Assembly: GCA_947629745.1 (NCBI GenBank) | Contig: CANREZ010000001.1 | Coordinates: forward strand, 125,181-189,180 | Origin: an uncultured Clostridia bacterium | Lineage (GTDB): Bacteria > Bacillota > Clostridia > Christensenellales > UBA1242 | Length of the DNA: 64,000 nt | Direction: 5' to 3' | In this document: in pieces, positions 1-64,000 of the stretch | Position numbering within the stretch: position 1 is the first letter of the stretch | Layout: the number at the start of each line of letters is the position of its first letter | The notes under the pieces: model-generated | What the model was told of the DNA's origin: nothing | Database searches by the model: none | Seen by the model: the letters and a program-made list of their open reading frames with translations, nothing else | Program-made: the position numbers and the translations under genes

Positions 1-1773
<1,773 letters not shown>

Positions 1774-2021
1774 TTATAACATAATTATTGACCAATTCCT
1801 AATCTTTTTGCCTACTTATATTATAAATATATATATTATATATAACTATATTATATCGGGCGAATCTGCCACCATTTTCGCGGTGTAGAGGCCATTCAAG
1901 TTCCTTTTTACAAAATAATCTATAATTGTGTGTGAGTTGCTATTATTTTTAACTTTTCCTTAACTCAAAAATTTACACCCTAGTTTTTGTTTTAGTTAAA
2001 ATATAGATATAGGGGTGTTTT

Positions 2022-4358
2022 ATGGAAAAATCTATCACACTGCGTGCATTAAAATCTAAGTCGAATGTAAAGACGAGGAAACTCGCGCAAGTCATATTCA
2101 ACTATCTATCAATACTCGGAGTATTCATACTATGCAGCCTTGCTAGTGTGAACGCAGGATACATTAGGACTTTCGGCTTTGGAGTGTACTTTGGAGCATT
2201 ATGGAGCGGATTTGAGCCACTAGGCACGAGCATTGCCTACCTTATCGCAGGCTCAGTTACAAACTTAAATATCTACAGTGTAGCATCTACGCTTGTCACG
2301 TGTATATTTGGATTGCTCTACACCTATCTCTATCTTAGGAGAGGTAAGAAGAAAAAGTACATTGGCATAATATTTAGCGTGCTGTCTCAGTGTCTATATC
2401 TATACACAGTGAGTGTGGATCTATCAGGAATGCTTGCCGGATTGCTCGGTGTATCTCTTGGCGCGATTGTCACATTCGCCACAATGAGTGCACTAAATAG
2501 CACCATCATGCACAATTTTGCAAAGAAACTAGTTGTGGACGAGAAAGTATCACTCGGAGTGCTAATAATGATACTAGGAATGGGTCTTGCTGCACTTAGG
2601 ATAGACTTCTTCGAGCCAATTAGATTGATTGAGATATTGTTACTTATATTCCTAGTGGATATAGGATACAGCAAACATATTTTATTCATTTCCATTTGCT
2701 TAGGATTAGGGGCTACACTTAGCACGCTTGATGCGAGCTACATCAGTGCTTTTGCTCTCCTGGGACTAATATGTCAGATATTCGTCTCGTCCAATAGATA
2801 TCTAGTAGGCATCAGTGCGGTGCTTGTCGACTGCTTCATGGGATTACTACTTAATGCCTATGTGGATTATAACATTGTGTCACTCGCAGTCGCGGTGGCA
2901 GGAGTGTTAGTGATGTTTTGTATTCCAAAGAAAGTGATTAGGAAAGTGACTAGATACATTCCGTGTGACATCGTCTACGACACGGGCAAGGATATAGTGA
3001 CCCGCAGTCAAAATATGCTATCCGCCAAGATAAATAATTTGTCGGGAATATTCCGCGAGATGGAGAGAGCTTATCGCAGTATGACCGAGACTGTAGTAAG
3101 TGAGGCAGATATCAAGGAAAATATTGGGCATGAATTGATGGACAAGTGTTGCAAAAATTGTGCAAATAGAGATAAGTGTCTAAAAATTGGCGGCAAATAT
3201 TCGAGTGAAGTATTCAGTGATATGCTAAATGCCGGCCTTAAGAAGGGAAAGGTTAATTTAGTCGACGTGTCGCAGTACCTATCCAGTCGTTGTACAAAAC
3301 TCCATAGCGTATTATCTATCACGAATAATATGTTAGATGGTTACAAGAATTATACGACCTATACCTCTAGCATGAATAGCTCAAGGCTGCTCGTGGCAGA
3401 CCAATTGTGTGGGGCTAGTAGTATACTTGCCGACCTATCCAGTCAAGTGAAACACACTATCACTTATGATAGAGGGAAGGAAGAGAGGATAAAGGAAGAA
3501 GTAGGCTACATCGGTGTGCGCGTGGATGATGTGGCAGTGTACACCGACTATGATATGCCTGTAGTTACTATCTCGCTAAAAGGTGAAGTGACAGCAGAGA
3601 ATGACAAGGAGATAAATAAGATAATCTCGCGTGTTTGTGGCATAAAGATGGTGCGTGATGACAACTTCACACCTCTTGGTGAGATAAGATGTTACACATA
3701 TAGGTCGCGGCCAAATTACAGCATCACTTATGGGTGTGCTAGTTGCACAAAGAGTCATGTGATAGCATCAGGTGATACTCACACACTAATTAAGATAGAT
3801 GATGGCAAATACATGATGGCGCTCTGTGATGGCATGGGCAGTGGCAGGGTGGCGCATTCTACCAGTAGCCTTGCTATATCCCTAATTGAAAATTTCTACA
3901 AAGCCGGCTTCTCATCGGATATGATACTCTCCTCTGTGAATAAATTGCTCTCTAGCTCGCAGGATGAGAATTACTCCACACTTGACATTTGCGTGATGGA
4001 TACGAGGTCGAGTGTGATGGACTTTATTAAGCTCGGTGCGCCATATGGGGTGATAAAGAATGGCAGCAATATCGAGGTGGTGGATACTTCCGGACTCCCA
4101 ATTGGAGTGCTAGATGAGATGACGCCTCACATAGATAGACATCCTATCAGCGACGGAGATATGATCATCACTTTCTCCGACGGCATTTGCGATGTATATA
4201 GTGATATGGAGAGTCTCATAGAATACATCCGCGCGCAGGATGTGCTAAATCCACAGACCCTCGCTGAGAGGATATTATCTCACACCATCGACCAGTGCGC
4301 CGATGAGGTGCGGGACGACATGAGTGTGTGTGTAGCAAGGCTCATTGCTAATACTTAG
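2022..4358 (+). CDS. spoIIE: Stage II sporulation protein E (membrane-bound PP2C-type phosphatase)
   Basis: 778 aa. The N-terminal half has about 10 hydrophobic helices. The C-terminal domain is PP2C/SpoIIE-like (MALCDGMGSGRVA, FSDGICD). AGGGGTG RBS upstream. Confidence 0.85.
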   Translation: MEKSITLRALKSKSNVKTRKLAQVIFNYLSILGVFILCSLASVNAGYIRTFGFGVYFGALWSGFEPLGTSIAYLIAGSVTNLNIYSVASTLVTCIFGLLYTYLYLRRGKKKKYIGIIFSVLSQCLYLYTVSVDLSGMLAGLLGVSLGAIVTFATMSALNSTIMHNFAKKLVVDEKVSLGVLIMILGMGLAALRIDFFEPIRLIEILLLIFLVDIGYSKHILFISICLGLGATLSTLDASYISAFALLGLICQIFVSSNRYLVGISAVLVDCFMGLLLNAYVDYNIVSLAVAVAGVLVMFCIPKKVIRKVTRYIPCDIVYDTGKDIVTRSQNMLSAKINNLSGIFREMERAYRSMTETVVSEADIKENIGHELMDKCCKNCANRDKCLKIGGKYSSEVFSDMLNAGLKKGKVNLVDVSQYLSSRCTKLHSVLSITNNMLDGYKNYTTYTSSMNSSRLLVADQLCGASSILADLSSQVKHTITYDRGKEERIKEEVGYIGVRVDDVAVYTDYDMPVVTISLKGEVTAENDKEINKIISRVCGIKMVRDDNFTPLGEIRCYTYRSRPNYSITYGCASCTKSHVIASGDTHTLIKIDDGKYMMALCDGMGSGRVAHSTSSLAISLIENFYKAGFSSDMILSSVNKLLSSSQDENYSTLDICVMDTRSSVMDFIKLGAPYGVIKNGSNIEVVDTSGLPIGVLDEMTPHIDRHPISDGDMIITFSDGICDVYSDMESLIEYIRAQDVLNPQTLAERILSHTIDQCADEVRDDMSVCVARLIANT

Positions 4359-4429
4359 TGGATAATAAAATGTATTTACTAGACAATCACCTAAAATTAT
4401 TGTAAAATTTAGATATAAAAGGTGATAAC

Positions 4430-5773
4430 ATGTTTGAGAAAGTACGAGAGTTTATAGAAGAAAACAATATGATCCATAGTGGAGATAGGATAGGTGTGGC
4501 ATGCTCTGGCGGAATAGACAGCATGTGCCTACTGCACTATCTGTGTTCACTGCGCGACAAATTGAATTTTAGCGTGTGCGTGATAAATATCGATCACAAC
4601 TTGCGCGACCATAGCGCGGATGACTCAAAGTTTGTGCTTGAGTATTGCAAGCAGCACGACATTCCAGTCTATATGTACAAGATAAATGCAAAGCGCCTAG
4701 CCTTAGATAAAGGTTATACCATAGAGCAGGCGTGCCGCGAAATGCGCTACAATATTTTTAATGCAATACTAAATAAGAAGATTGTAAATAAGATCGCACT
4801 AGGCCATCACGAGTCCGACCAAGCAGAGACTATACTTCTAAATATCTTCCGCGGCAGTGGCATACATGGGGCATGTGGCATGGAGCCTATCCGTGATGAT
4901 AAATATATTAGACCACTACTTACTACATCAAAGCTCGATATATCGGTCTACGCTAGCACGAATGACATCCCTTACGTCGAGGATGAAACTAATCTAGACA
5001 GTGAATATACTAGGAATTATCTACGCAACGTAGTCATGCCGCTAATTAGATCCAAGTGGCCCACTGTTGACAATTCTATAGCATCTTTTGGCAGAAAGTG
5101 TAGAGTAGAGGATAACTTCATCGCAGACCAGATAGATGAGAGTACAGTAGAGTATGAGAATGCGAATACAGTGAAAGTGCCGACATATTTCTTCACCATG
5201 CACGAGTGCATATACACCCGTGTTGTTCGCCATGCTCTAGAGAATATTGGAGCTAGTGTGGATATTGAGAGCAAACATTACAAGCAGATTGCAGACCTTG
5301 CCCTTGGCAGTGAGAATGGCAAGAAGATAAATTTGCCGCACAAACTGCGCGTGATAAAGGAATACAATTTCCTCACATTCACCAATGCGGGTGAGAATAA
5401 GCTAGTGCCAGAGTATCCATTTACAAAAGGTTCTACTGATATCAAGGCATATGGTGTGATAGAGGTGAATTTGCTACGCAATTGGTCGGTGGGTGAATAT
5501 GACCACTTGGTCGACCGAGTGAAGATCCCAAAGAACGCTGTGTGGCGCACACGCCATGAGGGTGACGTCATCACCAAGTTTGGCGGTGGCACAAAGACTC
5601 TAAAGGAATATTTCATTGAGAAGAAAGTGCCAACGAGGCTTCGCGATGTGACGCCGGTGCTTGCAGTGAAGAATGAGATATTAATAGTAGCAGGTGTGGA
5701 TATTTCGGATAAAGTAAAAGTGGATAAGAATACGAAATCTGCCTATGGCATCAATGTGATAAGATTTAGGTAA
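4430..5773 (+). CDS. tilS: tRNA(Ile)-lysidine synthetase
   Basis: 447 aa with PP-loop motif VACSGGIDSM. Length and C-terminal domain fit TilS. AAAGGTGA RBS. Confidence 0.9.
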   Translation: MFEKVREFIEENNMIHSGDRIGVACSGGIDSMCLLHYLCSLRDKLNFSVCVINIDHNLRDHSADDSKFVLEYCKQHDIPVYMYKINAKRLALDKGYTIEQACREMRYNIFNAILNKKIVNKIALGHHESDQAETILLNIFRGSGIHGACGMEPIRDDKYIRPLLTTSKLDISVYASTNDIPYVEDETNLDSEYTRNYLRNVVMPLIRSKWPTVDNSIASFGRKCRVEDNFIADQIDESTVEYENANTVKVPTYFFTMHECIYTRVVRHALENIGASVDIESKHYKQIADLALGSENGKKINLPHKLRVIKEYNFLTFTNAGENKLVPEYPFTKGSTDIKAYGVIEVNLLRNWSVGEYDHLVDRVKIPKNAVWRTRHEGDVITKFGGGTKTLKEYFIEKKVPTRLRDVTPVLAVKNEILIVAGVDISDKVKVDKNTKSAYGINVIRFR

Positions 5774-5844
5774 TATACTAAAATTTTTAGGATTATTTGT
5801 AGATTTATGTTACAATTAGATATATAGGTTCGGAGGAATATATT

Positions 5845-6270
5845 ATGAATATGATGCTAGTGGATAGCCAGTCAATTACAATTATAGTGATAGCGTCTGT
5901 AATATTTGTGCTAGGCCTTGCCTGCCTGATATACAAGATAGCTAAGCATATCAAGCGCAATAAGACCGGAGTGGAAGTGATAGACGACACGAGATACACC
6001 ACTACGGATAAGACACAAAAGGAAGACGGCTCAGTCAATGTGTCTGTCAATACCAGTGACCTCATGCTTGTACAGGACAAAGATTATATAGTGAGCAAGG
6101 ACGGCGAGCTAAAGCCTGGCAAGTACACCATTCTATCTACACAGGAAGGTCTTGCTACTGTATCACTTAGGATTGGTCATTATGTGAGGACATACAAGCA
6201 CGGCTCATCCATAGTATTCGTAGAGGGTGAGAAAGTGACACCTGTTAGCACATCGGTGATATTAAGATAA
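5845..6270 (+). CDS. Hypothetical membrane-anchored protein (single N-terminal TM helix, soluble beta-rich C-terminal part)
   Basis: 141-aa ORF with GGAGGA RBS. Sits directly upstream of the SPFH and zinc-ribbon genes. Confidence 0.6.
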   Translation: MNMMLVDSQSITIIVIASVIFVLGLACLIYKIAKHIKRNKTGVEVIDDTRYTTTDKTQKEDGSVNVSVNTSDLMLVQDKDYIVSKDGELKPGKYTILSTQEGLATVSLRIGHYVRTYKHGSSIVFVEGEKVTPVSTSVILR

Positions 6271-6299
6271 TTATTGCAAAAGAGAATTAGGAGAAAGAA

Positions 6300-7244
6300 A
6301 TGGGACTATTTAGTTTTTTAAGGAATAATACATTAAAATCTATCGAGTGGCTGGATAATACCAAGGACACCATAGTATATAGATTCCCTATGGACGGCAG
6401 GAGCATAATGTTTGGCAGCAAACTCACAGTGCGTGCCGGCCAAGTGGCAATATTTGTGAATAAGGGCAAAGTATGTGATGTATTCCAAGAGGGAATTCAT
6501 ACTCTTAGCACATCCAATTTGCCAATACTCACTCAAGTACTAGCCCTGCCATTTGGATTCAAATCACCATTCTTTAGCGAAGTGTATTTCGTTAATACCA
6601 AGCAATTTACCAACGAAAAATGGGGCACTTCAAACCCTGTCACCATGCGTGACCCAGAGTTTGGCACGATCAGGATTCGTGCATTTGGCACATACGCTTT
6701 CCGTGCAGAAGATCCTGTGACACTGCTTCGTGAATTGTTTGGCACGAGTGCTAGCTTTGAGACTGGGGATATCAGTGAATATCTAAAGAGCGTGATTGTG
6801 TCAGGACTATCGGATGCAATAGCTGAGTCTCATATATCGGCTCTAGATATGTCTAGCAATCTAAATGAATTCAACGAGACTATTGCAGCAAGGATTAGAG
6901 ACAAATTCCACACACTTGGATTAAAACTAGTGAACCTTGTGATAGAGAATATCTCATTCCCAGAGGAAGTGGAGAAGGCTATTGACGCAAGGACGTCCCT
7001 TGGCGTGATTGGCAAGGATATGGATACCTTTGTGAAGTACAAATCTGCAACTGCTATGAGTGATGCTGCGAATAACCCAAATGGTGCAGCAGGCACAGGT
7101 ATAGGCCTTGGAGCAGGAGTGGTCATGGCAAATATGATGAAGGACAGCGCAAAGTCAAAGCCTAGTGTGAAGTACTGCCCAAAGTGCGGTGCAGAATCTA
7201 AGTCAAGTAGCAAATTTTGCAGCCAATGCGGACATAAATTTTAA
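6300..7244 (+). CDS. SPFH/band-7 family protein with C-terminal zinc ribbon (B. subtilis YdjI-like)
   Basis: 314 aa. The N-terminus (FLRNNTLKSIEWLD..IVYRFP) and overall layout match my recollection of the YdjI/Band_7_1 type. The C-terminus YCPKCGAESKSSSKFCSQCGHKF is a CxxC..CxxC ribbon. Confidence 0.75.
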   Translation: MGLFSFLRNNTLKSIEWLDNTKDTIVYRFPMDGRSIMFGSKLTVRAGQVAIFVNKGKVCDVFQEGIHTLSTSNLPILTQVLALPFGFKSPFFSEVYFVNTKQFTNEKWGTSNPVTMRDPEFGTIRIRAFGTYAFRAEDPVTLLRELFGTSASFETGDISEYLKSVIVSGLSDAIAESHISALDMSSNLNEFNETIAARIRDKFHTLGLKLVNLVIENISFPEEVEKAIDARTSLGVIGKDMDTFVKYKSATAMSDAANNPNGAAGTGIGLGAGVVMANMMKDSAKSKPSVKYCPKCGAESKSSSKFCSQCGHKF

Positions 7245-7259
7245 TTAAAAAATTAGAGT

Positions 7260-7289
7260 AGGGCACACGTAATCTGTTGCCCTATTTTT
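7260..7289 (+). terminator. Rho-independent terminator or attenuator between the SPFH and zinc-ribbon genes
   Basis: AGGGCA..TGCCCT stem followed by a T-run. Confidence 0.6.
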
Positions 7290-7299
7290 GAGGAAAAAT

Positions 7300-8415
7300 A
7301 TGAAGTGTAAGAATTGTGGGTCAGTGATGACTTTTGACCCAAAAGCAAAGGGTATGTTATGCTCCAATTGTGGCTCAACACTAGATATTAAGTCAGAGGA
7401 TTATAGTGGCAAGTATGAGATAGATACACCCCTTGATACTAATATGAAGAGTAGTTATATCACGTGCGCCGAGTGCGGACATGGTAAGGAAGTGGACGGG
7501 GCCCAGGTGTGCGACTTTTGCTCGTCAGTACTGATCAATAATTATGTGGGAAAAGTGGACGCAGTGGTGCCTTTTGCTCTCGACAAAAAAGACGCAACTA
7601 GTGCATACAACTCATGGATTAGCAATAGATTTTGGGCGCCAAAAGCGGTGAGATCCAGCAAATACAATGGCAGTAGATTCCGTGGATATTACTTGCCATG
7701 CATGGCTTACGATATGAATACTACTACAAGATATAGTGGCACGATGTACGAGAGCCGTGACAGTCATGTTCACTATGGTGCTATGAATTTTGCACACATA
7801 TCTGGTGGACGAGTGAGTGTGCATATAGGCCCTAGCGGCATGCACCATGGCATGCATCATGGTATGCATCATCATGTTGGCGGACCAGTGGGTGGGCCAC
7901 ATAATGATATGAGGATAGTGCCATTCAGCGGCACAAGGACGGACAATTTTGTCGACTTGCTATATACTAATAGCGATATTACAAATGGTTATGATATCAA
8001 CGAGTTGTCACCATTTAAGATGGCTGATGCGAAGAAATATAACGCACTATACTTATCAGGTTACACTGCACCTAGTATGATTATAGACCAGAATGTGTCC
8101 CGTGATAGGACCCGCGACTATGCATATGACCTTATCAAGCAACGTGCCTGTGCAGGTAAGAATGTGGCATCATATAATCAGACTGTGAAAGTCAATTCGT
8201 TCAAAAAAGCAAGATACATGCTACCCGTCTATGTAGGGTCTTGGAAATACGGCAAGAAGCAGTACAAAGTATTCATCAATGGCTCTACTGGCAAAGTAAT
8301 GGGAGATTACCCAAAGAGTGCATTCAAGGTCACTCTTGCAGTACTCATATTCTTACTATTCTTTGGCACAATTTTTGCAGTATTCTTCCTGCAATTCTTC
8401 AATGTTGGGCTGTAA
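7300..8415 (+). CDS. Double zinc-ribbon protein with C-terminal TM anchor (YdjG-like); contains a His-rich GMHH x3 repeat
   Basis: MKCKNCGS..CSNCGS and CAECGH..CDFCSS ribbons, with a hydrophobic C-terminus. I moved the start to ATG 7300 (GAGGA RBS); the track start at 7288 is a TTG. Confidence 0.7.
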   Translation: MKCKNCGSVMTFDPKAKGMLCSNCGSTLDIKSEDYSGKYEIDTPLDTNMKSSYITCAECGHGKEVDGAQVCDFCSSVLINNYVGKVDAVVPFALDKKDATSAYNSWISNRFWAPKAVRSSKYNGSRFRGYYLPCMAYDMNTTTRYSGTMYESRDSHVHYGAMNFAHISGGRVSVHIGPSGMHHGMHHGMHHHVGGPVGGPHNDMRIVPFSGTRTDNFVDLLYTNSDITNGYDINELSPFKMADAKKYNALYLSGYTAPSMIIDQNVSRDRTRDYAYDLIKQRACAGKNVASYNQTVKVNSFKKARYMLPVYVGSWKYGKKQYKVFINGSTGKVMGDYPKSAFKVTLAVLIFLLFFGTIFAVFFLQFFNVGL

Positions 8416-8448
8416 AAATCACATAATATTTTAGATAGATTAAAAAAA

Positions 8449-8475
8449 ATACAATGGTTCCCCATTGTATTTTTT
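8449..8475 (+). terminator. Rho-independent terminator
   Basis: ATACAATGG/CCATTGTAT stem followed by TTTTTT. Confidence 0.8.
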
Positions 8476-8691
8476 CTATTTAACTAAGTATATTTTACTA
8501 ATTGTCAATTAGGAATTCATAATTTATATGAATAGAATTTATGAAAGAAATTTAGCATATTTATTTTTACACCAGGACTATGTAACAATTATCTACATTA
8601 GAAATAATAAACATATTAATCAATAATTCTGATGCTTAATTATGAAATTTTTTTACACTCAATCAACAATTTCTACACATTAATTAAAGTA

Positions 8692-9783
8692 CTACACGTT
8701 AAATCTAAATAGTATGACATCGCCGTCTTGCACCACATAGTCCTTTCCTTCCATGCGGACTAAGCCATGCTCGCGGGCGTTGTTGTATGAACCACTCTTT
8801 GCTAGGTCGTCAAAGGATACCACCTCGGCCTTGATAAATCCTCGCTCAAAGTCGGAGTGAATCTTGCCTGCAGCAGCAGGAGCTTTTGTGCCACGAGCGA
8901 TTGTCCACGCACGCACTTCAGGCTCGCCTGCAGTGAGATAGCTTATAAGGCCAAGCAATCTGTAACTAGTTACAATTAATTTGTCCAGTCCGGATGAAGA
9001 TAGACCTAGTTCTTCCTTAAATAATTCGGCTTCGTCAGGCTCGAGACTAGATAGTTCTTCCTCAATTTTTGCTGAGCACACTATGACCTCGGAGCCTTCT
9101 TTTGCTGCATAGGAGCGCACGGCTTTTACATAATCATTATCGCTACCACCTATATCGGAATCTTTTATATTAGCACAGTAGATCACAGGCTTTGATGTGA
9201 TGAGGAAATATCCCTTTATTATTTCATTTTCCTCGGCTGAGGCAGGGTAGTTTCGCACAGGTTTTTGAGACTCGAGCATCTCCATCAGTTTATTTTGCAG
9301 TTCGAGTTCTGCAGCAGCGGATTTATCACCGGCTTTCACACTCTTTGCAGTCTTTTCTATTTTCTTTTGCAGAGACTCGATGTCGGCTAGTATCAATTCT
9401 AGATTAATTGTCTCTATATCTCGCACAGGGTCTATTGTGTCACTCACGTGTATCACTTTTGGGTCATCAAAGCATCGGACGATGTGCACTATGGCATCGA
9501 CTTCTCGAATATGACTTAAGAATTTGTTCCCAAGTCCCGCACCTTGGCTAGCACCCTTTACTAGGCCTGCTATATCGACAAATTCTATTATTGCTGGAGT
9601 AATTTTCTTCGTGTCATACATACGGGCAAGTACTTCCAGTCGCTTGTCTGGCACGGTGACCACGCCAACATTTGGCTCAATGGTACAGAATGGGTAATTC
9701 TCCGCAGGAATACCTTTCTTAGTAATTGCGTTAAATAGTGTTGACTTGCCGACGTTTGGCAATCCTACTAAACCTAGTTTCAT
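8692..9783 (-). CDS. ychF: Redox-regulated ATPase YchF (Obg-family GTPase)
   Basis: MKLGLVGLPNVGKSTLFNA P-loop and a TGS-like C-terminus ending DGDVILFRFNV. Start set at the ATG preceded by AGGAGA; the track start at 9810 is 9 codons upstream. Confidence 0.95.
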   Translation of the reverse strand: MKLGLVGLPNVGKSTLFNAITKKGIPAENYPFCTIEPNVGVVTVPDKRLEVLARMYDTKKITPAIIEFVDIAGLVKGASQGAGLGNKFLSHIREVDAIVHIVRCFDDPKVIHVSDTIDPVRDIETINLELILADIESLQKKIEKTAKSVKAGDKSAAAELELQNKLMEMLESQKPVRNYPASAEENEIIKGYFLITSKPVIYCANIKDSDIGGSDNDYVKAVRSYAAKEGSEVIVCSAKIEEELSSLEPDEAELFKEELGLSSSGLDKLIVTSYRLLGLISYLTAGEPEVRAWTIARGTKAPAAAGKIHSDFERGFIKAEVVSFDDLAKSGSYNNAREHGLVRMEGKDYVVQDGDVILFRFNV

Positions 9784-9918
9784 AATTTCTCCTCTAGCAT
9801 AATCATGCAATATGATTATACACTATCCTTAGTGCTTTTGAAAAGTATTCTTAGCAAATTGTGGACACGATATGGCTTAATATGATATTATTTTACTATC
9901 AAATAGGAGATAAGTTTG

Positions 9919-11613
9919 ATGGATATCAAGCAAATTGTTTATGACAATATCAAGGATAGCCCGATGCTACGCGAGGTGGACAATCTATATGATTTGCTCG
10001 CACCTACAGTGTCGCTAGATAGAGGAGATATCACCCTGCCATGCTTTACACTGGCTAAGACATTCCACATGAGCCCAAACACCATTGCTGAGAATATCAA
10101 AAGCTCACTTAGTGGCACACAAGTATTCACAAAGATCGAATGTGTGAATGGATATCTCAATTTCTTCCTAGATAGGGCTATGTGTGAAGAGAGGATACTA
10201 GACGAGGCCACAAGCGGGGTGGACTTTGCGAAAGTAGACCTAGGCCACGGCGATGTGGTTATAGCCGATTATTCCAGTGTGAACCTTGCAAAATATATGC
10301 ATATAGGGCACTTGTCCACCACTATAATTGGTCAAGTGGTGTGCAATCTTTATGCATATCTAGGATACGATGTGAAAAGGTTAAACTACGTGGGCGACTA
10401 CGGCACACCTTTTGGCAAAATGGTTGCTGCGGTGAAGCGCTGGGGAAGCCTTGAGGAGATCAAGCGTGAGGGCATAGATAAGATCCAGGATTACTATGTG
10501 AGATTCACTAGAGAGGCCGAGGATGACCCAAGTCTGCTAGACGAGGCGCGCGAATACTTCAAGAAGATTGAGGAGAACGACCCCGAGACTCGCGAGATAT
10601 ACGATGTAATAATTTCGAAGAGCAAAGAGGAAGTGGAGTCCATCTGCAATATCCTAGGTGTGAAGTTCGATAGCTGGATAGGTGAGGCTTACTATCAAGA
10701 CAAGATGGCGGCTGTGGTGAAGGAGCTAGACGACCGCGGTCTTACCATGATTAGCGAAGGGGCAAAGATTGTGGATCTATCCGACTATGGCTTAGGCGTA
10801 TCCATGATCAATAAGTCGGATAACACGAGCCTTTATGTCACCCGTGACTTGACAGCAATTCAGGATAGATACAATAGATATCATTTTAGCAAAGCATTTT
10901 ATGTGACCAGTGTGCAGCAGAAGTTGCACTTCGAGAGATTATTCAAGCTGTGTGAGCTTTTGGAGCGACCATATGCCAAGGACCTAGTTCACATATATTA
11001 TGGCACATACTCCCTATCTACTGGCAAAATCTCCAGTCGTCTTGGCAAACAAGCACTCATTCGAGATATGTTGGATCTTGCTATCTCGCGTGCGCGTGAG
11101 GTGTTAGAATCCCGTGGCACAAAGACCGATGATATAGAGGCACTTGCAAGGAATATTGGTGTAGGGGCAGTGATATTTAGCGTGCTAAAGACTGAGAGGA
11201 CCAAGGACGCTGTCTTTGACATGGACCGCGCACTATCCTTTGATGGAGAGACTAGTCCATATATGCAGTACACCTATGCTAGATGTTGCAGCATTATTTC
11301 TAAGAGTGGCAGTGATATATCGGGATACAAGGATGAGATGGCAGGAATACTTGATAGCGATAGTTATGAGTTATTATCCCACATTAATAAATTCCGCGAC
11401 ATATTAGTAGATGCTGCGAAGAAATATGAGCCAAGTGTATTATCCAAGTATTTGCTCGAGCTGTGTAGCCTATTTAATAAATTTTATTCCACGCATCGCA
11501 TTATCGAGAATGACACTGTGTCGCACAGCCGACTAGCTGTAGTGCTTGCCACACGCAATGTCCTATTCACCGGTCTAAAACTCCTCAATATCACCCCAGT
11601 GGAGAAGATGTAG
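9919..11613 (+). CDS. argS: Arginine--tRNA ligase
   Basis: About 564 aa. Class I HIGH-type motif (MHIGHL) and an ArgRS-like N-terminal and anticodon-binding layout. AGGAGA RBS 8 nt before ATG 9919. Confidence 0.9.
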   Translation: MDIKQIVYDNIKDSPMLREVDNLYDLLAPTVSLDRGDITLPCFTLAKTFHMSPNTIAENIKSSLSGTQVFTKIECVNGYLNFFLDRAMCEERILDEATSGVDFAKVDLGHGDVVIADYSSVNLAKYMHIGHLSTTIIGQVVCNLYAYLGYDVKRLNYVGDYGTPFGKMVAAVKRWGSLEEIKREGIDKIQDYYVRFTREAEDDPSLLDEAREYFKKIEENDPETREIYDVIISKSKEEVESICNILGVKFDSWIGEAYYQDKMAAVVKELDDRGLTMISEGAKIVDLSDYGLGVSMINKSDNTSLYVTRDLTAIQDRYNRYHFSKAFYVTSVQQKLHFERLFKLCELLERPYAKDLVHIYYGTYSLSTGKISSRLGKQALIRDMLDLAISRAREVLESRGTKTDDIEALARNIGVGAVIFSVLKTERTKDAVFDMDRALSFDGETSPYMQYTYARCCSIISKSGSDISGYKDEMAGILDSDSYELLSHINKFRDILVDAAKKYEPSVLSKYLLELCSLFNKFYSTHRIIENDTVSHSRLAVVLATRNVLFTGLKLLNITPVEKM

Positions 11614-11697
11614 CAAAAGAAATGAGGATGATATTACAAACAGATTTTAATTAGTAAATGTAATTGCGATTAACTATTGTAATAAAAACATGATAAA

Positions 11698-11730
11698 TAA
11701 AAATGGAGTGCAAGATACACTCCATTTTTA
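11698..11730. terminator. Bidirectional terminator between convergent argS and the TVP38-family gene
   Basis: ATGGAGTG/CACTCCAT stem flanked by an A-run and a T-run. Confidence 0.75.
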
Positions 11731-11822
11731 GTAAGTAGACTAACCTATGATATATATAGAGGGAATATAGTCAGTATGTGACATGAGCGAGCTCTTAACT
11801 ATCTCATGTTCCAACATTTTTA

Positions 11823-12854
11823 CTACTTCTTTATTTTATTTGTTGATTGTTTTACTTTTTTATTATTTATCTTTTTACTATTCTGTATAGATTTTTTGTT
11901 TGAGGATTTTGTAGTTTTAGTATTGGTTAATTTTTTAGTCTTGGATTCGCTAGGCTTAGATTGATTATTAGGCTCAGACTGCGCTGTATCCTTTATAGAT
12001 TCTGATTCATTATCGCTAGATGGATGAGTAGTTGCTGATTCGACAGTTGTATTTTTAGTACTTTCTACTTCATCGACCGTGTTCACAGTATCTTTTGATT
12101 TATCACTCGTTTTATCTTTCTTGCGCTTAAATATGGAGGTTATTTTCTCGCCTAGGCGTACTGCAAAATTTTCTATCTGCGCCTGATATCTCACGGATAG
12201 CACGAATAGGATTATCATGAGGCCAAATAGCACAATCCACACCGGTATTCCCCACCCGTGATAAGGAATAATTGTGCCACTAGTCACATAGCACATAACA
12301 AAGGTATTTATCGAGCGAGAAATAATATTGGTGAAGATAAAAAATTTCCACGTCATGGATGTGAGACCGGCTACCATACAGAGTATGTCATCAGGGAATG
12401 CCGGGAATAACATCATTAGGAAGAACACATATTTTCCGCGAGATAGAGTCTTTTGCCACTTCTTGCATGTTTCTTCCCCCACCATCCAGTTTACAATCTT
12501 CGTGCCAACCACGCGCCCTAGATAAAAGGCAAATATACTGCCAAGCAGGGTAGAGGCAAGGCTGATGAGGAAAGTCTCCAGTGGTCCAAATATTAATACT
12601 CCCGCAATGGTCGTGACCATGGCAGGTATAGGGATGAATGTCACTTGCAGGAATTGTATTAAGAAGAATATTGCTCTGCTCCACACGCCTCCGCCGCTAT
12701 TTATTATGCGGTCGATTTCCTCAGGCTCGTCAAAATATTGGTACCAACCGGTCAGATACATAAGGAGTGTAATTCCTACAAGTAGTGCCACAATGATACC
12801 AATAGTGATACTGGTGCGGATAATTTTCTTGCGTTTATCCAATTTCTTTGCCAT
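11823..12854 (-). CDS. TVP38/TMEM64 (DedA/SNARE-associated) family membrane protein with a long Lys/Ser/Thr-rich C-terminal tail
   Basis: 343 aa. The core matches the SNARE_assoc pattern (FLIQFLQVTFIPIPAMVTTIAGVLIFGP). The last roughly 100 aa are low-complexity and K-rich. Confidence 0.8.
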   Translation of the reverse strand: MAKKLDKRKKIIRTSITIGIIVALLVGITLLMYLTGWYQYFDEPEEIDRIINSGGGVWSRAIFFLIQFLQVTFIPIPAMVTTIAGVLIFGPLETFLISLASTLLGSIFAFYLGRVVGTKIVNWMVGEETCKKWQKTLSRGKYVFFLMMLFPAFPDDILCMVAGLTSMTWKFFIFTNIISRSINTFVMCYVTSGTIIPYHGWGIPVWIVLFGLMIILFVLSVRYQAQIENFAVRLGEKITSIFKRKKDKTSDKSKDTVNTVDEVESTKNTTVESATTHPSSDNESESIKDTAQSEPNNQSKPSESKTKKLTNTKTTKSSNKKSIQNSKKINNKKVKQSTNKIKK

Positions 12855-12860
12855 ACATAT

Positions 12861-12889
12861 ATTTTACGCTTATTTTTAGATAATATCTA
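12861..12889 (-). promoter_or_regulatory. Sigma-A-like promoter positioned for a leaderless transcript of the TVP38 gene
   Basis: On the minus strand: TAGATA-17 nt-TAAAAT-atatgt-ATG. No SD. Confidence 0.5.
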
Positions 12890-13032
12890 TTAAATATGGT
12901 TATATTTTGTATATTCCATATATTTTGTAAATGTCTAGAAAAATTTTAAAATAACATAAATTTAGCGTACAATTTCATTTTTAGTTGTGGAAAATTCAAA
13001 ATAAATATATACTTGATTATAGGTAAATATTT

Positions 13033-13623
13033 ATGGATATGAAAGAAAACAAAATTTTAAATGCACTGCATGACGCAGAGTCAAAGGTAAATCCTTTTGT
13101 CATCATCTGCTTTTTAATGGGAGTGGTAGTCATTGTGATGTTCTTCTTCCCACTATTCAATTATACTAATCCGGATGAAGAGATAGGGTATTCCTACAAT
13201 TACAGCACATTTGACGTCCTACAAGGGGTGATCCAAGGGGATAAATATGCGGATATCAACGCATATGACTATGAGAAGAAGCGAGCACTAGTCGATTGGA
13301 TCAATGACGAACACAGCAATCCATATATTATTGCAAGTGTTGCATCGGGCACTATTGGCACAGGTCTTATGGTCCTCGCGTTCGCTAGCTTATTTTTTGG
13401 CGGGCCGTGGTTAGAACTAATTTTGTCCGCTCTTGGTGCGGTGTCATTCTCATGTTGCTTTGTTTTCAACAATTATTTAATAGAGGAACTAAAACACATT
13501 CCGGCATACACCACCATGGCTTTTTCGTCTGGCTGGGCGCTATATGTGTGCCTGTTTGTGACGGCTATGTTCTTTAGTTTGAACGTAGTGAGACGCCATG
13601 TGGCAAGGAAGAGAGGAGAGTAA
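13033..13623 (+). CDS. Hypothetical multi-pass membrane protein
   Basis: 196-aa ORF with several hydrophobic helices and an AGGTAA RBS. Confidence 0.55.
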   Translation: MDMKENKILNALHDAESKVNPFVIICFLMGVVVIVMFFFPLFNYTNPDEEIGYSYNYSTFDVLQGVIQGDKYADINAYDYEKKRALVDWINDEHSNPYIIASVASGTIGTGLMVLAFASLFFGGPWLELILSALGAVSFSCCFVFNNYLIEELKHIPAYTTMAFSSGWALYVCLFVTAMFFSLNVVRRHVARKRGE

Positions 13624-13629
13624 TATTTC

Positions 13630-14514
13630 GTGGAGTGCAATGGTTGTCCTAGGCACTGCAAAGTAGACCGGGCAAAACATCGTGGATATTGTGGAGCGAG
13701 TGAGGATATCACTCTTGCGCGTGTGTCCGTGCATATGGGGGAAGAACCACCTATCAGCGGTACGGCAGGTAGTGGGACTATATTCTTTAGCGGTTGCAAT
13801 CTAAAATGCGTGTTTTGCCAAAATTCCGACGTTTCCCGCAATGTAGTAGGAGAGACTATCTCGGTGGATAGACTAGTCGAGATATTCCACGAATTAGAGG
13901 AAAAAGGTGTGCACAATATAAACCTTGTGACCCCTAGCCATTATGTGTCAAAAATCAGGGATGCTCTTAAAATTTACAAGCCAAGTATCCCTATCGTGTA
14001 CAACACCAGTGGCTACGATAGCCTTGAGGCTATAGATAGTCTAGCTGGCCTTGTGGATATATATCTAACTGATCTAAAGTATTGCGATAGTACTCTATCT
14101 AATAAATACAGCAGTGCTGGGGATTACTTTGATGTAGCGACGGCTGCAATCAAGGCTATGTACAGGCAGGTTGGACCACTCGTGTTGGATAGCACGGGCA
14201 TTGCAAAGCGCGGGCTTATTATCCGCCACCTAATACTTCCCGGTTGCACTGACGATAGCAAGAGAGTGCTCGATTGGATAGCACGCAATACACCTGATGC
14301 TACAGTGAGCCTGATGAGCCAATATACACCTATGTATAGGGCAAAGGAATTCCCTGAGATCAACCGCACTATTACAAAACTTGAGTACAAAGTAGTGCTA
14401 AATTATTTGAACAAACTAGGTCTTGACGGATATATGCAAGATATGTCAAGTGTGGGGGAGAGCACTATTCCCGACTTTAACCTAGAAGGAGTGAAAAAAT
14501 GTATTACGAAATAA
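13630..14514 (+). CDS. Radical SAM protein, PflX-like (pyruvate formate-lyase activase homologue family)
   Basis: 294 aa with a CNLKCVFCQN CxxxCxxC cluster motif and an N-terminal CxxC..C region. GTG start. Confidence 0.8.
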   Translation: MECNGCPRHCKVDRAKHRGYCGASEDITLARVSVHMGEEPPISGTAGSGTIFFSGCNLKCVFCQNSDVSRNVVGETISVDRLVEIFHELEEKGVHNINLVTPSHYVSKIRDALKIYKPSIPIVYNTSGYDSLEAIDSLAGLVDIYLTDLKYCDSTLSNKYSSAGDYFDVATAAIKAMYRQVGPLVLDSTGIAKRGLIIRHLILPGCTDDSKRVLDWIARNTPDATVSLMSQYTPMYRAKEFPEINRTITKLEYKVVLNYLNKLGLDGYMQDMSSVGESTIPDFNLEGVKKCITK

Positions 14515-15752
14515 ACGTGTCAGATGAGCTATATGCTTTGGCTCGAGAATTTAGCAAAGCAGGTAGCACCCTGTATATCGTGGGTGGATACGTGCGAGAT
14601 AGCGTACTCGGGCTAAAAAATACCGATATAGATATCTGCGCGGACCTAAAATATGACGCCGCTATTGATCTTGCGAAGAAACTAGGCTATGAGGCAAAAA
14701 TAGTCAACGAGAAACTCGGCACTATTAGCATCAAGACCAAGCACGATGCATATGAGTACGTTACATTTAGGAAAGATAATTATAGCAAAGGCGGAGCGCA
14801 TAGTCCAGATAGTGTATCCTATGTGAAGGATATCCGTGTGGACGCTGCAAGGCGTGACCTTGCCGTAAACGCTATGTACTATGACATACTCTCTCACGAA
14901 TTACTAGATTTTTATAACGGCCTTGCAGATTTGAAGCGTGGAGTGATTCACTCAGTCACCCCAGCAAGTGAGGTATTCGCTAGTGATGGGCTAAGGATTT
15001 TGAGGCTGATTAGATTCTCGCAGGCACTAGGGTACAAGATAGATGCAGAGACTGCTGCAGTGGCAAAAAGTTTTGTGTCAAACTTAGCAGATATATCCAA
15101 AGATAGGATAATAGGTGAATTGCGTGCCATTGTAGAGCAAGCAGATAGATACAGCGTGCCAAGTGCCATAAAACGCTCTATCAAACTTATCAACGCTTGG
15201 CATATTATGGACCAAATTATCACCATTGGTGGCAGGAAGATAGATTATCACGGGATAGACAAAGTGGAGCGCGGCAATAGATTTGCCATGTTACTTTATA
15301 GGATATTCGAGCCATATGTATCTAGATGCAATAATTGTGAGGAATATTACCTCCACAATGTGTTAGGCAGGGGAGGACTCGGCGTCAGCAATAATCTTCT
15401 TGATATTGTGTCACACTTAGTTTCTATCACCCACACTGAGCCAAATCATTGGAGTGCTTATCAATTTAAGGCACTAAATACTGCTGAGCGTGACCTGTTG
15501 CGCGTGATAGATAGCGGTCTTTATAGCAAATATTATGACCTAACCCGTGATATGGAGAGTAATCACATGCCATTCACTCGCCATGACCTAAAGATTGACG
15601 CGAAATACGTTTCCTCTACGATTAAGAATCCTCGCGACACAGGTTACTACCTAGATAGGTTGATGTATGAAGTGTTGGAGAAGAACCTCCCGAATGACAA
15701 GAAACATTTAGAGTCCATGCTCCAGACCATACTCCTATCCGAGAATGTATAA
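14499..15752 (+). CDS. cca: CCA-adding tRNA nucleotidyltransferase / poly(A) polymerase family protein
   Basis: 417 aa. Head-domain motifs YIVGGYVRDSVLG and DIDI. Overlaps the upstream gene by 16 nt. GAAGGAG RBS. Confidence 0.8.
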   Translation: MYYEINVSDELYALAREFSKAGSTLYIVGGYVRDSVLGLKNTDIDICADLKYDAAIDLAKKLGYEAKIVNEKLGTISIKTKHDAYEYVTFRKDNYSKGGAHSPDSVSYVKDIRVDAARRDLAVNAMYYDILSHELLDFYNGLADLKRGVIHSVTPASEVFASDGLRILRLIRFSQALGYKIDAETAAVAKSFVSNLADISKDRIIGELRAIVEQADRYSVPSAIKRSIKLINAWHIMDQIITIGGRKIDYHGIDKVERGNRFAMLLYRIFEPYVSRCNNCEEYYLHNVLGRGGLGVSNNLLDIVSHLVSITHTEPNHWSAYQFKALNTAERDLLRVIDSGLYSKYYDLTRDMESNHMPFTRHDLKIDAKYVSSTIKNPRDTGYYLDRLMYEVLEKNLPNDKKHLESMLQTILLSENV

Positions 15753-15760
15753 ATATATTA

Positions 15761-15787
15761 GAGACTCTCATAGCAGAGTCTTTTTTA
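15761..15787 (+). terminator. Rho-independent terminator after cca
   Basis: AGACTCT/AGAGTCT stem followed by TTTTTT. Confidence 0.75.
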
Positions 15788-15855
15788 TCCGCAAATTGGG
15801 CTAAAATTATTAAGAGGGTATGAAGTTGGTGCAAGAGAGATAAAATTTGTTCAAT

Positions 15856-16248
15856 GTGGCACGCCACTGTGCTTGGGTGATAATGAAGTGAACGGATATT
15901 ATTTTTTAAGAGAGAATGATGTTGGAATGTGAGATTGGTAGTAAGCACGCTCAATCCCCTCAGTTGGCAAAAGCCAACAGCTCCCCCTACTACGGGGCGC
16001 CTAAAAGCGGATAAAACCATATAAGGCTCCCTTTTAGTAAGGGGAGCTGGCGGAAACTTCCGCCTGAGGGGATTGAGGCGACTTACGGGCCTACTTGGTT
16101 CGCGCTCATGACTCACTTGTATAATTTCATATTTATAGATTAAAAATTAAATTAAAATGAAGATGTAGTGTTAACAATTTACATAAAGATATAGACACAG
16201 TATTAACACAAGAATAATTTATTATAATCAACGAGAGTGGCGTGCCAC
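15856..16248. repeat. GC-rich hairpin-mosaic element, compact copy (element 1), bounded by inverted GTGGCACGCCAC / GTGGCGTGCCAC termini
   Basis: The left 95 nt are homologous to 26493-26585. A 128-bp imperfect palindrome at 15950-16077 is built from two inverted copies of the 52-nt motif. It lies between convergent genes. Confidence 0.8.
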
Positions 16249-16292
16249 ACTGAGGGGACTAACGCGTGCACTTGTTCCCGCCTATGTAACAA

Positions 16293-17150
16293 CTACATTC
16301 CTTCAAAATTTATTAAATACTCCAGTAGATCGATTGGGAGAGACTTGTTTTTGGCGGAGATGGAGGAGCGTAAATGTAATGGAAGAGGAGTGTCAAATTC
16401 CTCTGGACCCACCTCTATGGTGAATGCTGGGGTATGGTAGTGCTCGCTGATAAAATCCGAGTACCCACCTGTGCTATGCTCGGTCTTGATAGGAGTGTAG
16501 CCACAAATACTGGATAAATATTCGGCAATAGTCTTGTCACGGGATATTTCGTTATCCGTTAGCGCCTCAAAGCCGTAGTATATCACCTCACCTTTTGCGT
16601 GGTAGGATAGGGTTGCGATAGGCTTGACTTTTTCGGTGAAAGCGATTAGCACCCGTGTTTCTTTCTCGCTATTTGGATAGTACCCCACGAAGTTTGCGGG
16701 TGCGGGGCAGAAGACATTTTGTGCTCCACCTGCCCAGTGTGCGTCAAAATTCACATTTAGGTCTACGCCTAGGCCATTTGCCTTCCACCGACTAAAATCA
16801 AGTGCGTTATTATTTAGTATAGATAGATACTCTCTAGATACTGTGCAGGGGACACTAACAAGGCCGTCTAAAACTAATGCGACGCCATCGGGATTTGCAA
16901 AAGGGATGAAATATATCCCACCAGTCTCTACTCCGTGATTTACTGCATACACTATTTGGTCTATCACGCACAGTCCTGCCATATATTCTCGTGCGTGGAT
17001 GGAGCCCTCCACTATTATCTGTGGTCCTGAGTATGAGCCAACATGCAGGGCATAAATATTCCTGCCAAAAGTCGTTGTGCCGATGATCTCATAGTCTATT
17101 CCTTGGTCAATGAGGGCAGTTATCTCAAGGATGATATCTTCAAAATCCAT
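16293..17150 (-). CDS. M14-family zinc carboxypeptidase (gamma-D-glutamyl-diamino-acid peptidase-like)
   Basis: 285 aa with the HxxE zinc motif GSIHAREYMAG and a later H in the SYHAKGE context. Confidence 0.75.
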   Translation of the reverse strand: MDFEDIILEITALIDQGIDYEIIGTTTFGRNIYALHVGSYSGPQIIVEGSIHAREYMAGLCVIDQIVYAVNHGVETGGIYFIPFANPDGVALVLDGLVSVPCTVSREYLSILNNNALDFSRWKANGLGVDLNVNFDAHWAGGAQNVFCPAPANFVGYYPNSEKETRVLIAFTEKVKPIATLSYHAKGEVIYYGFEALTDNEISRDKTIAEYLSSICGYTPIKTEHSTGGYSDFISEHYHTPAFTIEVGPEEFDTPLPLHLRSSISAKNKSLPIDLLEYLINFEGM

Positions 17151-17306
17151 ATGTAAATGTTATATGCACGAAAAATACTACTTGTGTGCATATATTACAA
17201 TTAAAAAATTTTGAGAATATTGTAGTATTATGATATACTATTTTAAACACAAAATATGTGGCAAGGAGATATCCCATGTGCCACATTTACTCATTAGGAG
17301 AAACAG

Positions 17307-18116
17307 ATGACAAAGAATGAAGTCCTGACTCAAGAGGAAGAGCCTGCAAGCAAAAAGGTTTTTGCTAAAGGCATATGTTTTTTCAAACTCTTTTGGGTCT
17401 TTGTAATAGGTTGTCTTATTGGCACATACTATGAGCAATTCCTTAACTTGTTCCTGACAGGTTCGTGGGATAGCCGTGCAGGAGTTGTGTGGGGACCATT
17501 CAACCCAGTGTATGGATTTGGCATGGTGCTGATAGTCGCAGTATTGCACAATCAGAGGGATTGGAAGAGACTATTGGTATACGGCGCAGTGCTAGGTGGG
17601 GGACTAGAGTATATACTTAGTTTTCTGCAAGATTTCTTCCTAGATACTAGTTCGTGGGATTACCACGGCAAGTTCCTAAATATTAATGGCAGGACTACAG
17701 TGCCTTTCGCATTATTTTGGGGATTACTATGTATCCTCGTTGTGAAATTCGTTTATCCATTTATGTCAAAGTGGATTGAGAAGATCCCGTACAAATTTGG
17801 CACGATCATATCCATAATATTTGCTATATTTATGGGAGTAGACCTGCTACTCACAGGGGCTGCATTACTTAGGCAGGCTGTGAGGAAAAATGGTGATGCG
17901 CCACTAACATTCGTGGGTCAATGGCTAGACAATACATTTGACGACGAGTATTTATCCAAGATTTTCCCGAATATGATAGATAGACCATCTGATGACAAAA
18001 AGGAAGAAACGAATGGGGAGGGTGATATATCCTACCAATTTATAGTCTCATCGGATGGCAAAAGTGATCTAAATAGTATAGAGTATGACACGGCAACTGC
18101 CGTGTTTTTTACATAA
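17307..18116 (+). CDS. Membrane protein of the putative ABC-transporter type IV (CmpB-like, PF06541-type) family
   Basis: 269 aa with the characteristic WGPFNPVYGFG segment and multiple TM helices. AGGAGA RBS. Confidence 0.65.
   Translation: MTKNEVLTQEEEPASKKVFAKGICFFKLFWVFVIGCLIGTYYEQFLNLFLTGSWDSRAGVVWGPFNPVYGFGMVLIVAVLHNQRDWKRLLVYGAVLGGGLEYILSFLQDFFLDTSSWDYHGKFLNINGRTTVPFALFWGLLCILVVKFVYPFMSKWIEKIPYKFGTIISIIFAIFMGVDLLLTGAALLRQAVRKNGDAPLTFVGQWLDNTFDDEYLSKIFPNMIDRPSDDKKEETNGEGDISYQFIVSSDGKSDLNSIEYDTATAVFFT
18088..18110 (+). terminator. Rho-independent terminator overlapping the last codons of the preceding gene
   Basis: ACACGGC/GCCGTGT stem followed by TTTTTT. Confidence 0.7.
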
Positions 18117-18180
18117 TAGGCACTAAAAACTTTGTAATTCCAGCGAAAATTGATATACTACTAACAAGGATGAATAGATT

Positions 18181-18828
18181 ATGATTATCAAAAAGATATT
18201 TTTGAGCATTTATATAGCGCTATGCTTTGCCATCACATTTGCGTGGTATGGATTTTTCCTATTCGGGATATTCGCATTTGAGCCACTTGCTAGTAACATT
18301 GCAAATATCGCAGCGGATATCATGACGGGAAATGGCGTGCTAGTCACAGCAGCGGATATACTGAATAATTGCAAGACCGCACTGCTTGCATTACTGACAT
18401 TAAGCCTAGTGCTCGCCGTGGTCAAGACTTATATATCTTGCTATACTATCAAATACGCTAAGTACGATTATATAGACCTGTATCGTGATAGGTACAAATT
18501 CCTAGGACTAGTCGCTGCACATTTCTTCACAGGAACGATCGTGTTGGATACCGTACTTGCACTGCTATCCTTGCTATTATTCAATAGGAAAATTGCTGAG
18601 AAGGCAAAGGACCTTAGCAAAGTGGTGGAAGACGTGAAGAGTGACACATACAGTGGTGGAAAAGTCGATGCAGGAAAATTCACTGTGAATATTAAGACTG
18701 CAGATGATTACACTTACACTGCTAGCGAGAGTATGGATCTTAGCCGTGCAAGGCAACTATATGAGAATGGACTGCTCACCAAGAGACAGTTTAAGAAAAT
18801 TGAGAAGGATCTAAATAAGAAAAAATGA
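18181..18828 (+). CDS. Multi-pass membrane protein with SHOCT-like C-terminal helix
   Basis: 215 aa. The C-terminus (ARQLYENGLLTKRQFKKIEKDL) resembles the SHOCT motif. First of three overlapping genes. Confidence 0.6.
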   Translation: MIIKKIFLSIYIALCFAITFAWYGFFLFGIFAFEPLASNIANIAADIMTGNGVLVTAADILNNCKTALLALLTLSLVLAVVKTYISCYTIKYAKYDYIDLYRDRYKFLGLVAAHFFTGTIVLDTVLALLSLLLFNRKIAEKAKDLSKVVEDVKSDTYSGGKVDAGKFTVNIKTADDYTYTASESMDLSRARQLYENGLLTKRQFKKIEKDLNKKK

Positions 18829-19370
18829 GAGGAAAGAAGACAAGATATTTTGGCATTTGCATAGCAGTTATTGCCATTATGCTTGGACTCATGCTGGCCT
18901 GTGGAGGGTGTCTAATATATGTATATTTCGCGCGTCGAGATATACTAGAGACAATTCTTGCTAGATATTACGCGATGATGGGCATAGAATTCACCGGCAT
19001 AGATATGACAAGTATGTGGATGGAGATAATTATCTATGGTCTAGATATAGCAATTCTTATCTACTATCTAGTAAAATGTGCTAAGTTTATGAAGATGACG
19101 CAAGAGGAATTCATGAAGAAGAATTCCAAGCAGATTCTAGATGTGCTACTGTTATTTATAACTGGTGTGATCCCTGCGATAGTCTACCTAATTGTATGCG
19201 AAGCAAACAAAACCGATTCTCGAGAACAGGAAAAAGTGTATTTGCCAAATGGCGTGAATCCGGATATAACGAATATAATTCGCACGCTGCAGGAGTATCG
19301 CGACTCGGGTAGAATCACGCAAGAGACTTATGAGAAGATGCTACTAGATATCTTTACGGAGCACAAATGA
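18825..19370 (+). CDS. Membrane protein with SHOCT-like C-terminal helix
   Basis: 181 aa. The C-terminus reads LQEYRDSGRITQETYEKMLLDIF. ATGA overlap with the upstream gene. Confidence 0.6.
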   Translation: MRGKKTRYFGICIAVIAIMLGLMLACGGCLIYVYFARRDILETILARYYAMMGIEFTGIDMTSMWMEIIIYGLDIAILIYYLVKCAKFMKMTQEEFMKKNSKQILDVLLLFITGVIPAIVYLIVCEANKTDSREQEKVYLPNGVNPDITNIIRTLQEYRDSGRITQETYEKMLLDIFTEHK

Positions 19371-19642
19371 GAAAGAGTTTGATAGGATTTAGCGCACTAC
19401 AATTTTTGTTTGCTGCACTATACTGCATCACAATTGTCGGATTGCTTGTAGGAATTCCCATGATAATCTTTGGGATACAAATGTTAAGGGCGGCACGTGA
19501 CAAAGAGTATTTTAGTGAGTTTAGGTCAGAGTACACAAATATTGCGATTTTTAATCTAATATTCACGATTGTTTTAGGTATTTTGATGTTTTTAATGTAT
19601 AATAAGATATACGAGAAGAATTTTGGAGGCGAAAATGGATAA
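19367..19642 (+). CDS. Small membrane protein
   Basis: 91 aa with 2-3 hydrophobic helices. ATGA overlap with the upstream gene. Confidence 0.55.
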   Translation: MRKSLIGFSALQFLFAALYCITIVGLLVGIPMIIFGIQMLRAARDKEYFSEFRSEYTNIAIFNLIFTIVLGILMFLMYNKIYEKNFGGENG

Positions 19643-20240
19643 TTGGAATTGGCTAAAATATGACCACGATATCATGATGGAGCCAGACAGCAATTGCGCA
19701 TATCTTGCAGAGCGTTGGTCTGGACTTGGTGGGAATAAGCTACTAGAACTAGGCTCGGGTATGGGTCAAAATTCGTTGTACTTCGCTTGCAGTGGATATG
19801 ATGTCACCGCAGTGGACTATGACAGTTATGCTATAAAGCATCTGGAGAAAATGTGCGAGAGACAAGGCGTGAAGGTAAACACAATTTGTGATGACTTCTT
19901 CAAAGCTCCACTAAAGGATGGTGGATATGACTGCGTATTCATCCGCAACGTCGTTTCACACCAAAAACTAAGTGAGTTTAAGAAATTGATTCAACTAATC
20001 TACGATTGTTTGCGCGTTGGAGGCGAAGCATATATCACTGTGCCAAGCGTGGGCCATGCAGGTAGTGAGAGGAACCCAAAAGCTGACCTCGTGCTAACTG
20101 TGGAAGATGTGAAGAAATATTTCAAGAAATTTCAATTCGTGCACAACATTGACGAAGTGATCTCTCATGACGCAGGTTGTGACAATTGTGAGGAGTGCGA
20201 GATTAGTTACTTCACACTACTACTTAGGAAGATGAAATAA
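19635..20240 (+). CDS. Class I SAM-dependent methyltransferase
   Basis: LELGSGMGQNSLYFA glycine-rich SAM motif and an acidic DYD after beta-2. Start moved to ATG 19635 (GGAGG RBS), overlapping the upstream gene by 8 nt. Confidence 0.75.
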   Translation: MDNWNWLKYDHDIMMEPDSNCAYLAERWSGLGGNKLLELGSGMGQNSLYFACSGYDVTAVDYDSYAIKHLEKMCERQGVKVNTICDDFFKAPLKDGGYDCVFIRNVVSHQKLSEFKKLIQLIYDCLRVGGEAYITVPSVGHAGSERNPKADLVLTVEDVKKYFKKFQFVHNIDEVISHDAGCDNCEECEISYFTLLLRKMK

Positions 20241-20247
20241 ATATAGG

Positions 20248-20276
20248 AGTGTTACAGCGGATGTAACACTTTTTTT
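20248..20276 (+). terminator. Rho-independent terminator
   Basis: AGTGTTACA/TGTAACACT stem followed by TTTTTT. Confidence 0.8.
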
Positions 20277-20322
20277 GTTGCAAAGTAGTTGTATTTATTT
20301 ATTATTTAGAGGAAATGCCATA

Positions 20323-20351
20323 TTGACAAAACGTGATGCCTCTTATATAAT
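20323..20351 (+). promoter_or_regulatory. Consensus sigma-A promoter
   Basis: TTGACA-17 nt-TATAAT, 24 nt upstream of ATG 20375. Confidence 0.7.
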
Positions 20352-20374
20352 AAATATGTACTGTGGAGGGGAAT

Positions 20375-21028
20375 ATGGCTAAGAAGAAGCTAAATGACCA
20401 GACAATGTATGACATATGGCTAGACAGTGTTAAGAAGAAATTAGACGACTGCAAGAATAGATATATGCCATGTGCCAGAGGATTTTTAGATAACAAGACA
20501 GGCAAACGCATTCACCTAGAATTCCAGGGAGAAGATTTTGTCAACGATTTGGGTTACGCATTTGTGAAGCTCGGACCTAACGAGTACACCTTCTATAACG
20601 CAATGAATGACAGAGTGTTTACTGCTACTTTTGGATATCGCGACAAAGTGAGGAATATATTTGATGCACTTCGCAAGAATCCAGAGGATTTTAGGAGATT
20701 ATCGATAGAATCAATCATAGTGATGAATTACAAGGAGAGGAATGAGTTGCTCGATGCTGTGGGAACTGGTATAGACAATGAACTAAGGACTCTCCAGGCA
20801 GATAACAATTCTAAGACAAAAGATTTTAGGAAACTCTATGAACTACAAAAATACGTATCCGACACACTATACAAGGTAGATATGATGAAGGCTGCACATT
20901 CTAGTGCTGCCGTGGCTCAATCAAAGTACACACTTTGGATTAGACAAGGTACTTTACGTATGGAGACCAATCTTCATCAAGACCCATTGGACGATCGATA
21001 TGACCGTGCAGACAAGAGAATAAACTAG
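20375..21028 (+). CDS. Hypothetical protein, distant paralogue of 21198-22037
   Basis: Start set at ATG 20375 (GGAGGGG RBS). Shared segments are GYAFVKLGPNEYTFYNAMNDRVF and LRKNPEDFRRLS. Confidence 0.6.
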   Translation: MAKKKLNDQTMYDIWLDSVKKKLDDCKNRYMPCARGFLDNKTGKRIHLEFQGEDFVNDLGYAFVKLGPNEYTFYNAMNDRVFTATFGYRDKVRNIFDALRKNPEDFRRLSIESIIVMNYKERNELLDAVGTGIDNELRTLQADNNSKTKDFRKLYELQKYVSDTLYKVDMMKAAHSSAAVAQSKYTLWIRQGTLRMETNLHQDPLDDRYDRADKRIN

Positions 21029-21051
21029 GTTAGTGAGAGATATTTGGATAA

Positions 21052-21081
21052 ATACACATGGTGACCCATGTGTATTTTTTT
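21052..21081 (+). terminator. Rho-independent terminator
   Basis: ATACACATGG/CCATGTGTAT stem followed by a T-run. Confidence 0.8.
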
Positions 21082-21139
21082 GTGCAAAATGACCAAATGT
21101 TGACAATGCTAATATAGCTCGTGACAATAATGGCTATAT

Positions 21140-21168
21140 TTGACAAAATGGCCCAATTGGTGTATAAT
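21140..21168 (+). promoter_or_regulatory. Consensus sigma-A promoter
   Basis: TTGACA-17 nt-TATAAT, with TG immediately upstream of the -10. Confidence 0.7.
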
Positions 21169-21197
21169 ATTTATGTAAATAAAATGGAGGTGTTATT

Positions 21198-22037
21198 ATG
21201 GAATTTACATATAGATATATACCTTATAAGAAGCAGTATGGAGGAAACCTTACTTATGCAGACAACGTGGAGGGCAAGATAGTTGATCTTGACTTAGATT
21301 TTGTAGGGGTCGTAGATAATGAAACTGGATATTCCGAAGTGTGTTTGCCGGATAAAACTTGGACATTTTTTGATGCACATACGGGTAAACTTCAAAATGT
21401 GAGATTTGCTTCGGCTGGTCCGGTTGTGGATGGTTATTCATCCGTAAAATTATTGGATGGAACATGGACAATATACAATGTGATAGACCAAAAGATATTT
21501 GACGGAAAGGTTGAACTCTCTGACTACACACAGGGAGATCCAGAAGCACAGAAGGAAGTTGATAAAATGCTCAAAAGTGACGTTCTTGATGAGCCGATCA
21601 AGGATAAAGAACTTCGTAAAAAATTTTGGAATCTTGCAAATAAGGCATACAATACTTATGACAAAGATATTCGTTCTCAAGTACTTGGTTTAATATTCCG
21701 CAATCCAGAGAATTTTAAAAATTTAACATATATTTCATTTAAGGACGAAAAATATCTAAATGCTATAAAGAAAGCTACACGAAACGGTATATTGAACCGT
21801 GTTGACAAAAAGGAAGTTCCAGTCGAAGTAGCAAACGCAGAAATATCGTATGTCAAGCAAATGTTAGCTATTGTAAAAAAGGTCGAGCAAGAAAAATTAG
21901 CTGAAATTCCAGTGCGCGACCGTAAGATTGAGGAAGAGAAAGAGGCTCTAGACGAATTGTTTGAAAAAAGAATGAAAGAGAGGAGAGCAGCACTCTTCGG
22001 CGACGATGACGATGACGACGATCAGCCAGGAGATTAA
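21198..22037 (+). CDS. Hypothetical protein with WG-type beta repeats and an acidic poly-Asp tail
   Basis: 279 aa. Contains GYSSVKLLDGTWTIYNVIDQKIF and FRNPENFKNLT. The C-terminus is GDDDDDDDQPGD. GGAGGTG RBS. Confidence 0.6.
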   Translation: MEFTYRYIPYKKQYGGNLTYADNVEGKIVDLDLDFVGVVDNETGYSEVCLPDKTWTFFDAHTGKLQNVRFASAGPVVDGYSSVKLLDGTWTIYNVIDQKIFDGKVELSDYTQGDPEAQKEVDKMLKSDVLDEPIKDKELRKKFWNLANKAYNTYDKDIRSQVLGLIFRNPENFKNLTYISFKDEKYLNAIKKATRNGILNRVDKKEVPVEVANAEISYVKQMLAIVKKVEQEKLAEIPVRDRKIEEEKEALDELFEKRMKERRAALFGDDDDDDDQPGD

Positions 22038-22042
22038 AAAAG

Positions 22043-22071
22043 ATACACACCATAGCGGTGTGTATTTTTTT
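22043..22071 (+). terminator. Rho-independent terminator
   Basis: ATACACACC/GGTGTGTAT stem followed by a T-run. The stem sequence resembles the terminator at 21052. Confidence 0.8.
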
Positions 22072-22171
22072 GCTTGAGGTTGGGGTGATAAAAATTTTAT
22101 AATATTTTTTGTTAAACATAAATATGTAGTTTTACTTAGTAAAGAACGTTATAAATATTATATAAAAATAG

Positions 22172-22849
22172 TTACTTAGCAAGGCCGAAAGTAAAGAATG
22201 TTTTGTAGATAAATGCAATGTAACTCTCGTTTTTTGGCGTGACGTATTCCACTTTGCCTCGCACATCACGCATGGAGTATGCTCCATTTTCGGAACAATC
22301 TAGAGAGTTTGCGCGGTTGTCTCCTAGCACAAAGACGTGACCTTGCGGCACAGTGTATATCATGTGATTATTGCTATCATAGGATATATTACTTTTTTGT
22401 TCGGTAATAGATGATAATTGTTGGAATGAATTCATGCAATTAACCATATCTTCCTTGCTAAGGATATATGGTTCTTCGAGTTCTTCGCCATTTCGGAAGA
22501 CGTGCACATATTTATCATGACCAGCATACATAGATATCTCGTCTCCAGGAAGTGCTATGACGCGCTTTATGATCCATATATTATCCATCTTTAGGACGAT
22601 TATATCTCCATATGTATAGCTAGCACCTTTCCTCACATACGCTTGATCAGTATTGCCCGTGGCGTTGAGAGTAGGTTGCATAGATGGTCCCTCTATCGGA
22701 GAGGTTTCATAGAGTATGGAAAAAATCACGCAACATCCTGCAAATAGTATGCAGAATGTAACGATGATATTCGATAGCAAGCTCACTAGGAATAGATATA
22801 TTGCACGCGACTTGCTAGGATAAATAGATCCACCTCTGTATTTTTCCAT
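22172..22849 (-). CDS. lepB: Signal peptidase I
   Basis: 225 aa. N-terminal TM helix, catalytic-Ser box GPSMQPTL, and GDNRANSLD box. Confidence 0.85.
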   Translation of the reverse strand: MEKYRGGSIYPSKSRAIYLFLVSLLSNIIVTFCILFAGCCVIFSILYETSPIEGPSMQPTLNATGNTDQAYVRKGASYTYGDIIVLKMDNIWIIKRVIALPGDEISMYAGHDKYVHVFRNGEELEEPYILSKEDMVNCMNSFQQLSSITEQKSNISYDSNNHMIYTVPQGHVFVLGDNRANSLDCSENGAYSMRDVRGKVEYVTPKNESYIAFIYKTFFTFGLAK

Positions 22850-23010
22850 AACATAATTTTAGCACAATGGGTGACAAATTAAAACAATTTACACGTTACT
22901 ATGATAGTTTTTGTACCTATATCCAGTATCCCAAAACCATATTTCTACACGAAGTTATCTTTCTTTTCTTGAAAAGTTTGTGGTTATTGGATATAATAGG
23001 ATATCTATAT

Positions 23011-23087
23011 GCATCCATAGCGCAACTGGATAGAGCATCGGTCTTCGGAACCGAGGGTTGGGGGTTCGAATCCCTCTGGATGCACCA
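23011..23087 (+). tRNA. tRNA-Arg (anticodon TCG)
   Basis: Hand-folded cloverleaf: GCATCCA acceptor, anticodon loop CTTCGGA, T-loop TTCGAAT, encoded CCA. Confidence 0.85.
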
Positions 23088-23097
23088 AATGTATGAC

Positions 23098-23126
23098 TAA
23101 AAAAGCGGACAATTGCGTCCGCTTTT
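23098..23126 (+). terminator. Rho-independent terminator after tRNA-Arg
   Basis: AGCGGAC/GTCCGCT stem followed by TTTTT. Confidence 0.8.
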
Positions 23127-23180
23127 TGCATATCTAATAACTATTTCAAATATGATAGTGCATTAATTAAAATTATCTAT

Positions 23181-23561
23181 TTACCATCTTCTCAAATACT
23201 CGTGAGTAACAGCCAAGAAGAATTCGTCTTCCAAATCACTTTTGTCCTTTTTAAGATCACCATGAATTTCTTGGGTTAGGGCATAAATTTGTGCTTCCCT
23301 TGAGAGTTTCTCTATTTCCCCATAAGGATTGCCCGGCAAAGTACTGACATATGCCATCGTTGCATCTATTCTTTCTTTGATAGGAGGGAACTCTTGTATT
23401 GTCATATCTGCCTTTTTAAAAAGTGATGGATTATCCTTAATAATCATGTACATGAGAGTTAGCTCATATTGAACCTGTATTGCCTCTACTCGGGTCAATT
23501 GTTTATTTTGAAACCATTTAGGCTCGTTTTCCATCATATCCTCCACGAAACTTGCTATCAT
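23181..23561 (-). CDS. Hypothetical protein downstream of fic
   Basis: 126-aa ORF with its own TTGACA-17 nt-TATAAA promoter (minus strand, 23573-23601). The leader is very short and has no SD. Confidence 0.55.
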   Translation of the reverse strand: MIASFVEDMMENEPKWFQNKQLTRVEAIQVQYELTLMYMIIKDNPSLFKKADMTIQEFPPIKERIDATMAYVSTLPGNPYGEIEKLSREAQIYALTQEIHGDLKKDKSDLEDEFFLAVTHEYLRRW

Positions 23562-23678
23562 CTTGTCTTTTATTTATAACACGGGATAGCTCAATTGTCA
23601 ATAGGGATATTTTTAGAAAATATACTTACTTGCTAATTTTATTGCCTCATTTGGTGAGATTTTTGAGGATTAAATTTA

Positions 23679-24737
23679 TTATTTTAATGATTCTTTTCTT
23701 GTGTAGTAACTAGATTTACGATCGCCATGTTTTTGGATTTGCTTATTGTCCAACAATTTCTTTAGGCATCTTTCGATAGTTGTTTGGGACAATGTCGGAC
23801 AAAGTGCCAAAATGTCTGCCTTTGTAAATTTGCCCAAGATTGTTTTTATTGCACCCTCCACTAGAATCAATGCTTTTGAGTTGTTTTCACTCAAAATTTT
23901 TACTCTATCGTCAAGATCTCTATAAGCCTTTAAAATTACCGACAACATATATTTAATGAATGCTGAAGGATCGTTGTTATCCTCAATCCAGCCGAGTGAG
24001 CTAAATTGCAAAGCCTCATAATATTTGTCCTTGGTCTCTTCAATAATTTTTTCAATTGAAATAAATTTGCCGATATTAAAACCAAATTTATATAGCAGCA
24101 ATAGAGTAAGCAACCTGCTCATTCTACCATTTCCATCATTAAAAGGATGAATGCATAGGAAGTCCAGAATAAAAATAAGAATTAAGATTAATGGATCGAC
24201 GTCAAATTTGCTGGAAACAATGTTAAATTCTTGGCACAATCTTTCAACAGCATCTGGAGTCTCAAATGGTTCCAGAGGCTGAAATCTAACATAAGAACTG
24301 CCGTCAGGTCTTATTTCAGAGATGTAATTCTGGACATTCTTATATTTCCCGCCAATTGATTTATCTGAATACTTATATAACTGTCCATGTAATTGTAAAA
24401 TGTAAGAACTCTTAAGCGGTATATATTCATAATTTTCATGAATTACATTCAATACATCTCGATATCCAAGAATTTCCTCTTCATCTCTATTCCTTGGAGT
24501 AGTTTTATCGCTTAGAATTTGTTTGATGCGCGTAGAAGTTGTGACGATGCCTTCAATTTTGTTTGATGCTTCGGTGCTTTGAATTTTTGCAATTTCAACT
24601 AACTTATGAATTTTTGCTTTGCTATTTGATTCGATATTAGATAATCGACCCTTTAGTTCATAGATTTGAGAAATATAACCTAAAATTTCGTTATCCCAAC
24701 TAATATCCTTGTATTTTGAATAATTAAATGTTTTCAC
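23679..24737 (-). CDS. fic: Fic family protein (AMPylase-type) with N-terminal inhibitory helix and C-terminal winged-helix domain
   Basis: 352 aa. Fic motif HPFNDGNGRMSRLL. SNKIEG matches the (S/T)xxxE(G/N) auto-inhibition motif. AAAGGAGAT RBS. Confidence 0.9.
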   Translation of the reverse strand: MKTFNYSKYKDISWDNEILGYISQIYELKGRLSNIESNSKAKIHKLVEIAKIQSTEASNKIEGIVTTSTRIKQILSDKTTPRNRDEEEILGYRDVLNVIHENYEYIPLKSSYILQLHGQLYKYSDKSIGGKYKNVQNYISEIRPDGSSYVRFQPLEPFETPDAVERLCQEFNIVSSKFDVDPLILILIFILDFLCIHPFNDGNGRMSRLLTLLLLYKFGFNIGKFISIEKIIEETKDKYYEALQFSSLGWIEDNNDPSAFIKYMLSVILKAYRDLDDRVKILSENNSKALILVEGAIKTILGKFTKADILALCPTLSQTTIERCLKKLLDNKQIQKHGDRKSSYYTRKESLK

Positions 24738-24747
24738 GATATCTCCT

Positions 24748-24834
24748 TTATTGCATCATTATACAACTTTTGATGCAATAAATCAAGCATTTATTTTAGT
24801 TTATTGCATCATTTGATATATTTTGATGCAATAA
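24748..24834. promoter_or_regulatory. Two copies of a 34-bp palindromic operator (TTATTGCATCA-N12-TGATGCAATAA)
   Basis: The copies lie at 24748-24781 and 24801-24834, with centres 53 bp apart, in the divergent region between fic and 24945. The first copy abuts the fic RBS. Confidence 0.7.
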
Positions 24835-24944
24835 AATGAATTTTATAAGGGTAATAGTCAATTTCTCAATAATGCTTTTCTTCATCACAATTGCCTATTG
24901 ATTTGGAGTGGTTAGTATGGTAAAATATTTGTGTTGAGGTATTT

Positions 24945-26474
24945 ATGATAGATAATGCAAAGGCAAGTATAAATAGTGTGCAAGATTACGTCTATTATTT
25001 GATGTTAAAGAGGACCACTTACAGTGATCACATTGTGGTGGAAGTAAAGCGTGAGGATCTAGTAAGTCCAAATTTTTCACGCGCTATTCGGGATCAATTA
25101 TTTGTTATGCTTGCTGGTGGCAAACGTGTAGAATTCCATTGTATTGACAAGGATTTGTACTTTAGAGAAAGTGAAGCCTTAAAGTTACTTGGCGACTATG
25201 AATATCTTAAGGCTCATGGTTGTGAATTATATTTCCGCGAGACATTGGATGATATGGGGATAGAATTTAGTCTAGACGAAGCTGATAGACTTGACTATTT
25301 TACAATAGGCTCCAACAATAAAACGTATGAGAATGATGATAGGGTTCAGGCTGGCAAATTGGATTGGGATAAAACGGGCAAGACTATGACAACGCCAATA
25401 ACATTCGATCAAGTGATGGAGGCAAATTCAAAGATCCTCTCCGTTGCAAATAAGATAAATAGATATGCAGAGGAACATAATATCTCTCCATTTGAGAAAT
25501 TCTTGATCTGCCGCAAATACATTTGTAAAAAAATTGAATATATTACCGAACCTGTAGTGGACACGCATAGTTATATTGGCACTATACTTGCAATGAAAGG
25601 TTGTTGTTCGGGTGAAGCACAATCACTTAGAATTTTACTCAAATTATGTGGGATAAATTCATTTTGCATTAGCACAGATATTAATGCAAAGGATGTAAAT
25701 CTTTCCCTTCCACTAATGAGGAGATATAGCGGAGTCAATACGCTTATTTATGAAGGTAAAGAGTTAACCATAGATGAGTATGAAAAGATTTGTATAGACA
25801 AAATTAATAGCTTAGAATCTAAGGAAATGTCTACAAATCACGCCATCAATATAGTCCAAATAGATGATGATAAATATGGCATGCATGGAATAGGCGCTAC
25901 TGATCCTACCGGGAGTAATGATTTTGAATTACTATTCATAAAGGACAAAGAATGTCTTAATAATTTATTCAACTTTTCATCATATATACGTCTTTTACAC
26001 GGTAATGGATTTGAGGAGTTCATCCGAAATGTAGAGCAGAACACGATAAGCAAGGATGATTACAAAAAGATTGATGAAGATATTTTCAGTTTTGCAAAAA
26101 TGTCAATAATAGAACAGATAAAGGGAAGTACGCCAAAGAAATTAACAGATGAAGACCATAATGCAATGGCTATTTTCCTGAATGCGATCATTAAGTGTAA
26201 AACATTATCATCCTTGGAATATATAATGGATCTTTATAGTATGGGTCAAAATTCCAGCGAAAGTGAGTTAGCGCGTCATATATTCCCTCGCATTAAGAAT
26301 AACAAACTTGGAGCGTATTGCTTAATAAAAGAGGCTATTAGTAGTCGTGCCACACTCGAGAATCTGCCAAGGCTAGAGCCATTGTCGGTAGATGACTATG
26401 CGTGGGCTGACATAGTGTCAGACAAAGCATACAATGCTATCTTCCCTGAGGATAGCAACAACACGCAAAGATAG
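24945..26474 (+). CDS. Hypothetical protein with a central transglutaminase-like cysteine-protease core
   Basis: 509 aa. A candidate Cys-His-Asp arrangement is KGCCSGEAQSLRILLKLCGI ... NHAINIVQIDDDKYGMHGIGATDPT. Confidence 0.55.
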   Translation: MIDNAKASINSVQDYVYYLMLKRTTYSDHIVVEVKREDLVSPNFSRAIRDQLFVMLAGGKRVEFHCIDKDLYFRESEALKLLGDYEYLKAHGCELYFRETLDDMGIEFSLDEADRLDYFTIGSNNKTYENDDRVQAGKLDWDKTGKTMTTPITFDQVMEANSKILSVANKINRYAEEHNISPFEKFLICRKYICKKIEYITEPVVDTHSYIGTILAMKGCCSGEAQSLRILLKLCGINSFCISTDINAKDVNLSLPLMRRYSGVNTLIYEGKELTIDEYEKICIDKINSLESKEMSTNHAINIVQIDDDKYGMHGIGATDPTGSNDFELLFIKDKECLNNLFNFSSYIRLLHGNGFEEFIRNVEQNTISKDDYKKIDEDIFSFAKMSIIEQIKGSTPKKLTDEDHNAMAIFLNAIIKCKTLSSLEYIMDLYSMGQNSSESELARHIFPRIKNNKLGAYCLIKEAISSRATLENLPRLEPLSVDDYAWADIVSDKAYNAIFPEDSNNTQR

Positions 26475-26492
26475 GGGATAAGTTATAACAAA

Positions 26493-27164
26493 GTGGCACG
26501 CCACTGTCCTAGGGTGATAATGAAGTGAACTGATATTATTTGTTAGAGGGAATGATGTTGGCATGTGAGATTAGTAGTAAGCACGCTCAATCCCCCTTAC
26601 TAAGGGCGGCCTTTAAATAAGGACGGAATAGATATATGAGAGAGTATGGAGCACGAATGTAAGTAAGCAAAAAAAGTCGGCTCAATCCCCTCAGATTGCA
26701 TACGCAATCAGCTCCCCCTACTACGGGGCGCCTAAAGCGGTTAAAATTAAATAAAAAGATGGAACAATCGCTTAAACAAGCATTATATATTTGGGGTCCC
26801 CATAAAAATAGCTTGCGGCAAAATAGGGCATCCCGCAAAAATAGTCGTAGACGTACTTTTTGTGGGAAAGAGGAAGAGTCGAGTGATACCTCGGGAGTTT
26901 GTGCGAACAGCACAAAATTTCGTTTTAAACTCGTGCTCTGACGAGGGGAGGAGGCGAAGTCACGCGATACCCGGAAGTTGGCTGAGCGTATAAAAAATGC
27001 GAAGCCAACGCTTAAACGAGTGTGTACACTAACGGGGTCCCCGCAAAAATAGCGGAACGCGGCCTTTTGTGGGGAGAGGAGGAACAAATGCATAACCTGA
27101 AAGATTGTTCCATGATTTGTAAAAAAAATGGAACAATCGCTTAAACAAGCATTTGTTCCGACGA
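26493..27164 (-). repeat. GC-rich hairpin-mosaic element, long copy (element 2), fused to the 3' end of tRNA-Leu
   Basis: It starts right after the CCA of tRNA-Leu with a terminator hairpin and ends at GTGGCACGCCAC (26493-26504). It contains the 52-nt motif (26681-26732) and CAAAA/TTTTG-stem hairpins (26832-26866, 27039-27074). It is an inverted homologue of 34446-34997. Confidence 0.8.
27121..27159 (-). terminator. Rho-independent terminator of tRNA-Leu (part of element 2)
   Basis: On the minus strand: GGAACAAATGCTT-GTTT-AAGCGATTGTTCC hairpin followed by TTTTTTTT. Confidence 0.8.
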
Positions 27165-27249
27165 TGGTGCGGATAGGGAGACTCGAACTCCCACGGATTG
27201 CTCCACATGCCCCTCAAACATGAGCGTCTGCCAGTTCCGCCATATCCGC
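27165..27249 (-). tRNA. tRNA-Leu (anticodon GAG)
   Basis: Type II tRNA: GCGGATA acceptor, anticodon stem-loop CATGT-TTGAGGG-GCATG, long variable arm, T-loop TTCGAGT, encoded CCA. Confidence 0.85.
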
Positions 27250-27352
27250 ATATTTAGTTGTAACGAATATATAATAACATACTTTGAGATATTTTGAAAT
27301 ACTTTTTGTCCATATTTTACAAAATTCTATATCTATACTTATCTAAAAGTAC

Positions 27353-27381
27353 TGGACATAAAACATTTTATGTTATATACT
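27353..27381 (+). promoter_or_regulatory. Sigma-A-like promoter for tRNA-Val
   Basis: TGGACA-17 nt-TATACT, 20 nt upstream of the tRNA 5' end. Confidence 0.55.
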
Positions 27382-27400
27382 TGAAGGGTATCCTGAATAT

Positions 27401-27476
27401 GGGGAATTAACTCAGTTGGTAGAGTGCTTCCGTCACATGGAAGAAGTCATAGGTTCGAGTCCTATATTCCCTACCA
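27401..27476 (+). tRNA. tRNA-Val (anticodon CAC)
   Basis: The cloverleaf folds by hand. The anticodon stem-loop is CTTCC-GTCACAT-GGAAG, with an unusual G at position 32. The D and T arms are identical to tRNA-Val(GAC) at 35032. CCA is encoded. Confidence 0.75.
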
Positions 27477-27483
27477 TAGAAAA

Positions 27484-27510
27484 GATGAGACTTGTGTGTC
27501 TCATTTTTTT
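27484..27510 (+). terminator. Rho-independent terminator after tRNA-Val
   Basis: ATGAGAC/GTCTCAT stem followed by TTTTTTT. Confidence 0.8.
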
Positions 27511-27554
27511 GTGGATTCTAACTATTTGTGATATAAATAACTATAAGAGGTCTT

Positions 27555-28217
27555 ATGGATAATAGGTTTAAGTACAGGGCGTTTAATAGAGAAAAAGCGC
27601 TAAAATTTGGATTTAGGTCGGATAGTGCGGGGTACATATACGAGCAAGATATCTTGGATGGCACATTTAGGCTAGTGGTAACTATTAATAGTACAGGGGA
27701 AGTGTCGACCAAGGTCCTAGATAACAAAACTGGCGACGAATATATCATGTACAAGTTGTCCTCTAGTGGAAATTTTGTGGGGCAAGTGCGCGAGCATTGC
27801 GACAGCGTGTTAGACGAGATTGCACGAGAGTGTTTTGACCCAGATTCTTTCAAAAATACTCAGACTAAGGAAATTATAGCATATATCAAGGATAAATATG
27901 GTGACGAACTGGAATTCTTATGGGAAAACTTCCCGACTGACGCTATTTTTAGACGAAAGGATAATAAGAAGTGGTATGCACTACTAATGAGTGTAAAGAA
28001 CGAAAAGTTGAATCTATCTAGTACGGGTGAGAGTGAAGTGTTAGATATTCGCTGTGATGCAAATGCTATACAGAATATCGTGGATGGCAAAAAGATTTTA
28101 CCTGGTTACCATATGAATAAGAAACATTGGATCACTATAGTGTTAGATAATAGACTAGATATGGCGACTACTAGAGCCCTTATTGACGATAGTTACATGA
28201 TAGCGGGGAAGAAATAA
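27555..28217 (+). CDS. MmcQ/YjbR family DNA-binding protein with N-terminal extension
   Basis: 220 aa. The C-terminal half (FRRKDNKKWYALLMSV ... PGYHMNKKHWITIVLD) fits the YjbR fold family. Confidence 0.7.
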   Translation: MDNRFKYRAFNREKALKFGFRSDSAGYIYEQDILDGTFRLVVTINSTGEVSTKVLDNKTGDEYIMYKLSSSGNFVGQVREHCDSVLDEIARECFDPDSFKNTQTKEIIAYIKDKYGDELEFLWENFPTDAIFRRKDNKKWYALLMSVKNEKLNLSSTGESEVLDIRCDANAIQNIVDGKKILPGYHMNKKHWITIVLDNRLDMATTRALIDDSYMIAGKK

Positions 28218-28377
28218 CGTAGCAAAAACTTTCTCTAACTCAAAATTATCGCTACAATACGCCAAATTTTAAAGAAAATTTTTGTAAAAACAATTAAGAT
28301 TTTGGATATAAAATGCCTAAATTTCGTGGGCAAGAAATACGCCTAAAAAGATTGTAGGAATTGCATAAAAGATTTAC

Positions 28378-28406
28378 TTGCACTTTTAGCTTGAACCCTC
28401 TATAAT
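28378..28406 (+). promoter_or_regulatory. Sigma-A promoter
   Basis: TTGCAC-17 nt-TATAAT, about 55 nt upstream of the small ORF at 28460. Confidence 0.65.
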
Positions 28407-28459
28407 ATACAATATGTTGGGTAAAATTATCTAACGCACTACAATATATGGAGGGACAT

Positions 28460-28606
28460 ATGAGTGATCTATATGGTAGTAGTACTACATACAACGATGA
28501 AGATGGCAACGAGATAGTGTTTCACGAGGAAATTGGCGTGGACGACGATGGTCAGATCGGCTATAACAGCGGAATATCTATAAACGGAATTGATCTGGAT
28601 TATTAA
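28460..28606 (+). CDS. Small acidic hypothetical protein (48 aa)
   Basis: MSDLYGSSTTYNDEDGNEIVFHEEIGVDDDGQIGYNSGISINGIDLDY. It has a GGAGGG RBS 5 nt upstream, its own promoter and a downstream terminator. It falls below the ORF-track length cutoff. Confidence 0.45.
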   Translation: MSDLYGSSTTYNDEDGNEIVFHEEIGVDDDGQIGYNSGISINGIDLDY

Positions 28607-28671
28607 AAAAATTTAGAAATATTTAATAAAAATTATTTAATAAAATTTTGGGCATAACTTTTTTATACCCA

Positions 28672-28703
28672 CAAAAAATGTAGCAAAAGTGCTACATTTT
28701 TTT
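28672..28703. terminator. Bidirectional terminator
   Basis: ATGTAGC/GCTACAT stem flanked by an A-run and a T-run, between convergent genes. Confidence 0.75.
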
Positions 28704-28705
28704 GT

Positions 28706-29224
28706 TTATTCGATATACTGGATATAATCTTTCACACGCTCGCGCGAGGTATTGAGGAATTCCTCAAATAACTCGGGCCTATTATTTAGATCAGCATATA
28801 TCTTGCTCTGCAGGATGCAATCTAATTTGTCTAGTGCCTTTACGAAGCGAGCCTCAGGTGAGCTATTCTCCTCAAATTCTAGCCAAAGCGACTCAATCTC
28901 GGGCATACTAGAAAGATTTGATAGGCGGCAGATACATTTGTGTTCCTCACAATACTTTTGCTCCAGTGGCACATGGTCGATAGGGGTGACATCTCCCACA
29001 TCTATCTCACCCAGTTCGTGGAAGAGTATCATCTTTAGCACTTTCGCCTCATCCAGTTTTAGATGTTCACGCTCCATAATTTCACAGGCAAGTACAGCCA
29101 TGGAGAATGTGTGCTCAGCGTCACTCTCGACGCGTTTTGTATTTGGGTCAGACACATCTCTTACGATCCAGCCTTTCCTGCAAAGATTCTTTAACTTGTA
29201 AATTTCTTTGAATAACTCTGTCAT
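28706..29224 (-). CDS. HD-domain phosphohydrolase (YfbR-like 5'-deoxynucleotidase family)
   Basis: 172 aa. Contains ESDAEHTFSMAVLA and LFHELGEIDVGD (H..HD..D metal ligands). Confidence 0.8.
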   Translation of the reverse strand: MTELFKEIYKLKNLCRKGWIVRDVSDPNTKRVESDAEHTFSMAVLACEIMEREHLKLDEAKVLKMILFHELGEIDVGDVTPIDHVPLEQKYCEEHKCICRLSNLSSMPEIESLWLEFEENSSPEARFVKALDKLDCILQSKIYADLNNRPELFEEFLNTSRERVKDYIQYIE

Positions 29225-29334
29225 AATTTACCTACATAAATTTATATTACATTTGATCTAAATTTAGTATAACGAAATAAACTTTGCCTGACAAATATTT
29301 TTATCTCCCAACAACATATTTGGTGATCCTGCAC

Positions 29335-29363
29335 GAAAAAAGTGTGCCAAAATTAGCACACTT
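29335..29363 (-). terminator. Rho-independent terminator
   Basis: AAGTGTGC/GCACACTT stem with a T-run on the minus strand. Confidence 0.7.
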
Positions 29364-29385
29364 CATTTTACTATTTAACCTAAAA

Positions 29386-29721
29386 TTAATAGTCCTTTTT
29401 CTTTTTCTTAAGCTCATCTAGTTGCATTAGGATGACAGCATTGTACTGCTCATCAAGCTCATTATACATTCTTTTGAAGTTATCTGCCTTTTGCCAAGAA
29501 GTGGAAGAAGGATTGACATTCAGTCTCTTGCCCTCTATTGCGACCTTTTGCATATAGTCTGCTTTTGATGGTGACCATTTCCTAACGTACGCCTCGGTGA
29601 CATTGTATATGATGTCAAAGATACGGTCGTCGTGAACTTTGCAAAGTTCCTGCATCTGCTCCTTCCTAATTAGTGTGTCATGAATTTGTTGCTCAATTTC
29701 GTCTGCTGTGAAATTTGTCAT
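29386..29721 (-). CDS. Hypothetical protein
   Basis: Start set at MTNFTADEIEQQ, preceded by AAAGGAGAT. The track start at 29769 lacks an RBS. Confidence 0.55.
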   Translation of the reverse strand: MTNFTADEIEQQIHDTLIRKEQMQELCKVHDDRIFDIIYNVTEAYVRKWSPSKADYMQKVAIEGKRLNVNPSSTSWQKADNFKRMYNELDEQYNAVILMQLDELKKKKKDY

Positions 29722-29793
29722 ATCTAATCTCCTTTTTATCATGATAACATATTTTACGCTTGATGGCAAAGAATGTAGACAATTATCAAAAAT

Positions 29794-29868
29794 TGGTCGG
29801 GGTGATGAGATTTGAACTCATGGCCTCATGGTCCCGAACCATGCGCGCTACCCCTGCGCTACACCCCG
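29794..29868 (-). tRNA. tRNA-Pro (anticodon CGG)
   Basis: CGGGGTG acceptor, anticodon stem-loop CATGG-TTCGGGA-CCATG, T-loop TTCAAAT, encoded CCA. Confidence 0.85.
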
Positions 29869-29965
29869 AAAAATATGATTGCATAACCATATAAGATATG
29901 ATAGCACAACCAAGGATTTTTTACAATCCAAAGTGGATAGATAATAACTATGGAGTAATTGTAGA

Positions 29966-30000
29966 TAAAAATAGGCCACAGTATTTGTGGCCTATTTTTA
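29966..30000. other. Strong terminator-like hairpin in a divergent intergenic region
   Basis: ATAGGCCACA/TGTGGCCTAT 10-bp stem flanked by AAAA and TTTT. It lies between the tRNA-Pro 5' end and the MFS gene start. Confidence 0.5.
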
Positions 30001-30111
30001 ATAAACGGTGACAAATAGGGGATAAATATATTACACCATATATTCGTCCATAATATGTATAAAAAATTGACAAAAAAGAGTGCATTTGCTAAATTGTTTA
30101 TGTGAGGCAAT

Positions 30112-31422
30112 ATGGAATATACTTATGATATAAATACTAGTAAGAAAGATAACCGTGCCAATGTGTGTATATTCATCTGTCACTTCTTTTATGCAGTGAT
30201 TGACCTATTCATATCCACATTCCTTGTGGCGCATATCAAGGATCTCACGACTAGTGTAGGTGAATACATCAGGTATATCGCGATATATTACATGATAACA
30301 CTTACCGTGCAACTAGTGGCGTACCCTATAATCTCAAGGATCGTGGATAGGACAAATCGTGTGTGGATGTACAGGATTGGTTGCTTGATGCTCGCAGTTG
30401 TTGTCACTTTGTCTATGTTTAGTGACAAAAACACCTTAGTTATGCTCATTATTCTGGGTTCATGCTATGGTGTGGCAGATACGGCATATTATGCTAGTTA
30501 CAATACTATGAAGCAAGAGATGGTCAGTCGCAAGTCGATTGAGAAATTCTCCTATTATATGACGATTATATCTAAATGCATCGATGTGGTAGTGCCACTA
30601 ACACTCGGCTCTATCATTCAGTCATCGTCCTTTGTCGTGGGAAGTATAGTTGTCGCAATAATTGCTGCTATCCAAGTGGGTGTGTCATTTGGCGTATCAG
30701 CCAAGCATCCAAAGGGTAGCAAATTTAATATGCGGGGATTCATTAGGAAAGTGCGATCACGTCCGGCATTAAAGAAGAAACTGGACTTCCTGTATGCAAT
30801 ATTTGCGGGCTATGGATTCCTACTATTCTTTAGCATATGCATGAATGTATTCACTATGCTGCATATGGACTCCAACTTATCCCTTGGAATAATTAAGAGC
30901 TCGTGTAGTGTGATAGCAATATTATTTACTGTCATGTCACTCAGTCTTGGCAAGATCGGCAAGCGCACTCCGTCGTATATAATTTGTGCAATACTTCCAG
31001 TGATTGCCGGAGTAATATACGCTATCAACCCATGTGAATGGACTATAATATTCTTCACACTTGCATTCCTTATTAGTTACATCGAGTGTAAGACCACTCT
31101 TGATTACTTTAGAAATACACTGCTAAAGGAAGCAGGTCTATACAGTGAGATTACCGAGCACCAGACACTAATTGAGATGTTACTTGCTACAGTCAGATTA
31201 TTTACATTTGCACTGCTACTTGCTATGTCATTCGTAGGCAGTGAGCTTGGAGTCAATATCCTTGCTTGCATCTTCACTCTAGCATTCCCATTCATCTATA
31301 TTATGCTCATCATCTTTGAGAAGAAGATACTCCCTATTGGCACAGATGCTGATATCGCGGGAAGTAATGATGCAAGTGATGTGCAAACTAGCGAAGACAA
31401 GGGAAACCTCAAAAACAACTAA
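30112..31422 (+). CDS. MFS-type transporter
   Basis: 436 aa with about 12 TM helices and a central cytoplasmic loop. Preceded by TTGACA-17 nt-TAAATT and a GAGG RBS. Confidence 0.6.
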   Translation: MEYTYDINTSKKDNRANVCIFICHFFYAVIDLFISTFLVAHIKDLTTSVGEYIRYIAIYYMITLTVQLVAYPIISRIVDRTNRVWMYRIGCLMLAVVVTLSMFSDKNTLVMLIILGSCYGVADTAYYASYNTMKQEMVSRKSIEKFSYYMTIISKCIDVVVPLTLGSIIQSSSFVVGSIVVAIIAAIQVGVSFGVSAKHPKGSKFNMRGFIRKVRSRPALKKKLDFLYAIFAGYGFLLFFSICMNVFTMLHMDSNLSLGIIKSSCSVIAILFTVMSLSLGKIGKRTPSYIICAILPVIAGVIYAINPCEWTIIFFTLAFLISYIECKTTLDYFRNTLLKEAGLYSEITEHQTLIEMLLATVRLFTFALLLAMSFVGSELGVNILACIFTLAFPFIYIMLIIFEKKILPIGTDADIAGSNDASDVQTSEDKGNLKNN

Positions 31423-31545
31423 CTATAAAATTAGTAGAGTTGCTAACAAATAGCGAGTAACAAAATAATTATTTGTTAGAAAGTAGCAAAAAGACCAATT
31501 GTACTAATTCAATTAGTAGCAATATTGATAGTTTAATATTTGTGA

Positions 31546-31581
31546 TAAAAAAATGCATTGTTTCGCACAATGCATTTTTTA
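31546..31581. terminator. Bidirectional terminator
   Basis: AATGCATTG/CAATGCATT stem flanked by an A-run and a T-run. Confidence 0.8.
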
Positions 31582-31588
31582 AACTTAT

Positions 31589-32416
31589 TTAGTGAGTGGA
31601 GACGAATATGAATCCGAATGCGTTTGGTCCCCAGTGGCACGCGATAGCAGGGTCTAGGTTGTCATAAATGGTCATTACCTGCTTGTATTTCTCATCACAC
31701 ATATTCACTAGTGCATCGAGATTGCTTTGATTGTATGAGTATGATGCGATGATAGGATAACTTGTGTCACAATCAAGCTCAGATAATTGCTTTGAGATAT
31801 ATTGCATGCTGCCGCGAAGACCTAGCTTCTTTGCAATCACCTTCACTTCGCCATTAACGAATCCTATAACCGGCTTGATATGAAGTGTGTCGCCGAGAAT
31901 TTTTTCGAACCTATTTAGTCTGCCGCCACGATATAGATACTCTAGTGTCTCAGGGATAGCCATGATGTGAATCTTCGACCTTAGCTCTTCCAATTTCCCA
32001 AGGACAAAATCTATATCCTTGTCGCGATATTTATTCGCTTCCATCACAAGATATCTTATAGCACCAACTGCTCCCATGGAGTCAAATACGTGGACTTTTT
32101 CGTTCTCCTTGAACATATTTGAGATGGTGTTGAACGTGCCAGAAATTTTTGACGAAATGGTGATGAGCAACACTTCGTCACCTGCTTTTGTGTAACCCTC
32201 GACTAACTTTTGCACGGATTCAAGCTCGGGTAGGGCAGTCTTTGGGAATAACTTCTCATCGATTAGTTTGTGGTAAAATTCTTCATTTGAGATCTCTATC
32301 TCATCAGCGTAATCTTTGTCTTCAAATATGACGCGAAGAGGCAGGATATCCACATTGTACTCAGATTTTTCCGCCTGCTTGATACTGCTGCCGGAATCAA
32401 CAATTATTCTTAACAT
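31589..32416 (-). CDS. DegV family fatty-acid-binding protein
   Basis: 275 aa. The N-terminus (IIVDSGSSI ... VDILPLRV) and the length fit DegV. AGGAGA RBS. Confidence 0.85.
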   Translation of the reverse strand: MLRIIVDSGSSIKQAEKSEYNVDILPLRVIFEDKDYADEIEISNEEFYHKLIDEKLFPKTALPELESVQKLVEGYTKAGDEVLLITISSKISGTFNTISNMFKENEKVHVFDSMGAVGAIRYLVMEANKYRDKDIDFVLGKLEELRSKIHIMAIPETLEYLYRGGRLNRFEKILGDTLHIKPVIGFVNGEVKVIAKKLGLRGSMQYISKQLSELDCDTSYPIIASYSYNQSNLDALVNMCDEKYKQVMTIYDNLDPAIACHWGPNAFGFIFVSTH

Positions 32417-32579
32417 ATTATCTCCTATATATACTATCTATGAAAGCAATTTCTCAAATATTCTCCCGAATATATGCGAAATTTTTGTATTTTAATCATC
32501 TTATCTTAAGGAACATTGTAGCACAATCTATTTCTTTTGCCAAGGGAATATAATAGTATAAAGTGCAACTCGTGCGAAT

Positions 32580-33251
32580 TTAGTCATTTTTTAGGAAATG
32601 GTTAAATGCGAGTAACCACACATTGCTTGTTATATCCTCAGGCTTAGTGTAGGATGTGATAACACTTGCGTCGTGCTTGGTAAAGGCTATTACATCAAAT
32701 AGTTTGTAATAATCTGTAGTCGGCATGACTAGATTGTGTGCCACGTCTATCACCTCTCCTGCACTCTCTATCCAGGTGTGAAGGTGGCCTACACTATGGC
32801 GTTCCCACTGAGATATATCTATCACTCCTGTTACAATAAGATATGTGGAGTGAGGACATTTGCGGCAAACATCTATCACTTGGTCTGCACTATCTCCTCT
32901 AGAATTCTTGCTAGCACGGACGAGGTTTGCTGGTCCTTGTTCGTCAAGCCTTGCATATTCGAAATGCCCCACTATAGGGTTGCTAAATTCTTCGCTCTCT
33001 TCACTATTTAGATAGATGCCGTCGCCGTGTTTGTGTTCATTGTATTTTTGCAGCTCATGGTAGACATCTAGCCTGTCACTTCCTGCCATGCATTCCTTGA
33101 TAACAAGGCCTGCAATCACACCTTTTGGCTCACGCTTTCGGGGTTTGCCCATATACGTATCTGTGTCAGACGATGCTTCGTCGCGGATACGCTTTTCTAC
33201 GAATCTCTTTGCCTCAGATATGTTTAGATTCAAAATGTCCAATTCTTCCAT
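32580..33251 (-). CDS. Hypothetical protein (possible papain/transglutaminase-like Cys-His fold)
   Basis: 223-aa ORF. CRKCPHS ... GHLHTWIESAGEVIDVAHN hints at a Cys/His/Asp hydrolase, but this is weak. It has a leaderless-type promoter. Confidence 0.55.
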   Translation of the reverse strand: MEELDILNLNISEAKRFVEKRIRDEASSDTDTYMGKPRKREPKGVIAGLVIKECMAGSDRLDVYHELQKYNEHKHGDGIYLNSEESEEFSNPIVGHFEYARLDEQGPANLVRASKNSRGDSADQVIDVCRKCPHSTYLIVTGVIDISQWERHSVGHLHTWIESAGEVIDVAHNLVMPTTDYYKLFDVIAFTKHDASVITSYTKPEDITSNVWLLAFNHFLKND

Positions 33252-33257
33252 ATTCTA

Positions 33258-33286
33258 ATTATACTTTTAGTAGAGAGTTTTGTCAA
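33258..33286 (-). promoter_or_regulatory. Perfect consensus sigma-A promoter positioned for a leaderless mRNA
   Basis: On the minus strand: TTGACA-17 nt-TATAAT-tagaat-ATG (start codon 33249-33251). No SD. Confidence 0.65.
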
Positions 33287-33348
33287 AGTGTAACTAGAAG
33301 TAATTCTAATTTAGGTGGGATAGAGCATATCATATTGTGAGGTGGAAT

Positions 33349-33633
33349 ATGGAAAATGTAATTCGCGTGACAAACAATCAACCGACAGGTACTCACCGTG
33401 TGGTGATAGACTCTAGAGAAAAGGTGACTATGACTGGGGTAGAAAAGGTGGATAGTGCCTCGGATAGTCAAGTAAATCTCCATGCTGCAAAGACCAAGGT
33501 GACAATATTAGGCTCGGGTCTATTAGTGAATAAATTTGACGTGGAGAGTGGCAACCTAGAGGTAGTGGGGAAAATAAATGGAGTACGCTATAACGAACCA
33601 GCCAAAGGATTACTAAAAAGGTTAGTTAAGTAA
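33349..33633 (+). CDS. yabP: Sporulation protein YabP
   Basis: About 94 aa. The YabP-like core reads HRVVIDSREKVTMTGVEKVDSASDSQVNLH ... LEVVGKINGVRY. Start set at ATG 33349 (GAGGTGG RBS). Confidence 0.75.
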   Translation: MENVIRVTNNQPTGTHRVVIDSREKVTMTGVEKVDSASDSQVNLHAAKTKVTILGSGLLVNKFDVESGNLEVVGKINGVRYNEPAKGLLKRLVK

Positions 33634-34001
33634 TGTATTTTAATACGCTATCTCAAGGGTACATTGCACTCATTCTTGCCACTATTGGATTCTTGTGTGG
33701 AATAATCTACAATTTGTCCCGCGCAACGACCATGATATTTGGTGGAAGTGCAGTAATTAGATTTATACTAGACTTCCTAGCAACGCTCATATCATTTGGA
33801 GTATTGTACTTATCTATCAATATCCTATATTTCGGGTGGATTCGACCATATATGCTAGCAGCATTTTTCCTTGGAATGTATTTTGAGCTAATCACTGTGG
33901 GAAAATTATTTGCCAATACATTCAAAATGCTATATAATAAAATAGCAAAGTTGTGGGGCAAATTTTTGAACACACGCTTTGGCAAAAGGCTAGCGAAGTA
34001 G
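33633..34001 (+). CDS. yabQ: Spore cortex biosynthesis membrane protein YabQ
   Basis: 122-aa multi-TM protein. Assignment rests on its position after yabP and a TAATG overlap with it. Confidence 0.6.
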   Translation: MYFNTLSQGYIALILATIGFLCGIIYNLSRATTMIFGGSAVIRFILDFLATLISFGVLYLSINILYFGWIRPYMLAAFFLGMYFELITVGKLFANTFKMLYNKIAKLWGKFLNTRFGKRLAK

Positions 34002-34192
34002 TGGATAACAACAAAAAATGGACTTTAATCTCACTGATAGTATCGGGCGTCATCATGGTGACACTGATTGTTGTCATGTGCTTCCAGTTCGTGAAGATAA
34101 ATGATTACAAGTCGAGACTACAAGATTTGGAGCGCCAATTGGACGAAATTAGTGAAAAATTGGATGATTCTACTTCGGGGAATAACCACTAG
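34001..34192 (+). CDS. divIC: Septum formation initiator (DivIC/FtsB family)
   Basis: A single TM helix followed by a coiled coil (LQDLERQLDEISEKL), in the yabP-yabQ-divIC synteny. GTG 34001 overlaps the yabQ stop (TAGTG). The track start at 33953 is in the same frame. Confidence 0.55.
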   Translation: MDNNKKWTLISLIVSGVIMVTLIVVMCFQFVKINDYKSRLQDLERQLDEISEKLDDSTSGNNH

Positions 34193-34226
34193 AATACTCT
34201 AGCCAGCAAAATATCGCTAAAATGTA

Positions 34227-34255
34227 TTGACAAATTGTCGTAATTAAAATAAAAT
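34227..34255 (+). promoter_or_regulatory. Sigma-A promoter for the tRNA-fMet/tRNA-Met pair
   Basis: TTGACA-17 nt-TAAAAT, 28 nt upstream of tRNA-fMet. Confidence 0.65.
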
Positions 34256-34283
34256 AAAAGGGCAATTAAGCAAAACATTTCGT

Positions 34284-34360
34284 CGCGGGGTGGAGCAGCT
34301 CGGCAGCTCGTTGGGCTCATAACCCAAAGGTCGTAGGTTCGAATCCTACCCCCGCAACCA
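34284..34360 (+). tRNA. Initiator tRNA-fMet (anticodon CAT)
   Basis: C1-A72 mismatch, three G-C pairs closing the anticodon stem (TTGGG-CTCATAA-CCCAA), encoded CCA. Confidence 0.9.
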
Positions 34361-34368
34361 TTTATTTT

Positions 34369-34445
34369 GGCGGTATAGCTTAGCTGGTTAGAGCGTCCGG
34401 TTCATACCCGGAAGATCATAAGTTCGATTCTTATTACCGCTACCA
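34369..34445 (+). tRNA. Elongator tRNA-Met (anticodon CAT)
   Basis: GGCGGTA acceptor and anticodon loop TTCATAC as in Bacillus elongator Met. Not Ile2-like. CCA is encoded. Confidence 0.8.
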
Positions 34446-34997
34446 CGTCGGAACAAACGCTTGTTTAAGCGATTGTTCCATTTTTTTTCACAAAACATGG
34501 AACAATCTTCCAGGTTTCGCGTTTGTTCCTCCTCTTCCCCACAAAAGGCCGCAAGCTATTTTTGTGGGGGCCCCGTTTATGAACGCGCTCGTCTATGCGC
34601 TCAGCTAACTTCCAGGTTTCGCGCGGCTTCGCCTCTTTTCCAGCAAAAGGCCGCGTTCCGCTATTTTTGCTGGAGTTTTTAGTAGGTCGAGAAGTAGGTT
34701 TTTTATAAGGATAAATTAAGTATTTAGCAGGTTATGCGTTCGTCACAAAAAGCTGTAAGCTACTTTTGTGGAGATAAGAAAGTATTTATAAAATTGCAAA
34801 AAAAGAAGACATAGAAAGTATGTCTCATCTTTTTTCATATTTCTCACTATAAGGCGCCCCGTAGTAGGGGGAGCTGGATGCGTTAGCAGACTGAGGGGAT
34901 TGAGCAGACTATTGTGCAAATCTTATGTGCCAACTTCTGTCCCACTAAATAGTTAAATAAGTACACCTAATTTACATTTAGTGCAGTGGCGTGCCAC
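34446..34997 (+). repeat. GC-rich hairpin-mosaic element, long copy (element 3), fused to the 3' end of tRNA-Met
   Basis: It begins at the base after CCA with a terminator hairpin (34450-34488). It contains CAAAA/TTTTG-stem hairpins (34537-34569, 34640-34673, 34744-34770) and the 52-nt motif (34853-34904). It ends at GTGGCGTGCCAC (34986-34997). Confidence 0.8.
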
Positions 34998-35023
34998 AAA
35001 AAAAGGTCTCATATTGAGACCTT
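34998..35023 (-). terminator. Rho-independent terminator of tRNA-Val(GAC)
   Basis: AAGGTCTC/GAGACCTT stem with a T-run on the minus strand. Confidence 0.8.
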
Positions 35024-35031
35024 ATTTCTTA

Positions 35032-35107
35032 TGGTACGCGATATAGGACTCGAACCTATGACATCCTCCACGTCAAGAAGGCACTCTACCAACTGAGTTA
35101 ATCGCGC
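35032..35107 (-). tRNA. tRNA-Val (anticodon GAC)
   Basis: GCGCGAT acceptor, anticodon stem-loop CCTTC-TTGACGT-GGAGG, T-loop TTCGAGT, encoded CCA. Confidence 0.85.
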
Positions 35108-35170
35108 ATATGCTATATAATATATATAACATATATAGCTTTTTGTCAATTATTTTTTGTTAATTGCTAT

Positions 35171-35908
35171 CTATTCATTTTCCTTTGCGCTAAGATATTT
35201 GTCTAGCATATCTTTGATAGTACTATTCTTTTCTAGTTGTTCCTTAATAAAACGTTTCACCGAGTTTAGTTTCTTGATATTTGTTGACTCTATATCTTGA
35301 TACAGGCTACGGTTATTCAGATACGGAGTAGTTATCTGCTTGATAAATACATAAGGGAAATTTTCCATATAATATTGCAGGAAATTGTAGTAAGGATTGT
35401 TTATTGGCGCATTGTCGGAATTTGGCTTGTCATTTTCAGATATTTCTATTTTGCCCACACTCCTAATATTGGCTAGCATATAATCTATGTGATGCTGGAT
35501 GATATTCTTGCCATAGACATCTTCCTGCACAGCGCAAGCAGGGTACAATTTGACTAAGCTACTCACTACTTCTATATATCCTTTTGTCGCAGCGATCATA
35601 GCAATATTCATGCCATCGGAATTCTCATATTTCATGATCTTTGAAATAGACTTATTCATATTGATGAAAGAATCCCACTTATTTGGGTTGGCACTAAGGC
35701 CACTGTAAAAGTCTGTGACCTTATCTAACATCTTATCTATATCTTCCTGGGAGAGGTCAAGTTTCTTTGGATTGCGCAATTTCTTGACAAGTGCAGTATA
35801 TGAGGCCATATTGCCACCTGCTATCTCATCAAGCATAGTATTAAATGAACTCTTTACGGAAGATTTTTTGTGTAAAAGCATGTCTATCAGCTCGGCTAAT
35901 TTCCCCAT
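35171..35908 (-). CDS. Hypothetical protein with one ankyrin-like repeat
   Basis: 245 aa. DGMNIAMIAATKGYIEVVSSLVK resembles an ANK repeat. AAGGAG RBS. Confidence 0.55.
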   Translation of the reverse strand: MGKLAELIDMLLHKKSSVKSSFNTMLDEIAGGNMASYTALVKKLRNPKKLDLSQEDIDKMLDKVTDFYSGLSANPNKWDSFINMNKSISKIMKYENSDGMNIAMIAATKGYIEVVSSLVKLYPACAVQEDVYGKNIIQHHIDYMLANIRSVGKIEISENDKPNSDNAPINNPYYNFLQYYMENFPYVFIKQITTPYLNNRSLYQDIESTNIKKLNSVKRFIKEQLEKNSTIKDMLDKYLSAKENE

Positions 35909-36042
35909 AAATGCACTCCTTATGACTTATTATAGCACACGGAAAATGCTATTGCAATACCAAAAGGCGGATAAAATTTGTGATAAAAAATTTTGACTAA
36001 AATGTATTTCCATACTATCCTATAATAAACAAGGAGGCAGTT

Positions 36043-36543
36043 ATGTCAAAGATTGTAGTTTATTTCTCCCACGCAGGAGAGAATTATTTTAATGGAGGAT
36101 ACAAGAAGCTTGACCGTGGCAACGCTAGTGTCATTGCGGAAAAACTAGCAAATATGCTAGGATGTGAAACATTTGAGATTGTGCCAAAGATCGCTTATCC
36201 TAATACTTACAAGGCAGCGTGCGATGCAGCGCTAAAGGAGAAGAAGGAGGGAATATTGCCACCATATGAGGGGTATATCGATGTATCCGGATACAGTGAT
36301 GTCTATCTAGTGTATCCATGCTGGTGGGGAACTTGCCCACAAGTGGTATTCAAATTTTTGAAGGACCAGCGCTTTAATTCTAGCACCACTATTCACCCTA
36401 TCTGCACTCATGAGGGCAGTGAGATGGGAACAAGTGAGCGTGATCTAGCAAAGGATGTAAGTCCAGCACGCGTCGGACCTGGTCTTGCAATACGCGGCAG
36501 TGACCGAGACAATTGCGATGGCGCACTATCCTCTTGGATATAA
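36043..36543 (+). CDS. Flavodoxin-like protein (Flavodoxin_4 type)
   Basis: 166 aa. N-terminus KIVVYFSHAGENY and the YPCWWGTCP segment. AAGGAGG RBS. Confidence 0.7.
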   Translation: MSKIVVYFSHAGENYFNGGYKKLDRGNASVIAEKLANMLGCETFEIVPKIAYPNTYKAACDAALKEKKEGILPPYEGYIDVSGYSDVYLVYPCWWGTCPQVVFKFLKDQRFNSSTTIHPICTHEGSEMGTSERDLAKDVSPARVGPGLAIRGSDRDNCDGALSSWI

Positions 36544-36606
36544 TTACCATTACTATTTAGAATAATGACACCCCTTTTGCTTATACTAAGACCAAAGGGG
36601 GATAAT

Positions 36607-37038
36607 ATGGAAGTAAAACAAAAGAATATACTGCAAAATATACTATATTACTCGCTAATCGCAGTCATTGTAGCTCTATCAGTATTTTATATGATAGCCT
36701 TAGCCCCAAATGACGTGATGATGTATGCAAAAGTAGTGTACTATATTTGGATCGCAGGCCTGCTACTAGTACTAATGCTAGATATACTCGCTACTATCAT
36801 GTGTAGAGGAAAATTTTGTACCGGATTATTATTCTTTGCACTTACTTGTGCCTGCATAGTCATGGCGATCATAGTCTACTGTGATCTCATAGTGGGTGGG
36901 GTACTGCCTGAGGCTAGTATGTATCTATTCACTAGACTTGTAATATTCTCGGGTGTAATAGATGTGCTATCCGTCATATGTTATACGACCGGCGAATTCA
37001 TCTGCGGTCTAAATTCTTCGGCACAGAAGAGGAAATAA
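36607..37038 (+). CDS. Hypothetical four-helix membrane protein
   Basis: Start moved to ATG 36607 (AAGGGGGA RBS). The protein is hydrophobic throughout. Confidence 0.55.
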   Translation: MEVKQKNILQNILYYSLIAVIVALSVFYMIALAPNDVMMYAKVVYYIWIAGLLLVLMLDILATIMCRGKFCTGLLFFALTCACIVMAIIVYCDLIVGGVLPEASMYLFTRLVIFSGVIDVLSVICYTTGEFICGLNSSAQKRK

Positions 37039-37044
37039 TTATAG

Positions 37045-37070
37045 TGAGGCAAATAGTTGCCTCATTTTTT
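37045..37070 (+). terminator. Rho-independent terminator
   Basis: TGAGGCA/TGCCTCA stem followed by TTTTTT. Confidence 0.8.
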
Positions 37071-37127
37071 ATGTCACACAAAATACCCAGACTTAATATT
37101 TAATATTATATAGATTGGGGGTAATAT

Positions 37128-38858
37128 ATGTGTGGCATTGCAGGATATATAGGGGATAGTCCTTGTGAGGAAATACTTTTGCAGGACCTATACAAATTGG
37201 AGTATAGGGGATATGACTCGTGTGGCATGGCACTACTATGTAATAAGAAAATTGAGACTATAAAAGCCGTGGGCGATATATCCCACTTATCGTCTCAAAT
37301 AGGTGGCCATGATGCAAGGATAGGCATTGCACACACTAGGTGGGCCACTCACGGCAAGTGTGATATATGCAATTGCCATCCGCACCTATCCATGAATGGC
37401 AAGTGGGCCGTAGTGCACAATGGCATTATTGAGAATTTTAAAGAGATAAAAAATACACTGCTATCCAAAGGTTATACTTTTCATTCCGAGACCGATAGTG
37501 AGGTGATAGCAAATTCCATACAGTATCACGACAAGACCACACCAATTCAGGCTATCATCCGTGCGGTGAGACATATGCGTGGGTCATTTGCCCTTGCTAT
37601 ATTGAATGCAGATAATAACAAAATATATGCGGCTAAGCGCACAAGTCCGCTCTATGTGGCACATGACGGCAAATGCGGTTATGTGACAAGTGATGTTGCG
37701 ACATTTATCGGCAAAGTGGCGAAATACTATCGGATGGAGGATAACGAATTTGCCATCATTGACACGCAGTCTGTGACGTTCTTTAATTCCTCGGGGCAGA
37801 AGATAACTAAGGAACTATACTCAATTGGCACTGAGATGGAATTGTCTTCCAAGGGCGAGTATCCATATTATATGTTAAAGGAGATTCACGATATCCCAAA
37901 AGCGTTAAAGAATACTTATAGCCACATCAAGTATAGCCTAGATAGAACACAATTGTTGAAGTTATTAAAGGGCAAGAAAAATATTGTATTCATCGGTTGC
38001 GGCACGGCTTATCACGCGGGATTGCACGGGGCGTACTATTTCGAGGAAATTGGTTACCACACCGAGAGTTTCTACGCAAGTGAATTTTATTATAGGAAGC
38101 CGCGCATCGACCGCACAAGTGTATATATTTTAGTCAGTCAGAGTGGGGAGACAGCCGACACTTTCGCGTGTGCCAAGTATATCAGGGAACACAAGGGCAA
38201 GATTATTGCTATAACCAATGTGCCATATTGCGCGCTAAATAACTTGGCGGATATGGTGGTGGGAACGACTGCGGGCAAGGAATATGCCGTGGCTTCCACC
38301 AAGGCCTACAACTGCCAAGTAATAGCCATGTTAACCCTTGCGGTGATTGTAAAAGACATACCAGTCGACTACGATAGATATATAGATAGACTGCAATTCG
38401 ACTACGACCTGCCGGATATCACGGGATATAAGAAAATATTCTTTATAGGCAGGCTTGCAGATTATATCACCTGCATGGAAGGAGCATTAAAACTAAAGGA
38501 AATCACTTATATCAATTGTTCCAGTATCCCTGCAGGGGAGCTAAAACATGGGACACTCTCACTAATTGATGATGACACACTGACAATTGCAGTGTGCACA
38601 AATAGTGATATTTTCGATAAACTGAGGAATAACATTAGCGAGATTCGTTCACGTGGAGGCCATGTGATACTAATCACTACACTAGATGATGTCGACTGCG
38701 ATGTGGATAGCATAATCCGTGTGGCTCGCACGTCAAATGAGTTTGACCAAATATCCATCATCATCCCACTCCAATTACTTGCATACAAGACTTGTATAAC
38801 TCTTGGCCATGACCCCGACAAACCGAGAAACCTCGCAAAATCCGTGACTGTGGAGTAG
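37128..38858 (+). CDS. glmS: Glutamine--fructose-6-phosphate aminotransferase
   Basis: 576 aa. MCGIAGYIG Ntn-amidotransferase start, two SIS domains, C-terminus KPRNLAKSVTVE. Confidence 0.95.
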   Translation: MCGIAGYIGDSPCEEILLQDLYKLEYRGYDSCGMALLCNKKIETIKAVGDISHLSSQIGGHDARIGIAHTRWATHGKCDICNCHPHLSMNGKWAVVHNGIIENFKEIKNTLLSKGYTFHSETDSEVIANSIQYHDKTTPIQAIIRAVRHMRGSFALAILNADNNKIYAAKRTSPLYVAHDGKCGYVTSDVATFIGKVAKYYRMEDNEFAIIDTQSVTFFNSSGQKITKELYSIGTEMELSSKGEYPYYMLKEIHDIPKALKNTYSHIKYSLDRTQLLKLLKGKKNIVFIGCGTAYHAGLHGAYYFEEIGYHTESFYASEFYYRKPRIDRTSVYILVSQSGETADTFACAKYIREHKGKIIAITNVPYCALNNLADMVVGTTAGKEYAVASTKAYNCQVIAMLTLAVIVKDIPVDYDRYIDRLQFDYDLPDITGYKKIFFIGRLADYITCMEGALKLKEITYINCSSIPAGELKHGTLSLIDDDTLTIAVCTNSDIFDKLRNNISEIRSRGGHVILITTLDDVDCDVDSIIRVARTSNEFDQISIIIPLQLLAYKTCITLGHDPDKPRNLAKSVTVE

Positions 38859-38872
38859 CAATGAAATTAATT

Positions 38873-38903
38873 AGGATTGTAAATATAGTTGCAATCCTTT
38901 TTT
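38873..38903 (+). terminator. Rho-independent terminator after glmS
   Basis: AGGATTG/CAATCCT stem followed by TTTTTT. Confidence 0.65.
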
Positions 38904-39001
38904 AGTTATTTTTGCTGAATATATGGGGATGAATTTTCAAATTACATATTGACAATGCGGCAGGAGGCGGTATAATTATATTAAGGGATTGGGGGTAAAT
39001 T

Positions 39002-39811
39002 ATGACTAGAGAAGAGATAAGAACGTGGGTAGAGGAAATGACTAAAGGCACCACACTACTTGATGATTACTATGAGGCAGCATCAGAGTGTTATGCAGAA
39101 TATTTAGTTGACAGATCTTTATTCAATTTAGGCAGATCCTTTGATAAAAAATCCACACATTACATCCTAGGTAGAGATGAAGTCCCTAGTGACAAGATGG
39201 AAGCAATAGTCAATACTATTTCCAAAGATGCAGAAATCCAGATGGATATCAAGCCTGGTATGTCAAAAGAAGACGGAGAGAAATTGATAAATTCTCTCAT
39301 ATGGAGAGAGCATATGGGTCAATCAATCCTATCTAGACAGACTGTGGAATATAGCGTGTCAGCAATATTTGGGAAGAAATTTGTAGGACGAAAGAACCAC
39401 AACCGTATTGTAGAGGAAATTGAAGAAATAGTAAGGGTCCATGATCCAAAGATTGTCCGAAATGTCGTCATGTCGCTACTGACTCAGCACAATGATATAT
39501 TTAGCGCTATATACAAGGATCAAAATGCTTTGAAGGAATATGGCAGTAGCTTGACACTGGATAGCGTAATGGTAGCCAATGGCCTTGTGTTAGGTGCACT
39601 TGGGATCGTGCAGACTGTAGCTGATAGACCTATTATTGGAATACCATTTTCAATTATGGGATTAGTATTAACTGTGCTAAATGGCTCTTTAGTCAAAAGG
39701 CGAGTAGATAAAATCTCCGAAGCAAAATACGATATGAATATAAACGTCGATGCATTGATGACTGCTATCAAAGATGAGATAGCAAGGCTTGAGGCTGAAT
39801 CCGAGAGATAA
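39002..39811 (+). CDS. Hypothetical protein with two C-terminal TM helices
   Basis: 269-aa ORF with a GGGGG RBS. No recognisable motif. Confidence 0.55.
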   Translation: MTREEIRTWVEEMTKGTTLLDDYYEAASECYAEYLVDRSLFNLGRSFDKKSTHYILGRDEVPSDKMEAIVNTISKDAEIQMDIKPGMSKEDGEKLINSLIWREHMGQSILSRQTVEYSVSAIFGKKFVGRKNHNRIVEEIEEIVRVHDPKIVRNVVMSLLTQHNDIFSAIYKDQNALKEYGSSLTLDSVMVANGLVLGALGIVQTVADRPIIGIPFSIMGLVLTVLNGSLVKRRVDKISEAKYDMNINVDALMTAIKDEIARLEAESER

Positions 39812-39864
39812 TAGGGTAGCTTAATAAACTAGCTGAAAGCTAATGGTAAAAAATAAGAATAGAT

Positions 39865-39902
39865 AAAAAAAAAGAGTTCTCAAAATATGAGAACTCTTTT
39901 TT
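39865..39902. terminator. Bidirectional terminator
   Basis: AGAGTTCTC/GAGAACTCT stem flanked by an A-run and a T-run. Confidence 0.8.
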
Positions 39903-39922
39903 AATTAAATTGCTTTTTAATC

Positions 39923-41044
39923 TTATTTATTTGCTTTCTTTGAGGACTTCCCTTTTGGTGCTGATTTTTCTTCAGTCTTTGCTGTTGTCTCAGCTTTTAC
40001 TTCAGGTTCAGATTTTGTTGTCTCAGTTTTAGGGTTTGCGACTTTTTGTTCTTGCTTCTTTTTCTTATTTTCGGCACGCTTTTTCTTGGTCTTCTTGAGG
40101 AGTTTGCTTGCCTCGTCTATTAGGTCATGGGAAGCGCTATCTTCACGCACTTTTTCTACACGTGCTGGGAGTGAATCCTTGTAGACAGGGAGTTTCACTT
40201 CGTCGTCCTTTAGGCGGACCTCCAATTGATTGTAATCAACTGAGATGTCGTTCTTCTTGAATTCGTCAAACGCTCTATCCATGACGTAGTAGTACACGTC
40301 CCAATAATCTTCACTATCTACCCAACAATTAGCAAAGAATGTGATATTGCTGTCATCGAGAGTCTTTAGCTGCACAAATGGTGCTGGGTCGAGATACACT
40401 TTGCCATTCGACTTCATCACCGAGCTAATTATATCTCGCACTAGTTTCACATCAGATTTGTAACTAACGGAGAAACTAAAGTCCACGCGTCTACGACCTA
40501 GTGTATTGTAGTTTATCACTTCCTTGGTCACGATATGGCTATTTGGGATGATAACTAGTTTGTTGTCCACTGTTGCAATGGATGTGGTTAGGATCTTTAT
40601 GGCCTTCACCGTTCCCTCAGTACCGCCGATATTGACGAAGTCACCTTCGTGGAATGGCTTGGATGAGATAATGATGATGCCGTTAGCAAGATTAGCAAGT
40701 GAATCTTGCACTGCAAGACCTAATGCTAAGCTGCCTGCGGTGAGCAATGCTACAATGCCTGTGATAGGAATATTTAGTATTTGCATCACAATCATGATGA
40801 GTAGCACATATAGTAGCACTTTCACAACTGATAATAGGAATGATTGAGTGATCTTCTCGATTCTGCTCTTCGATAATAATCGTGCAGTAATTTTTAGTAA
40901 AATCTTTACTACGAGCACTCCGATGACTAGTCCAAGGATAGCCTCTAGTATTAGCCAACCACGGGACAGCACCTGCTCAGTAAAGAAATTTTTGATAGTC
41001 TGGAATATATCCGTAGACTCTGCTGCTTGTTCGCTTGTTTCCAT
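39923..41044 (-). CDS. mscS: Small-conductance mechanosensitive channel (MscS family) with K-rich C-terminal tail
   Basis: TM3 plus beta-domain signature (GLAVQDSLANLANGIIIISSKPFHEGDFVNIGGTEGTVKAI). Start set at METSEQ (GAGGG RBS). Confidence 0.85.
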   Translation of the reverse strand: METSEQAAESTDIFQTIKNFFTEQVLSRGWLILEAILGLVIGVLVVKILLKITARLLSKSRIEKITQSFLLSVVKVLLYVLLIMIVMQILNIPITGIVALLTAGSLALGLAVQDSLANLANGIIIISSKPFHEGDFVNIGGTEGTVKAIKILTTSIATVDNKLVIIPNSHIVTKEVINYNTLGRRRVDFSFSVSYKSDVKLVRDIISSVMKSNGKVYLDPAPFVQLKTLDDSNITFFANCWVDSEDYWDVYYYVMDRAFDEFKKNDISVDYNQLEVRLKDDEVKLPVYKDSLPARVEKVREDSASHDLIDEASKLLKKTKKKRAENKKKKQEQKVANPKTETTKSEPEVKAETTAKTEEKSAPKGKSSKKANK

Positions 41045-41150
41045 AATTTTCCCTCTAAACAACTACAATTATAGTCCCTCGAAAACTAATTGTAAAGCGG
41101 AATTTACAAAATATGACATATATTTGACAAAAGTTTTTTATTTTTATATC

Positions 41151-41774
41151 ATGAGTAAAAGAGGGAAGGGATTGAGACATTATTTTATAGATAGGGAAAG
41201 GGCGGACGACGAGTTCTTTTCGTTCCATGATAGCATCCAGGGAATGGAACTTGTTATCCATAGTGCCAGTGATATTTTTAGCAAATCGATGATAGATGCT
41301 GGCACTCGCACACTGATAGACACCGTAGTAGAGAATGAGAAGATAGCACCTAGTATGCGCGTGCTGGACCTTGCATGCGGATATGGGATAATAGGGATTT
41401 GCATGTCAAAAATATTTGGTTGTGAAACTATGATGTGCGACATCAATTCTACAGCAGTGGACCTAGCAAAAATAAATGCCAGTGAGAATGATTGTAGCAA
41501 AATTAGTGCCGTTGTCTCCGATGGACTAGATAATATTGATGGCACATTCGACTACATAATCTCAAACCCTCCAATCAAGGTGGGGAAAGAAGTGCTGTAC
41601 AAAATACTAGATGCCACCATTTCTCATCTAAATCCTTCTGGCAAACTATATCTAGTGATAAGGAAGGATCACGGGATGCAATCGGTGCGTGAGCATCTTG
41701 CTAGTATCTTTGGCAATTGCAGTATCGTTAGACGTAACAAAGGTTATTACATACTGTCTTGCACTAAGGAGTAA
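41151..41774 (+). CDS. Class I SAM-dependent methyltransferase, MTS/RsmC-YbxB-like
   Basis: VLDLACGYGIIG SAM motif and ISNPPI catalytic NPPY-like motif. About 207 aa, as in B. subtilis YbxB. The track start at 40848 would overlap mscS antisense. Confidence 0.8.
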   Translation: MSKRGKGLRHYFIDRERADDEFFSFHDSIQGMELVIHSASDIFSKSMIDAGTRTLIDTVVENEKIAPSMRVLDLACGYGIIGICMSKIFGCETMMCDINSTAVDLAKINASENDCSKISAVVSDGLDNIDGTFDYIISNPPIKVGKEVLYKILDATISHLNPSGKLYLVIRKDHGMQSVREHLASIFGNCSIVRRNKGYYILSCTKE

Positions 41775-41789
41775 AATATTTGCACAAAG

Positions 41790-41820
41790 AAAAATCCTAT
41801 GTAATATATAGGATTTTTTA
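41790..41820 (+). terminator. Rho-independent terminator
   Basis: AATCCTAT/ATAGGATT stem followed by TTTTTT. Confidence 0.8.
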
Positions 41821-41901
41821 TTGTTAAGATTTATAGATCTATAATTTTTACTATGACATAAATTGATGTGTAACAAATAAATTTTACTTCTCTATAAACT
41901 A

Positions 41902-42465
41902 TTATTTTGTCATGTTATCTAGTATGGCAAGAGTTAGTGCGTCGAGGTCGCTTGTGTGTTTAGTGCGAAATATCTCCCACTCCGATTTTGGCAGTCTATA
42001 ATACTTCGGGCAATATATATCGCTGTGATTAGGCGTGATAGCCTCCACATTGCAGGTGACTAGCATTATCTCGAAGTTTGAGAGTTTTGGGATAATTGGG
42101 CAGTTAATATATTGCGTAGCACAATCAAATATTTTTAGGCCAATGTCACTTAGCATATTAGATATAGTACTATCTTTTGGCGTGCCAGACACGATAAGAT
42201 TTGGGAGCGTGTATATGAATCTGCCTAGGCTTGGGCAAAAAGTATATTCTAGCACAAACTCATCTTCATGAGTGTAGGAGTTATAGTAAATAGGGCAGGC
42301 GTAGAGCAGCTTTTGCCGCACAGATTCACTAGACTTATCTATATTGTTATCTAGTGATGCGAAGTTTGATGAAATATTGCTATCATCTAGTCTGTAGGTG
42401 GCAGAGAGTATGTGCAGTGGTGTAGACGTCGACTGAAGCGAAAATTCTAATAGATTGTATCTCAT
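41902..42465 (-). CDS. Hypothetical protein, divergent from the hydrogenase gene
   Basis: Start set at MRYNLLEF, where TATAAT lies 6 nt upstream of the ATG. The track start at 42702 overlaps the hydrogenase gene. Confidence 0.5.
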   Translation of the reverse strand: MRYNLLEFSLQSTSTPLHILSATYRLDDSNISSNFASLDNNIDKSSESVRQKLLYACPIYYNSYTHEDEFVLEYTFCPSLGRFIYTLPNLIVSGTPKDSTISNMLSDIGLKIFDCATQYINCPIIPKLSNFEIMLVTCNVEAITPNHSDIYCPKYYRLPKSEWEIFRTKHTSDLDALTLAILDNMTK

Positions 42466-42586
42466 GTTATCATTATATCTAAAAAATGATTTGATACTAA
42501 AAGTAGAACTTAACAATTTTTGTCGAAATATACAAAATAGTTTGATTATTATGTCTAAAATTTTTATAATTACAAAAAAGGGAAAT

Positions 42587-43933
42587 ATGGACGAAGAAAT
42601 TTTAAACACCATCCGTGTGCCTATATCGGGCGATAACCCATGCATCGAGCGAGATGAGGCTCTGTGCATTCGTTGTGGTGCGTGCAAGCGTGTCTGCCAC
42701 AATGATGAGACAATCGATGGATATTATACTATCAAGGATGAGCCAATATGCGTAGGTTGTGGCCAGTGCATCATGTCATGTCCTACTCACGCACTGCATG
42801 AGAAATACGAGTACAGGCGAGTGCGAGCCTTGATGGAGAGTGGGAAGGACAAAATATTTGTCATCTCCACAGCGCCTGCTTGCCGTGTGGCACTAGCTGA
42901 GGAATTTGGCGGCAAGGCAGGACAAAACGTCGAGGGCAAACTTGTGACTCTGCTCAGAAACTTGGGCTTTAAATACGTATTCGACGTGACATTTGGGGCG
43001 GACCTTACTATTATGGAAGAGGCTAATGAATTACTGGATAGACTAAAGAGTAAGGACAAATTACCTATGTTTACCAGCTGCTGTCCTAGTTGGGTAAAAT
43101 TCGTAGAGACATTCTATCCGGACTTGACCCATCACTTGTCTTCAGCAAAGAGTCCAATAGGAATGCAAGGGGCTATAATCAAGACGTATTTTGCAAAAGC
43201 AATGGGATTAGACCCAAAGGATATAGTAAATGTAGTAATTGCACCATGCACAGCAAAGAAGTTTGAGATAAGAAGCGGCGAGATGCATAGTGCAGGGGAA
43301 GTGCTCGGGATAGAAAATATGCCTGACACCGACTATTGCATCACAACTAGAGAGGTCGCTATCTGGGCAAAGATAGCACATATTAATTTTAAGAAATTAG
43401 TACCTACCAAATACGATGACTTGCTCGGTCGCGGCACAGGCGCAGGAGTAATATTTGGCGCAAGCGGTGGAGTGATGGAATCTGCCATTAGAATGTGCGC
43501 AAAAACACTTGGGCAGGACGTATCTCCTTATCTAAATTTTGAGCCCGTTCGTGGTGGAAAAGGTGTGAAGACGGCAGAGATCACACTTGGTGGCAGGACA
43601 CTACATCTAGCTGTAGTACATGGGCTAAATAACGTGCGCCCAATACTGGAGGATATTAGGAATAATAAATGTCCATATGACTTCATCGAGGTGATGAATT
43701 GTGTGGGTGGATGCGTAGGAGGTGGCGGTCAGCCATATAGTGCAAATCCTAAGAAGATATACGATAGGATGCGCGGGCTATATGATGCAGATAGCATAAC
43801 GGACGTGCGCGTAGCAGGGGATAATCCGGATATATCTAAGGTGTACGCAGATTATCTAGGGCGTCCTAATAGCGAGATTGCAAAGAAATTGTTGCATACT
43901 ACATACATAGATAGATCAGGTGATGCAAAATAA
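42587..43933 (+). CDS. hydA: [FeFe]-hydrogenase, monomeric type with two N-terminal [4Fe-4S] ferredoxin motifs
   Basis: CIRCGACKRVC and CVGCGQCIMSCP clusters. H-cluster motifs are TSCCPSW, APCTAKKFE and MNCVGGCVGGGGQP. Start set at ATG 42587 (AAGGGA RBS). Confidence 0.9.
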   Translation: MDEEILNTIRVPISGDNPCIERDEALCIRCGACKRVCHNDETIDGYYTIKDEPICVGCGQCIMSCPTHALHEKYEYRRVRALMESGKDKIFVISTAPACRVALAEEFGGKAGQNVEGKLVTLLRNLGFKYVFDVTFGADLTIMEEANELLDRLKSKDKLPMFTSCCPSWVKFVETFYPDLTHHLSSAKSPIGMQGAIIKTYFAKAMGLDPKDIVNVVIAPCTAKKFEIRSGEMHSAGEVLGIENMPDTDYCITTREVAIWAKIAHINFKKLVPTKYDDLLGRGTGAGVIFGASGGVMESAIRMCAKTLGQDVSPYLNFEPVRGGKGVKTAEITLGGRTLHLAVVHGLNNVRPILEDIRNNKCPYDFIEVMNCVGGCVGGGGQPYSANPKKIYDRMRGLYDADSITDVRVAGDNPDISKVYADYLGRPNSEIAKKLLHTTYIDRSGDAK

Positions 43934-44022
43934 TTAATGTTGTACAAATTATGGTGATACAAATAATTAGAGATTCAAAAAGTTATTATGATGCACAATA
44001 AATATAATAACGCAAAAAAAAT

Positions 44023-44063
44023 ATGAGGAACATTGATTGTTTCTCATATTTTTTATCTTTCAG
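44023..44063. terminator. Bidirectional terminator-like hairpin overlapping the stop of the minus-strand gene
   Basis: ATATGAG/CTCATAT stem with a 15-nt loop, flanked by an A-run and a T-run. Confidence 0.5.
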
Positions 44064-45189
44064 TATCGTCTTGACAGTTAAACTTTTTAGTGTTATTTGG
44101 CGCCACGCCTAGAGCTTTGGCCTCATTTAGCACTGCATTCATTGCCGCACCATAGTATTTAGTTATCACGTCTCGCTCTAAGGTATATTTATCTTGAAGA
44201 CTTTCGAGCTTAGGAGAATACTCACTTAGCGCCTCGCATACTTTGTCTATAATGCTAGCACATACGCGGACGAAGTCCACATAGGAGTCATGGGTGAATA
44301 GGCTCTTTATTTGCTTGAAATTGTGATAAGAGTTTAGATCAGAATTGATGGGGTGTGATGCAGTGTATCTCATTGCACCACCTGCCACGAAATACATATT
44401 GTGTATATCTGGGAATATCAGGCCCAGGTATGCTTTTGAGATAATCGGGGCAAATATTTCACTTGTGTCGAACTCCTTTACTGTGGCATTATCTCCACGC
44501 AGGGACAGGTCGATGAATACCACTCCACGATGAGGCGAAGACTTGTCAAAATTAAACTTCACATTATCCCCGAAGTAGTCTATCTGGAAATTTTTTGCAC
44601 TGATTGCACACACATCGGATAGAGTGTTTTTGATATCGTCCACACTTAGGGTATCGATTTTCTTTAGTAGGTCATAGAGTTCGCGCATAGTGTTTGTCTG
44701 GCAAGAATAGGCGAATGGGAATGCTTCCTCTATTACAATTACCGAGTTAGTCTCAGGCACGTCGCCTTTCTCATAGGCAGTATTTACAATTGTGTCATCA
44801 TTTGTCGCATCGACTGCAGGGATAGACTTCATCATCATGTTGAGCAATTTTGCATTGATTAGACCTAATTTGTCCTCATCTGCAATAGTTACAGCCTGCG
44901 GTGCGACTAACATCTTTGGCACATTCACGCCAAGGATATTTAGCTCGTTCTGCGCTTCGTATTGAGAATTCATGCTATTGCTAGATCTTTTATTGCAAAT
45001 GATCTTAACGATATATTTCGATAGTTCGCTATTTGATTCAGTTTCGTTAAAAAGGAAGATGTTAGTCTGAGGATTTGGCTCGGTGAGCATAGTAAAATTA
45101 CCTGAGGCTAGACCACTTAGGCCACTTCGCTCTAGGATATTCTTTATCTGTCGGATCTTCACTTGATATATGTTCTTAACATCTGCCAT
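44053..45189 (-). CDS. Hypothetical protein (weak kinase-fold-like hints)
   Basis: About 378-aa ORF. Start chosen at MADVKNIYQ because of the promoter geometry. No confident motif. Confidence 0.55.
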   Translation of the reverse strand: MADVKNIYQVKIRQIKNILERSGLSGLASGNFTMLTEPNPQTNIFLFNETESNSELSKYIVKIICNKRSSNSMNSQYEAQNELNILGVNVPKMLVAPQAVTIADEDKLGLINAKLLNMMMKSIPAVDATNDDTIVNTAYEKGDVPETNSVIVIEEAFPFAYSCQTNTMRELYDLLKKIDTLSVDDIKNTLSDVCAISAKNFQIDYFGDNVKFNFDKSSPHRGVVFIDLSLRGDNATVKEFDTSEIFAPIISKAYLGLIFPDIHNMYFVAGGAMRYTASHPINSDLNSYHNFKQIKSLFTHDSYVDFVRVCASIIDKVCEALSEYSPKLESLQDKYTLERDVITKYYGAAMNAVLNEAKALGVAPNNTKKFNCQDDTER

Positions 45190-45194
45190 ACTAA

Positions 45195-45223
45195 ATAGTA
45201 CCACAAAGTGTCACGATTTTCAA
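45195..45223 (-). promoter_or_regulatory. Sigma-A-like promoter positioned for a leaderless mRNA
   Basis: On the minus strand: TTGAAA-17 nt-TACTAT-ttagt-ATG. No SD. Confidence 0.55.
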
Positions 45224-45527
45224 TAACTAATCAAAAAATATTTTCGCTTATTCACACAAAAATGTATGTATTTGCCCGTCTATTGATGTGTGGATTATTT
45301 TGGCAAGTGAATTTTGATAAATTTTTTAAATTTGTTAAAACTCACCAAAATTGAAAATTAGTAAAATATTCGATTGACGAATCATAGTATTATTTGATAG
45401 GATAAAAACAGAAAACCACAACATATTGTGTTTTCGTGTACTATATATGTCTATGGATTGTGTATGATTATAACTCAAAAAATTATAATTATGCATGGAT
45501 GCAAGGCTCATTCGAGGTGGTAAGATT

Positions 45528-46202
45528 ATGAAAATATGCGGACTGGACAAGTTATCCTTAGTAGATTATCCGCATAAGACTTGTGCAATAATATTCACTG
45601 CGGGGTGTAATTTCGCTTGTCCTTATTGCCACAATAGCACTATAGCTAGTGGTAGAGAGGATATTATTCCAGAGGATGAAGTGCTAGAGTATCTATCAAA
45701 GCGCAAGAATCTACTCGACGGCGTGTGCATTAGCGGAGGCGAGCCTCTGATACAACCTGACCTTGTAGAATTCATGAGGAAGGTAAAGGCCATGGGCTAT
45801 GACATCAAGCTTGACACCAATGGCTATCTACCAGATACACTAGATAATGTGCTAAAGACAGGGCTTGTCGACTATGTGGCAATGGATATCAAGGGCAGCC
45901 TGGAGGATTATCCAGTGATCACTAAGTGCAGATCCTTTGACCCAAAGAGAATACTTAGGAGCATCGAGATACTAGAGACATCGGGGGTCGAGCATGAATA
46001 TCGCACGACTTACATCCGCGATTATCACAAGGATATACCAAGCATCCTTAGTCTTGTGCCCGAGAATTGTACCTACTACATCCAGAGTTTCGAGATGAGT
46101 GACAACGTCACCGATCGCACACTATCTGCATTTAGCCCGGATGAATTACAAGAAATATTAGTACAGGCAAAATCAAAAATTAAAAATACATATCTAAGAT
46201 AG
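45528..46202 (+). CDS. nrdG: Anaerobic ribonucleoside-triphosphate reductase activating protein (radical SAM)
   Basis: CNFACPYCHN cluster motif and GGEPL. About 224 aa. Start set at ATG 45528 (GAGGTGG RBS). Confidence 0.85.
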   Translation: MKICGLDKLSLVDYPHKTCAIIFTAGCNFACPYCHNSTIASGREDIIPEDEVLEYLSKRKNLLDGVCISGGEPLIQPDLVEFMRKVKAMGYDIKLDTNGYLPDTLDNVLKTGLVDYVAMDIKGSLEDYPVITKCRSFDPKRILRSIEILETSGVEHEYRTTYIRDYHKDIPSILSLVPENCTYYIQSFEMSDNVTDRTLSAFSPDELQEILVQAKSKIKNTYLR

Positions 46203-46214
46203 GAGGAACATTTT

Positions 46215-48602
46215 ATGATAAAGGTTGAGAAGAAGAATAGAGCAATTGTGGATTTTGACTTAGAGAAGATTAAGGTGGCTATCACCAAGGCATTTGATGC
46301 TAACAATGCACCTCATGCTCCATCTATGATAGAGGCTATAGCCCTTCGCGCTACGTCAAAATTTGGAGACAAGATCAAGGATGGCATTCTCCATGTCGAG
46401 GATATTCAGGATTGTGTGGAGGAATCTCTCATTGAGTGCGGATACGCCGCAGTGGCAAAGTCCTACATACTATATCGTGACCAGAAGAGGAAACTAAGGC
46501 AAGCGCATGCCACACTACTTGACTACAAAAAGGTTGTCGATGATTATCTAGGAGTCAACGACTGGAGGGTAAAGGAAAGCTCCACAGTCACATATTCTAT
46601 AGGTGGACTGATCCTTGCCGAAGCCGGTGCAGTCACAGCCAACTATTGGCTAAGCGAAGTGTATGACGAGGAAATAGCAAACGCTCACAGGAATTGCGAC
46701 ATACATTTGCACGACCTATCAATGCTATCCGGATACTGCGCAGGTTGGAGTCTAAAGCAACTGATCAAGGAAGGACTAGGTGGGGTGGAAGGAAAGATTT
46801 GTTCCTCTCCTGCTAATCACCTCTCCACACTTTGTAACCAGATGGTAAACTTCCTAGGAATCATGCAAAATGAGTGGGCAGGTGCGCAAGCATTCTCATC
46901 ATTTGATACCTACCTTGCACCATTTGTCAAGGTGGATAATCTATCATATAAGGAAGTCAAACAATGCATTCAGTCATTCATATATGGCGTCAACACTCCA
47001 TCTAGATGGGGAACTCAGGCACCATTTACCAATATTACACTAGACTGGACCGTGCCAGATGATCTAGCGAATATGCCAGCAATTGTTGGTGGCAAAGAGT
47101 TGGACTTCACATACGGCGATTGCAAACCTGAGATGGATATGATAAACAAAGCCTTCATCGAGATAATGATTGAGGGTGATGCTTATGGCAGAGGATTCCA
47201 ATATCCTATCCCAACATATTCTATCACCAAGGACTTTGACTGGTCTGACACAGAGAATAATAGATTATTATTCGAGATGACTGCAAAGTACGGCATTCCA
47301 TATTTCTCAAATTATGTCAATTCGGATATGAAGCCAAGCGACATTAGGTCGATGTGTTGCAGACTAAGACTCGACCTTAGGGAACTGAGGAAGAAACAAG
47401 GTGGATTCTTTGGCTCAGGTGAGAGCACCGGCAGTATCGGTGTGGTCACTATCAATTTGCCAAAGATTGCATACCTATCTAGTGACGAAAAAGATTTCTT
47501 TGATAGACTAGATCACATGATGGATATCGCAGCACGCAGCCTTGATACCAAGCGTCGTGTGGTGGATAATTTCCTAAAAGCTGGTCTATATCCATACACC
47601 AAGAGATACCTTGGCACGCTAGATAATCACTTCTCCACAATTGGCCTCATCGGCATGAACGAAGTGGGTCTAAATGCTAAGTGGATTAGATGTGACCTCA
47701 CGCACAAAGTGATGCAAGACTTTGCAGTAAAAGTGCTGGAGCATATGAGAAATCGTTTATCTGATTATCAGGAAAAGTACGGGGCATTATTCAACCTCGA
47801 GGCAACTCCTGCTGAGAGCACGACATATAGATTCGCAAAACACGACCGTGAGAAATATCCAGATATAATCACTGCTGGTAACCCAGGTGAGACACCATTC
47901 TACACCAATAGCAGTCACTTGCCTGTGGGATACACGGATGATATATTTGAAGCCCTAGATATACAGGATAGATTGCAGACTCTCTACACATCAGGTACAG
48001 TATTCCATACTTTCCTTGGTGAGAGGATCAATGACTGGAAGTCCTGTGCAAACTTGGTGAAGAAGATTGCAGATAATTACAAACTCCCATACTACACCAT
48101 GTCGCCGACATACTCAGTATGTAGGAATCATGGATATATAGCAGGTGATGTGAGGAAATGCCCAAAGTGCGGATCTGAGTGCGAAGTGTATTCTAGGATC
48201 ACCGGTTACTATCGCCCAGTGAAGAATTGGAATGACGGCAAGGTACAGGAATTTAAACAAAGGAAGACCTATGATGTATCTGAGGTATCCAAGGACGGCG
48301 GACGAATACTACAGACGCCAAGAGCAGAGGAGAGCAAGGCTATTAAGTGCGACAAATTAGCAAATGGTTTGTATCTATTTGAGTCCAAGACTTGTCCAAA
48401 TTGCAAGATGGCGAAGATGATACTGGATAAATCAAATACTGCATATTTTGAGATCCTCGCACAGGACAATGTAGAGCTGTGTGAGAGCTTAGAGATAACT
48501 CTTGCTCCAACACTTGTTGAGATAGTGGATGGCAATGTGACAAAATATGAGGGACTCGCTGCTATCAAGACATTTATTGAGCAAGCACAAGTGGTGGCAT
48601 AA
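46215..48602 (+). CDS. nrdD: Anaerobic (class III) ribonucleoside-triphosphate reductase with a C-terminal thioredoxin-fold extension
   Basis: 795 aa. N-terminal ATP cone, SMCCRLRLD finger loop, Zn site CPKCGSEC, glycyl-radical motif SRITGYYRPV. An extra roughly 110 aa then follows, containing LFESKTCPNCKMAK ... APTLV. Confidence 0.95.
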   Translation: MIKVEKKNRAIVDFDLEKIKVAITKAFDANNAPHAPSMIEAIALRATSKFGDKIKDGILHVEDIQDCVEESLIECGYAAVAKSYILYRDQKRKLRQAHATLLDYKKVVDDYLGVNDWRVKESSTVTYSIGGLILAEAGAVTANYWLSEVYDEEIANAHRNCDIHLHDLSMLSGYCAGWSLKQLIKEGLGGVEGKICSSPANHLSTLCNQMVNFLGIMQNEWAGAQAFSSFDTYLAPFVKVDNLSYKEVKQCIQSFIYGVNTPSRWGTQAPFTNITLDWTVPDDLANMPAIVGGKELDFTYGDCKPEMDMINKAFIEIMIEGDAYGRGFQYPIPTYSITKDFDWSDTENNRLLFEMTAKYGIPYFSNYVNSDMKPSDIRSMCCRLRLDLRELRKKQGGFFGSGESTGSIGVVTINLPKIAYLSSDEKDFFDRLDHMMDIAARSLDTKRRVVDNFLKAGLYPYTKRYLGTLDNHFSTIGLIGMNEVGLNAKWIRCDLTHKVMQDFAVKVLEHMRNRLSDYQEKYGALFNLEATPAESTTYRFAKHDREKYPDIITAGNPGETPFYTNSSHLPVGYTDDIFEALDIQDRLQTLYTSGTVFHTFLGERINDWKSCANLVKKIADNYKLPYYTMSPTYSVCRNHGYIAGDVRKCPKCGSECEVYSRITGYYRPVKNWNDGKVQEFKQRKTYDVSEVSKDGGRILQTPRAEESKAIKCDKLANGLYLFESKTCPNCKMAKMILDKSNTAYFEILAQDNVELCESLEITLAPTLVEIVDGNVTKYEGLAAIKTFIEQAQVVA

Positions 48603-49513
48603 TGTACGATATCATAATAATTGGTGCAGGGCCTGCGGGACTTACCGCAGGCATTTATGCCCGAAGAGCAGGAAAGAGTGTATTGATACTCGAGGGTGAA
48701 GCCATTGGCGGGCAGATAGCAAAGAGCGCCCGTGTGGTAAATTATCCTTCGTGGAAGGACATATCGGGAGTGGAGTTATCCTCCAATATGTTTGAGCAGG
48801 CGACCGACTTTGGTTGTGAATTTGAGCTAGAGACAGCGACGGGAATCATTAGCGTTGGTGATCACTACGAGGTGCAGTGTGGCAAAGTATCCTTTATGGG
48901 ATACGCGGTAATTATTGCCGTTGGCTGCCAACCTAGGAGACTAAGTATCCCTGACCCTGATAAATATTTAGGTCATGGCCTTGGATACTGCGTGGTGTGC
49001 GATGGAGACTTCTATAGAGGCAAGGTCTGTGCCGTAATTGGTGGGGGCAATAGTGCCTGCCAAGACGCGCTGTATCTTAGCGATATTTGCCCAAAAGTCT
49101 ATCTCATCCAAGACCTTGATAGGTTAACTGCTGAGCAGACAATCTTAGATAATATTAATGCAAAAGATAATATTGAGGTCATTTTGTCTAGCAAGGTCAA
49201 TTCACTTATCGGTGATGGCAAAGTCAGTGCTGTAAATATTTCCTCACAAGAAAAAGAGAGGATAATAGATGTAGACGGAGTATTCGTAGCAATTGGTCAT
49301 GAGCCACATTGTGAGGCGTTTAGCATAGTTGACCAAGAGGCAGGTTACATCCTAGCTGATGAAGATATGAGGACGAGCGTGCCGGGCATATTCGTAGCAG
49401 GGGATTGTAGGAAGAAGAAGGTTCGCCAACTGACGACCGCTACAAATGATGGCACAATTGCCGCTATCAACGCATGCTCCTATGTGGATCAGATAAAAAA
49501 TAGTAATAAATAA
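48602..49513 (+). CDS. trxB: Thioredoxin-disulfide reductase family flavoprotein
   Basis: 303 aa. GAGPAGLTAGIYA FAD motif, redox-active CVVCDG, GGGNSA NAD(P)H motif. The start overlaps the nrdD stop (TAATG). Confidence 0.85.
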   Translation: MYDIIIIGAGPAGLTAGIYARRAGKSVLILEGEAIGGQIAKSARVVNYPSWKDISGVELSSNMFEQATDFGCEFELETATGIISVGDHYEVQCGKVSFMGYAVIIAVGCQPRRLSIPDPDKYLGHGLGYCVVCDGDFYRGKVCAVIGGGNSACQDALYLSDICPKVYLIQDLDRLTAEQTILDNINAKDNIEVILSSKVNSLIGDGKVSAVNISSQEKERIIDVDGVFVAIGHEPHCEAFSIVDQEAGYILADEDMRTSVPGIFVAGDCRKKKVRQLTTATNDGTIAAINACSYVDQIKNSNK

Positions 49514-49680
49514 AATCTTTTATGGAAGAGATAATAAAATCTTATATAGATCAGATAAGAAAAAAATCCTAGATGGATAAAATAAGAAAAATTTTATAAG
49601 GATTATATAAGGAAAAACTTATTTAGACCAAATAAGGGAAAATCCTGTATAGAGCAAATAAAATAACTAAAAGAAATAGA
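49485..49680 (+). repeat. Degenerate tandem repeats (about 25-35 bp units, core TAGAnCAnATAAnnAAAAATC)
   Basis: At least six recognisable units begin inside the last codons of trxB (GGATCAGATAAAAAATAG...) and continue through the intergenic region. Confidence 0.6.
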
Positions 49681-49695
49681 TTTGAGTTCTTCTAA

Positions 49696-49732
49696 CAAAA
49701 AAGAGAAACTACTAGAATAGTTTCTCTTTTTT
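49696..49732. terminator. Bidirectional terminator
   Basis: AGAGAAACT/AGTTTCTCT stem flanked by an A-run and a T-run. Confidence 0.8.
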
Positions 49733-50327
49733 ATTTATCTTTATTTTGTTCTTTTGCTGCAAGACATGAATTCAATTCATTGGTCCAATTTTGCAAAATG
49801 TCAAAGCATATTTCCTTTGGATGTCCACTAAATTGGATGTACTGCCTTGCGAATTTGTACAGATTGTGGATATCCTTCTCGTATTGTTTCTCAGAGTAAT
49901 TTATAATACTATCTGGCAGTTTAGTAAAGAGATTAACTGCCGTGGATATAGCGTTGTAGAGTATGGTATCTCGTCTACATTTATCTATATAGCTATTGCT
50001 CTTCCTTAGTTGCAATTTTGTGCTATTTTGAAGTTCCTTTTGGAATTCTATTAGGTCGTGAATATTGACTATTTGGAAGCATACCGTCTTAAAATAATCA
50101 TCAGTATATTGATTCTTGTGCTTGGACGTATCCATGATATATTCTAGGGTATTAGTGCCGTACTTGTCTTTATCTTTGTCTTTCCCGCGCAGACATTTCC
50201 TTGTGATGAATATTGCCATAGGGATGCATTTTTCCCTTCTATTGTGGTAGAACATTTCCTGAGAGGTAAGAGTCTTATCAATTAACGCGTCTAGCGTGAT
50301 TTGCGATGTGCTTTTGCTACTTGACAT
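49731..50327 (-). CDS. Hypothetical protein
   Basis: 198-aa ORF with a GGAGG RBS. No recognisable motif. Confidence 0.55.
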   Translation of the reverse strand: MSSSKSTSQITLDALIDKTLTSQEMFYHNRREKCIPMAIFITRKCLRGKDKDKDKYGTNTLEYIMDTSKHKNQYTDDYFKTVCFQIVNIHDLIEFQKELQNSTKLQLRKSNSYIDKCRRDTILYNAISTAVNLFTKLPDSIINYSEKQYEKDIHNLYKFARQYIQFSGHPKEICFDILQNWTNELNSCLAAKEQNKDK

Positions 50328-50488
50328 AACTAACCTCCAGTTTAATATATTATATAGTAAAATATTATACTTTTCAATAGTGTTCCTAAAAAATTTTTAA
50401 CTTTTTATAACGAAAACGAGCATTTAATTTGTGCAAAAATTTTCTTGTGGGGCAAATAATATTAGAGATATTTTGATGTATTTAGAAA

Positions 50489-50512
50489 TAAAAAAGACTA
50501 GAGGTCTAGTCT
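50489..50512 (-). terminator. Rho-independent terminator after the holin-like gene
   Basis: AGACTAG/CTAGTCT stem with a T-run on the minus strand. Confidence 0.65.
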
Positions 50513-50543
50513 AGTAGGGTTATGTACATCCTAAGGGTTACCC

Positions 50544-50891
50544 CTAGGATGGATTGCTAGAATCGCCTGTCCCTTCCCCTTTGCTTGAGATATTCACTCG
50601 CTTGGAAAAGTCAATCAATTTTTCAATTGCTTGGGATACTTGAAGTGGCTCAAATTTGTATCCCGCCTCTTTGCAGAATTGTTCTACCCAAGTGAGCACA
50701 GCTTGTTTCTTTTGCTCACCAGTTGCACCCACCATATTTTCCGCTTGGATCATAAATTCGCAAACATTGGCTTTTATAATATTCCAATTTTTGTTCTTGA
50801 TCACTTTTAGGATTGCGGATATAAGTCCTGCAAGAGACACGAGGAGTGAAATGACAAGGGGTAGTAGATCGCTAATATTACTTAATGTCAT
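50544..50891 (-). CDS. Phage holin-like protein (LL-H family pattern)
   Basis: 115 aa. An N-terminal TM helix is followed by a ..AENMVGATGEQKKQAVLTWVEQ..AIEKLI pattern typical of LL-H-type holins. AGGAGGGG RBS. Confidence 0.55.
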   Translation of the reverse strand: MTLSNISDLLPLVISLLVSLAGLISAILKVIKNKNWNIIKANVCEFMIQAENMVGATGEQKKQAVLTWVEQFCKEAGYKFEPLQVSQAIEKLIDFSKRVNISSKGEGTGDSSNPS

Positions 50892-50955
50892 AATTTCCCC
50901 TCCTGCTATATGATATGAGGGAAGTTTTAGATTTGATTATCTTAGGGATTACGTT

Positions 50956-51855
50956 TTAGTCCAGTTTGAAGAACGTGCAATATAGGAGGATGCTAGCACG
51001 CGTGTCGGATGTGATGGAAAAATTTAGGTCACACGCCTGTAGATATCCAGCTTGCTTGCTAAGATTGACAAATTCATATTCGTGGCTTGTGTCAGTCACT
51101 TTGAATAATCCTTGGCCTGTCGAGGTAGAGGCTTGTTTGTCAAAGTTCCACGCATTGGATGCCAACATTACCTCATCCGTTGTAGTATCCCGCAGACCAA
51201 TTGCTACGAAATCCTTGTACGGGGCGACGTTTTCACTCACTTGCACTGTGGGATTCACTGTGAATATTCCATAATACGAGCCTGTATCGTTAAAGGTGAT
51301 GGTGTTAGCTTTCTTGTTTAGCGAGAGCAGCCCGTAGTCATCCATATTTATTTCCATGATAGGCACACGCCCACCGGATAGCACTTCATATCCTAGTACG
51401 TAAAATCCACTAGTTGTGTCATAGTGTGAGGATAGGGATGCAGCCTTTATTCTATATGGTCCAGCTGGACCTGTCTCACCTCTTGGGCCTATTGGACCAG
51501 CTGGCCCTAGGTTACCTGTAGGACCAATTTCTCCTTGTGTGCCAGTTATCCCACGAGGGATGTAAATATCTAGATTGTGTGTGCCGGATATATATTCGTC
51601 TACTATCCTTGCACCCTCATCGGGGCTTGTAGATAACACATTTCGTATATTTATCTTCTCACTAGCACCGGTAGGCCCAGCTTTGCCACTAGGTCCAGTG
51701 GGACCAGTGACACCCATAGGCCCGGTAGCACCAGTAGGGCCTGTAATACCCGTAGGCCCAGTAGGGCCAGGAAGATCCTTTATGGGGTAGACTTTTTCCA
51801 CATAAATTGTGCGAGGGATTACATGATAGTTTTCGTTATTACGCGTTATTCGCAT
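50956..51855 (-). CDS. Collagen-like triple-helix repeat protein with globular C-terminal domain (BclA-like exosporium or phage fibre-like)
   Basis: 299 aa. Two G-X-Y tracts ([34 protein letters not shown] and [32 protein letters not shown]) are followed by a beta-rich C-terminal domain of about 150 aa. Confidence 0.75.
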
Positions 51856-51900
51856 ATATCACCTAAATTTATACTATATATGCAACGCTATGCAATATTG

Positions 51901-52365
51901 CTAATAAGACTGTTTATCTTTAATTTTCAGATATTTATCAAATAACTTGTGGCACTCATCGTGATCCACTTGAATTAGCCTAGAAGCCAATTTCTTGGTG
52001 GAAAGGGAGATAGTTTTGTAAAAAATTTCGTCTCTAAAACCAATCACACTATTTTCAGCAACACTGCATCCATAGTATATGTGGTCGATATTTGCCCAGA
52101 GGATTGCACCTAGGCACATTGGGCAAGGTTGCCCTGTGGTGTAGATATCTGCACCTGATAGGTCATAGGTCGATAGATTCTTGCAGGCACTATGTATTGC
52201 CTCTATCTCTCCATGGCAAGTAGGGTCAGCGTTTGCTATCACCATATTGTGACCTCGGCCAATAATTTTGCCATCTTTTACAATCACTGCGCCAAATGGT
52301 CCACCATGACCTGACTTGATGCCAATTTGTGCTTCCTTGATCGCTTCTTTCATAAACTTATTCAT
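51901..52365 (-). CDS. guaD: Guanine deaminase-like CMP/dCMP-type zinc deaminase
   Basis: 154 aa. GGPFGAVIVKDGKIIG, CHGEIEAI and PCPMCLGAI closely mirror B. subtilis GuaD as I recall it. Confidence 0.7.
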   Translation of the reverse strand: MNKFMKEAIKEAQIGIKSGHGGPFGAVIVKDGKIIGRGHNMVIANADPTCHGEIEAIHSACKNLSTYDLSGADIYTTGQPCPMCLGAILWANIDHIYYGCSVAENSVIGFRDEIFYKTISLSTKKLASRLIQVDHDECHKLFDKYLKIKDKQSY

Positions 52366-52377
52366 ATAAAATTCCTT

Positions 52378-52409
52378 TTAAAAAACTCCTTTTTAGTAAG
52401 GAGTTTTTA
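52378..52409 (-). terminator. Rho-independent terminator after the SDR gene remnant
   Basis: ACTCCTT/AAGGAGT stem flanked by an A-run and a T-run. Confidence 0.7.
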
Positions 52410-52410
52410 G

Positions 52411-52545
52411 TTATTTCTTTCTTTTTCTATTCACGGATATATCGCTAATTTCTATATTCTTTGGCACGGCTAGAGTCATGAGTAATACTTCTGCCATATC
52501 CTTTGGGTCAATCCAATCTTTTGGATCAGCATCGGATATCTTCTC
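52411..52545 (-). pseudogene. 3'-terminal remnant of a short-chain dehydrogenase/reductase gene (YdfG-like C-terminus)
   Basis: The 44-codon open frame reads EKISDADPKDWIDPKDMAEVLLMTLAVPKNIEISDISVNRKRKK*. It resembles an SDR C-terminus and retains its terminator. An in-frame stop lies at 52546-52548, and there is no upstream Rossmann part. Confidence 0.45.
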
Positions 52546-52559
52546 CTATTCAGACCCCG

Positions 52560-52612
52560 TAATTAGGAGACTAAATAAGACTTAGCCACCTATGGCGCGT
52601 GGGAGGGATTTG
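52560..52612 (-). repeat. Degenerate direct copy of the tRNA-Ser 3' end plus its downstream flank
   Basis: TAATTAGGAGACTAAATAAGACTTAGCCACCTATGGCGCGTGGGAGGGATTTG aligns with 52766-52830 (TAATTAGGATTCTAAAAACAATTGAGCCACCATATGGCGCTGAGGGAGGGATTTG). Confidence 0.65.
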
Positions 52613-52809
52613 TAAGGAACGAAGTGACGGAATAACGAGCACAGATGTTGCGCGTTAGAATGGGTATACTTAATGCGAGTGTCACTTGTTCGGACCCCGA
52701 CCGAAGCACAATGTTTGGTGGCGAAATACAGCTAGAAGCCTAATTAGGGACAATGTAATTGTCTCTTAATTAGGATTCTAAAAACAATTGAGCCACCATA
52801 TGGCGCTGA

Positions 52810-52897
52810 GGGAGGGATTTGAACCCCCGATACCTTTCGGTATACCGGTTTTCGAGACCAGCACATTCGACCACTCTGACACCTCAGCATGCCCTTA
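52810..52897 (-). tRNA. tRNA-Ser (anticodon CGA)
   Basis: Type II tRNA: GCTGAGG acceptor, anticodon stem-loop CTGGT-CTCGAAA-ACCGG, long variable arm, T-loop TTCAAAT, encoded CCA. Confidence 0.85.
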
Positions 52898-52964
52898 CTT
52901 AGACATTCTAACATAAAAGTTAGCATTTTTACAAGTGTAAATTATCCACAATTAGTACAAAATT

Positions 52965-52993
52965 ATTATAATTTGATAGCCAAAAGTTGTCAA
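52965..52993 (-). promoter_or_regulatory. Consensus sigma-A promoter driving tRNA-Ser
   Basis: On the minus strand: TTGACA-17 nt-TATAAT, about 65 nt upstream of the tRNA 5' end. Confidence 0.65.
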
Positions 52994-53080
52994 ATGGCGG
53001 ACAATATACAAAATGCTATCCAAAACATTTTGAGATATTCAAAAATTAAAGTATCATATTAGTATATTTTAGGAGGAAAT

Positions 53081-53479
53081 ATGGCAGAGGAAGTATTCAC
53101 ATTTGAGGACGGGAATGGCAACAAATTTGATTTTAACCACATTGCTACATTTGATGTGGGGAATGACTGGTATGCAGCGTTCACCCCAGTTGAGGATAAC
53201 GATGTCCTAAAACGCGATGAGGTGATATTCTTTAGAGTAGTAGAGGACAAAGACGGTGGTCAGACACTTGAGGGACTAAAGAATGAAGCTGAGCTAAACC
53301 GTGCATGGAGGGCTTTCCAGAAACTACTCGAGCACGATGAGTGTGAGTGTGAAGAATGCGAACATGAGAAATCTGCTGCGAAGAAAGAAAAGAAAGCAGC
53401 TTCGAGCAAGAGTGCAAAGACAACGAAAAAGGCAGCAAAGCCTGCAGCAAAGCAAACTGCTAAGAAGTCTAGCAAATAG
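53081..53479 (+). CDS. DUF1292-family protein with Cys/Glu-rich linker and Lys/Ala-rich tail
   Basis: 132 aa. The N-terminal core (FTFEDGNGNKFDFNHIATFDVGNDWYAAFTPV ... VIFFRVVED) fits DUF1292. The tail is KKEKKAASSKSAKTTKKAAKPAAKQTAKKSSK. AGGAGG RBS. Confidence 0.7.
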   Translation: MAEEVFTFEDGNGNKFDFNHIATFDVGNDWYAAFTPVEDNDVLKRDEVIFFRVVEDKDGGQTLEGLKNEAELNRAWRAFQKLLEHDECECEECEHEKSAAKKEKKAASSKSAKTTKKAAKPAAKQTAKKSSK

Positions 53480-53504
53480 TAGTTGTGCAAATTTTTATTA
53501 TTCC

Positions 53505-53533
53505 TTGACAGTAAAATGATTTTTTGATACTAT
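53505..53533 (+). promoter_or_regulatory. Sigma-A promoter of the pheST leader
   Basis: TTGACA-17 nt-TACTAT. Confidence 0.7.
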
Positions 53534-53539
53534 CATAGA

Positions 53540-53790
53540 AGTAAAAGCGTAGAAGGTGATATAGTAGCATACGTATTGCGTGTGTAGGGAGTCTTGACCG
53601 TGGACTGAAAGTCAAGGTACATAGCGCGTAATTGTGAATTTCGGCACTGGAGCAGCCATAAGAAATTATGGACGGTTGACGCCCGTTATAGCGTAATGAG
53701 TAGGATAATCCTAGAAATTGGGTGGTACCACGATTTTTTCCAAGTCGTCCCATGGATATGAATGTTTCATTTCCTTTGGACGACTTTTTT
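53540..53790 (+). promoter_or_regulatory. T-box riboswitch leader (Phe specifier) with terminator/antiterminator
   Basis: The conserved T-box sequence AAATTGGGTGGTACCACG lies at 53716-53733. A candidate specifier UUC sits within GAAUUUCGG (about 53637-53645). The terminator AAGTCGTCC..GGACGACTT plus a T-run is at 53742-53790. The leader lies directly upstream of pheS. Confidence 0.85.
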
Positions 53791-53800
53791 TGGAGGACAT

Positions 53801-54823
53801 ATGAATTTAGACGAAATATTACTAGCATTTGATAGAGACCTTGAGAGCATTACTTCAGATGATGAATTGCAAAATTTGAGGAATAACTACCTTGGCAAAT
53901 CCGGGCATCTGACCACAATTATGCGTGTGATGCGCGACCTTGACCCAAAAGAGCGACCAATCTTTGGCCAAAAGGTGAATGCTGCAAAGCAAAAGATTGA
54001 GCAAGCACTAGGTAGCATGCGTGAAAAATTGGAGGCAAGGAAGATAGAGCGTGCGCTAAAGGGCACCAAATCCATCGACCTATCCACACCGCTTAGGGAA
54101 GAGACTGGGTCACTACATCCTATCACCATTATTGAGCAAAAGATTATAGAGATATTCAAGTCTATGGGCTTTAGCATCGAGGATGGCAATGAGGTGGAGA
54201 CAGAATACAACAACTTTGAGGCCGTGAACGTGCCAAAGGATCACCCAGCACGCGATATGCAGGATACTTTCTTCCTAGATAACGGCGAATTACTTAAGAC
54301 TCACACATCGGCTTCCCAAAATAGAATCATGAGGAAATACGGCGCGCCATGCAAAGTGATATTCCCAGGGCGATGCTTTAGGAACGAAGATGTGGACGCA
54401 TCGCACGACAACACGTTCTTCCAAGTGGAAGGCATGATGATAAATGAGAATGTGTCGATATCCAATCTAATATATTTCATGAAAGAAATGTTGTCCAAAG
54501 TGTTTGGCAAAGACGTTGATGTGAGATTGAGACCGGGATTCTTCCCATTCGTTGAGCCGGGATTCGAACTCGATTGCAAATGCCCATACTGTGATGGCAA
54601 GGGTTGCAATGTGTGCAAGTCGACCGGTTGGATCGAGCTATGCCCATGTGGGATGATTCATCCAAAAGTATTAGAGATGGGTGGCATTGACACCGAGAAA
54701 TATCAAGGGTTCGCGTTTGGACTAGGGTTATCAAGGCTTGTCATGATGGTGTACGACATAGATGACATCAGGAAACTCAATAGTTCGGACCTAAAAATAT
54801 TAAAAGATTTCAAGATAAAGTAG
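53801..54823 (+). CDS. pheS: Phenylalanine--tRNA ligase alpha subunit
   Basis: 340 aa from ATG 53801 (GGAGG RBS after the T-box terminator). Class II motifs include FRNEDVDASH and GFAFGLGLSRL. Confidence 0.95.
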   Translation: MNLDEILLAFDRDLESITSDDELQNLRNNYLGKSGHLTTIMRVMRDLDPKERPIFGQKVNAAKQKIEQALGSMREKLEARKIERALKGTKSIDLSTPLREETGSLHPITIIEQKIIEIFKSMGFSIEDGNEVETEYNNFEAVNVPKDHPARDMQDTFFLDNGELLKTHTSASQNRIMRKYGAPCKVIFPGRCFRNEDVDASHDNTFFQVEGMMINENVSISNLIYFMKEMLSKVFGKDVDVRLRPGFFPFVEPGFELDCKCPYCDGKGCNVCKSTGWIELCPCGMIHPKVLEMGGIDTEKYQGFAFGLGLSRLVMMVYDIDDIRKLNSSDLKILKDFKIK

Positions 54824-54831
54824 GTGATAGC

Positions 54832-57195
54832 ATGTATATTTCATTAAATTGGATAAAAGACTTCGTCGACCTCGAGGGACTTGACGAGAAATATCTAGTG
54901 GACAAATTCACTATGTCCTGTGCTGAAGTCGATGGATACGAGATAAAAGGACAAAACTTGTCAGGAGTTGTGGTAGGCAAGATCTTAAGTGTAGACGCAC
55001 ATCCAAATAGTAAGAAACTGCATCTATTAAAAGTAGATGTGGGTAGCGAGATACTAGATATAGTCTGCGGCGCACCAAATGTGCGAGTAGGACTAAGAGT
55101 GCCTGTGGCAAAAGACGGTGCGAATGTCTGTGGGGTGAAAATTACTCCTGCAGTAGTCGGAGGATACAAGAGCTATGGAATGTGCTGCAGTGCACACGAA
55201 TTAGGTATTAGCGACGATAATAGCGGACTGATGGAACTTGATGACAATTTCCCTATAGGTGCTGACATAAAGAGTGTGCTACCTATCGACGACTGTATAC
55301 TAGAGGTGGATAATACTGCACTCACCAATAGACCGGATCTATGGGGACATTATGGTATAGCAAGGGAATTCGCAGCGATCACCGGTCGCCCACTAAAGAA
55401 ATTAATAGTGGATGATATAGATAGATACGACAAATTAGATAATGTGGATATCAGCATTGAGAGCAAGAAGTGCTTGCGTTACTGCGGCATGAAGATTGCC
55501 GGAGTCACTAAGACTACTAGCCCATACGCTATGCAGATTAGATTGTACTACACTGGGATGCGAGCAATCAATCTACTCACTGACCTCACCAATTATATAA
55601 TGCTCGAGGTGGGCCAACCAATGCACGCATTCGATGGGTCAAAGGTAAGTAAAATTGTAGTAAAGGAACTAGGTAGTGATACCAAGTTTAAGACTCTTGA
55701 TGGGCAGGAAAGAACACTTGCCCGCGGCACACTTGTGATAGACAATGGACTAAATCCTGTAGCAGTTGCAGGTGTCATGGGAGGACTAGACTCCGAGATA
55801 GAGGATAGCACGGGAGAATTGCTACTAGAGAGTGCAAACTTTGATGCAACCACTATCAGGCGTAGTGCAAAGGCTCTTGGGATGCGCACTGAGGCAAGCA
55901 ATAGATATGAAAAGAAACTAGATCCAGAGCTATGTGATACAGCTATTGCTAGATACCTATATCTATTAAAGTCTATAGATAGCGATGTCAAGGTTATTAG
56001 CAAATGCACAGATGTTTATGTCACAAAGTATCCAAATATTGTCATAAAAGTTGATAAAAAGTTTATTGATAAATATATTGGCAAGTCACTGCCGATGGAT
56101 AAAATAATAGGGATACTCGAGTCACTGCATTTTGGCGTACTTCGCATAGGTGACACACTTGAGGTCCATGTGCCAAGCTATAGGGCAACGAAGGATATTA
56201 CCTGCAAGGCCGATATCGTGGAGGAGATAACTAGGATATATGGTTATGATAATTTCGCACCACTATCCAGTAACTGGACTTTAGCACCTGTGACACAGAG
56301 CGTGAATGTAGCACTGGATTATGATGTGAAACTCGCCCTTGCTACGCGATACAACCTACACGAAGTGGGTACAAGGATCTGGGAAGACCAGGAGAAAATG
56401 CGTGAGATTGGCATCACTTCATCTGGATATCTGAGGGTGATCAATAGTATAAATGGTGAGAACAATTTCATCCGTAATTCCATGATTCCGACTCTCCTTA
56501 GTGTGGCAAAACAAAATGAGGACATGAGGGATTTTGGAATATTCGAGATAGGCCATGTAGTCTCCTCACTAGATAAAGATAACTTAGCAGTGGAGGAGAA
56601 ACACTTAGGCATTGCCTTAGTGTCCAGCAAGGATTACTCCGAGGTCATCTTGCGTGCAAAAGACATACTTAATTACTTGTCCGAATATGTGCTGTGTAGG
56701 ACAATTAGCCTCCGTGCAGCAACTCCAGTTAGCGAATATATGCATCCGGTGAATTACTATGAGATAATGAGCGGAGAGTCCGTAATTGGCAGGATTGGTC
56801 TAATCCATCCTAATATCATGTCACACTTTGAGGGCAAACTAAATATTGCTGTAGTGGAACTCAATATGACCGAGATATACAATTTAGAAGAATCAGAAGT
56901 AAAACCCGATGACATGGGTAGATTCCCTGTGACAACCTTGGACTTCAACCTAGTGCTTCCTGCTGGCAGATATTATAGCGAGATAGAGGATGTGGCAAAT
57001 AATATAGCCTCTCCACTAAAATTCAAGTACACGCTCGTTGATGTCTACGATAATGCCGGGGATGACACCAAGAGTTACACTATTAGGTTCCAGGTAACGA
57101 GTCTCGACCACACGCTAAATTCTAGCGAGATTGAGACTTTCCACAAACAAGTGATTGAGGAATTTTCTAAAGCAAATATTAACTTAAAAGCCTAA
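54832..57195 (+). CDS. pheT: Phenylalanine--tRNA ligase beta subunit
   Basis: 787 aa. N-terminal tRNA-binding domain (MYISLNWIKDFV..VVGKILSVDAHPNSKKLHLLKVD), B3/4, B5 and FDX-ACB-like C-terminal domains. Confidence 0.95.
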   Translation: MYISLNWIKDFVDLEGLDEKYLVDKFTMSCAEVDGYEIKGQNLSGVVVGKILSVDAHPNSKKLHLLKVDVGSEILDIVCGAPNVRVGLRVPVAKDGANVCGVKITPAVVGGYKSYGMCCSAHELGISDDNSGLMELDDNFPIGADIKSVLPIDDCILEVDNTALTNRPDLWGHYGIAREFAAITGRPLKKLIVDDIDRYDKLDNVDISIESKKCLRYCGMKIAGVTKTTSPYAMQIRLYYTGMRAINLLTDLTNYIMLEVGQPMHAFDGSKVSKIVVKELGSDTKFKTLDGQERTLARGTLVIDNGLNPVAVAGVMGGLDSEIEDSTGELLLESANFDATTIRRSAKALGMRTEASNRYEKKLDPELCDTAIARYLYLLKSIDSDVKVISKCTDVYVTKYPNIVIKVDKKFIDKYIGKSLPMDKIIGILESLHFGVLRIGDTLEVHVPSYRATKDITCKADIVEEITRIYGYDNFAPLSSNWTLAPVTQSVNVALDYDVKLALATRYNLHEVGTRIWEDQEKMREIGITSSGYLRVINSINGENNFIRNSMIPTLLSVAKQNEDMRDFGIFEIGHVVSSLDKDNLAVEEKHLGIALVSSKDYSEVILRAKDILNYLSEYVLCRTISLRAATPVSEYMHPVNYYEIMSGESVIGRIGLIHPNIMSHFEGKLNIAVVELNMTEIYNLEESEVKPDDMGRFPVTTLDFNLVLPAGRYYSEIEDVANNIASPLKFKYTLVDVYDNAGDDTKSYTIRFQVTSLDHTLNSSEIETFHKQVIEEFSKANINLKA

Positions 57196-57348
57196 ATATA
57201 GGCGTCTAGAACTATTCGTATTCCATCATAAAACATGATAATATTTTGTGTTAATTTAGATAAATAGTTAGTGTCAATACGAATAACTAGAATGAATATA
57301 AAATGCTTAAAATTCAAGCGCTTAGGATGAATAAAAAGAACTAAAATT

Positions 57349-57381
57349 AAGTCTGCAAATACAACTATTGCAGACTTTTTT
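57349..57381 (+). terminator. Rho-independent terminator after pheT
   Basis: GTCTGCAA/TTGCAGAC stem followed by TTTTTT. Confidence 0.8.
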
Positions 57382-57607
57382 ATTTAGTCACTTTGCACAA
57401 AAAGTAATATTTATTTTCACTCAAGTCTAGTAAGTTATGATGTCTTCATATTCAATAAAATACTTGCCTATCTTTAGTGTATTTTTTAGTCAATTTGCAC
57501 AAAAACTGTGTTTCTAAATTGCCAATTTATTTAGTCATTTTGCACAAAATTGTGTGCAGTTTTGCGGCTAAAACTGCAAAATATTATTTAGTCAAACTGC
57601 ACAAAAA
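57381..57607 (+). repeat. Four dispersed direct repeats of about 22 bp (TATTTAGTCAnnnTGCACAAAA)
   Basis: The copies are at 57381-57403, 57484-57505, 57528-57549 and 57586-57607. An inverted half-site TTTGTGCAA is at 57619-57627, and a hairpin GCAGTTTT..AAAACTGC is at about 57556-57578. Confidence 0.75.
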
Positions 57608-57828
57608 TAAGTAAAATATTTGTGCAAGTTGCATAAAATTTATAAAATAAATTATTATTAAAATTGACGTTATTGAACCCAACTTTGATAGACATAAATT
57701 TTTCTAAATAATTTATGTTAAATATTAGAATATTTAGGCTAATTTTTCCATTTTTTGCTCAAACTAGACTAAACGGGGAGTTTTTACATAATTTTAGACC
57801 AGAAAATATCCTGCGCTAGTCACCGGTT

Positions 57829-57885
57829 ATTAGTATATAAATATACTAATATCGTTTGACAAGTATCGACAAAAATCATTATACT
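57829..57885 (+). promoter_or_regulatory. Perfect 10-2-10 palindrome abutting a sigma-A-like promoter of the giant lipoprotein gene
   Basis: ATTAGTATAT-AA-ATATACTAAT lies at 57829-57850. TTGACA (57856-57861)-18 nt-TATACT (57880-57885) follows. Confidence 0.55.
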
Positions 57886-57951
57886 TGTAATATAATTTAT
57901 CCTTAAAGAATTTTAGGGAGAGATTAATCCGCTAATTTTAGGTGAATGGAA

Positions 57952-60900
57952 ATGGAAAAAGTGAAGAGTAAAATAGTACTATTGATGTCGATATTGCTAA
58001 CCTGTGTGTTAGCGTTATTCGGTTGCGGTGATCCGTATAGAAATATGAAGCTTAGCGTTGATGCTGAGTTTGATAGCACTACTGGGCAATACACTAAGAC
58101 CGTGGTGGTCGACGAGAATACTGATACATTCACTCTATCTGCTACCGTCTCTGGTGCAGAAAAAGGTGTGAGTACTGACCTAAGATTCACAGTTTCCAGC
58201 ACAAACAACGCTATTGAGCAAGTGCCAAATAGCGTGACAAAAGTGAGCAACACGACGACTGCAACATTTAGGGTAAACAAAGTGGATAATGCCAAAGTCG
58301 ATGTTATCACTAGTGAAGGACCAAATGGTGGACTGAAAGCATCTGTCCTAATCAATGTGGTAAAGGCTGTCCAGTCCATGTCATTCATCCCAGATAGCAC
58401 TGACCCACAAAATCCATGCATATATGTCGAGCGCGGCAAGGCAAAGGACCTAACAAAAGGACTCGCCTACACTCCATTTGACACCACTCAAAAAGATCTA
58501 GAGCTAGTAAGTATCACAGATATTGTAGGTGGCACAGCTGCTGATATATCTATCGATGGCAACAAATTGCTCGTTGCAAGTGGCACTGATGTTAGGAGCT
58601 TTAGTGTAGAGGTAAGGTCAAAGGGAAATACCGATGTCCACGCTACAACCAAGGTGGATGTGGTCGACCTGATTGATGAGAATAATATAACATTAGCCCA
58701 AATAGAGAGTGGCCACTATACTGAACTAGAGAAAAACGAACAGGATATATACACTATCACCCTCGCTAGTAACAATCCTGCACAAGATCTGTGGAGGAGA
58801 GATATATACTTTAGATATGGCTCAGATTTTGCTGCCCTTGGTGATTACACTGTAACTATCGAGGATGGCACACTGATGAAACTATTTAGAAGTTTCGAAG
58901 TGAATATGGTGGACTCAGGGAAAGAAAATCAACATGCTGAGGTCACTACTCTAGCTAATCCAGGCACTGAGCGTGTGAGATTTGCTATCAAATACAACGC
59001 TCATAGCGGGCTTGAGACCAAATATATTGACCTTGAAGTGCGCGTAGTCGTCTATCCTACTAGGATTGACGTTTATGACCACAATGGTGACGCACTTGGT
59101 GTTAGCAACCCATTTGTCGTGTATGACACGCGAGAGTATTCTAGCGGAGATTATTTTGCATTCCGCGTGTATGGCAGCACGGGGGAGCTCATCGATACCA
59201 GCAGCCAAGTGTATATCAAGGTGGGCAAGCTATCGGGTGAGAATATAGTGGAGGACCCAAAAGTAGCGGTCTACACTCAATATGATTTCGTAGTAGGCAA
59301 CAACGCAGTGCCAAGTGGCGTGCCATACTATGTGAGACATACATATACTGACGTCGAGGAAATTAGTGGCGAGTACTACTGCGAGATTCGCAGTGCCACT
59401 AAGGGATCAGATGTCAAAGTGACCTTCCCTATCACATTCATTCGTGGTAATGTCAGTGTGCAATTTACTGAAGAACAAAAGAGCATGAGTCTAAATACCG
59501 AACAGACTCTGGTGCTATCATCGAATTACTCTAGCTTTGATGACAGACGTGACCAATTAGTCCTCTCATATGATAGTGACCTGATTGAGGCTAGTTTAAC
59601 TGATGATGGAGTATTAGTCCGTGCATTTGATAGGCGTGGCACAGTGACCCTAAGGCTTACTTCGCCAAACGGATTCACCTCCACTATCAATATCACTATA
59701 TTTGAGACACTAGAGACTGCTAAGGTACGTGTATTTGGCAGAGAAATTACTGGCTCAGAGACCGAAGTAACTGATGAGAATGTAATAAAATTTGTTGGCC
59801 GAAGTGGAGAGAGCATCCCACTAGACTTTTTATTCAAAAATACTGGGACGTATTCTAGCGTTATTCCAGAGGATATAGAGTTCTCTCAGAGCTCAAATAA
59901 CGTCGTTCTCGCATCCATATTTGAAAGCAACGGCGCATATAGTTTGATCCTTGGAAATAGAGTGGGAACGGCTAGGATCAATATGTCATTCCTAGGATTC
60001 AACGAAGATGGAGTAAGAGAGCAAATTTTCTATATATCATTTGATGTAGAAGTGAAGATAATTGTGACCAGCACGAATTACGTATCCAATATGAGTGCAT
60101 ATGATCACAAGGGTATGATCACGAGCGCTAGCGTGCCAACTTTGATGGAGGCAACATACACACTTAGCCCAAGCGGCGCAACACTCACTACCGACGAGGT
60201 GGAGTGGCAGATAGTGATCGGCACTAGCACCTTTACGCTAAATTATCTGCGTGAGAGTTCTAGCGAAGTGGAGGATAGACCAAGATACAACTACGACTAT
60301 GAGACTAATACGAAACAATACGACTACACTGATAGCGTAGGCAATAGATATTACTTTGTCCTAGACCTTACTACACCATTTGTCATGCGCACATACGCCA
60401 TACTTGCAGATGGCGTGCAATCTGTCTCATACAACGCTCAAGTGATAATCACACAAAAGTACACCGATAGGCGTGGCAGTGAGATAACTGAGCAGGATAC
60501 GAGCACCAATTATAGATTCACTGTAGACCGTGTAGCAACAGTTAATGACATCATCCTTAGCGGCGTGTCAAGGAGAGTGGAGAATGGCTCCAGCACCCTA
60601 GTCCTCACATTCGATAAGAGGAAGGGTGGAATGGTAGATCAAACGACTGTAGAGAGTGCACCTGAAGGCAACAGGCGTGTGATATACGCTAGCCTCAACC
60701 CATCCTATGCACTGTACAAAGAGATTAACGCAAGGTTCAATTTCGGCAGTGCAAATGACTACTTTGATGTAAAAATAGAGGATTACAATGGCAGTGATTA
60801 TGTGAAGAAGATCACAATCACGATGATTAAATCTATCGCATTACTCCCAAAGGAGACATCAAATATTGTATGTACTCTTGCAACTATGGATGGCGGCAAT

Positions 60901-63900
60901 AGAGAGGTAGCATTTAGGATAGAACTCCTCGACGGCGGGGTGAACAATCCATATACTGTGTCAAATAAACAGGAATTACTGGATATCGCAAACGCTCCAG
61001 ATAGCAATTATATCTTAACCAACAATATTGACTTTGGCGGTCAAATTATTACTCCAATTGGAGCAGGGGACGCCGATGTCAAGACATTCGCAGGTAGCCT
61101 ATCTACCCGTAGCAATGAGACCTTTACCATATCCAATTTCACTGTAAATCCTAGTGTAATAGGCACTGAACTTTATGCCGGATTATTCGCAAAAGTCGGT
61201 GGCAGCATATCCAATATCAATATCCGCGATGCAAAGATAAATGTATCAGATATTGGCACTAGCGCAAATAGTGTGCACAGTGTGTATATAGGCTCACTGG
61301 CAGGGCAATTAACAAACCGTGCAACACTAGAGAATGTAAGTGTGGAAAATTCCGCATTCAATAAGATAACAGATAATAGTGATGTGGATATCGTATTCAA
61401 TATCCCACAAATACAGGGCAATACATACATTGGTGGTGTGGCAGGATATGCATCTAGTGCAACATTTAGGAATGTAAATGCTAGAGTGAAGATTTCAGCA
61501 ACTGACACAGCAGACGTCAGTACAGGTAATAACGTATATGTAGGTGCAATTGCAGGACGTGTTGAGGGTGGATTCTTCAATAATAGTGTGACTGGGGATA
61601 CCCCTACATCTAGTGTCATCACTTGCATTACAGGCAATCTCACTAACACAAACTCCGCAATAGGTGGAGCATTTGGTTATATCCAAAATATCAGCATCAA
61701 CAATCTAAATGTCACATCCAATATCACCGGCCATGACAACGTGGGTGGAGCAATCGGTGTGGCAAATTACTCAAGCGTTTCCTATATTAGCGATGTGACA
61801 GTCACAGTGGATAATCTAAAGGGTCACGATAATGTCGGAGGCTTGGTAGGTAAAGTGACTGGCTCTATTGACGGAGATAGGACACTTAATATCTACAACA
61901 ACACTATCCAGTTATTAAAACGTGAAGAAAATAAATATATCTCTGCCAACGACAACATCGGTGGCTTAATCGGAAGCATTGATGTTGTGAACTCATCTAT
62001 CACCAACAACGGTGTGTTTGACTACTCCGAGGCAACGTCTATTACAACCAGCAACACTGGTGCTAAGATTGGTGGACTGGTTGGAAATAGCAAAGCAAAG
62101 ACATATGGCAGCAACTTAGTCAATGCACTAATTAATGGCACAAGTCTAACTAACGCAGGCGGATTGATCGGCACACAAGAGGGCGATGTCTCAATTACCG
62201 CTAGCGCAATTATTAATACTAAGAATCTAACCGCATTCGCAGTCGCATCTACGAGTAGCAATGTCACTATCAAAGACACTTATGCTTGTGGCGACGGCAA
62301 TTGGATTGGAAATAAAGAAAACACTGAAGTAGATGAAACAAACAATAACTTGCTAATTGTAAAAGGTACAACACAGCAATCTGATATTACAACATTTGTT
62401 AATAAAGCAAATGGCAATGAAGAGTCAGGTAAGGTCTTCTACTATGAAGAAAATAATAGTCCACTCAAGGCAGATATTTTAAATCTACCTATTCCATTCA
62501 AGACACTGGATATTGAGGGAGATGGCACGATTGACCAATTAGTCTACAAGGTCGTACCAACCGAAATTACACTTAGTGCGAAGAGTGCAGAGGGTGTAAT
62601 ATTATATGGTGATGAAGATAAGAATATCGCACTACAATATTTTGCTGTGAACAGTACACTACTAAATGGTTCCATGATCCGTGGATTTGACGCTGACACC
62701 AGTAGACTAATTCTCGATAGCATTGCAAGCAAGAATACTTACAAGTTATCGGATATCTTAACTCTAAGTGTCGTGCCAGATGCACTAAAAGATTCCATCG
62801 GCTCGAATATAGCAGTGACATCCAATAGCGCAGTGATTAGCGTGCAACGTGACAACCATGGTGACTACATCTTAGTCACCCGTGGTGTGGGTACGGCTAC
62901 TATCACAGTGTCTAGCATCCTTGACCCTAGTGTGTCGGGGACTATAGATATCCGAGTCATTGCAGGCATTGGAGATTTTTCAGTAAATAATAATAGTATT
63001 ACCGTAGTGAAGCAAGACTCAGCAAATATTGAACTGACATTGCCAAACTACATTTCGCTAAACGTCGTAGGACAAGATGTTACAATCTTGCTCCAGGGAA
63101 ACAACACTTATGGCGTCACTATTTTAGCAAGTGAGAGCGCACAAGGTGTTGTCTCTATCGATAACAATGAGTTTGGTGCAGAGCATAAAGAAATTACTCT
63201 ACACAATATCACCGACATCATCACAATCATTGGAACAAAAGCCGGCAATATTGGAGAGGTGAAAGTCGACCTGCTCACATCTATTGATGGGCAGTTTGTC
63301 AGCACTGGCCTTAGTGTGAAGATAAGTATCGATGTCGTCAATGGTACACATGGAATATATGTGGATGAGAATACCAAGTCATTCACATTCAACCCATGGT
63401 CCACACTATACTTTAGCGTAGTCATCTTGACAGACAAGAATGATGAGACGCTATACATTAGGTCGGGCGACACCGTGATAGGCAAAGTGCTATATGTAAA
63501 CGAAAAGTATCTACTATCTGATCCAATGAATGGACTATTCATGGATGATAGCAGCACTATTCCGTTCTACCTAGCCCTTGGCAATATCAAGATCAGCCTA
63601 GCATCAGCTACATATATGACAACATCTGATCCTGCAAAGAATCACATCGAGTATCTATTTAGAGTAGAGTTGTACCTAGATAGTCTCATGGGGAACATCG
63701 ATGGTCGTGAATACTTATTAAATAATGACAATTATCTAGGACTTGACCAAAATATTATGCTAAACTTCGCAACACAATTGGTGGGTGAAGAGTTTACTTA
63801 TGAGACCGAGCCAGTGTCTATCACCATGCTAAGTCAGGCAATGGCTGATAGCAGTGTGAAGTCGACATATTATTCCTACGCGCAGGAAGAAGTCACAGGT

Positions 63901-64000
63901 GAGAATGGAGATGAGCTAGTATACAACCCAACTGAAGCATCTAGTGAGTCCATCGTGCTAGGATATACCGGAATGCTGACATACAGCATCCGACCAATTT
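57952..64000 (+). CDS. Giant surface lipoprotein (more than 2016 aa, 3' end beyond the window) with Ig-like beta repeats and a central GLUG-type repeat region
   Basis: Hand translation gives MEKVKSKIVLLMSILLTCVLALFGCGD (signal peptide plus lipobox Cys). The frame is open to the window end and is absent from the ORF track for lack of a stop. The region at about 61150-62280 encodes repeated xxIGGLxG / NVGGAIG / YIGGVAGY motifs. Confidence 0.85.
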   Translation, partial: MEKVKSKIVLLMSILLTCVLALFGCGDPYRNMKLSVDAEFDSTTGQYTKTVVVDENTDTFTLSATVSGAEKGVSTDLRFTVSSTNNAIEQVPNSVTKVSNTTTATFRVNKVDNAKVDVITSEGPNGGLKASVLINVVKAVQSMSFIPDSTDPQNPCIYVERGKAKDLTKGLAYTPFDTTQKDLELVSITDIVGGTAADISIDGNKLLVASGTDVRSFSVEVRSKGNTDVHATTKVDVVDLIDENNITLAQIESGHYTELEKNEQDIYTITLASNNPAQDLWRRDIYFRYGSDFAALGDYTVTIEDGTLMKLFRSFEVNMVDSGKENQHAEVTTLANPGTERVRFAIKYNAHSGLETKYIDLEVRVVVYPTRIDVYDHNGDALGVSNPFVVYDTREYSSGDYFAFRVYGSTGELIDTSSQVYIKVGKLSGENIVEDPKVAVYTQYDFVVGNNAVPSGVPYYVRHTYTDVEEISGEYYCEIRSATKGSDVKVTFPITFIRGNVSVQFTEEQKSMSLNTEQTLVLSSNYSSFDDRRDQLVLSYDSDLIEASLTDDGVLVRAFDRRGTVTLRLTSPNGFTSTINITIFETLETAKVRVFGREITGSETEVTDENVIKFVGRSGESIPLDFLFKNTGTYSSVIPEDIEFSQSSNNVVLASIFESNGAYSLILGNRVGTARINMSFLGFNEDGVREQIFYISFDVEVKIIVTSTNYVSNMSAYDHKGMITSASVPTLMEATYTLSPSGATLTTDEVEWQIVIGTSTFTLNYLRESSSEVEDRPRYNYDYETNTKQYDYTDSVGNRYYFVLDLTTPFVMRTYAILADGVQSVSYNAQVIITQKYTDRRGSEITEQDTSTNYRFTVDRVATVNDIILSGVSRRVENGSSTLVLTFDKRKGGMVDQTTVESAPEGNRRVIYASLNPSYALYKEINARFNFGSANDYFDVKIEDYNGSDYVKKITITMIKSIALLPKETSNIVCTLATMDGGNREVAFRIELLDGGVNNPYTVSNKQELLDIANAPDSNYILTNNIDFGGQIITPIGAGDADVKTFAGSLSTRSNETFTISNFTVNPSVIGTELYAGLFAKVGGSISNINIRDAKINVSDIGTSANSVHSVYIGSLAGQLTNRATLENVSVENSAFNKITDNSDVDIVFNIPQIQGNTYIGGVAGYASSATFRNVNARVKISATDTADVSTGNNVYVGAIAGRVEGGFFNNSVTGDTPTSSVITCITGNLTNTNSAIGGAFGYIQNISINNLNVTSNITGHDNVGGAIGVANYSSVSYISDVTVTVDNLKGHDNVGGLVGKVTGSIDGDRTLNIYNNTIQLLKREENKYISANDNIGGLIGSIDVVNSSITNNGVFDYSEATSITTSNTGAKIGGLVGNSKAKTYGSNLVNALINGTSLTNAGGLIGTQEGDVSITASAIINTKNLTAFAVASTSSNVTIKDTYACGDGNWIGNKENTEVDETNNNLLIVKGTTQQSDITTFVNKANGNEESGKVFYYEENNSPLKADILNLPIPFKTLDIEGDGTIDQLVYKVVPTEITLSAKSAEGVILYGDEDKNIALQYFAVNSTLLNGSMIRGFDADTSRLILDSIASKNTYKLSDILTLSVVPDALKDSIGSNIAVTSNSAVISVQRDNHGDYILVTRGVGTATITVSSILDPSVSGTIDIRVIAGIGDFSVNNNSITVVKQDSANIELTLPNYISLNVVGQDVTILLQGNNTYGVTILASESAQGVVSIDNNEFGAEHKEITLHNITDIITIIGTKAGNIGEVKVDLLTSIDGQFVSTGLSVKISIDVVNGTHGIYVDENTKSFTFNPWSTLYFSVVILTDKNDETLYIRSGDTVIGKVLYVNEKYLLSDPMNGLFMDDSSTIPFYLALGNIKISLASATYMTTSDPAKNHIEYLFRVELYLDSLMGNIDGREYLLNNDNYLGLDQNIMLNFATQLVGEEFTYETEPVSITMLSQAMADSSVKSTYYSYAQEEVTGENGDELVYNPTEASSESIVLGYTGMLTYSIRPI

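Follow-up and report, generated by a model that had tools for sequence, protein, structure and literature searches.

A two-hairpin motif best described as the core of an interspersed palindromic repeat conserved across genera of Clostridia

The window analysed here is a 64-kb stretch of DNA from an uncultured Clostridia bacterium. It carries, in this order, genes for a radical-SAM protein, a CCA enzyme, an M14 peptidase in reverse orientation and CmpB. SpoIIE and NrdD are also encoded, pointing to a spore-forming anaerobic Firmicute, and the sole close match to the window was a 1.9-kb contig from ERZ27249358. Only seven tRNAs were detected in the window with Rfam 15 at gathering thresholds. 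GC content is 33-44% (about 40%), so the term AT-rich used in the original prediction was too strong; because the window is only this GC-rich, a motif of 55-59% GC stands out in it. This motif, GGGGGAGCTG-N14-CTGAGGGGATTGAG, was matched exactly four times when up to three mismatches were allowed, at 15950-15987 (-), 16040-16077 (+), 26681-26718 (-) and 34867-34904 (+), and it was not matched in any of 100 dinucleotide-preserving shuffles of the window. The four copies are those originally predicted (16001-15950 (-), 16025-16077 (+), 26732-26681 (-) and 34853-34904 (+)), and their N14 spacers read as reported.

Each full-length copy in the window is 52-53 nt long; a conserved hairpin (P1) is followed with no gap by a variable hairpin (P2) and then by the 13-nt purine tail, CTGAGGGGATTGAG. 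All four copies lie between convergent transcription units. A covariance-model search, from which the bit scores given below were taken, recovered two decayed copies with its filters off, alongside the same four full copies, giving a tally of four full and two decayed copies per 64 kb, all of them intergenic. The features of the repeats are as follows:

15852-15949, minus strand: module X on the downstream side of copy A, with the palindrome GTGGCACGCCAC (15856-15867) at its end
15950-16001, minus strand: copy A; P1 is GGCGCCCC-GTAGTA-GGGGGAGC with a G.A mismatch, P2 is G-TTGGC-TTTT-GCCAA-C, tail CTGAGGGGATTGAG; 69 bits
16025-16077, plus strand: copy B; P1 of the common type, GGCTCCC..GGGGAGC, P2 GCGGAA-ACT-TTCCGC, then the tail; 70.3 bits
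16237-16260, plus strand: decayed copy; palindrome GTGGCGTGCCAC followed by CTGAGGGGAC; weak covariance-model match at 16221-16267
26489-26585, minus strand: module X, downstream of the decayed short copy; palindrome at 26493-26504
26586-26611, minus strand: decayed short copy, GGCCGCCCTTAGTAAGGGGGATTGAG; P1 fused straight to the tail, P2 gone; weak covariance-model match at 26582-26618
26681-26732, minus strand: copy C; P2 ATTGC-GTAT-GCAAT; 67.3 bits
34853-34904, plus strand: copy D; degenerate P2, GATGC-GTTA-GCAGA; 63.2 bits
34905-34999, plus strand: diverged module X, downstream of copy D; palindrome at 34986-34997; likeness to module X judged by eye

Copies A and B form a head-to-head pair, the sole such pair in the window. 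Upstream of copy C, at a distance of about 430 nt, is tRNA-Leu(gag), and about 410 nt upstream of copy D is tRNA-Met, each on the strand of its copy. The two stretches of the 97-nt module X at 15852-15949 and 26489-26585 share 91% identity. The palindrome GTGGCGTGCCAC was found 80-160 nt downstream of each window copy, which brings the repeated unit to about 155 nt instead of 52. The 52-nt extent originally proposed describes real copies of 52-53 nt which belong to a larger anatomy that includes the P1 hairpin, the tail and this longer unit. The decayed copy at 16237-16260 is a P2-plus-tail-like remnant that closes the unit opened by copy B, and the short copy at 26586-26611 has the form expected from a deletion between two AGGGG boxes. 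The window palindrome GTGGCACGCCAC (12 nt) opens with GTGG and closes with CCAC; as a REP-like feature, these ends are suggestive only.

The left flank of the motif corresponds to P1, which in most genomes has a 10-bp stem (GGCTCCCCTT-loop-AAGGGGAGCT); in three of the window copies a T to G change produces a G.A mismatch. P2 is made up of the N14 spacer together with a closing G-C pair, and it begins at the nucleotide right after P1 (a 0-nt junction). The predicted folds are stable (z-scores of -1.1 to -4.6) and leave the purine-rich 13-nt tail unpaired. An AGGGGA box is present in the 3' arm of P1 and in the tail, and its complement forms the 5' arm of P1, making three boxes of which one is inverted. 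The length of the G-run in the tail tracks that of P1 (4/4/4 in 41 copies and 5/5/5 in 10), and the subfamily with GGGGG in P1 also has GGGGG in the tail. Three P1 subfamilies were distinguished: alpha (GGC..GCT), beta (GCC..GGT) and gamma (GGCCCCTTTG..AAAGGGGGCT). P1 loops differ freely among copies (AGT, GGC, GGT, GCGG, GGTGACC), and P2 lengths are 11, 13, 14, 15, 17 and 21 nt. An A-rich 5' flank, AAA ahead of P1, is conserved and may belong to the element.

Perfect 5-bp stems are formed by three of the four window spacers, as originally stated, and counting the flanking G-C pair extends these to 6 bp; the fourth, GATGCGTTAGCAGA, has three inner pairs and the outer G-C only. The predicted covariation of this hairpin was also recovered. 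When 22 copies were aligned with MAFFT, 96.5% of the cells paired and two-sided changes occurred in six of the seven P2 pairs, and none of 500 shuffles equalled the observed covariation score. The corresponding figure for 70 distinct copies is 96.4%, compared with 41-54% in slid controls and again unequalled by any of 500 shuffles, with compensatory changes in 13 of 17 pairs (P1, 7/10; P2, 6/7), in an alignment that was fitted to the covariance model and so leans towards structure. P1 covaries between the alpha, beta and gamma subfamilies. We consider the two-hairpin structure and its covariation to be solid. Covariation by itself cannot tell RNA from single-stranded DNA hairpins, and template-switch correction of quasipalindromes can keep arms complementary without selection.

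The loops of P2 give indirect evidence in this respect. Triloops are present in 32 of 70 copies, 26 of these being C(GNA)G, while GNRA was found once in 70 and UNCG in none; C-G is the closing pair of P2 in the great majority of copies. As DNA, mini-hairpins of the d(GCGNAGC) type are extremely stable and need a C-G closing pair; their RNA counterparts are far less stable (PMC13037366; PMC3201870). The P2 loop repertoire therefore leans to DNA more than to RNA. With the invariant basal G.T excluded, the model-fitted alignment has 18 G.T pairs on the motif strand against only 6 A.C pairs. This excess indicates that one strand matters, and both RNA and single-stranded DNA are compatible with it. 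Elements of the IS200/IS605 type (PATEs) carry subterminal hairpins and insert at a conserved target tetranucleotide, with a bias to the template of the lagging strand. No such bias is apparent among the window copies, only four in number, which are oriented two on the plus and two on the minus strand of a segment with uniformly positive GC skew; the four phage copies described below all share one strand.

No known RNA family was recognized, in keeping with the original prediction. In 15 carrier loci from other genomes Rfam identified two tRNAs and one TPP riboswitch, all away from the motif, and in permissive mode the best match to the motif itself was anti-hemB, whose 20.7 bits fall well short of the threshold of 49.5; a known family was rejected at gathering and permissive thresholds alike. 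Several other candidates were discarded. By our own inspection of the sequence, CUGAGGG differs from the CUGANGA core of hammerhead ribozymes, and the tandem purines around P2 are AG/AG and not the GA/GA of a k-turn. A tRNA-like or SINE origin was dismissed, as GGTTCGATTCC follows one copy only (L003) and neither ARAGORN nor Rfam calls anything there. P2 as an insert with a 'CTG' target duplication (AGCTG-P2-CTGAG) was set aside since the beta subfamily has GTG-P2-CGG. TACTACG, in the complement of the window P1 loop, resembles the nick sequence of pMV158; a rolling-circle nick site in the P1 loop was ruled out because P1 loops differ freely between copies.

Beyond the window, 21 loci in five MAGs were found among 185,579 species genomes scanned: UBA4696, the uncultured Oscillospiraceae CAYRYT01 and CAKUJL01, Ruminococcus sp. 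RGIG4744 (JAFUQX01) and Clostridia bacterium JAZRXJ01. A metagenome scan added five further contigs, and a slightly looser pattern matched four stretches on three IMG/VR viral contigs. The covariance model, built from 22 copies and applied at E<=5e-5, detected 72 copies in 252 kb of loci from at least eight other Clostridia/Oscillospiraceae assemblies, a density that is not genome-wide, as the loci were picked for holding one copy. Carrier loci have a GC content of 50-64%, compared with 40% for the window. The only homologues detected as shared between window and carriers are 24-28% identical, yet the motif core is nearly identical. The alpha consensus was unmatched in annotated phage and plasmid collections. 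In the full-text literature, motif strings matched unrelated primers only, and a search for REP together with Ruminococcaceae returned nothing relevant.

Comparison with relatives revealed that the positions of the element are not conserved. The closest longer relative (L028), with 44-64% protein identity to the window, shares the gene order given above; its spacer between the CCA enzyme and M14 peptidase genes is 44 bp long with one bidirectional terminator, versus 540 bp with repeats in the window, and no copy of the motif was found in 11.5 kb of this relative. A U32-peptidase locus in JAFUQX holds a 165-bp element, and 28 kb from relatives whose U32 peptidase is 92-94% identical proved free of copies. 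Their U32 intergenic regions do not align with it, and hence no alignable empty site was obtained. Two contigs of the same species with 100% identical U32 are polymorphic: L038 is filled, and L039 has an exact 121-bp deletion which leaves a single P1 hairpin between otherwise identical flanks. Through this deletion the beta-copy P1 is fused to the alpha-copy P1 in reverse complement, the two forming a 20-bp direct repeat. The L039 allele is a deletion, possibly an assembly artefact, and not a demonstrated insertion. Two assemblies end within repeats, L027 in the palindrome and L040 in P2. According to a crude gene call, the spacers occupied in other genomes are convergent (15), divergent (12) or tandem (8), with the motif in both orientations. 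Position and orientation beside homologous genes, which would be conserved for a cis-regulator or an RNA gene, were not conserved. The absence from L028 and from the JAFUQX relatives, the L038/L039 polymorphism and the overall distribution speak against an RNA gene or cis-regulator of conserved position, and favour an interspersed repeat that is turning over.

Promoter and terminator scans gave no consistent signal at the copies. In every copy P2 is followed by CTGAGGGGATTGAG and not by the U-tract of an intrinsic terminator, and the terminator scans mark other hairpins, never the motif. A functional structured RNA domain, used by many transcripts as part of small RNAs, 3'-UTRs or intercistronic regions, is nevertheless worth weighing, although we consider it unlikely. 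P1 and P2 might conceivably stack coaxially in such a domain, with the tail or the Shine-Dalgarno-like AGGGGA box binding a protein, the ribosome or another RNA, and protection from 3' exonucleases or a processing site would be its possible, if doubtful, roles. The covariation of both stems, the 18 to 6 excess of G.T over A.C on the motif strand and the stable predicted folds with their 0-nt junction are all in keeping with an RNA domain. So are the position of all four window copies between convergent units, where 3' ends are expected, and the retention of the core sequence across distant genomes. Since the G-run of the tail tracks that of P1, the tail could also pair alternatively with the 5' arm of P1; however, this G-run covariation amounts to approximately one subfamily event. 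The C(GNA)G triloops in place of GNRA or UNCG, the mixture of divergent (12), convergent (15) and tandem (8) spacers with both orientations in other genomes, the lack of positional conservation in relatives and of a consistent promoter or terminator, and the antisense orientation of all four phage copies relative to the genes that hold them all weigh against it. An RNA gene, in particular, is unlikely.

Copies of the motif are also arranged in larger structures. JAFUQX, CAKUJL and UBA4696 contain a convergent pair in which alpha faces beta or gamma over 26-45 nt, for a total of about 165 bp, and convergent alpha/beta(gamma) pairs are present in CAYRYT as well. The four JAFUQX copies of this pair have the ends GAAAGCCTCCCC...GGGGAGCCTTA, as do those in CAKUJL and UBA4696, and no target-site duplication is visible at the four JAFUQX copies. 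CAYRYT possesses a mosaic of about 430 bp, alpha - linker - alpha - linker - beta(rc), with linkers carrying GTAGGGGCCGATTCTTAATCGGCCC in opposite orientations. The inverted pairs with defined ends in JAFUQX (four copies), CAKUJL and UBA4696, the size typical of MITEs, the patchy distribution and the phage vector could be explained by a conventional MITE, in which the alpha/beta pair of about 165 bp would have arisen by deletion from an IS with long structured terminal inverted repeats (TIRs) and be mobilized by a DDE transposase in trans. Its hairpins would then be incidental or would stabilize the ends. We regard this as rather improbable. Solo copies, head-to-head pairs and tandem alpha-alpha arrays misfit an element with fixed TIRs, no target-site duplication can be seen at the four JAFUQX copies, and compensatory changes inside a 'TIR' would be unexpected if duplex DNA were recognized. 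Moreover, no parent IS was found in the carrier loci, nor a match in the annotated phage and plasmid collections.

Scanning for GTAG followed by a hairpin revealed GTAG+GGGC...GCCC hairpins with covarying interiors adjoining the motif in CAYRYT (13 copies), CAKUJL, L022, L023/L026 and the phage contig L031; in the window and in JAFUQX the same scan for GTAG-GGGC hairpins found none. According to PMC6006769, canonical REPs have GT[AG]G at the 5' foot, one subclass has three G-C pairs at the bottom of the stem, and 'double-foot' forms come from the central deletion of inverted dimers. The neighbouring GTAG+GGGC..GCCC hairpins match this published definition of canonical REPs (PMC6006769). The GT[AG]G foot is absent from the motif itself, where GTAG occurs only within the P1 loop of three window copies.

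REP, BIME and REPIN elements are associated with RAYT (TnpA-REP) proteins, which are Y1 HUH proteins, in E. coli, Pseudomonas and Stenotrophomonas (PMC3733652, PMC6006769). Our elements resemble REP/BIME sequences in being high-copy, mostly extragenic palindromes, in forming inverted pairs and mosaic arrays with specific linkers, and in having subfamilies in one genome (motif alpha/beta compared with REP Y/Z). They also share in-frame copies within genes, central deletions between inverted dimers and, as separate modules in several carriers, GTAG-tagged hairpins beside the motif. Unlike REPs, the motif lacks a GT[AG]G foot and joins two adjacent hairpins to a conserved tail of 13 nt that stays single-stranded. 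REP systems have a cognate RAYT gene in the genome, typically with repeats on both sides; no RAYT or transposase gene was seen among the ORFs tested in the 64-kb window and in carrier fragments of up to 14 kb. A tblastn search with an approximate IS200 TnpA query gave no match in the available loci, and no inverted copies enclosing a transposase-sized ORF were found among the carrier loci. Since the GT[AG]G foot is missing, and the inverted ends of the JAFUQX elements come with no visible target duplication at four copies, the motif was assigned to neither REPs nor MITEs. Word searches of PMC3733652 and PMC6006769 yielded no account of a REP-like system in Clostridia: 'Clostridi' does not occur in the former, and in the latter 'Clostridi' occurs twice and 'Firmicutes' not at all.

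The motif is also carried by a phage. A 41.9-kb viral contig (L030/L031) that encodes an integrase and an HTH repressor contains four copies, all on one strand and all antisense to the surrounding genes. Two of the four lie within stop-free ORFs and are read in two different frames. One of them falls, in frame, within the linker of a lytic transglycosylase that connects its membrane helix with its 3D domain. Among homologues of this protein the linker is hypervariable, some holding translations of other repeat modules and others none; GRTEASAPTGAG, for example, is a translation of the complement of the GTAG hairpin, and no close empty allele was found among the homologues for the phage linker. 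In-frame insertions of REPs in genes are reported in PMC6006769 and PMC3733652. The presence of copies on a temperate phage contig makes temperate phage a plausible vehicle for the patchy distribution of the family.

The claim that a selected RNA or DNA hairpin is present thus stands on the covariation, but the discrete RNA gene or cis-regulator that it implied does not, as the element is a high-copy repeat, is absent in relatives and occurs in phage ORFs. Across the census of genomes and relatives the spacers do pair, as predicted, while the profile is that of a REP/MITE-type repeat, an outcome which the original prediction had itself named as speaking against it.

The phage copies also bear on whether the complementary strand codes for a small peptide. 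The ORFs at 15926-16015 (+), MMLECEIGSKHAQSPQLAKANSSPYYGAPKSG, and 26562-26630 (+) have their first 15 codons in common, and both are preceded by a promoter-like GTGGCA-N17-GATAAT (matches at 15856 and 26493) and a GAGRGA box. A coding function is hardly credible, because P2 lengths are not multiples of three and the phage reads the same DNA in two frames; in addition, the compensatory changes are structural rather than synonymous, and the two ORFs diverge exactly at the differences between repeat modules.

A non-mobile chromosomal DNA site, at which a nucleoid or recombination protein would bind the three AGGGGA boxes or an ssi-type hairpin would admit primase, is conjectural and very improbable. 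It would suit the three boxes, one inverted and co-varying in length, and the C(GNA)G loops of P2, as such mini-hairpins occur at single-stranded DNA priming sites including the G4 origin and ssiA (PMC13037366). Presence or absence among close relatives and rapid decay argue against a host site that is needed, as do the copies inside phage ORFs. We know of no protein that supports the nucleoid or priming-site reading.

Based on these observations, the element is best described as an interspersed palindromic repeat with a two-hairpin-plus-tail core conserved across genera, uncatalogued and of a familiar kind. We suggest, with a probability of roughly 0.6, that the motif is the core module of an uncatalogued, non-autonomous and mobile family of mosaic palindromic repeats, akin to REP/BIME elements or MITEs. 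Phages have probably aided its patchy spread through Oscillospiraceae and related Clostridia. Copies would be gained, duplicated to inverted pairs and arrays, and lost via deletion between short internal direct repeats, with solo P1 hairpins or P1-tail fusions as the decay products. The hairpins may persist because an enzyme that recognises hairpins acts on the element in its single-stranded DNA form, the most plausible candidate being an HUH/Y1 protein similar to RAYT/TnpA-REP; P1 and the AGGGGA boxes would be the recognition sequence of the protein and P2 a purely structural hairpin. Correction of quasipalindromes by template switch could also maintain the complementarity of the arms, and effects on host transcripts, such as 3'-end protection or processing, would be secondary, if any. 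Our confidence in a specific HUH mechanism is markedly lower than in the mobile repeat itself.

P1 and the tail are strongly conserved in sequence across a 20% difference in GC. REPs are normally species-specific, so that conservation of this kind is unusual for them and speaks against the repeat reading; a conserved function in the host or at the RNA level could be its cause instead. A further, rather unlikely reading is that the motif is either the recognition module of an undescribed REP-like system of Clostridia, with a domesticated or phage-borne protein acting on single-stranded DNA or RNA hairpins, reading the invariant P1/AGGGGA boxes and sensing P2 by its shape only, or a widely shared RNA domain that resides on a mobile repeat. 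A recognition module of this type would explain why the same 40 nt were kept despite the 20% difference in GC. To our knowledge, no REP-like system has been described in Clostridia, and REP/BIME-like systems have been characterised almost only in Proteobacteria.

Other families of bacterial repeats offer partial parallels to the mobile repeat proposed here. BOX elements of Streptococcus pneumoniae have a boxA-boxB(n)-boxC organization in which the end modules are mutually inverted, the number of internal modules varies and a strong structure is predicted. We know of no transposase for BOX, nor of its occurrence beyond pneumococci and close relatives. Compared by description, BOX modularity resembles the alpha-alpha-beta' mosaics of our motif, whose family, unlike BOX, is found in several genera and in a phage. 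The palindromic elements of Rickettsia (RPE) are 100-150 bp long, restricted to Rickettsia, and insert in frame into tolerant parts of proteins. The linker of the phage 3D-domain lytic transglycosylase takes an in-frame copy in the same manner as RPE and, as described in PMC3733652, intragenic REPs; unlike RPE, all window copies are intergenic. The Correia/NEMIS and RUP elements are MITEs whose short TIRs match a known IS and which have a target duplication (e.g., TA). Our element shares with them a size of about 100-170 bp, inverted ends, an interspersed distribution, the capacity to fold as RNA and possibly the ability to affect neighbouring transcripts, but IS-matching TIRs and target duplication were not found for the motif (four JAFUQX copies).

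If the mobile-repeat reading is correct, a mosaic system of REP/BIME type, with an unusual two-hairpin core conserved across genera, is present in Oscillospiraceae of the gut and in their phages. The motif would then provide a handle for finding the enzyme that moves or processes it, for understanding why contigs break and spacers are inflated in gut MAGs, and for tracing exchange between phages and hosts. About 1 kb of three intergenic regions of the window would be repeat debris and not regulatory sequence of the neighbouring genes. Mobile DNA palindromes can yield clean covariation, a caution for the discovery of RNA motifs.

By eye, a hairpin (AGAGACTCT..AGAGTCT) followed by T6 was observed apart from the motif at 15761-15785; the terminator scan is silent there, and the hairpin looks like the terminator of the CCA-enzyme gene.

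Seven tRNA genes of the window (Arg-tcg, Leu-gag, Val-cac, Pro-cgg, two Met and Val-gac) are dispersed, single or paired, on both strands within 12 kb (23011-35107), each occupying its own spacer, and tRNA genes border three of the four spacers that hold the 52-nt motif (hairpin P1, abutting variable hairpin P2 and a purine tail). A motif copy in viral contig L029 adjoins a tRNA as well. A second repeat family was found beside tRNA genes at two sites in the window:

26753-27172, downstream of tRNA-Leu (-)
34437-34673, downstream of tRNA-Met (+)

The two sites have about 220 nt in common, at roughly 90% identity. The first element of the shared stretch is a hairpin resembling a terminator, GGAACAAACGCTTGTTTAAGCGATTGTTCC followed by T8; next come nested hairpins of the form CCC(C/G)CAAAAA-[variable GC-rich mini-hairpin]-TTTTTG(T/G)GGG; as in the motif, a variable core is held within constant flanks. 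At comparison locus L017 (7320-7405), the unit AGCTG-hairpin-CTGA occurs twice in tandem, in the order CCCTCTTGAGGGAGCTG-TCGCCGTAGGCGA-CTGAAGGAGTTACAAGGGGAGCTG-TCGCGTAGCGA-CTGAGGGGATTGAG; judging from this arrangement, P2 and its flanks can duplicate as an independent unit.

A sigma-70-like promoter score was obtained for three copies of module X, the repeat downstream of motif copies, from the palindrome GTGGCA... and (G/T)ATAAT 16-17 nt further on:

15856-15884 (+), promoter-like signal
26493-26521 (+), promoter-like signal
16248-16221 (-), promoter-like signal
15926-16015 and 26562-26630, short ORFs after the signal, MMLECEIGSKHAQSP...

The signal is directed antisense through the motif. 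In the temperate phage contig (L030/L031), both the motif and a REP-like GTAG hairpin lie within ORFs that run through them in frame, with two different reading frames used. The ORFs containing repeats encode a 3D-domain lytic transglycosylase and a Cys-rich 151-aa protein:

L031 6979-7620 (-), ORF/motif region
L031 8684-9139 (-), ORF/motif region
L030 1780-1844, ORF/motif region

The databases contain just one close relative, a 1.9-kb ERZ27249358 contig (L027), whose CCA enzyme shares 96% identity with that of the window. The contig matches window 15700-15863 exactly until it ends, halfway through the palindrome GTGGCACG; short-read assemblies are broken by the repeats.

Other repeats were observed in the window. 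Two 36-nt near-perfect palindromes, TTTATTGCATCA...TGATGCAATAAA, spaced 53 nt (24747-24835), look like operators; the spacer that holds them separates a Fic-domain gene (23679..24737, -) from a divergently oriented 509-aa ORF without a Pfam family. A 24-nt direct repeat, TTTATTTAGTCACTTTGCACAAAA, is present in four copies at 57379-57606 (spacings 102, 45 and 57 nt), downstream of pheT, close to where a 171-aa ORF (57924..58439, -) has its 3' end.

Follow-up and report, generated by a model that had tools for sequence, protein, structure and literature searches.

A non-coding repeat between two convergent genes

What is the 393-bp stretch that lies between the convergent genes cca and M14 carboxypeptidase (Element 1, 15856-16248) in the 64-kb window, that is, in the whole stretch of DNA that we analyzed? 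The original prediction described a MITE-like copy, with inverted copies of GTGGCACGCCAC around a 128-bp four-way palindrome, and suggested a non-autonomous mobile element, while noting that the architecture would fit a structured RNA equally well. With moderate confidence, we instead interpret Element 1 as two copies of an intergenic repeat of the REP/BIME type, placed tail to tail, and not as a single transposon. Our best reading of these repeats is that they form a new REP/BIME-type family, whose format is closest to the "CGTC-tagged" REP dimers.

The gene calls and Pfam agree with the predicted location:

14499-15752, + strand: cca (CCA-adding enzyme), Pfam PolyA_pol
~15760-15787: cca's own terminator-like hairpin and T run, read from the sequence, with a weak terminator-type match in Rfam
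16293-17150, - strand: peptidase M14 gene, convergent with cca, Pfam Peptidase_M14

As predicted, Element 1 has no plausible coding capacity: two ORFs overlap it, and both are spurious and lack Pfam matches. Frames the size of small peptides run across the arms of the repeat (33 codons over arm 1L and 22 codons over unit 2; the units are listed below). We rejected a small peptide because, in the sequence, stops interrupt this frame in units 2b and 3. A phage or viral origin was also rejected, as no matches were found.

An independent contig from ENA (L028) is 100% identical over 15912-16400, so Element 1 is not an assembly artifact. A second contig from the same strain (L022) breaks off inside the 12-mer GTGGCACGCCAC. 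Repeats of this kind break metagenome assemblies in this way, and they also create spurious ORFs.

The predicted inverted termini are present: GTGGCACGCCAC lies at 15856-15867 on the + strand and its reverse complement at 16237-16248. The window contains four exact copies of this 12-mer (15856+, 16237-, 26493+, and 34986-), versus 0.04 expected by chance. Further inside are CTCAATCCCCTCAG at 15950-15963 and CTGAGGGGATTGAG at 16064-16077 (four copies in the window versus 0.36 expected). The 52-nt arms of the palindrome, 15941-15992 and 16035-16086, are 73% complementary.

Two units, each with its own arm

Element 1 is made up of two convergent units, 15856-16008 (+) and 16248-16018 (-). From its 5' end, each unit has the 12-mer GTGGCACGCCAC, a variable spacer, and a 64-nt arm with two hairpins; the units are 150-230 bp long. 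In hairpin 1, the pairing alone is conserved, while hairpin 2 is conserved in sequence (GCTCCCC-loop-GGGGAGC). A covariance model of the arm (R1) finds four full arms in the window, and all of them are intergenic. The features are:

15856-16008, + strand: unit 1L, which starts with GTGGCACGCCAC, followed by an 82-nt variable spacer (15868-15949) and the arm
15856-15867, + strand: the 12-mer GTGGCACGCCAC, the conserved 5' end of unit 1L, with exactly 4 occurrences in the window
15946-16008, + strand: arm of unit 1L, with an R1 match of 66.8 bits (E = 6e-19) and covariation
16001-16025: 25-nt linker between the arms, which contains the tail motif AAGCGGATAAAA that is common to other copies
16018-16081, - strand: arm of unit 1R, with an R1 match of 70.3 bits (E = 5e-20); hairpin 1 is at 16049-16064 and hairpin 2 at 16026-16047
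16018-16248, - strand: unit 1R, with GTGGCACGCCAC (16248-16237), a 158-nt A+T-rich spacer (16236-16079), and the arm
16248-16221, - strand: promoter-like site GTGGCA-N16-TATAAT of unit 1R
16226-16267, - strand: degenerate arm remnant, TTAGTCCCCTCAG and then GTGGCACGCCAC, with a weak R1 match (8.4 bits, E = 0.42)
26493-26739, + strand: unit 2, a solo copy, with the 12-mer GTGGCACGCCAC, a partial arm (26586-26615), and a full arm (26677-26739)
34846-34997, - strand: unit 3, a solo copy, with an R1 match of 60.6 bits; it begins directly after the terminator of tRNA-Val (35003-35023)

The arm of unit 1L consists of CTCAATCCCCTCAG, hairpin 1 (15964-15977), CAG, and hairpin 2 (15980-16000, GCTCCCC/GGGGCGC). 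The arm is followed by a tail, ..GCGGAAAAT.., which is also found in unit 2 and in copies from Ruminococcus sp. RGIG4744. Outside of hairpin 1, units 1L and 2 are 92-100% identical. Units 1L and 1R have different lengths and their spacers cannot be aligned. The partial arm of unit 2 corresponds to a deletion between two CCCC tracts, and a direct repeat (D3) ties 16250-16266, within the degenerate remnant, to 16064-16080.

The 12-mer GTGGCACGCCAC is probably left over from the hairpin of another, inverted arm, because GGGGAG-GTGGCACGCC is the junction of an inverted "B" arm in RGIG4744. In related genomes, the sequence of the 12-mer is internal to an arm and not terminal.

An exact 13-mer, GTGGCACGCCACT, is found in four units that are otherwise diverged. 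The decay of an old arm does not explain such conservation.

Folding of the core and upkeep of the stems

The 128-bp core was predicted to have the geometry of a four-way junction, and the minimum-free-energy fold is identical. It contains an outer stem, two side hairpins (TTGGC/GCCAA at 15964-15977 and GGCGGA/TCCGCC at 16049-16064), and a central arm, CAGCTCCCC.../...GGGGAGCTG. Folded as DNA, 15941-16086 reaches -45.3 kcal/mol, versus -19.4 ± 2.8 for shuffled sequences (z = -9.3). If the whole 393 nt is folded as RNA, then z is -9.2 for the + strand and -10.4 for the - strand. Single units do no better than shuffles when they are folded alone (z = -1.5 and -0.6), so the stability of the core is due only to the inverted duplication. 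The four-way palindrome follows from the tail-to-tail junction of the two units and is a by-product of it.

Across the alignment of arms, 94% of cells are paired, whereas shuffles reach 74.5% and slid controls 40-62%. Both helices of the arm are 92-96% paired across copies, as in the generic description of a REP as a stem-loop. There are compensatory changes at all six of the base pairs of hairpin 1, and the basal pair of hairpin 2 alternates between GC and CG. Also, hairpin 1 is a hot spot that is changing faster than its flanks: of its 14 positions, 6 differ between units 1L and 2, versus 8 of 147 positions outside (Fisher p = 3e-4). A hairpin that changes this fast and is always paired gives a handle on whether stems are maintained by selection or by mutation.

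In palindromes, template-switch mutation or gene conversion among copies can also produce covariation without selection.

On the forward strand of the arm, we counted 6 G-U pairs and 17 A-C mismatches. The alignment of arms has no strand signal from G-U pairs, and so gives no support for a forward-strand RNA.

The cca/M14 spacer in relatives

Two relatives (L029 and L030) keep the gene order rSAM-cca / M14-CmpB. Between cca and the M14 gene they have 44 and 37 nt, respectively, versus 540 nt in the window, and neither spacer has an R1 match. Because these two spacers are empty, Element 1 appears to be a lineage-specific gain, but L029 and L030 are distant relatives (cca is 41-44% identical), and at this distance loss in their lineages is formally possible. 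The only close relatives we found are the same-strain contigs L022 and L028, which do not allow a strict filled-versus-empty comparison. That the orthologous sites are empty is evidence against a conserved RNA that is specific to this locus.

The presence or absence that the original prediction proposed to look for is seen here, and target-site duplications are not. Element 1 is flanked by TTCAAT on the left and ACTGAG on the right, with no duplication visible. The flanks of the four units in the window have no duplicated or common bases, and our comparisons did not catch a defined outer boundary or an insertion event at single-nucleotide resolution. Element 1 is not syntenic in all relatives, it has other copies in the window and in other genomes, and it folds better than shuffles, all of which agrees with what was proposed.

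Related arms in other genomes

A genome scan found 21 loci with the arm in 5 metagenome-assembled genomes (MAGs) of Oscillospiraceae/Clostridia, and a metagenome scan found 5 contigs. R1 has 70 matches with E < 1e-5 in the sampled loci, which were picked for containing the motif and comprise ~340 kb around the repeats, not whole genomes. The covariance model would let annotators mask a family that seems to be common in uncultured Oscillospiraceae.

The full form in related genomes is two arms, head to head, around a spacer with complementary ends. Among adjacent arms, 21 pairs are head-to-head, 10 are head-to-tail, and 2 are tail-to-tail; the core of Element 1 is one of the last two, so it has the family's rare arrangement. 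The spacer lengths fall into discrete classes of 20, 26, 34, 50, 69, 99, and 109 nt. The two arms of a dimer in the related MAGs differ in type (A or B) and in the sequence of hairpin 1. At many loci, in several species, the same arm is joined to unrelated upstream modules and to unrelated flanks. Some copies form arrays with a period of 175 nt. Copy number also varies between strains that are nearly identical: L024 and L027 have flanks that are ~99% identical, and have 2 arms versus 1, with different hairpin 1 sequences; this difference in arm number is bounded by direct repeats.

Using our own gene caller, which is based on codon usage, the arms lie in 20 tandem, 11 convergent, and 1 divergent intergenic regions. 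In other words, 31 of 32 arm matches have the unidirectional or convergent placement that is generic for REPs. Where the genes are in tandem, the arm is oriented along transcription in about 9 regions and opposite to it in 2, which is suggestive but not significant (and again depends on our own gene caller). In the window, all four arms are co-oriented with the upstream gene, but we dismissed this as trivial because three of the units lie between convergent genes. In a high-GC MAG, a T run often comes after hairpin 2. The arms in the window are not classical terminators, as they have no U run.

The neighboring genes are housekeeping genes. Among 94 ORFs and 58 Pfam families at the loci, we found no recurrent neighboring protein and no transposase. 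A DUF559 gene adjoins one arm in L019, which looks coincidental.

In the window, only tRNAs reach Rfam's gathering score. Rfam's matches in the other loci (T-box, TPP riboswitch, and tRNAs) are all away from the repeats. With Rfam in E-value mode, Element 1, a canonical dimer, and a copy from Sphingomonas had only chance-level matches to hairpins. With no Rfam match in either mode, we rejected a known ribozyme or riboswitch.

Comparison with known repeat families

The repeats, which are dispersed in the intergenic regions of this gut Clostridia genome and of its relatives, are bacterial intergenic repeats of an ordinary kind, but no family that we found in catalogs or publications matches them. 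Searching the literature by sequence string gave only unrelated primer matches, and keyword searches for MITEs in Ruminococcaceae or Faecalibacterium gave nothing relevant.

The closest format is that of the CGTC-type REPs, which were surveyed by Di Nocera, De Gregorio and Rocco in 2013 (PMC3733652; the word Firmicutes is absent from its text). CGTC-type REPs form head-to-head dimers with 20-100-bp spacers that have complementary ends, they lie in unidirectional or convergent spacers, and they have no dedicated transposase (PMC3733652). Both families are short extragenic stem-loops whose stem sequence is free within the family. Both occur mostly as head-to-head dimers with conserved spacers, and tail-to-tail pairs are rare. 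Both lie near the 3' ends of genes, lack a dedicated transposase, and are found across phyla. Also, the "B" arms of the related MAGs read CCGTC-stem-loop-stem-GCCA, which amounts to a CGTC-like tag and a CCA tail.

The details differ. The unpaired tag (CGTC, or TGTC/CCTC) is absent from the window, where the arms read CAG-T, CAG-A, CAG-T, and CAG-G before the stem. Some B arms of other MAGs have CCGTC, but its TC is often paired, and the "tag" bases are paired in many copies. CGTC-REPs have stems of 8-9 bp that open with two A-T pairs, and loops of 4-5 nt. The stems in the window have 5-6 bp (TTGGC, ATTGC, GGCGGA) and do not open with two A-T pairs, with one stem that pairs at only 3 bp, and the loops have 4 nt. 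Instead of an unpaired CCA tail, the A arms, including all copies in the window, have CAG; (G)CCA is found in the B arms of other MAGs and of Sphingomonas. Finally, the published definition of CGTC-tagged REPs does not include a second conserved hairpin (GCTCCCC/GGGGAGC) like that of our arms.

REPINs with their RAYTs (Bertels and Rainey 2011, PMC3116915) and TIRtrons with their TIRYTs resemble our family as inverted palindromic doublets with a spacer that are non-coding, multicopy, and inherited within lineages (PMC3116915, PMC3733652). Some RAYT-like genes are also surrounded by "double palindromic" inverted repeats (PMC3733652). In contrast, we found no RAYT or TIRYT gene, and the arms of a dimer in our family are of different types. 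The GTAG tag that REPINs have at the 5' end of the palindrome is missing: neither GTAG nor CTAC lies beside the stems, and CTAC occurs only in the loop of hairpin 2. The BIMEs of E. coli are, like our family, mosaics of alternating palindromic units with few types of linker, located after genes (PMC2817692), but their sequences are unrelated, and our family has a Gram-positive host and a two-hairpin arm.

A similar repeat in Sphingomonadaceae

Replicons of Sphingomonadaceae contain an unannotated repeat of ~125 bp (for instance, L031 2493-2622), which we found at 163 places in 15 records. It consists of CCTCCCC-loop-GGGGAGG, TG, a hairpin, CGGAGGGG, a spacer, and a mirror arm. It shares with our family the layout of a head-to-head dimer of two-hairpin arms, and it is multicopy and intergenic. 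It differs in its host (an Alphaproteobacterium), in that both of its arms are of the B type, and in its spacer of only ~20 nt. This repeat is 81-87% identical to the B arm of RGIG4744 over 48-57 nt. Its link to the A arms in the window is its match to R1, at 25.7 and 25.5 bits. We found no homolog of RayT in the sphingomonad replicons that carry it. The 2013 survey left open how REPs without a dedicated transposase spread (PMC3733652). That Sphingomonadaceae have the same arm layout is relevant to this question.

Alternative explanations

Such repeats can pass for transposons or for regulatory RNAs. Correia/NEMIS, ERIC/IRU, RUP, BOX, and bcr1 are bacterial MITEs that fold into long hairpins (for a review, see PMC10969869). 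A classical MITE ends in defined terminal inverted repeats, duplicates its target site (TA in the case of Correia, for example), and has a recognizable parent insertion sequence. Bacterial MITEs resemble our family in being 100-400 bp, non-coding, intergenic, and rich in inverted repeats; they are co-transcribed with neighboring genes, as our repeats would be. If 15856-16248 were one such transposon, with GTGGCACGCCAC as its 12-bp inverted termini, and were moved by the transposase of a parent insertion sequence, this would account for the perfect inverted repeat (which is far above chance), the lack of coding capacity, and the empty sites in L029 and L030. However, the 12-mer also heads two solo units (26493-26739 and 34997-34846) that have no inverted partner, and in related genomes its sequence is internal to the arm. 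The halves of Element 1 are independent units of unequal length with unalignable spacers, and there is no direct duplication beside 15856 or 16248. We found no transposase in the window or in the loci, and no parent insertion sequence with the same ends in the sampled DNA. The hallmarks of a classical MITE (bounding inverted repeats, target-site duplication, and parent insertion sequence) are not seen in the DNA that we sampled. A single transposon is very improbable. What survives of the predicted non-autonomous element is a non-coding, dispersed repeat with empty sites and no transposase nearby. The 393-bp transposon does not survive, and each GTGGCACGCCAC forms the 5' end of its own unit rather than a terminus of such a transposon. 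Alternatively, each unit could be a small RNA gene, with GTGGCA as the -35 box, a -10-like hexamer 16-17 nt further on, and a 3' domain of two hairpins, so that Element 1 would be two convergent genes with complementary 3' ends. The 12-mer has promoter-like sites in three of four units (GTGGCA-N17-GATAAT twice, including unit 1L, and GTGGCA-N16-TATAAT once), and, as read from the sequence, the fourth has TAAATT at equal spacing. Conserved ends around a variable middle, stems that covary, and the position of unit 3 between two terminator-like hairpins also fit. But a promoter scan finds 2-5 sites per 1.1 kb versus 2.4-2.7 in shuffles, which makes any one site weak evidence, and units 1L and 2, being copies of one another, do not count as independent evidence. 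At the homologous position, other MAGs have a G+C-rich hairpin without a -10 box. G-U pairs are not commoner than A-C mismatches, single units fold like shuffles, no Rfam family matches, and most arms lack a U run. On balance, small RNA genes are unlikely. A sigma-54 promoter was rejected from the sequence: there is a TGGCAC, but its distance to the GC of the -12 box is inconsistent among the four copies.

Another possibility is a strict REPIN or TIRtron, in which a single-copy Y1/HUH tyrosine transposase (RAYT or TIRYT), encoded elsewhere in the genome and flanked by the same arms, moves single-stranded hairpins. Keeping the structure while leaving the stem sequence free is the pattern expected if folded single-stranded DNA is recognized, and head-to-head dimers predominate. 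Group 1 RAYTs are present in Clostridia (PMC5581495), and RAYT-like genes with long "double palindromic" inverted repeats that also occur as dispersed dimers are known (PMC3733652). On the other hand, there is no Y1 transposase in the window or the 31 loci, no RayT homolog in the sphingomonad replicons, and no GTAG tag beside the stems; neither GGGGAGCT nor GGGGAGGT fits the published GGGGWSAS motif; and the CGTC-type REPs, which are closest in format, have no associated transposase (PMC3733652). We view the strict version as doubtful, although a little less so than small RNA genes. The repeats might instead be sites with a host function that were never mobile, such as barriers to transcription in both directions or sites that bind proteins (gyrase or nucleoid proteins, for example), with copies made locally by recombination or slippage and kept after genes by selection. 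The strong preference for gene ends (just 1 of 32 arm matches is in a divergent spacer) and the T runs in the high-GC MAG are consistent with this, and the 175-nt arrays, the arm difference between direct repeats, and the deletion in the partial arm at 26586-26615 fit slippage. However, the same arm joined to unrelated modules and flanks, at many loci in several species, requires dispersal and not only slippage; the arms in the window have no T run; and in two relatives a spacer of 37-44 nt is enough for the same convergent pair. A never-mobile site is therefore improbable, if not as improbable as the single transposon. A broader scenario, which strikes us as about as unlikely as small RNA genes, is that the arm is the recognition module of a mobilization system that spans phyla and serves "orphan" REPs without a RAYT; that the rewriting of hairpin 1 is active and hairpin-templated; and that, in the lineage of the window, the decayed second arm may have been exapted as a promoter, making the units small RNA genes. 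The arm in this scenario would combine a hairpin conserved in structure alone, which lies between the invariant flanks CCCCTCMG and CASCTCCCC, with the sequence-conserved C4/G4 hairpin that comes after it. The candidates for a hairpin-templated process, as opposed to passive decay, are cleavage and re-synthesis, or template switching.

How the repeats might spread and act

For the reading that we prefer, tail-to-tail copies of a REP/BIME-type repeat, we infer that the repeats spread, or once spread, as DNA. An enzyme acting in trans would probably recognize the folded, single-stranded arms. The candidate is a Y1/HUH enzyme of the RAYT or TIRYT type, which was not found in the sampled DNA: both a regular-expression search for HUH and tblastn with RayT from E. 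coli were negative across the window and the 31 loci.

At the RNA level, the repeats probably act as 3'-end stem-loops when they are transcribed, which is pure inference. Read-through transcripts of cca and of the M14 gene would carry the repeats in their 3' ends, where the stem-loops would probably be barriers to 3' exonucleases or insulators between the convergent genes. Identifying the repeats does not change how we read the neighboring genes.

Element 1 consists of two units arranged tail to tail

Element 1 (15856-16248) had been predicted to be a single MITE-like element with inverted termini and a four-way palindrome. The observation is real and was well described, and its interpretation is half right. 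The 12-mer GTGGCACGCCAC is at 15856-15867, with its reverse complement at 16237-16248, and the 128-bp core extends from the 14-mer CTCAATCCCCTCAG (15950-15963) through CTGAGGGGATTGAG (16064-16077). The core includes two 52-nt arms that are 73% complementary. As predicted, Element 1 lacks a credible open reading frame and lies between two convergent genes, cca (14499-15752) and an M14 peptidase gene (16293-17150). What did not hold up is the proposed unit, as the true unit is half that size. Because the 12-mer and the core also occur at two other sites, one of each per site, Element 1 is two convergent units that abut each other, tail to tail. The window contains four exact 12-mers (0.04 expected) and four 14-mers (0.36 expected), so both are well beyond chance. 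The units are:

15856-16008 (+), unit 1L, left half of Element 1
16248-16018 (-), unit 1R, right half of Element 1
26493-26739 (+), unit 2
34997-34846 (-), unit 3

From 5' to 3', a unit contains:

GTGGCACGCCAC(T)
a spacer of about 80-160 nt, variable in sequence and length
CTCAATCCCCTCAG, invariant
hairpin 1, short
CAG
hairpin 2, GCTCCCC-loop-GGGG(A/C)GC
a short tail, ..GCGGAWAAAA...

The four-way junction that had been proposed is exactly the fold that we obtained. As DNA, 15941-16086 folds at -45.3 kcal/mol, versus -19.4 +/- 2.8 for shuffled sequences (z = -9.3), and RNA folding of the full 393 nt gave z = -9.2 for the + strand and -10.4 for the - strand. Single units have no folding advantage over shuffled sequence (z = -1.5 and -0.6). 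The high folding energy of Element 1 is due to the juxtaposition of the units alone; the second hairpins of units 1L and 1R are just 25 nt apart. Neither Element 1 nor any of the single units is flanked by direct duplications.

The structure does not stem from assembly error, since an ENA contig that was assembled independently has the identical sequence over 15912-16400. Another metagenome contig from the same strain (L022) ends inside the 12-mer (its last position, 1863, corresponds to 15863), which indicates that the repeat fragments short-read assemblies, as repeats typically do.

Unit 2 also contains a partial arm, GCTCAATCCCCCTTACTAAGGGCGGCC (26586-26615), without hairpin 1 and without the CAGCTCCCC segment. 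It appears to derive from a full arm by deletion between the two CCCC tracts, in which case unit 2 would carry one and a half tandem arms.

The arm is found in other genomes, usually as a dimer

When we scanned one genome per species for the pattern, the core turned up in 21 contigs that belong to five MAGs (Clostridiales UBA4696, two uncultured Oscillospiraceae, Ruminococcus sp. RGIG4744, and a Clostridia bacterium). A metagenome scan added five contigs, and viral and phage records gave no matches. We then built a covariance model, R1, on the conserved 64-nt, two-hairpin end of the unit (the arm). R1 identified 70 arms with E < 1e-5 across the window and 26 loci. An unfiltered search of the window found only the four full arms, the partial arm in unit 2, and a faint relic (16226-16267) that adjoins the right-hand 12-mer.

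Elsewhere, the element usually takes the form of a dimer, with an inverted B arm first, then a spacer of a fixed length class, and last a forward A arm, which is the type carried by the window units. The layout of the B arm is GCCTCCCC-loop-GGGGAGG-TG-hairpin-CGGAGGGGATTG. Because the B-arm junction in Ruminococcus sp. RGIG4744 reads GGGGAG-GTGGCACGCC, the best available explanation for the window's 12-mer is that it looks like the leftover of a second arm, the rest of which would have decayed to A+T-rich sequence. Of the arm pairs separated by 200 nt or less, 21 face head-to-head and 10 run head-to-tail, in arrays that repeat about every 175 nt. Two pairs are tail-to-tail, and the four-way palindrome in the window is one of them. 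A canonical dimer matches Element 1 in folding strength (z = -8.6) and forms the same type of branched structure, inside out.

In UBA4696-like genomes, a conserved module of at least 190 nt (L001 7469-7623, L024 880-1089, L025 1-180, L027 5040-5251) has the A arm as its 3' end and contains two more hairpins, AGCGTTTTCTTTTG...CAAAAGAAAATGCT and GCAGT...ACTGC. This module is joined to three unrelated downstream flanks, and the junction is exactly at the end of hairpin 2, after GGGGAGC. Also, one strand of the B arms (such as L020 6656-6721 and L031 2493-2546) contains GGAGGTG, a perfect extended Shine-Dalgarno sequence, and the opposite strand contains CACCTCC, an anti-Shine-Dalgarno look-alike, with both partly sequestered in hairpin 2. 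This likeness may be a coincidence of a G-rich motif.

Stems covary and hairpin 1 changes rapidly

Across 68 distinct arms, 94% of cells have standard pairs, compared to 74.5% for column shuffles and 40-62% for slid partners; these figures overstate independence, because the arms are copies related to one another and had been aligned by fitting to the model. The pattern is nonetheless unambiguous by eye. Double compensatory changes are seen at every one of the six hairpin 1 pairs, and the pair that closes hairpin 2 is G-C in A arms but C-G in B arms. G-U pairs do not outnumber A-C mismatches (6 versus 17), so neither strand is marked as a functional RNA.

The four window copies have four different hairpin 1 stems within identical flanks. 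Units 1L and 2 agree at 139/147 positions outside hairpin 1 and at 8/14 inside it (Fisher p = 3e-4), and two of the changes in hairpin 1 (15964-15977 versus 26695-26708) are compensatory pairs. Such rapid, compensatory change is also seen between near-identical strains (L024 226-370 versus L027 4584-4641). It could reflect selection or template-switch mutation.

Signs of repeat gain, loss, and turnover

Two distant relatives (cca 44% and 41% identical) retain the gene order radical-SAM, cca, convergent M14 peptidase, and CmpB. Their cca/M14 spacers are 44 and 37 nt, each made up of a single bidirectional terminator-like hairpin, and R1 had no hits in about 10 kb of either contig. The window's spacer is 540 nt. 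Since relatives with the same gene order have 37-44-nt, repeat-free spacers, the longer spacer is, on this comparison, best read as a lineage-specific expansion. In two nearly identical strains (L024 and L027), with flanks that are about 99% identical, the same site differs by one versus two arms, by the sequence of hairpin 1, and by an indel of roughly 110 nt.

Comparison to known repeat families

Element 1 belongs to a dispersed, structured family of repeats that turns over quickly and is associated with gene ends. Neither at the gathering score nor in permissive mode did any Rfam family match the window element, the canonical dimer, or the loci. Among published descriptions, that of the "CGTC-tagged" REP super-family (PMC3733652) comes closest. 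Those REPs have a stem-loop, a short tag, and a CCA tail, and most of them form head-to-head dimers whose conserved 20-100-bp spacers are complementary at their ends; they are found in unidirectional and convergent spacers near 3' gene ends, and they occur without an associated transposase in several phyla, mostly Alphaproteobacteria (PMC3733652). Our family shares this family-level organisation, and some of its B arms even read CCGTC-stem-loop-stem-GCCA. However, the window copies have the tag CAGN instead of CGTC, stems of 5-6 bp where the super-family has 8-9 bp that begin with A-T pairs, and a CAG tail in place of CCA, and each arm has an extra conserved hairpin. Because of these differences, we file Element 1 as a REP/BIME-type repeat of a new family, outside CGTC-1 to CGTC-4. 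This kind of repeat is widespread in bacteria, and we found this family neither catalogued nor published.

When we compared the canonical dimer to PLSDB with BLAST, the only matches were in Sphingomonadaceae replicons. They are an unannotated intergenic repeat of roughly 125 bp (for example, L031 2493-2622, from Sphingomonas parapaucimobilis NZ_CP155751.1) with the same head-to-head layout of two-hairpin arms: CCTCCCC-loop-GGGGAGG-TG-hairpin-CGGAGGGG, a spacer, and the mirror arm. Over 48-57 nt, this repeat shares 81-87% identity with the B arm, and it scores 25.7 and 25.5 bits with R1. It is present at 163 places across 15 records, which are replicons of Sphingomonas, Sphingobium, and Novosphingobium. 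No RayT homologue is present on those replicons; the main chromosomes are outside the collection. The likeness could mean that a single element family has spread horizontally, or equally that one recognition format was reached by convergence.

Mobile DNA or small RNA genes?

With a simple self-trained codon-usage gene caller, 20 arm hits were in tandem intergenic regions, 11 in convergent ones, and one in a divergent one. The adjoining genes are housekeeping genes. A Pfam scan (58 families) of 94 ORFs less than 1.5 kb from arms found no recurrent transposase and one lone resolvase, and neither a regular-expression search for HUH/Y1 nor tblastn with E. coli RayT had any match in the window or the loci. 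The only nuclease-like neighbour is a DUF559 gene (Vsr-like endonuclease fold; L019 3855-4291), which ends 10 nt before an A arm, probably by coincidence.

We infer that the repeats spread as DNA via a trans-acting enzyme that would read the folded arms: conserved flanks, free stems, and conserved unit ends fit recognition of single-stranded hairpins. RAYT-like genes bordered by long "double palindromic" inverted repeats, which are also dispersed as dimers (PMC3733652), offer the most concrete model for the possible mobilisation of such arms, but their GGGGWSAS motif is unmatched in our family and we did not find such a gene. In mRNAs from cca and the M14 gene, stem-loops transcribed at the 3' end would act passively as 3'-end barriers.

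The main alternative treats the units as small RNA genes. It is kept alive above all by the exact conservation of GTGGCACGCCACT in four otherwise diverged units, which simple decay does not explain. Also, the invariant 12-mer doubles as a -35-like hexamer, GTGGCA, followed after 16-17 nt by GATAAT, GATAAT, TATAAT, or TAAATT:

15856-15884, 16248-16221, and 26493-26521: GATAAT or TATAAT at 16-17 nt
fourth unit: TAAATT at the same spacing

However, the promoter scan barely exceeds background, the four units include two that are mutual copies, and the -10 box is absent from the homologous position in the other MAGs. Spread as DNA remains our preferred reading. The family would have larger significance only if the units proved to be expressed or the cross-phylum arm to mark a new system of mobilisation.

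Other features near units 2 and 3

The window genes around units 2 and 3 encode YjbR, HD, MFS, DegV, YabP, and YabQ. A 509-aa ORF (24945-26474) has no Pfam match; directly upstream are two near-perfect 36-nt palindromes, TTTATTGCATCA...TGATGCAATAAA (24747-24835), which are 53 nt apart and look like an operator. A second, unrelated repeat family (26750-27165 and 34445-34680) separates units 2 and 3 from the 3' ends of tRNA genes:

27165-27249 (-), tRNA-Leu
34369-34445 (+), tRNA-Met

These repeats include a long terminator-like hairpin, GGAACAATCGCTTAAACAAGCNTTTGTTCC, with a T run, as well as CCCCACAAAAGG...CTATTTTTGTGGGG hairpins. Together with the arms, they form an imperfect inverted duplication (about 500 bp, 80% identity) that flanks about 7.3 kb of ordinary genes (27.2-34.4 kb). 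At its inner-left and outer-right edges are tRNA-Val(cac) and tRNA-Val(gac) (27397-27483 and 35025-35111), which are mutually inverted and 83% complementary. Eight tRNA genes, single or paired, are spread across 23-53 kb.

Follow-up and report, generated by a model that had tools for sequence, protein, structure and literature searches.

The region that starts at the first base past the CCA of tRNA-Leu(GAG) is probably no single RNA gene but a mosaic in which dispersed repeat modules of two or more kinds are combined, all of them non-coding and hairpin-forming. The genes on either side of it in a 64-kb stretch of DNA (the window) are transcribed towards each other, and our best reading of its kind is that the modules are non-autonomous repeats resembling REP, BIME and MITE elements, an undescribed family of an ordinary sort of bacterial intergenic repeat. 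Judged by its sequence, the first hairpin of the tRNA-proximal part, together with its U8 run, has the form of an intrinsic terminator behind tRNA-Leu and tRNA-Met alike, and the distal module also occurs by itself, as a foldback element bounded by inverted termini, where the only syntenic relative has an empty site. The original prediction had described a terminator, a second hairpin, hairpins with CCCC stems, a 52-nt motif, a collapsed copy of that motif and a terminus. All of these are in place, and their recurrence is beyond chance: a 20-mer, a 26-mer and the 12-mer terminus each occur three to five times in the window, compared with 0.00–0.04 occurrences expected from shuffled sequences. 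The region was also said to be GC-richer than its surroundings, and it is (0.42–0.51, compared with 0.30–0.39 in the flanks and 0.40 for the whole window).

Layout of the region behind tRNA-Leu(GAG)

The tRNA-Leu(GAG) gene (27165–27249, minus strand) was identified with ARAGORN; it was not listed in the Rfam gathering run over the whole window and scored 46.8 bits with the Rfam tRNA model in a local run. The region downstream of it (copy 1) consists of two parts: a proximal part of 380 nt, which is a degenerate array of A (long-hairpin) and B (CCCC/GGGG-hairpin) units, and a distal part of ~250 nt, which holds the motif M, a tail and the GTGGCACGCCAC terminus. All units of copy 1 are described on the minus strand. 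Six nucleotides past the CCA begins the hairpin of the predicted intrinsic terminator of tRNA-Leu (27121–27159), a GGAACAAATGCTT-GTTT-AAGCGATTGTTCC stem (27130–27159; 13 pairs, including one A·A mismatch and one G·U pair) followed by U8 (27121–27128); a simple terminator scanner missed it because of the internal mismatch. The same terminator is the 5′ half of unit A1 (27081–27159), a 79-nt long hairpin with an 11-bp outer stem (X:X′), an 11-bp inner stem (Y:Y′), internal loops TTGTTTAAGC / TTTCAGGTTAT and a T-rich apical loop. The long hairpin is an alternative fold to the terminator, and the second hairpin downstream of tRNA-Leu, which reuses the GGAACAA/TTGTTCC stem, ends at 27081. A C-rich linker (TCCTCTCCCC), hairpin B1 (CCCCACAAAA...TTTTTGCGGGG) and ACCCC follow at 27034–27080. 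Unit A2 (26953–27033) has the loop strings of A1 (GTTTAAGC, TTCCGGGTATC), is collinear with copy 2 and differs from A1 in its inner stem (7 bp, GTTGGCT/AGCCAAC). Unit A3 (26872–26952) has the architecture of A1 and A2 with unrelated stems (outer AGAG..CGAG/CTCG.CTCT; inner TTTGTGC/GCACAAA); on the plus strand, its inner hairpin is terminator-like, with a T-rich run after it. Hairpins B2 (26826–26871) and B3 (truncated, 26793–26825) come next and, like the B1 segment, have CCCCxCAAAA/TTTTGxGGGG stems. Beyond them, a truncated A unit (26753–26784) is a direct repeat of 27122–27153 (31 of 32 positions identical) that covers the 3′ two-thirds of the terminator hairpin and its T-run. Among the A units the loop strings GTTTAAGC and TTYCNGGTWTC are conserved, and the stems are unrelated yet perfectly paired. 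An unpaired CGTC stands directly 5′ of the first stem in A1 of both tRNA-linked copies and in A3, these three instances only.

The distal part opens with M (26680–26745; the ~52-nt motif of the original prediction is 26681–26734), to which covariance model R1, built from M, gives 62.3 bits (E = 1.7e-20). Its sequence, CCGCTTTAGG-CGCCCC GTAGTA GGGGGAGC-TG-[ATTGC GTAT GCAAT]-CTGAGGGGATTGAGC, forms two adjacent hairpins and then a conserved, G-rich, single-stranded tail. In a collapsed copy of M (26585–26611; partial R1 match at 26594–26606), hairpin 2 is absent and hairpin 1 is fused straight to the GGGGGATTGAGC tail; together with a 68-nt spacer (26612–26679), this copy forms an internal duplication that is absent from copy 3. 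The tail and terminus (...CAGTGGCGTGCCAC; 26489–26584), with GTGGCACGCCAC at 26493–26504, lie 18 nt from the stop codon of a convergent 509-aa ORF.

A 168-aa ORF (26587–27093, minus strand) is called a gene in public annotation. We rejected it as a protein gene: it has no Pfam match and no true homologue, a search of 5.8 billion proteins returned only itself, a representative set of 1.84 billion returned otherwise two long, low-complexity, eukaryote-like repeat proteins, and copy 2 has no counterpart of it. We additionally considered a leader-peptide attenuator, given a small plus-strand ORF (MHNLKDCSMICKKNGTIA, 27087–27143) with a strong Shine-Dalgarno sequence and the four-segment structure of A1; this was ruled out, as the ATG is ACG in copy 2 and nothing regulatable lies downstream. 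The terminus contains the TGGCAC of a sigma-54 promoter, but the GG-N10-GC spacing fails; a sigma-70-like GTGGCA-17-GATAAT is weak (9 of 12 only), and the R''/R' boxes of an integron attC are absent.

Copies in the window and the M family

The window holds three copies, two linked to a tRNA and one without. Copy 2 (34446–34998, plus strand) starts at the base after the CCA of tRNA-Met#2 (CAT), which is likewise trailed by an A1-type terminator hairpin and T8. It runs through A1 (34450–34529), B1, a partial A2, B2, B3, an extra terminator-like hairpin (34806–34835), M (34852–34905), a tail and GTGGCGTGCCAC (34986–34997), and its end adjoins the terminator of a convergent tRNA-Val(GAC). Copies 1 and 2 are 86% identical over their first 157 nt and collinear for ~212 nt, with a compensatory T-A to C-G change in the outer stem of A1; module number and order vary between them. 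The A–B array was seen only at these two tRNA sites and in none of the other genomes or collections searched. IMG/VR scans and blastn against plasmid and phage collections gave no match to the region, and the four matches to the proximal 23-mer GCTTGTTTAAGCGATTGTTCCAT in a metagenome scan represent one chance match in the coding region of a marine organism.

Copy 3 (15852–16253, no strand assigned; ~395–402 bp) lies between two convergent protein genes and is a copy of the distal part alone. Its layout is that of a foldback element: a terminus, a 95-nt tail, the reverse complement of M (15950–16003), 19 nt, M (16023–16077), 165 nt and a terminus. The ends form an imperfect terminal inverted repeat of 25 nt (arms 15851–15875 and 16229–16253, 84% complementary), and as single-stranded DNA the element folds end to end (z = –7.3). 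No target-site duplication was found in its flanks (...AAATTTGT and GGGGACTAAC...), and its right end is followed by ACTGAGGGGA. All four exact GTGGCACGCCAC sites in the window are at element ends and read inward alike; in copies 1 and 2, just one end has the terminus. Identity of M between the window copies is 85–87%. Because the tail and terminus of copy 1 are closer to copy 3 (92% identity, left end) than to copy 2 (70%), we regard the region as a mosaic.

Copy 3 lies between the genes for a CCA-adding enzyme and an M14 peptidase, which are 540 nt apart in the window; in the syntenic Logan contig L031/L035 they are separated by 44 nt with one bidirectional terminator. Because this relative is distant (35–64% amino-acid identity), gain and loss at the site are indistinguishable. 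Contig L035 diverges ahead of the tRNA-Leu locus and offers no comparison for copy 1, and the best YjbR homologues, through which an empty copy 1 site was sought, were ~50% identical and not syntenic. Module boundaries (26565, 26753, 15912 and 15863) are where independent low-coverage assemblies of the same organism are interrupted, with metagenome contig L023 ending exactly at the truncated A unit.

Using R1, we found four full copies and one partial copy of M in the 64-kb window. M was also found at 21 loci in six metagenome-assembled genomes (MAGs) of gut or rumen Clostridia. A looser scan gave 58 copies, of which most stand in inverted, convergent pairs or in mosaic clusters. Intergenic DNA holds ~26 of the 28 clusters, and M in the MAGs is not tRNA-adjacent. 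The inverted pairs combine slightly different subtypes, an a type (GAGCTG...CTGAGGGG) and a b type (GAGGTG...CGGAGGGG), and in MAG copies TTAG or TTGG takes the place of the GTAG found in the hairpin 1 loop. Across 42 copies, 96% of cells in the two-hairpin structure are paired, and 121 cells carry double changes, compared with 46 in shuffles (the observed value was reached in 0 of 500). The core is nearly identical (identical over 23 nt) in genomes of 40% to 62% GC; such conservation is unusual for selfish repeats and could instead mean that M is maintained by a conserved host factor or an RNA function. The terminus GTGGCGTGCCAC may derive from hairpin 2 of a b-type M: it has 10 nt in common with Ruminococcus MAG copies, ACTGAGGGGA follows the right end of copy 3, and the R1 match has only 7.6 bits (E = 1). 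Because R1 did not detect the B hairpins, the view of B, A and CTGACGAGGGGAGG as an expanded M unit draws only on short G/C-rich strings. Searches for catalogued REP-, BOX- or MITE-like families in these uncultured gut and rumen Clostridia found none, and the literature, searched in full text, yielded nothing relevant on the motif strings or on repeat families of Oscillospiraceae or Ruminococcaceae. M is a structured intergenic repeat family of these bacteria that has not been described before.

Folding and the alternative explanations

The description of the region as a ~670-nt structured element held for the proximal 380 nt (26785–27164), which fold beyond shuffled sequences (z = –5.2 for the tRNA strand, –7.4 for its complement), but not for the distal 253 nt, which are no more structured than shuffles (z = –0.85 and +0.32, respectively). 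The whole 672 nt gave –220.7 kcal/mol on the plus strand (z = –8.0) and –184.9 kcal/mol on the tRNA strand (z = –3.7), and the summed energies of the A and B units were –220.6 kcal/mol on the opposite strand compared with –191.1 kcal/mol on the tRNA strand. For M, 55 of 58 copies fold better on the G-rich strand, and in copy 1 this is the strand of the tRNA. Thus, the modules prefer opposite strands, and this, together with the unremarkable folding of the distal part, argues against a single RNA.

The original prediction offered as one hypothesis a large structured non-coding RNA of the ROOL/GOLLD/OLE kind, which would be made by read-through from tRNA-Leu or from its own promoter. The region does resemble these RNAs in its length of ~600 nt, its many hairpins, its excess folding on the tRNA strand, the absence of a conserved ORF and its place beside a tRNA. 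The association of ROOL and GOLLD with tRNA genes, on which the original prediction drew, is correct, but it applies to phages and prophages, in which they are encoded, often near tRNA islands (PMC12286853). The window genes are housekeeping genes (SpoIIE, TilS, ArgRS, PheRS, NrdD and [FeFe] hydrogenase), with no phage or prophage context. The proposed cmscan check with the ROOL, GOLLD, OLE, HEARO and raiA models gave zero matches at gathering score over the whole window, and no Rfam model matched at E ≤ 10 in 26400–27300, 34250–35120 or 15740–16300. In both tRNA-linked copies a U8 terminator with a 13-bp stem separates the tRNA from what follows, the copies gain, lose and duplicate modules, and the distal part occurs alone in the tRNA-less copy 3. 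We therefore regard a large RNA of this kind as very improbable. We consider it quite unlikely that the proximal A–B array is a functional plus-strand RNA in the 3′ untranslated region of the convergent 509-aa gene, where it would serve as a terminator, insulator or stabiliser or offer its conserved internal loops to a binding protein. That reading gains from the much better folding of the plus strand, from G·U pairs there that are A·C mismatches on the other strand, from loop strings that are conserved while the stems covary, and from the position of the first terminator-like plus-strand site, which lies in A3 (26898–26916), the stretch from the stop codon (26474) to the element having no terminator. 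However, the same strand of copy 2 sits behind a complete tRNA-Val terminator and may go untranscribed there; M has its disfavoured orientation on this strand; the substitutions between copies 1 and 2 are too few to decide (one compensatory, four one-sided and pair-keeping, two pair-breaking); and recognition of the hairpins in single-stranded DNA would likewise lead to strand-specific G·T pairs.

The second hypothesis of the original prediction, a repeat element that targets tRNAs, fared better: a repeat element is supported by three copies in 64 kb and by relatives of M in six other genomes, but targeting is suggested, not shown, by two cases only. Two of the three copies start 0–1 nt past a CCA, behind two unrelated tRNAs. 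In its strongest form, the whole block of ~550–670 nt would be one non-autonomous mobile element that targets tRNA 3′ ends with its own terminator aboard. In keeping with this, CGTCGGAACAAA... lies within 0–1 nt of the CCA behind both Leu-GAG and Met-CAT, similarity ends exactly at the CCA, and the two copies share a module order through to GTGGCGTGCCAC. Yet the expectation that other tRNA genes carry the same 3′ appendage was borne out for tRNA-Met#2 and not for the remaining six of the eight tRNAs in the window, which have plain terminators; nothing like the distal terminus is present at the tRNA-proximal end; copy 3 has the distal module by itself; the parts of copy 1 differ in their closest relative; and M elsewhere is not beside tRNAs. 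We consider this account improbable. A purely local origin, in which the tRNA terminator was tandemly duplicated and the copies decayed, with no mobility and no function beyond termination, would accommodate the 32-nt direct repeat of half the terminator, 369 nt from the original, and a loose recurrence of A and B at spacings of 102 and 208 nt. It is strongly disfavoured by the three loci in the window, and we hold it to be highly unlikely: the same 212-nt block stands behind a different tRNA 7.3 kb away, M with its tail is at a third locus and M is in other genomes too, and Tandem Repeats Finder reports no tandem array.

Relation to known repeats and significance

REP, BIME and REPIN elements are extragenic palindromes of Proteobacteria, and their GTAG class has RAYT transposases. 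M resembles them as a short extragenic palindrome with covarying stems, its inverted pairs of a and b subtypes are comparable to BIME Y/Z heterodimers, and both kinds form mosaics with other short motifs at gene 3′ ends and lack target duplications. In contrast, the region has no sequence similarity to REP or BIME elements, its stems are 11–13 bp with internal loops compared with 8–9 bp in REPs, and the GTAG of M is in a loop and not, like the unpaired GTAG or CGTC tag of REPs, at the foot of the stem. REPs are usually species- or genus-specific, whereas the M core is shared by genomes that differ widely in GC. REPs tagged with CGTC, to be compared with the CGTC before the A1 and A3 stems, have been described in a survey that found no REPs in Clostridia (PMC3733652), the lineage of the present host. 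REPs accompany a single-copy RAYT (Y1/HUH) transposase gene that they flank; no RAYT gene was found in the DNA available here, and no Y1 or other transposase domain among the window ORFs. BOX elements of Streptococcus pneumoniae consist of boxA, a variable number of boxB and boxC. The tRNA-linked copies likewise begin and end with a fixed module and have internal hairpin modules in varying number, and they are intergenic, strongly folding and without coding capacity; they differ in sequence, in a first module that doubles as a tRNA terminator and in a last module that is also an independent foldback element. Foldback MITEs include the Correia elements of Neisseria and bcr1 of the Bacillus cereus group. 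Copy 3 alone has the terminal inverted repeats, small size and non-coding character of a MITE, with an end-to-end fold and a site that is empty in a relative; it departs from MITEs in having no target-site duplication and no known parent IS, and copies 1 and 2 in having a single terminus.

For the mosaic of repeat modules, we propose that the modules are non-autonomous DNA whose spread would depend on an enzyme acting in trans from another locus. A candidate is a hairpin-recognising, single-strand-specific transposase of the REPIN/RAYT or IS200/IS605 type, which fits because target duplications are absent and the G·U pairs are strand-specific. Recombination between copies may then reshuffle the modules, and the stacked hairpins, once settled, might terminate or insulate transcription that converges on them and shield RNA 3′ ends. 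No transposase, integrase or RAYT gene was found among the ORFs of the 64-kb window, no IS in the window and no parent IS sharing the ends of copy 3, and the 21 MAG loci of M had no transposase and no shared protein beside the repeats. We also entertain, as unlikely, the idea that M and its expanded A/B relatives are cis-acting sites of an unrecognised trans-acting system in Oscillospirales-like gut Clostridia, one variant of which is here specific for the base after the tRNA CCA and supplies the tRNA terminator. Such a system, perhaps a single-strand DNA transposase that was domesticated or else an RNA-binding factor, would explain the identity of the 23-nt core across that range of GC.

As it stands, the feature is of an ordinary kind and not a new RNA class. 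It has consequences for annotation, since public pipelines called a 168-aa "protein" across the repeat, and metagenome assemblies of the source organism break at its modules. If the precise abutment to tRNA 3′ ends holds genome-wide, this would be a rare bacterial small non-coding element that targets tRNA ends and donates terminators.

Organization and recurrence of the region behind tRNA-Leu

The gene for tRNA-Leu(GAG) (27165–27249, minus strand, ARAGORN) is separated by 690 nt from a convergent 509-aa ORF (stop codon at 26474). All of the features that the original prediction listed in this gap were located on the minus strand: a terminator hairpin followed by T8 (27130–27159), a second hairpin that reuses the GGAACAA/TTGTTCC stem and ends at 27081, three hairpins with CCCCxCAAAA/TTTTGxGGGG stems, a ~52-nt motif that we call M (26681–26734), a collapsed copy of M (26585–26611), and the terminus GTGGCACGCCAC (26493–26504). 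The region is also GC-richer than its surroundings, as had been noted (0.42–0.51 versus 0.30–0.39 in the flanks). Its proximal 380 nt (27164–26785) form a loose array of two unit types, A and B, and its distal 250 nt comprise M, a 68-nt spacer with the collapsed M, an 80-nt tail, and the terminus.

By comparing the window with itself and by direct reading, we found two further copies. Copy 2 (34446–34998, plus strand) directly follows the CCA of the second tRNA-Met, its first bases being CGTCGGAACAAACGC (versus TCGTCGGAACAAATGC at tRNA-Leu). Its initial 157 nt share 86% identity with copy 1, the region behind tRNA-Leu, and the two are collinear for ~212 nt; the interior of copy 2 then diverges, and it closes as copy 1 does, with M, the tail, and CAGTGGCGTGCCAC. 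Copy 3 (15852–16253) has no tRNA and lies between convergent genes for a CCA-adding enzyme and an M14 peptidase. It is built of two inverted M copies set back to back; the 25-nt arms of its imperfect terminal inverted repeat each include GTGGCACGCCAC. In single-stranded form the DNA folds end to end (z = −7.3). Exact matches to GTGGCACGCCAC occur four times in the window, always at an element end (0.04 sites expected by chance). The spacer and collapsed M of copy 1 are an internal duplication absent from copy 3. The copy 1 tail is 92% identical to that of copy 3 and 70% identical to that of copy 2, while the proximal block matches copy 2; thus, the parts have separate histories. Module boundaries are also where contigs end in three independent low-coverage ENA assemblies of this organism, as expected of multicopy repeats.

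Copies 1 and 2 are mutually inverted, 7.3 kb apart (26493–34998), with their GTGGCACGCCAC termini facing outward, the same topology as in copy 3 (395 bp). Between them lie tRNAs (Leu, Val(CAC), Pro, and two Met) and genes for YjbR, an HD-domain protein, an MFS transporter, DegV, and YabQ; this segment could be an inversion substrate, and because this content is housekeeping, a cargo-carrying transposon is unlikely.

Several annotations and neighboring features were considered separately. The NCBI-annotated 168-aa ORF that crosses the tRNA-Leu gap (26587–27093, minus strand) is spurious: Pfam assigns it no domain, no real homologue emerged from two very large protein searches, and copy 2 lacks a counterpart. 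A 113-aa ORF annotated in ENA across the repeat mosaic (L023, 3–341) is also spurious. We rejected a small plus-strand ORF, MHNLKDCSMICKKNGTIA (27087–27143, inside the first A unit and opposite the tRNA strand, with a strong GGAGG site 6 nt upstream), as not conserved, its ATG being ACG in copy 2. tRNA-Leu(GAG) is not among the seven tRNAs of the whole-window Rfam run at the gathering threshold; it scored 46.8 bits in a local run (29-bit cut-off), and the miss is a filter effect, no sign of a defective tRNA. Between a divergent Fic-domain gene and the 509-aa ORF (24747–24835) are two nearly identical 36-nt palindromes, TTTATTGCATCA...TGATGCAATAAA, 17 nt apart, which are likely regulator binding sites, and four direct copies of the 24-nt TTTATTTAGTCAyTTTGCACAAAA (57379–57606, plus strand, intergenic; spacings 102, 45, and 57 nt) look like operator or binding-site repeats. 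A holin-like ORF (Phage_holin_6_1, borderline score) adjoining a 299-aa ORF with collagen-like repeats (50544–51855, minus strand) is possibly left over from a phage and has no connection with the repeats.

Unit structure and strand preference

Each A unit is a long hairpin: an outer and an inner stem are separated by an internal loop, whose two sides carry GTTTAAGC and TTYCNGGTWTC, and a T-rich apical loop caps the inner stem. In A1, A2, and A3 the loop strings are conserved and the stems are perfectly paired though unrelated in sequence (GATTGTTCCAT/ATGGAACAATC, GTTGGCT/AGCCAAC, and TTTGTGC/GCACAAA, respectively), and a comparison of copies 1 and 2 shows one compensatory change (T-A to C-G) in the outer stem of A1. 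B units are CCCC...GGGG hairpins, each preceded by a CCTCC-rich linker, and the array is closed by a truncated A unit (26753–26784) identical to 27122–27153 at 31 of 32 positions. The 5' half of A1 folds alone as a 13-pair hairpin followed by U8 and, judged by its form, is a putative intrinsic terminator for tRNA-Leu and, in copy 2, tRNA-Met; the remaining window tRNAs have simple terminators, each different. The A2 loop string CTTCCGGGTAT (26964–26977, minus strand) is the exact reverse complement of 11 nt of the tRNA-Met#2 anticodon arm (34401–34414, minus strand), probably by chance.

The original prediction offered two readings, a large tRNA-linked noncoding RNA of the ROOL or GOLLD kind and a tRNA-targeting repeat element. 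In favor of a structured RNA, the whole 672 nt fold better than shuffled sequences (z = −3.7 on the tRNA strand and −8.0 on the opposite strand). This signal is found in the A–B array (26785–27164; z = −5.2 and −7.4, respectively) and not in the distal 253 nt (26493–26745; z = −0.85 and +0.32). Unit by unit, A and B favor the strand opposite the tRNA, because G·U pairs there become A·C mismatches on the other strand, whereas M folds better on its G-rich strand, the tRNA strand of copy 1, in 55 of its 58 copies, so that no one strand holds all modules in their favored form. Moreover, the U8 terminator stands between the tRNA and the rest of the region, and module content varies among copies. 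Together these observations argue against a single ornate RNA, which we reject, and for independently oriented modules, resembling the alternating palindromes of BIMEs. Model searches and genomic context excluded ROOL, GOLLD, OLE, HEARO, and raiA. We accept the repeat-element reading, given three copies in the window and relatives of M in other genomes. Its tRNA-targeting component is less secure: the exact start of the A–B array at CCA+1 behind two unrelated tRNAs is striking, but the appendage occurs on only two of the eight window tRNAs, and with two cases targeting is unproven.

The M family and comparison with relatives

Scanning one genome per species for GGGGAGCTG-N(8–30)-CTGAGGGGATTGAG, we found 21 loci in six uncultured gut or rumen Clostridia (52–62% GC), including Oscillospiraceae, a Ruminococcus species, and UBA4696; a looser scan gave 58 copies. 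Copies usually form convergent inverted pairs, 40–150 nt apart, of two subtypes, a (...GGGGAGCTG-hairpin-CTGAGGGGATTGAG) and b (...GGGGAGGTG-hairpin-CGGAGGGGGTTGA), or else lie in larger mosaics, where further CCCC/GGGG hairpins and other palindromes accompany them. Clusters are intergenic in ~26 of 28 cases, with all gene orientations represented; in these other genomes none was found adjacent to a tRNA, and the neighborhoods of the 21 loci share no protein. An alignment of 42 copies shows two adjacent hairpins and then a conserved single-stranded G-rich tail, with 96% of cells paired (~47% when partners were slid) and 121 double-change cells versus 46 in shuffles (0/500). The derived covariance model finds exactly four full copies and one partial copy in the window, and no Rfam family matches M in the window or 20 of the metagenome-assembled loci. 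We regard these repeats as a new family within an already known kind of feature. In the Oscillospiraceae genome CAYRYT01 (57–62% GC; L003, L005, L008, L009, L012–L016, and L018), M lies inside larger mosaics that also contain additional CCCC-loop-GGGG hairpins, a GGCGCGGCC...GGCCGCG palindrome, and a GTAG-headed palindrome, GTAGGGGCCGATTCTTAATCGGCCC, some of them arrayed with a period of ~175 nt.

The source lineage is a spore-forming anaerobic member of the Clostridia (SpoIIE, YabQ, [FeFe] hydrogenase, NrdD), and the databases hold no close relative, the best homologues of two proteins being 44–53% identical. A Logan contig (L031/L035, 34% GC) is syntenic with 11823–22849 at 35–64% amino-acid identity; its synteny stops short of the tRNA-Leu locus, and the comparison of gaps covers the copy 3 site. 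In the contig, 44 nt with one bidirectional terminator separate the genes for the CCA enzyme and the M14 peptidase, as against 540 nt with copy 3 in the window. Over 13.6 kb the contig has no copy of any of the motifs, and a plain terminator follows its tRNA-Arg.

Proposed mobility and consequences for transcription

The data show dispersed non-coding modules that form hairpins and have defined ends. We infer that they are non-autonomous DNA repeats that would spread in trans and be reshuffled by recombination. The lack of target duplications, the strand-specific G·T/G·U pairs, and the inverted pairs of two subtypes fit a hairpin-recognizing, REPIN/RAYT- or IS200/IS605-like transposase acting on single-stranded DNA better than a cut-and-paste DDE enzyme; no gene for such a transposase was seen in the window or beside the metagenome-assembled M loci. 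In behavior, the nearest known system is REP/BIME/REPIN: GTAG- and CGTC-tagged palindromes form heterodimeric inverted pairs that favor gene 3' ends, and the CGTC class has no associated transposase (PMC3733652). CGTC also stands ahead of A1 and A3, which we treat as a lead only. These modules differ from REPs in sequence, in the length of their stems, and in host phylum, and the DNA available contained no RAYT, so we do not file them within a REP family. BOX elements are nearest in modular layout, and foldback MITEs are nearest to copy 3, except that copy 3 lacks a target duplication.

It is conceivable, though we consider it improbable, that a conserved trans-acting factor maintains the M core across Oscillospirales-like Clostridia, with one variant specific for tRNA 3' ends. 

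For the plus-strand 509-aa gene, no terminator precedes the element; the first site that resembles one is within A3. Lodged between converging genes, the stacked hairpins would be expected to stop transcription or insulate it, and to protect 3' ends.
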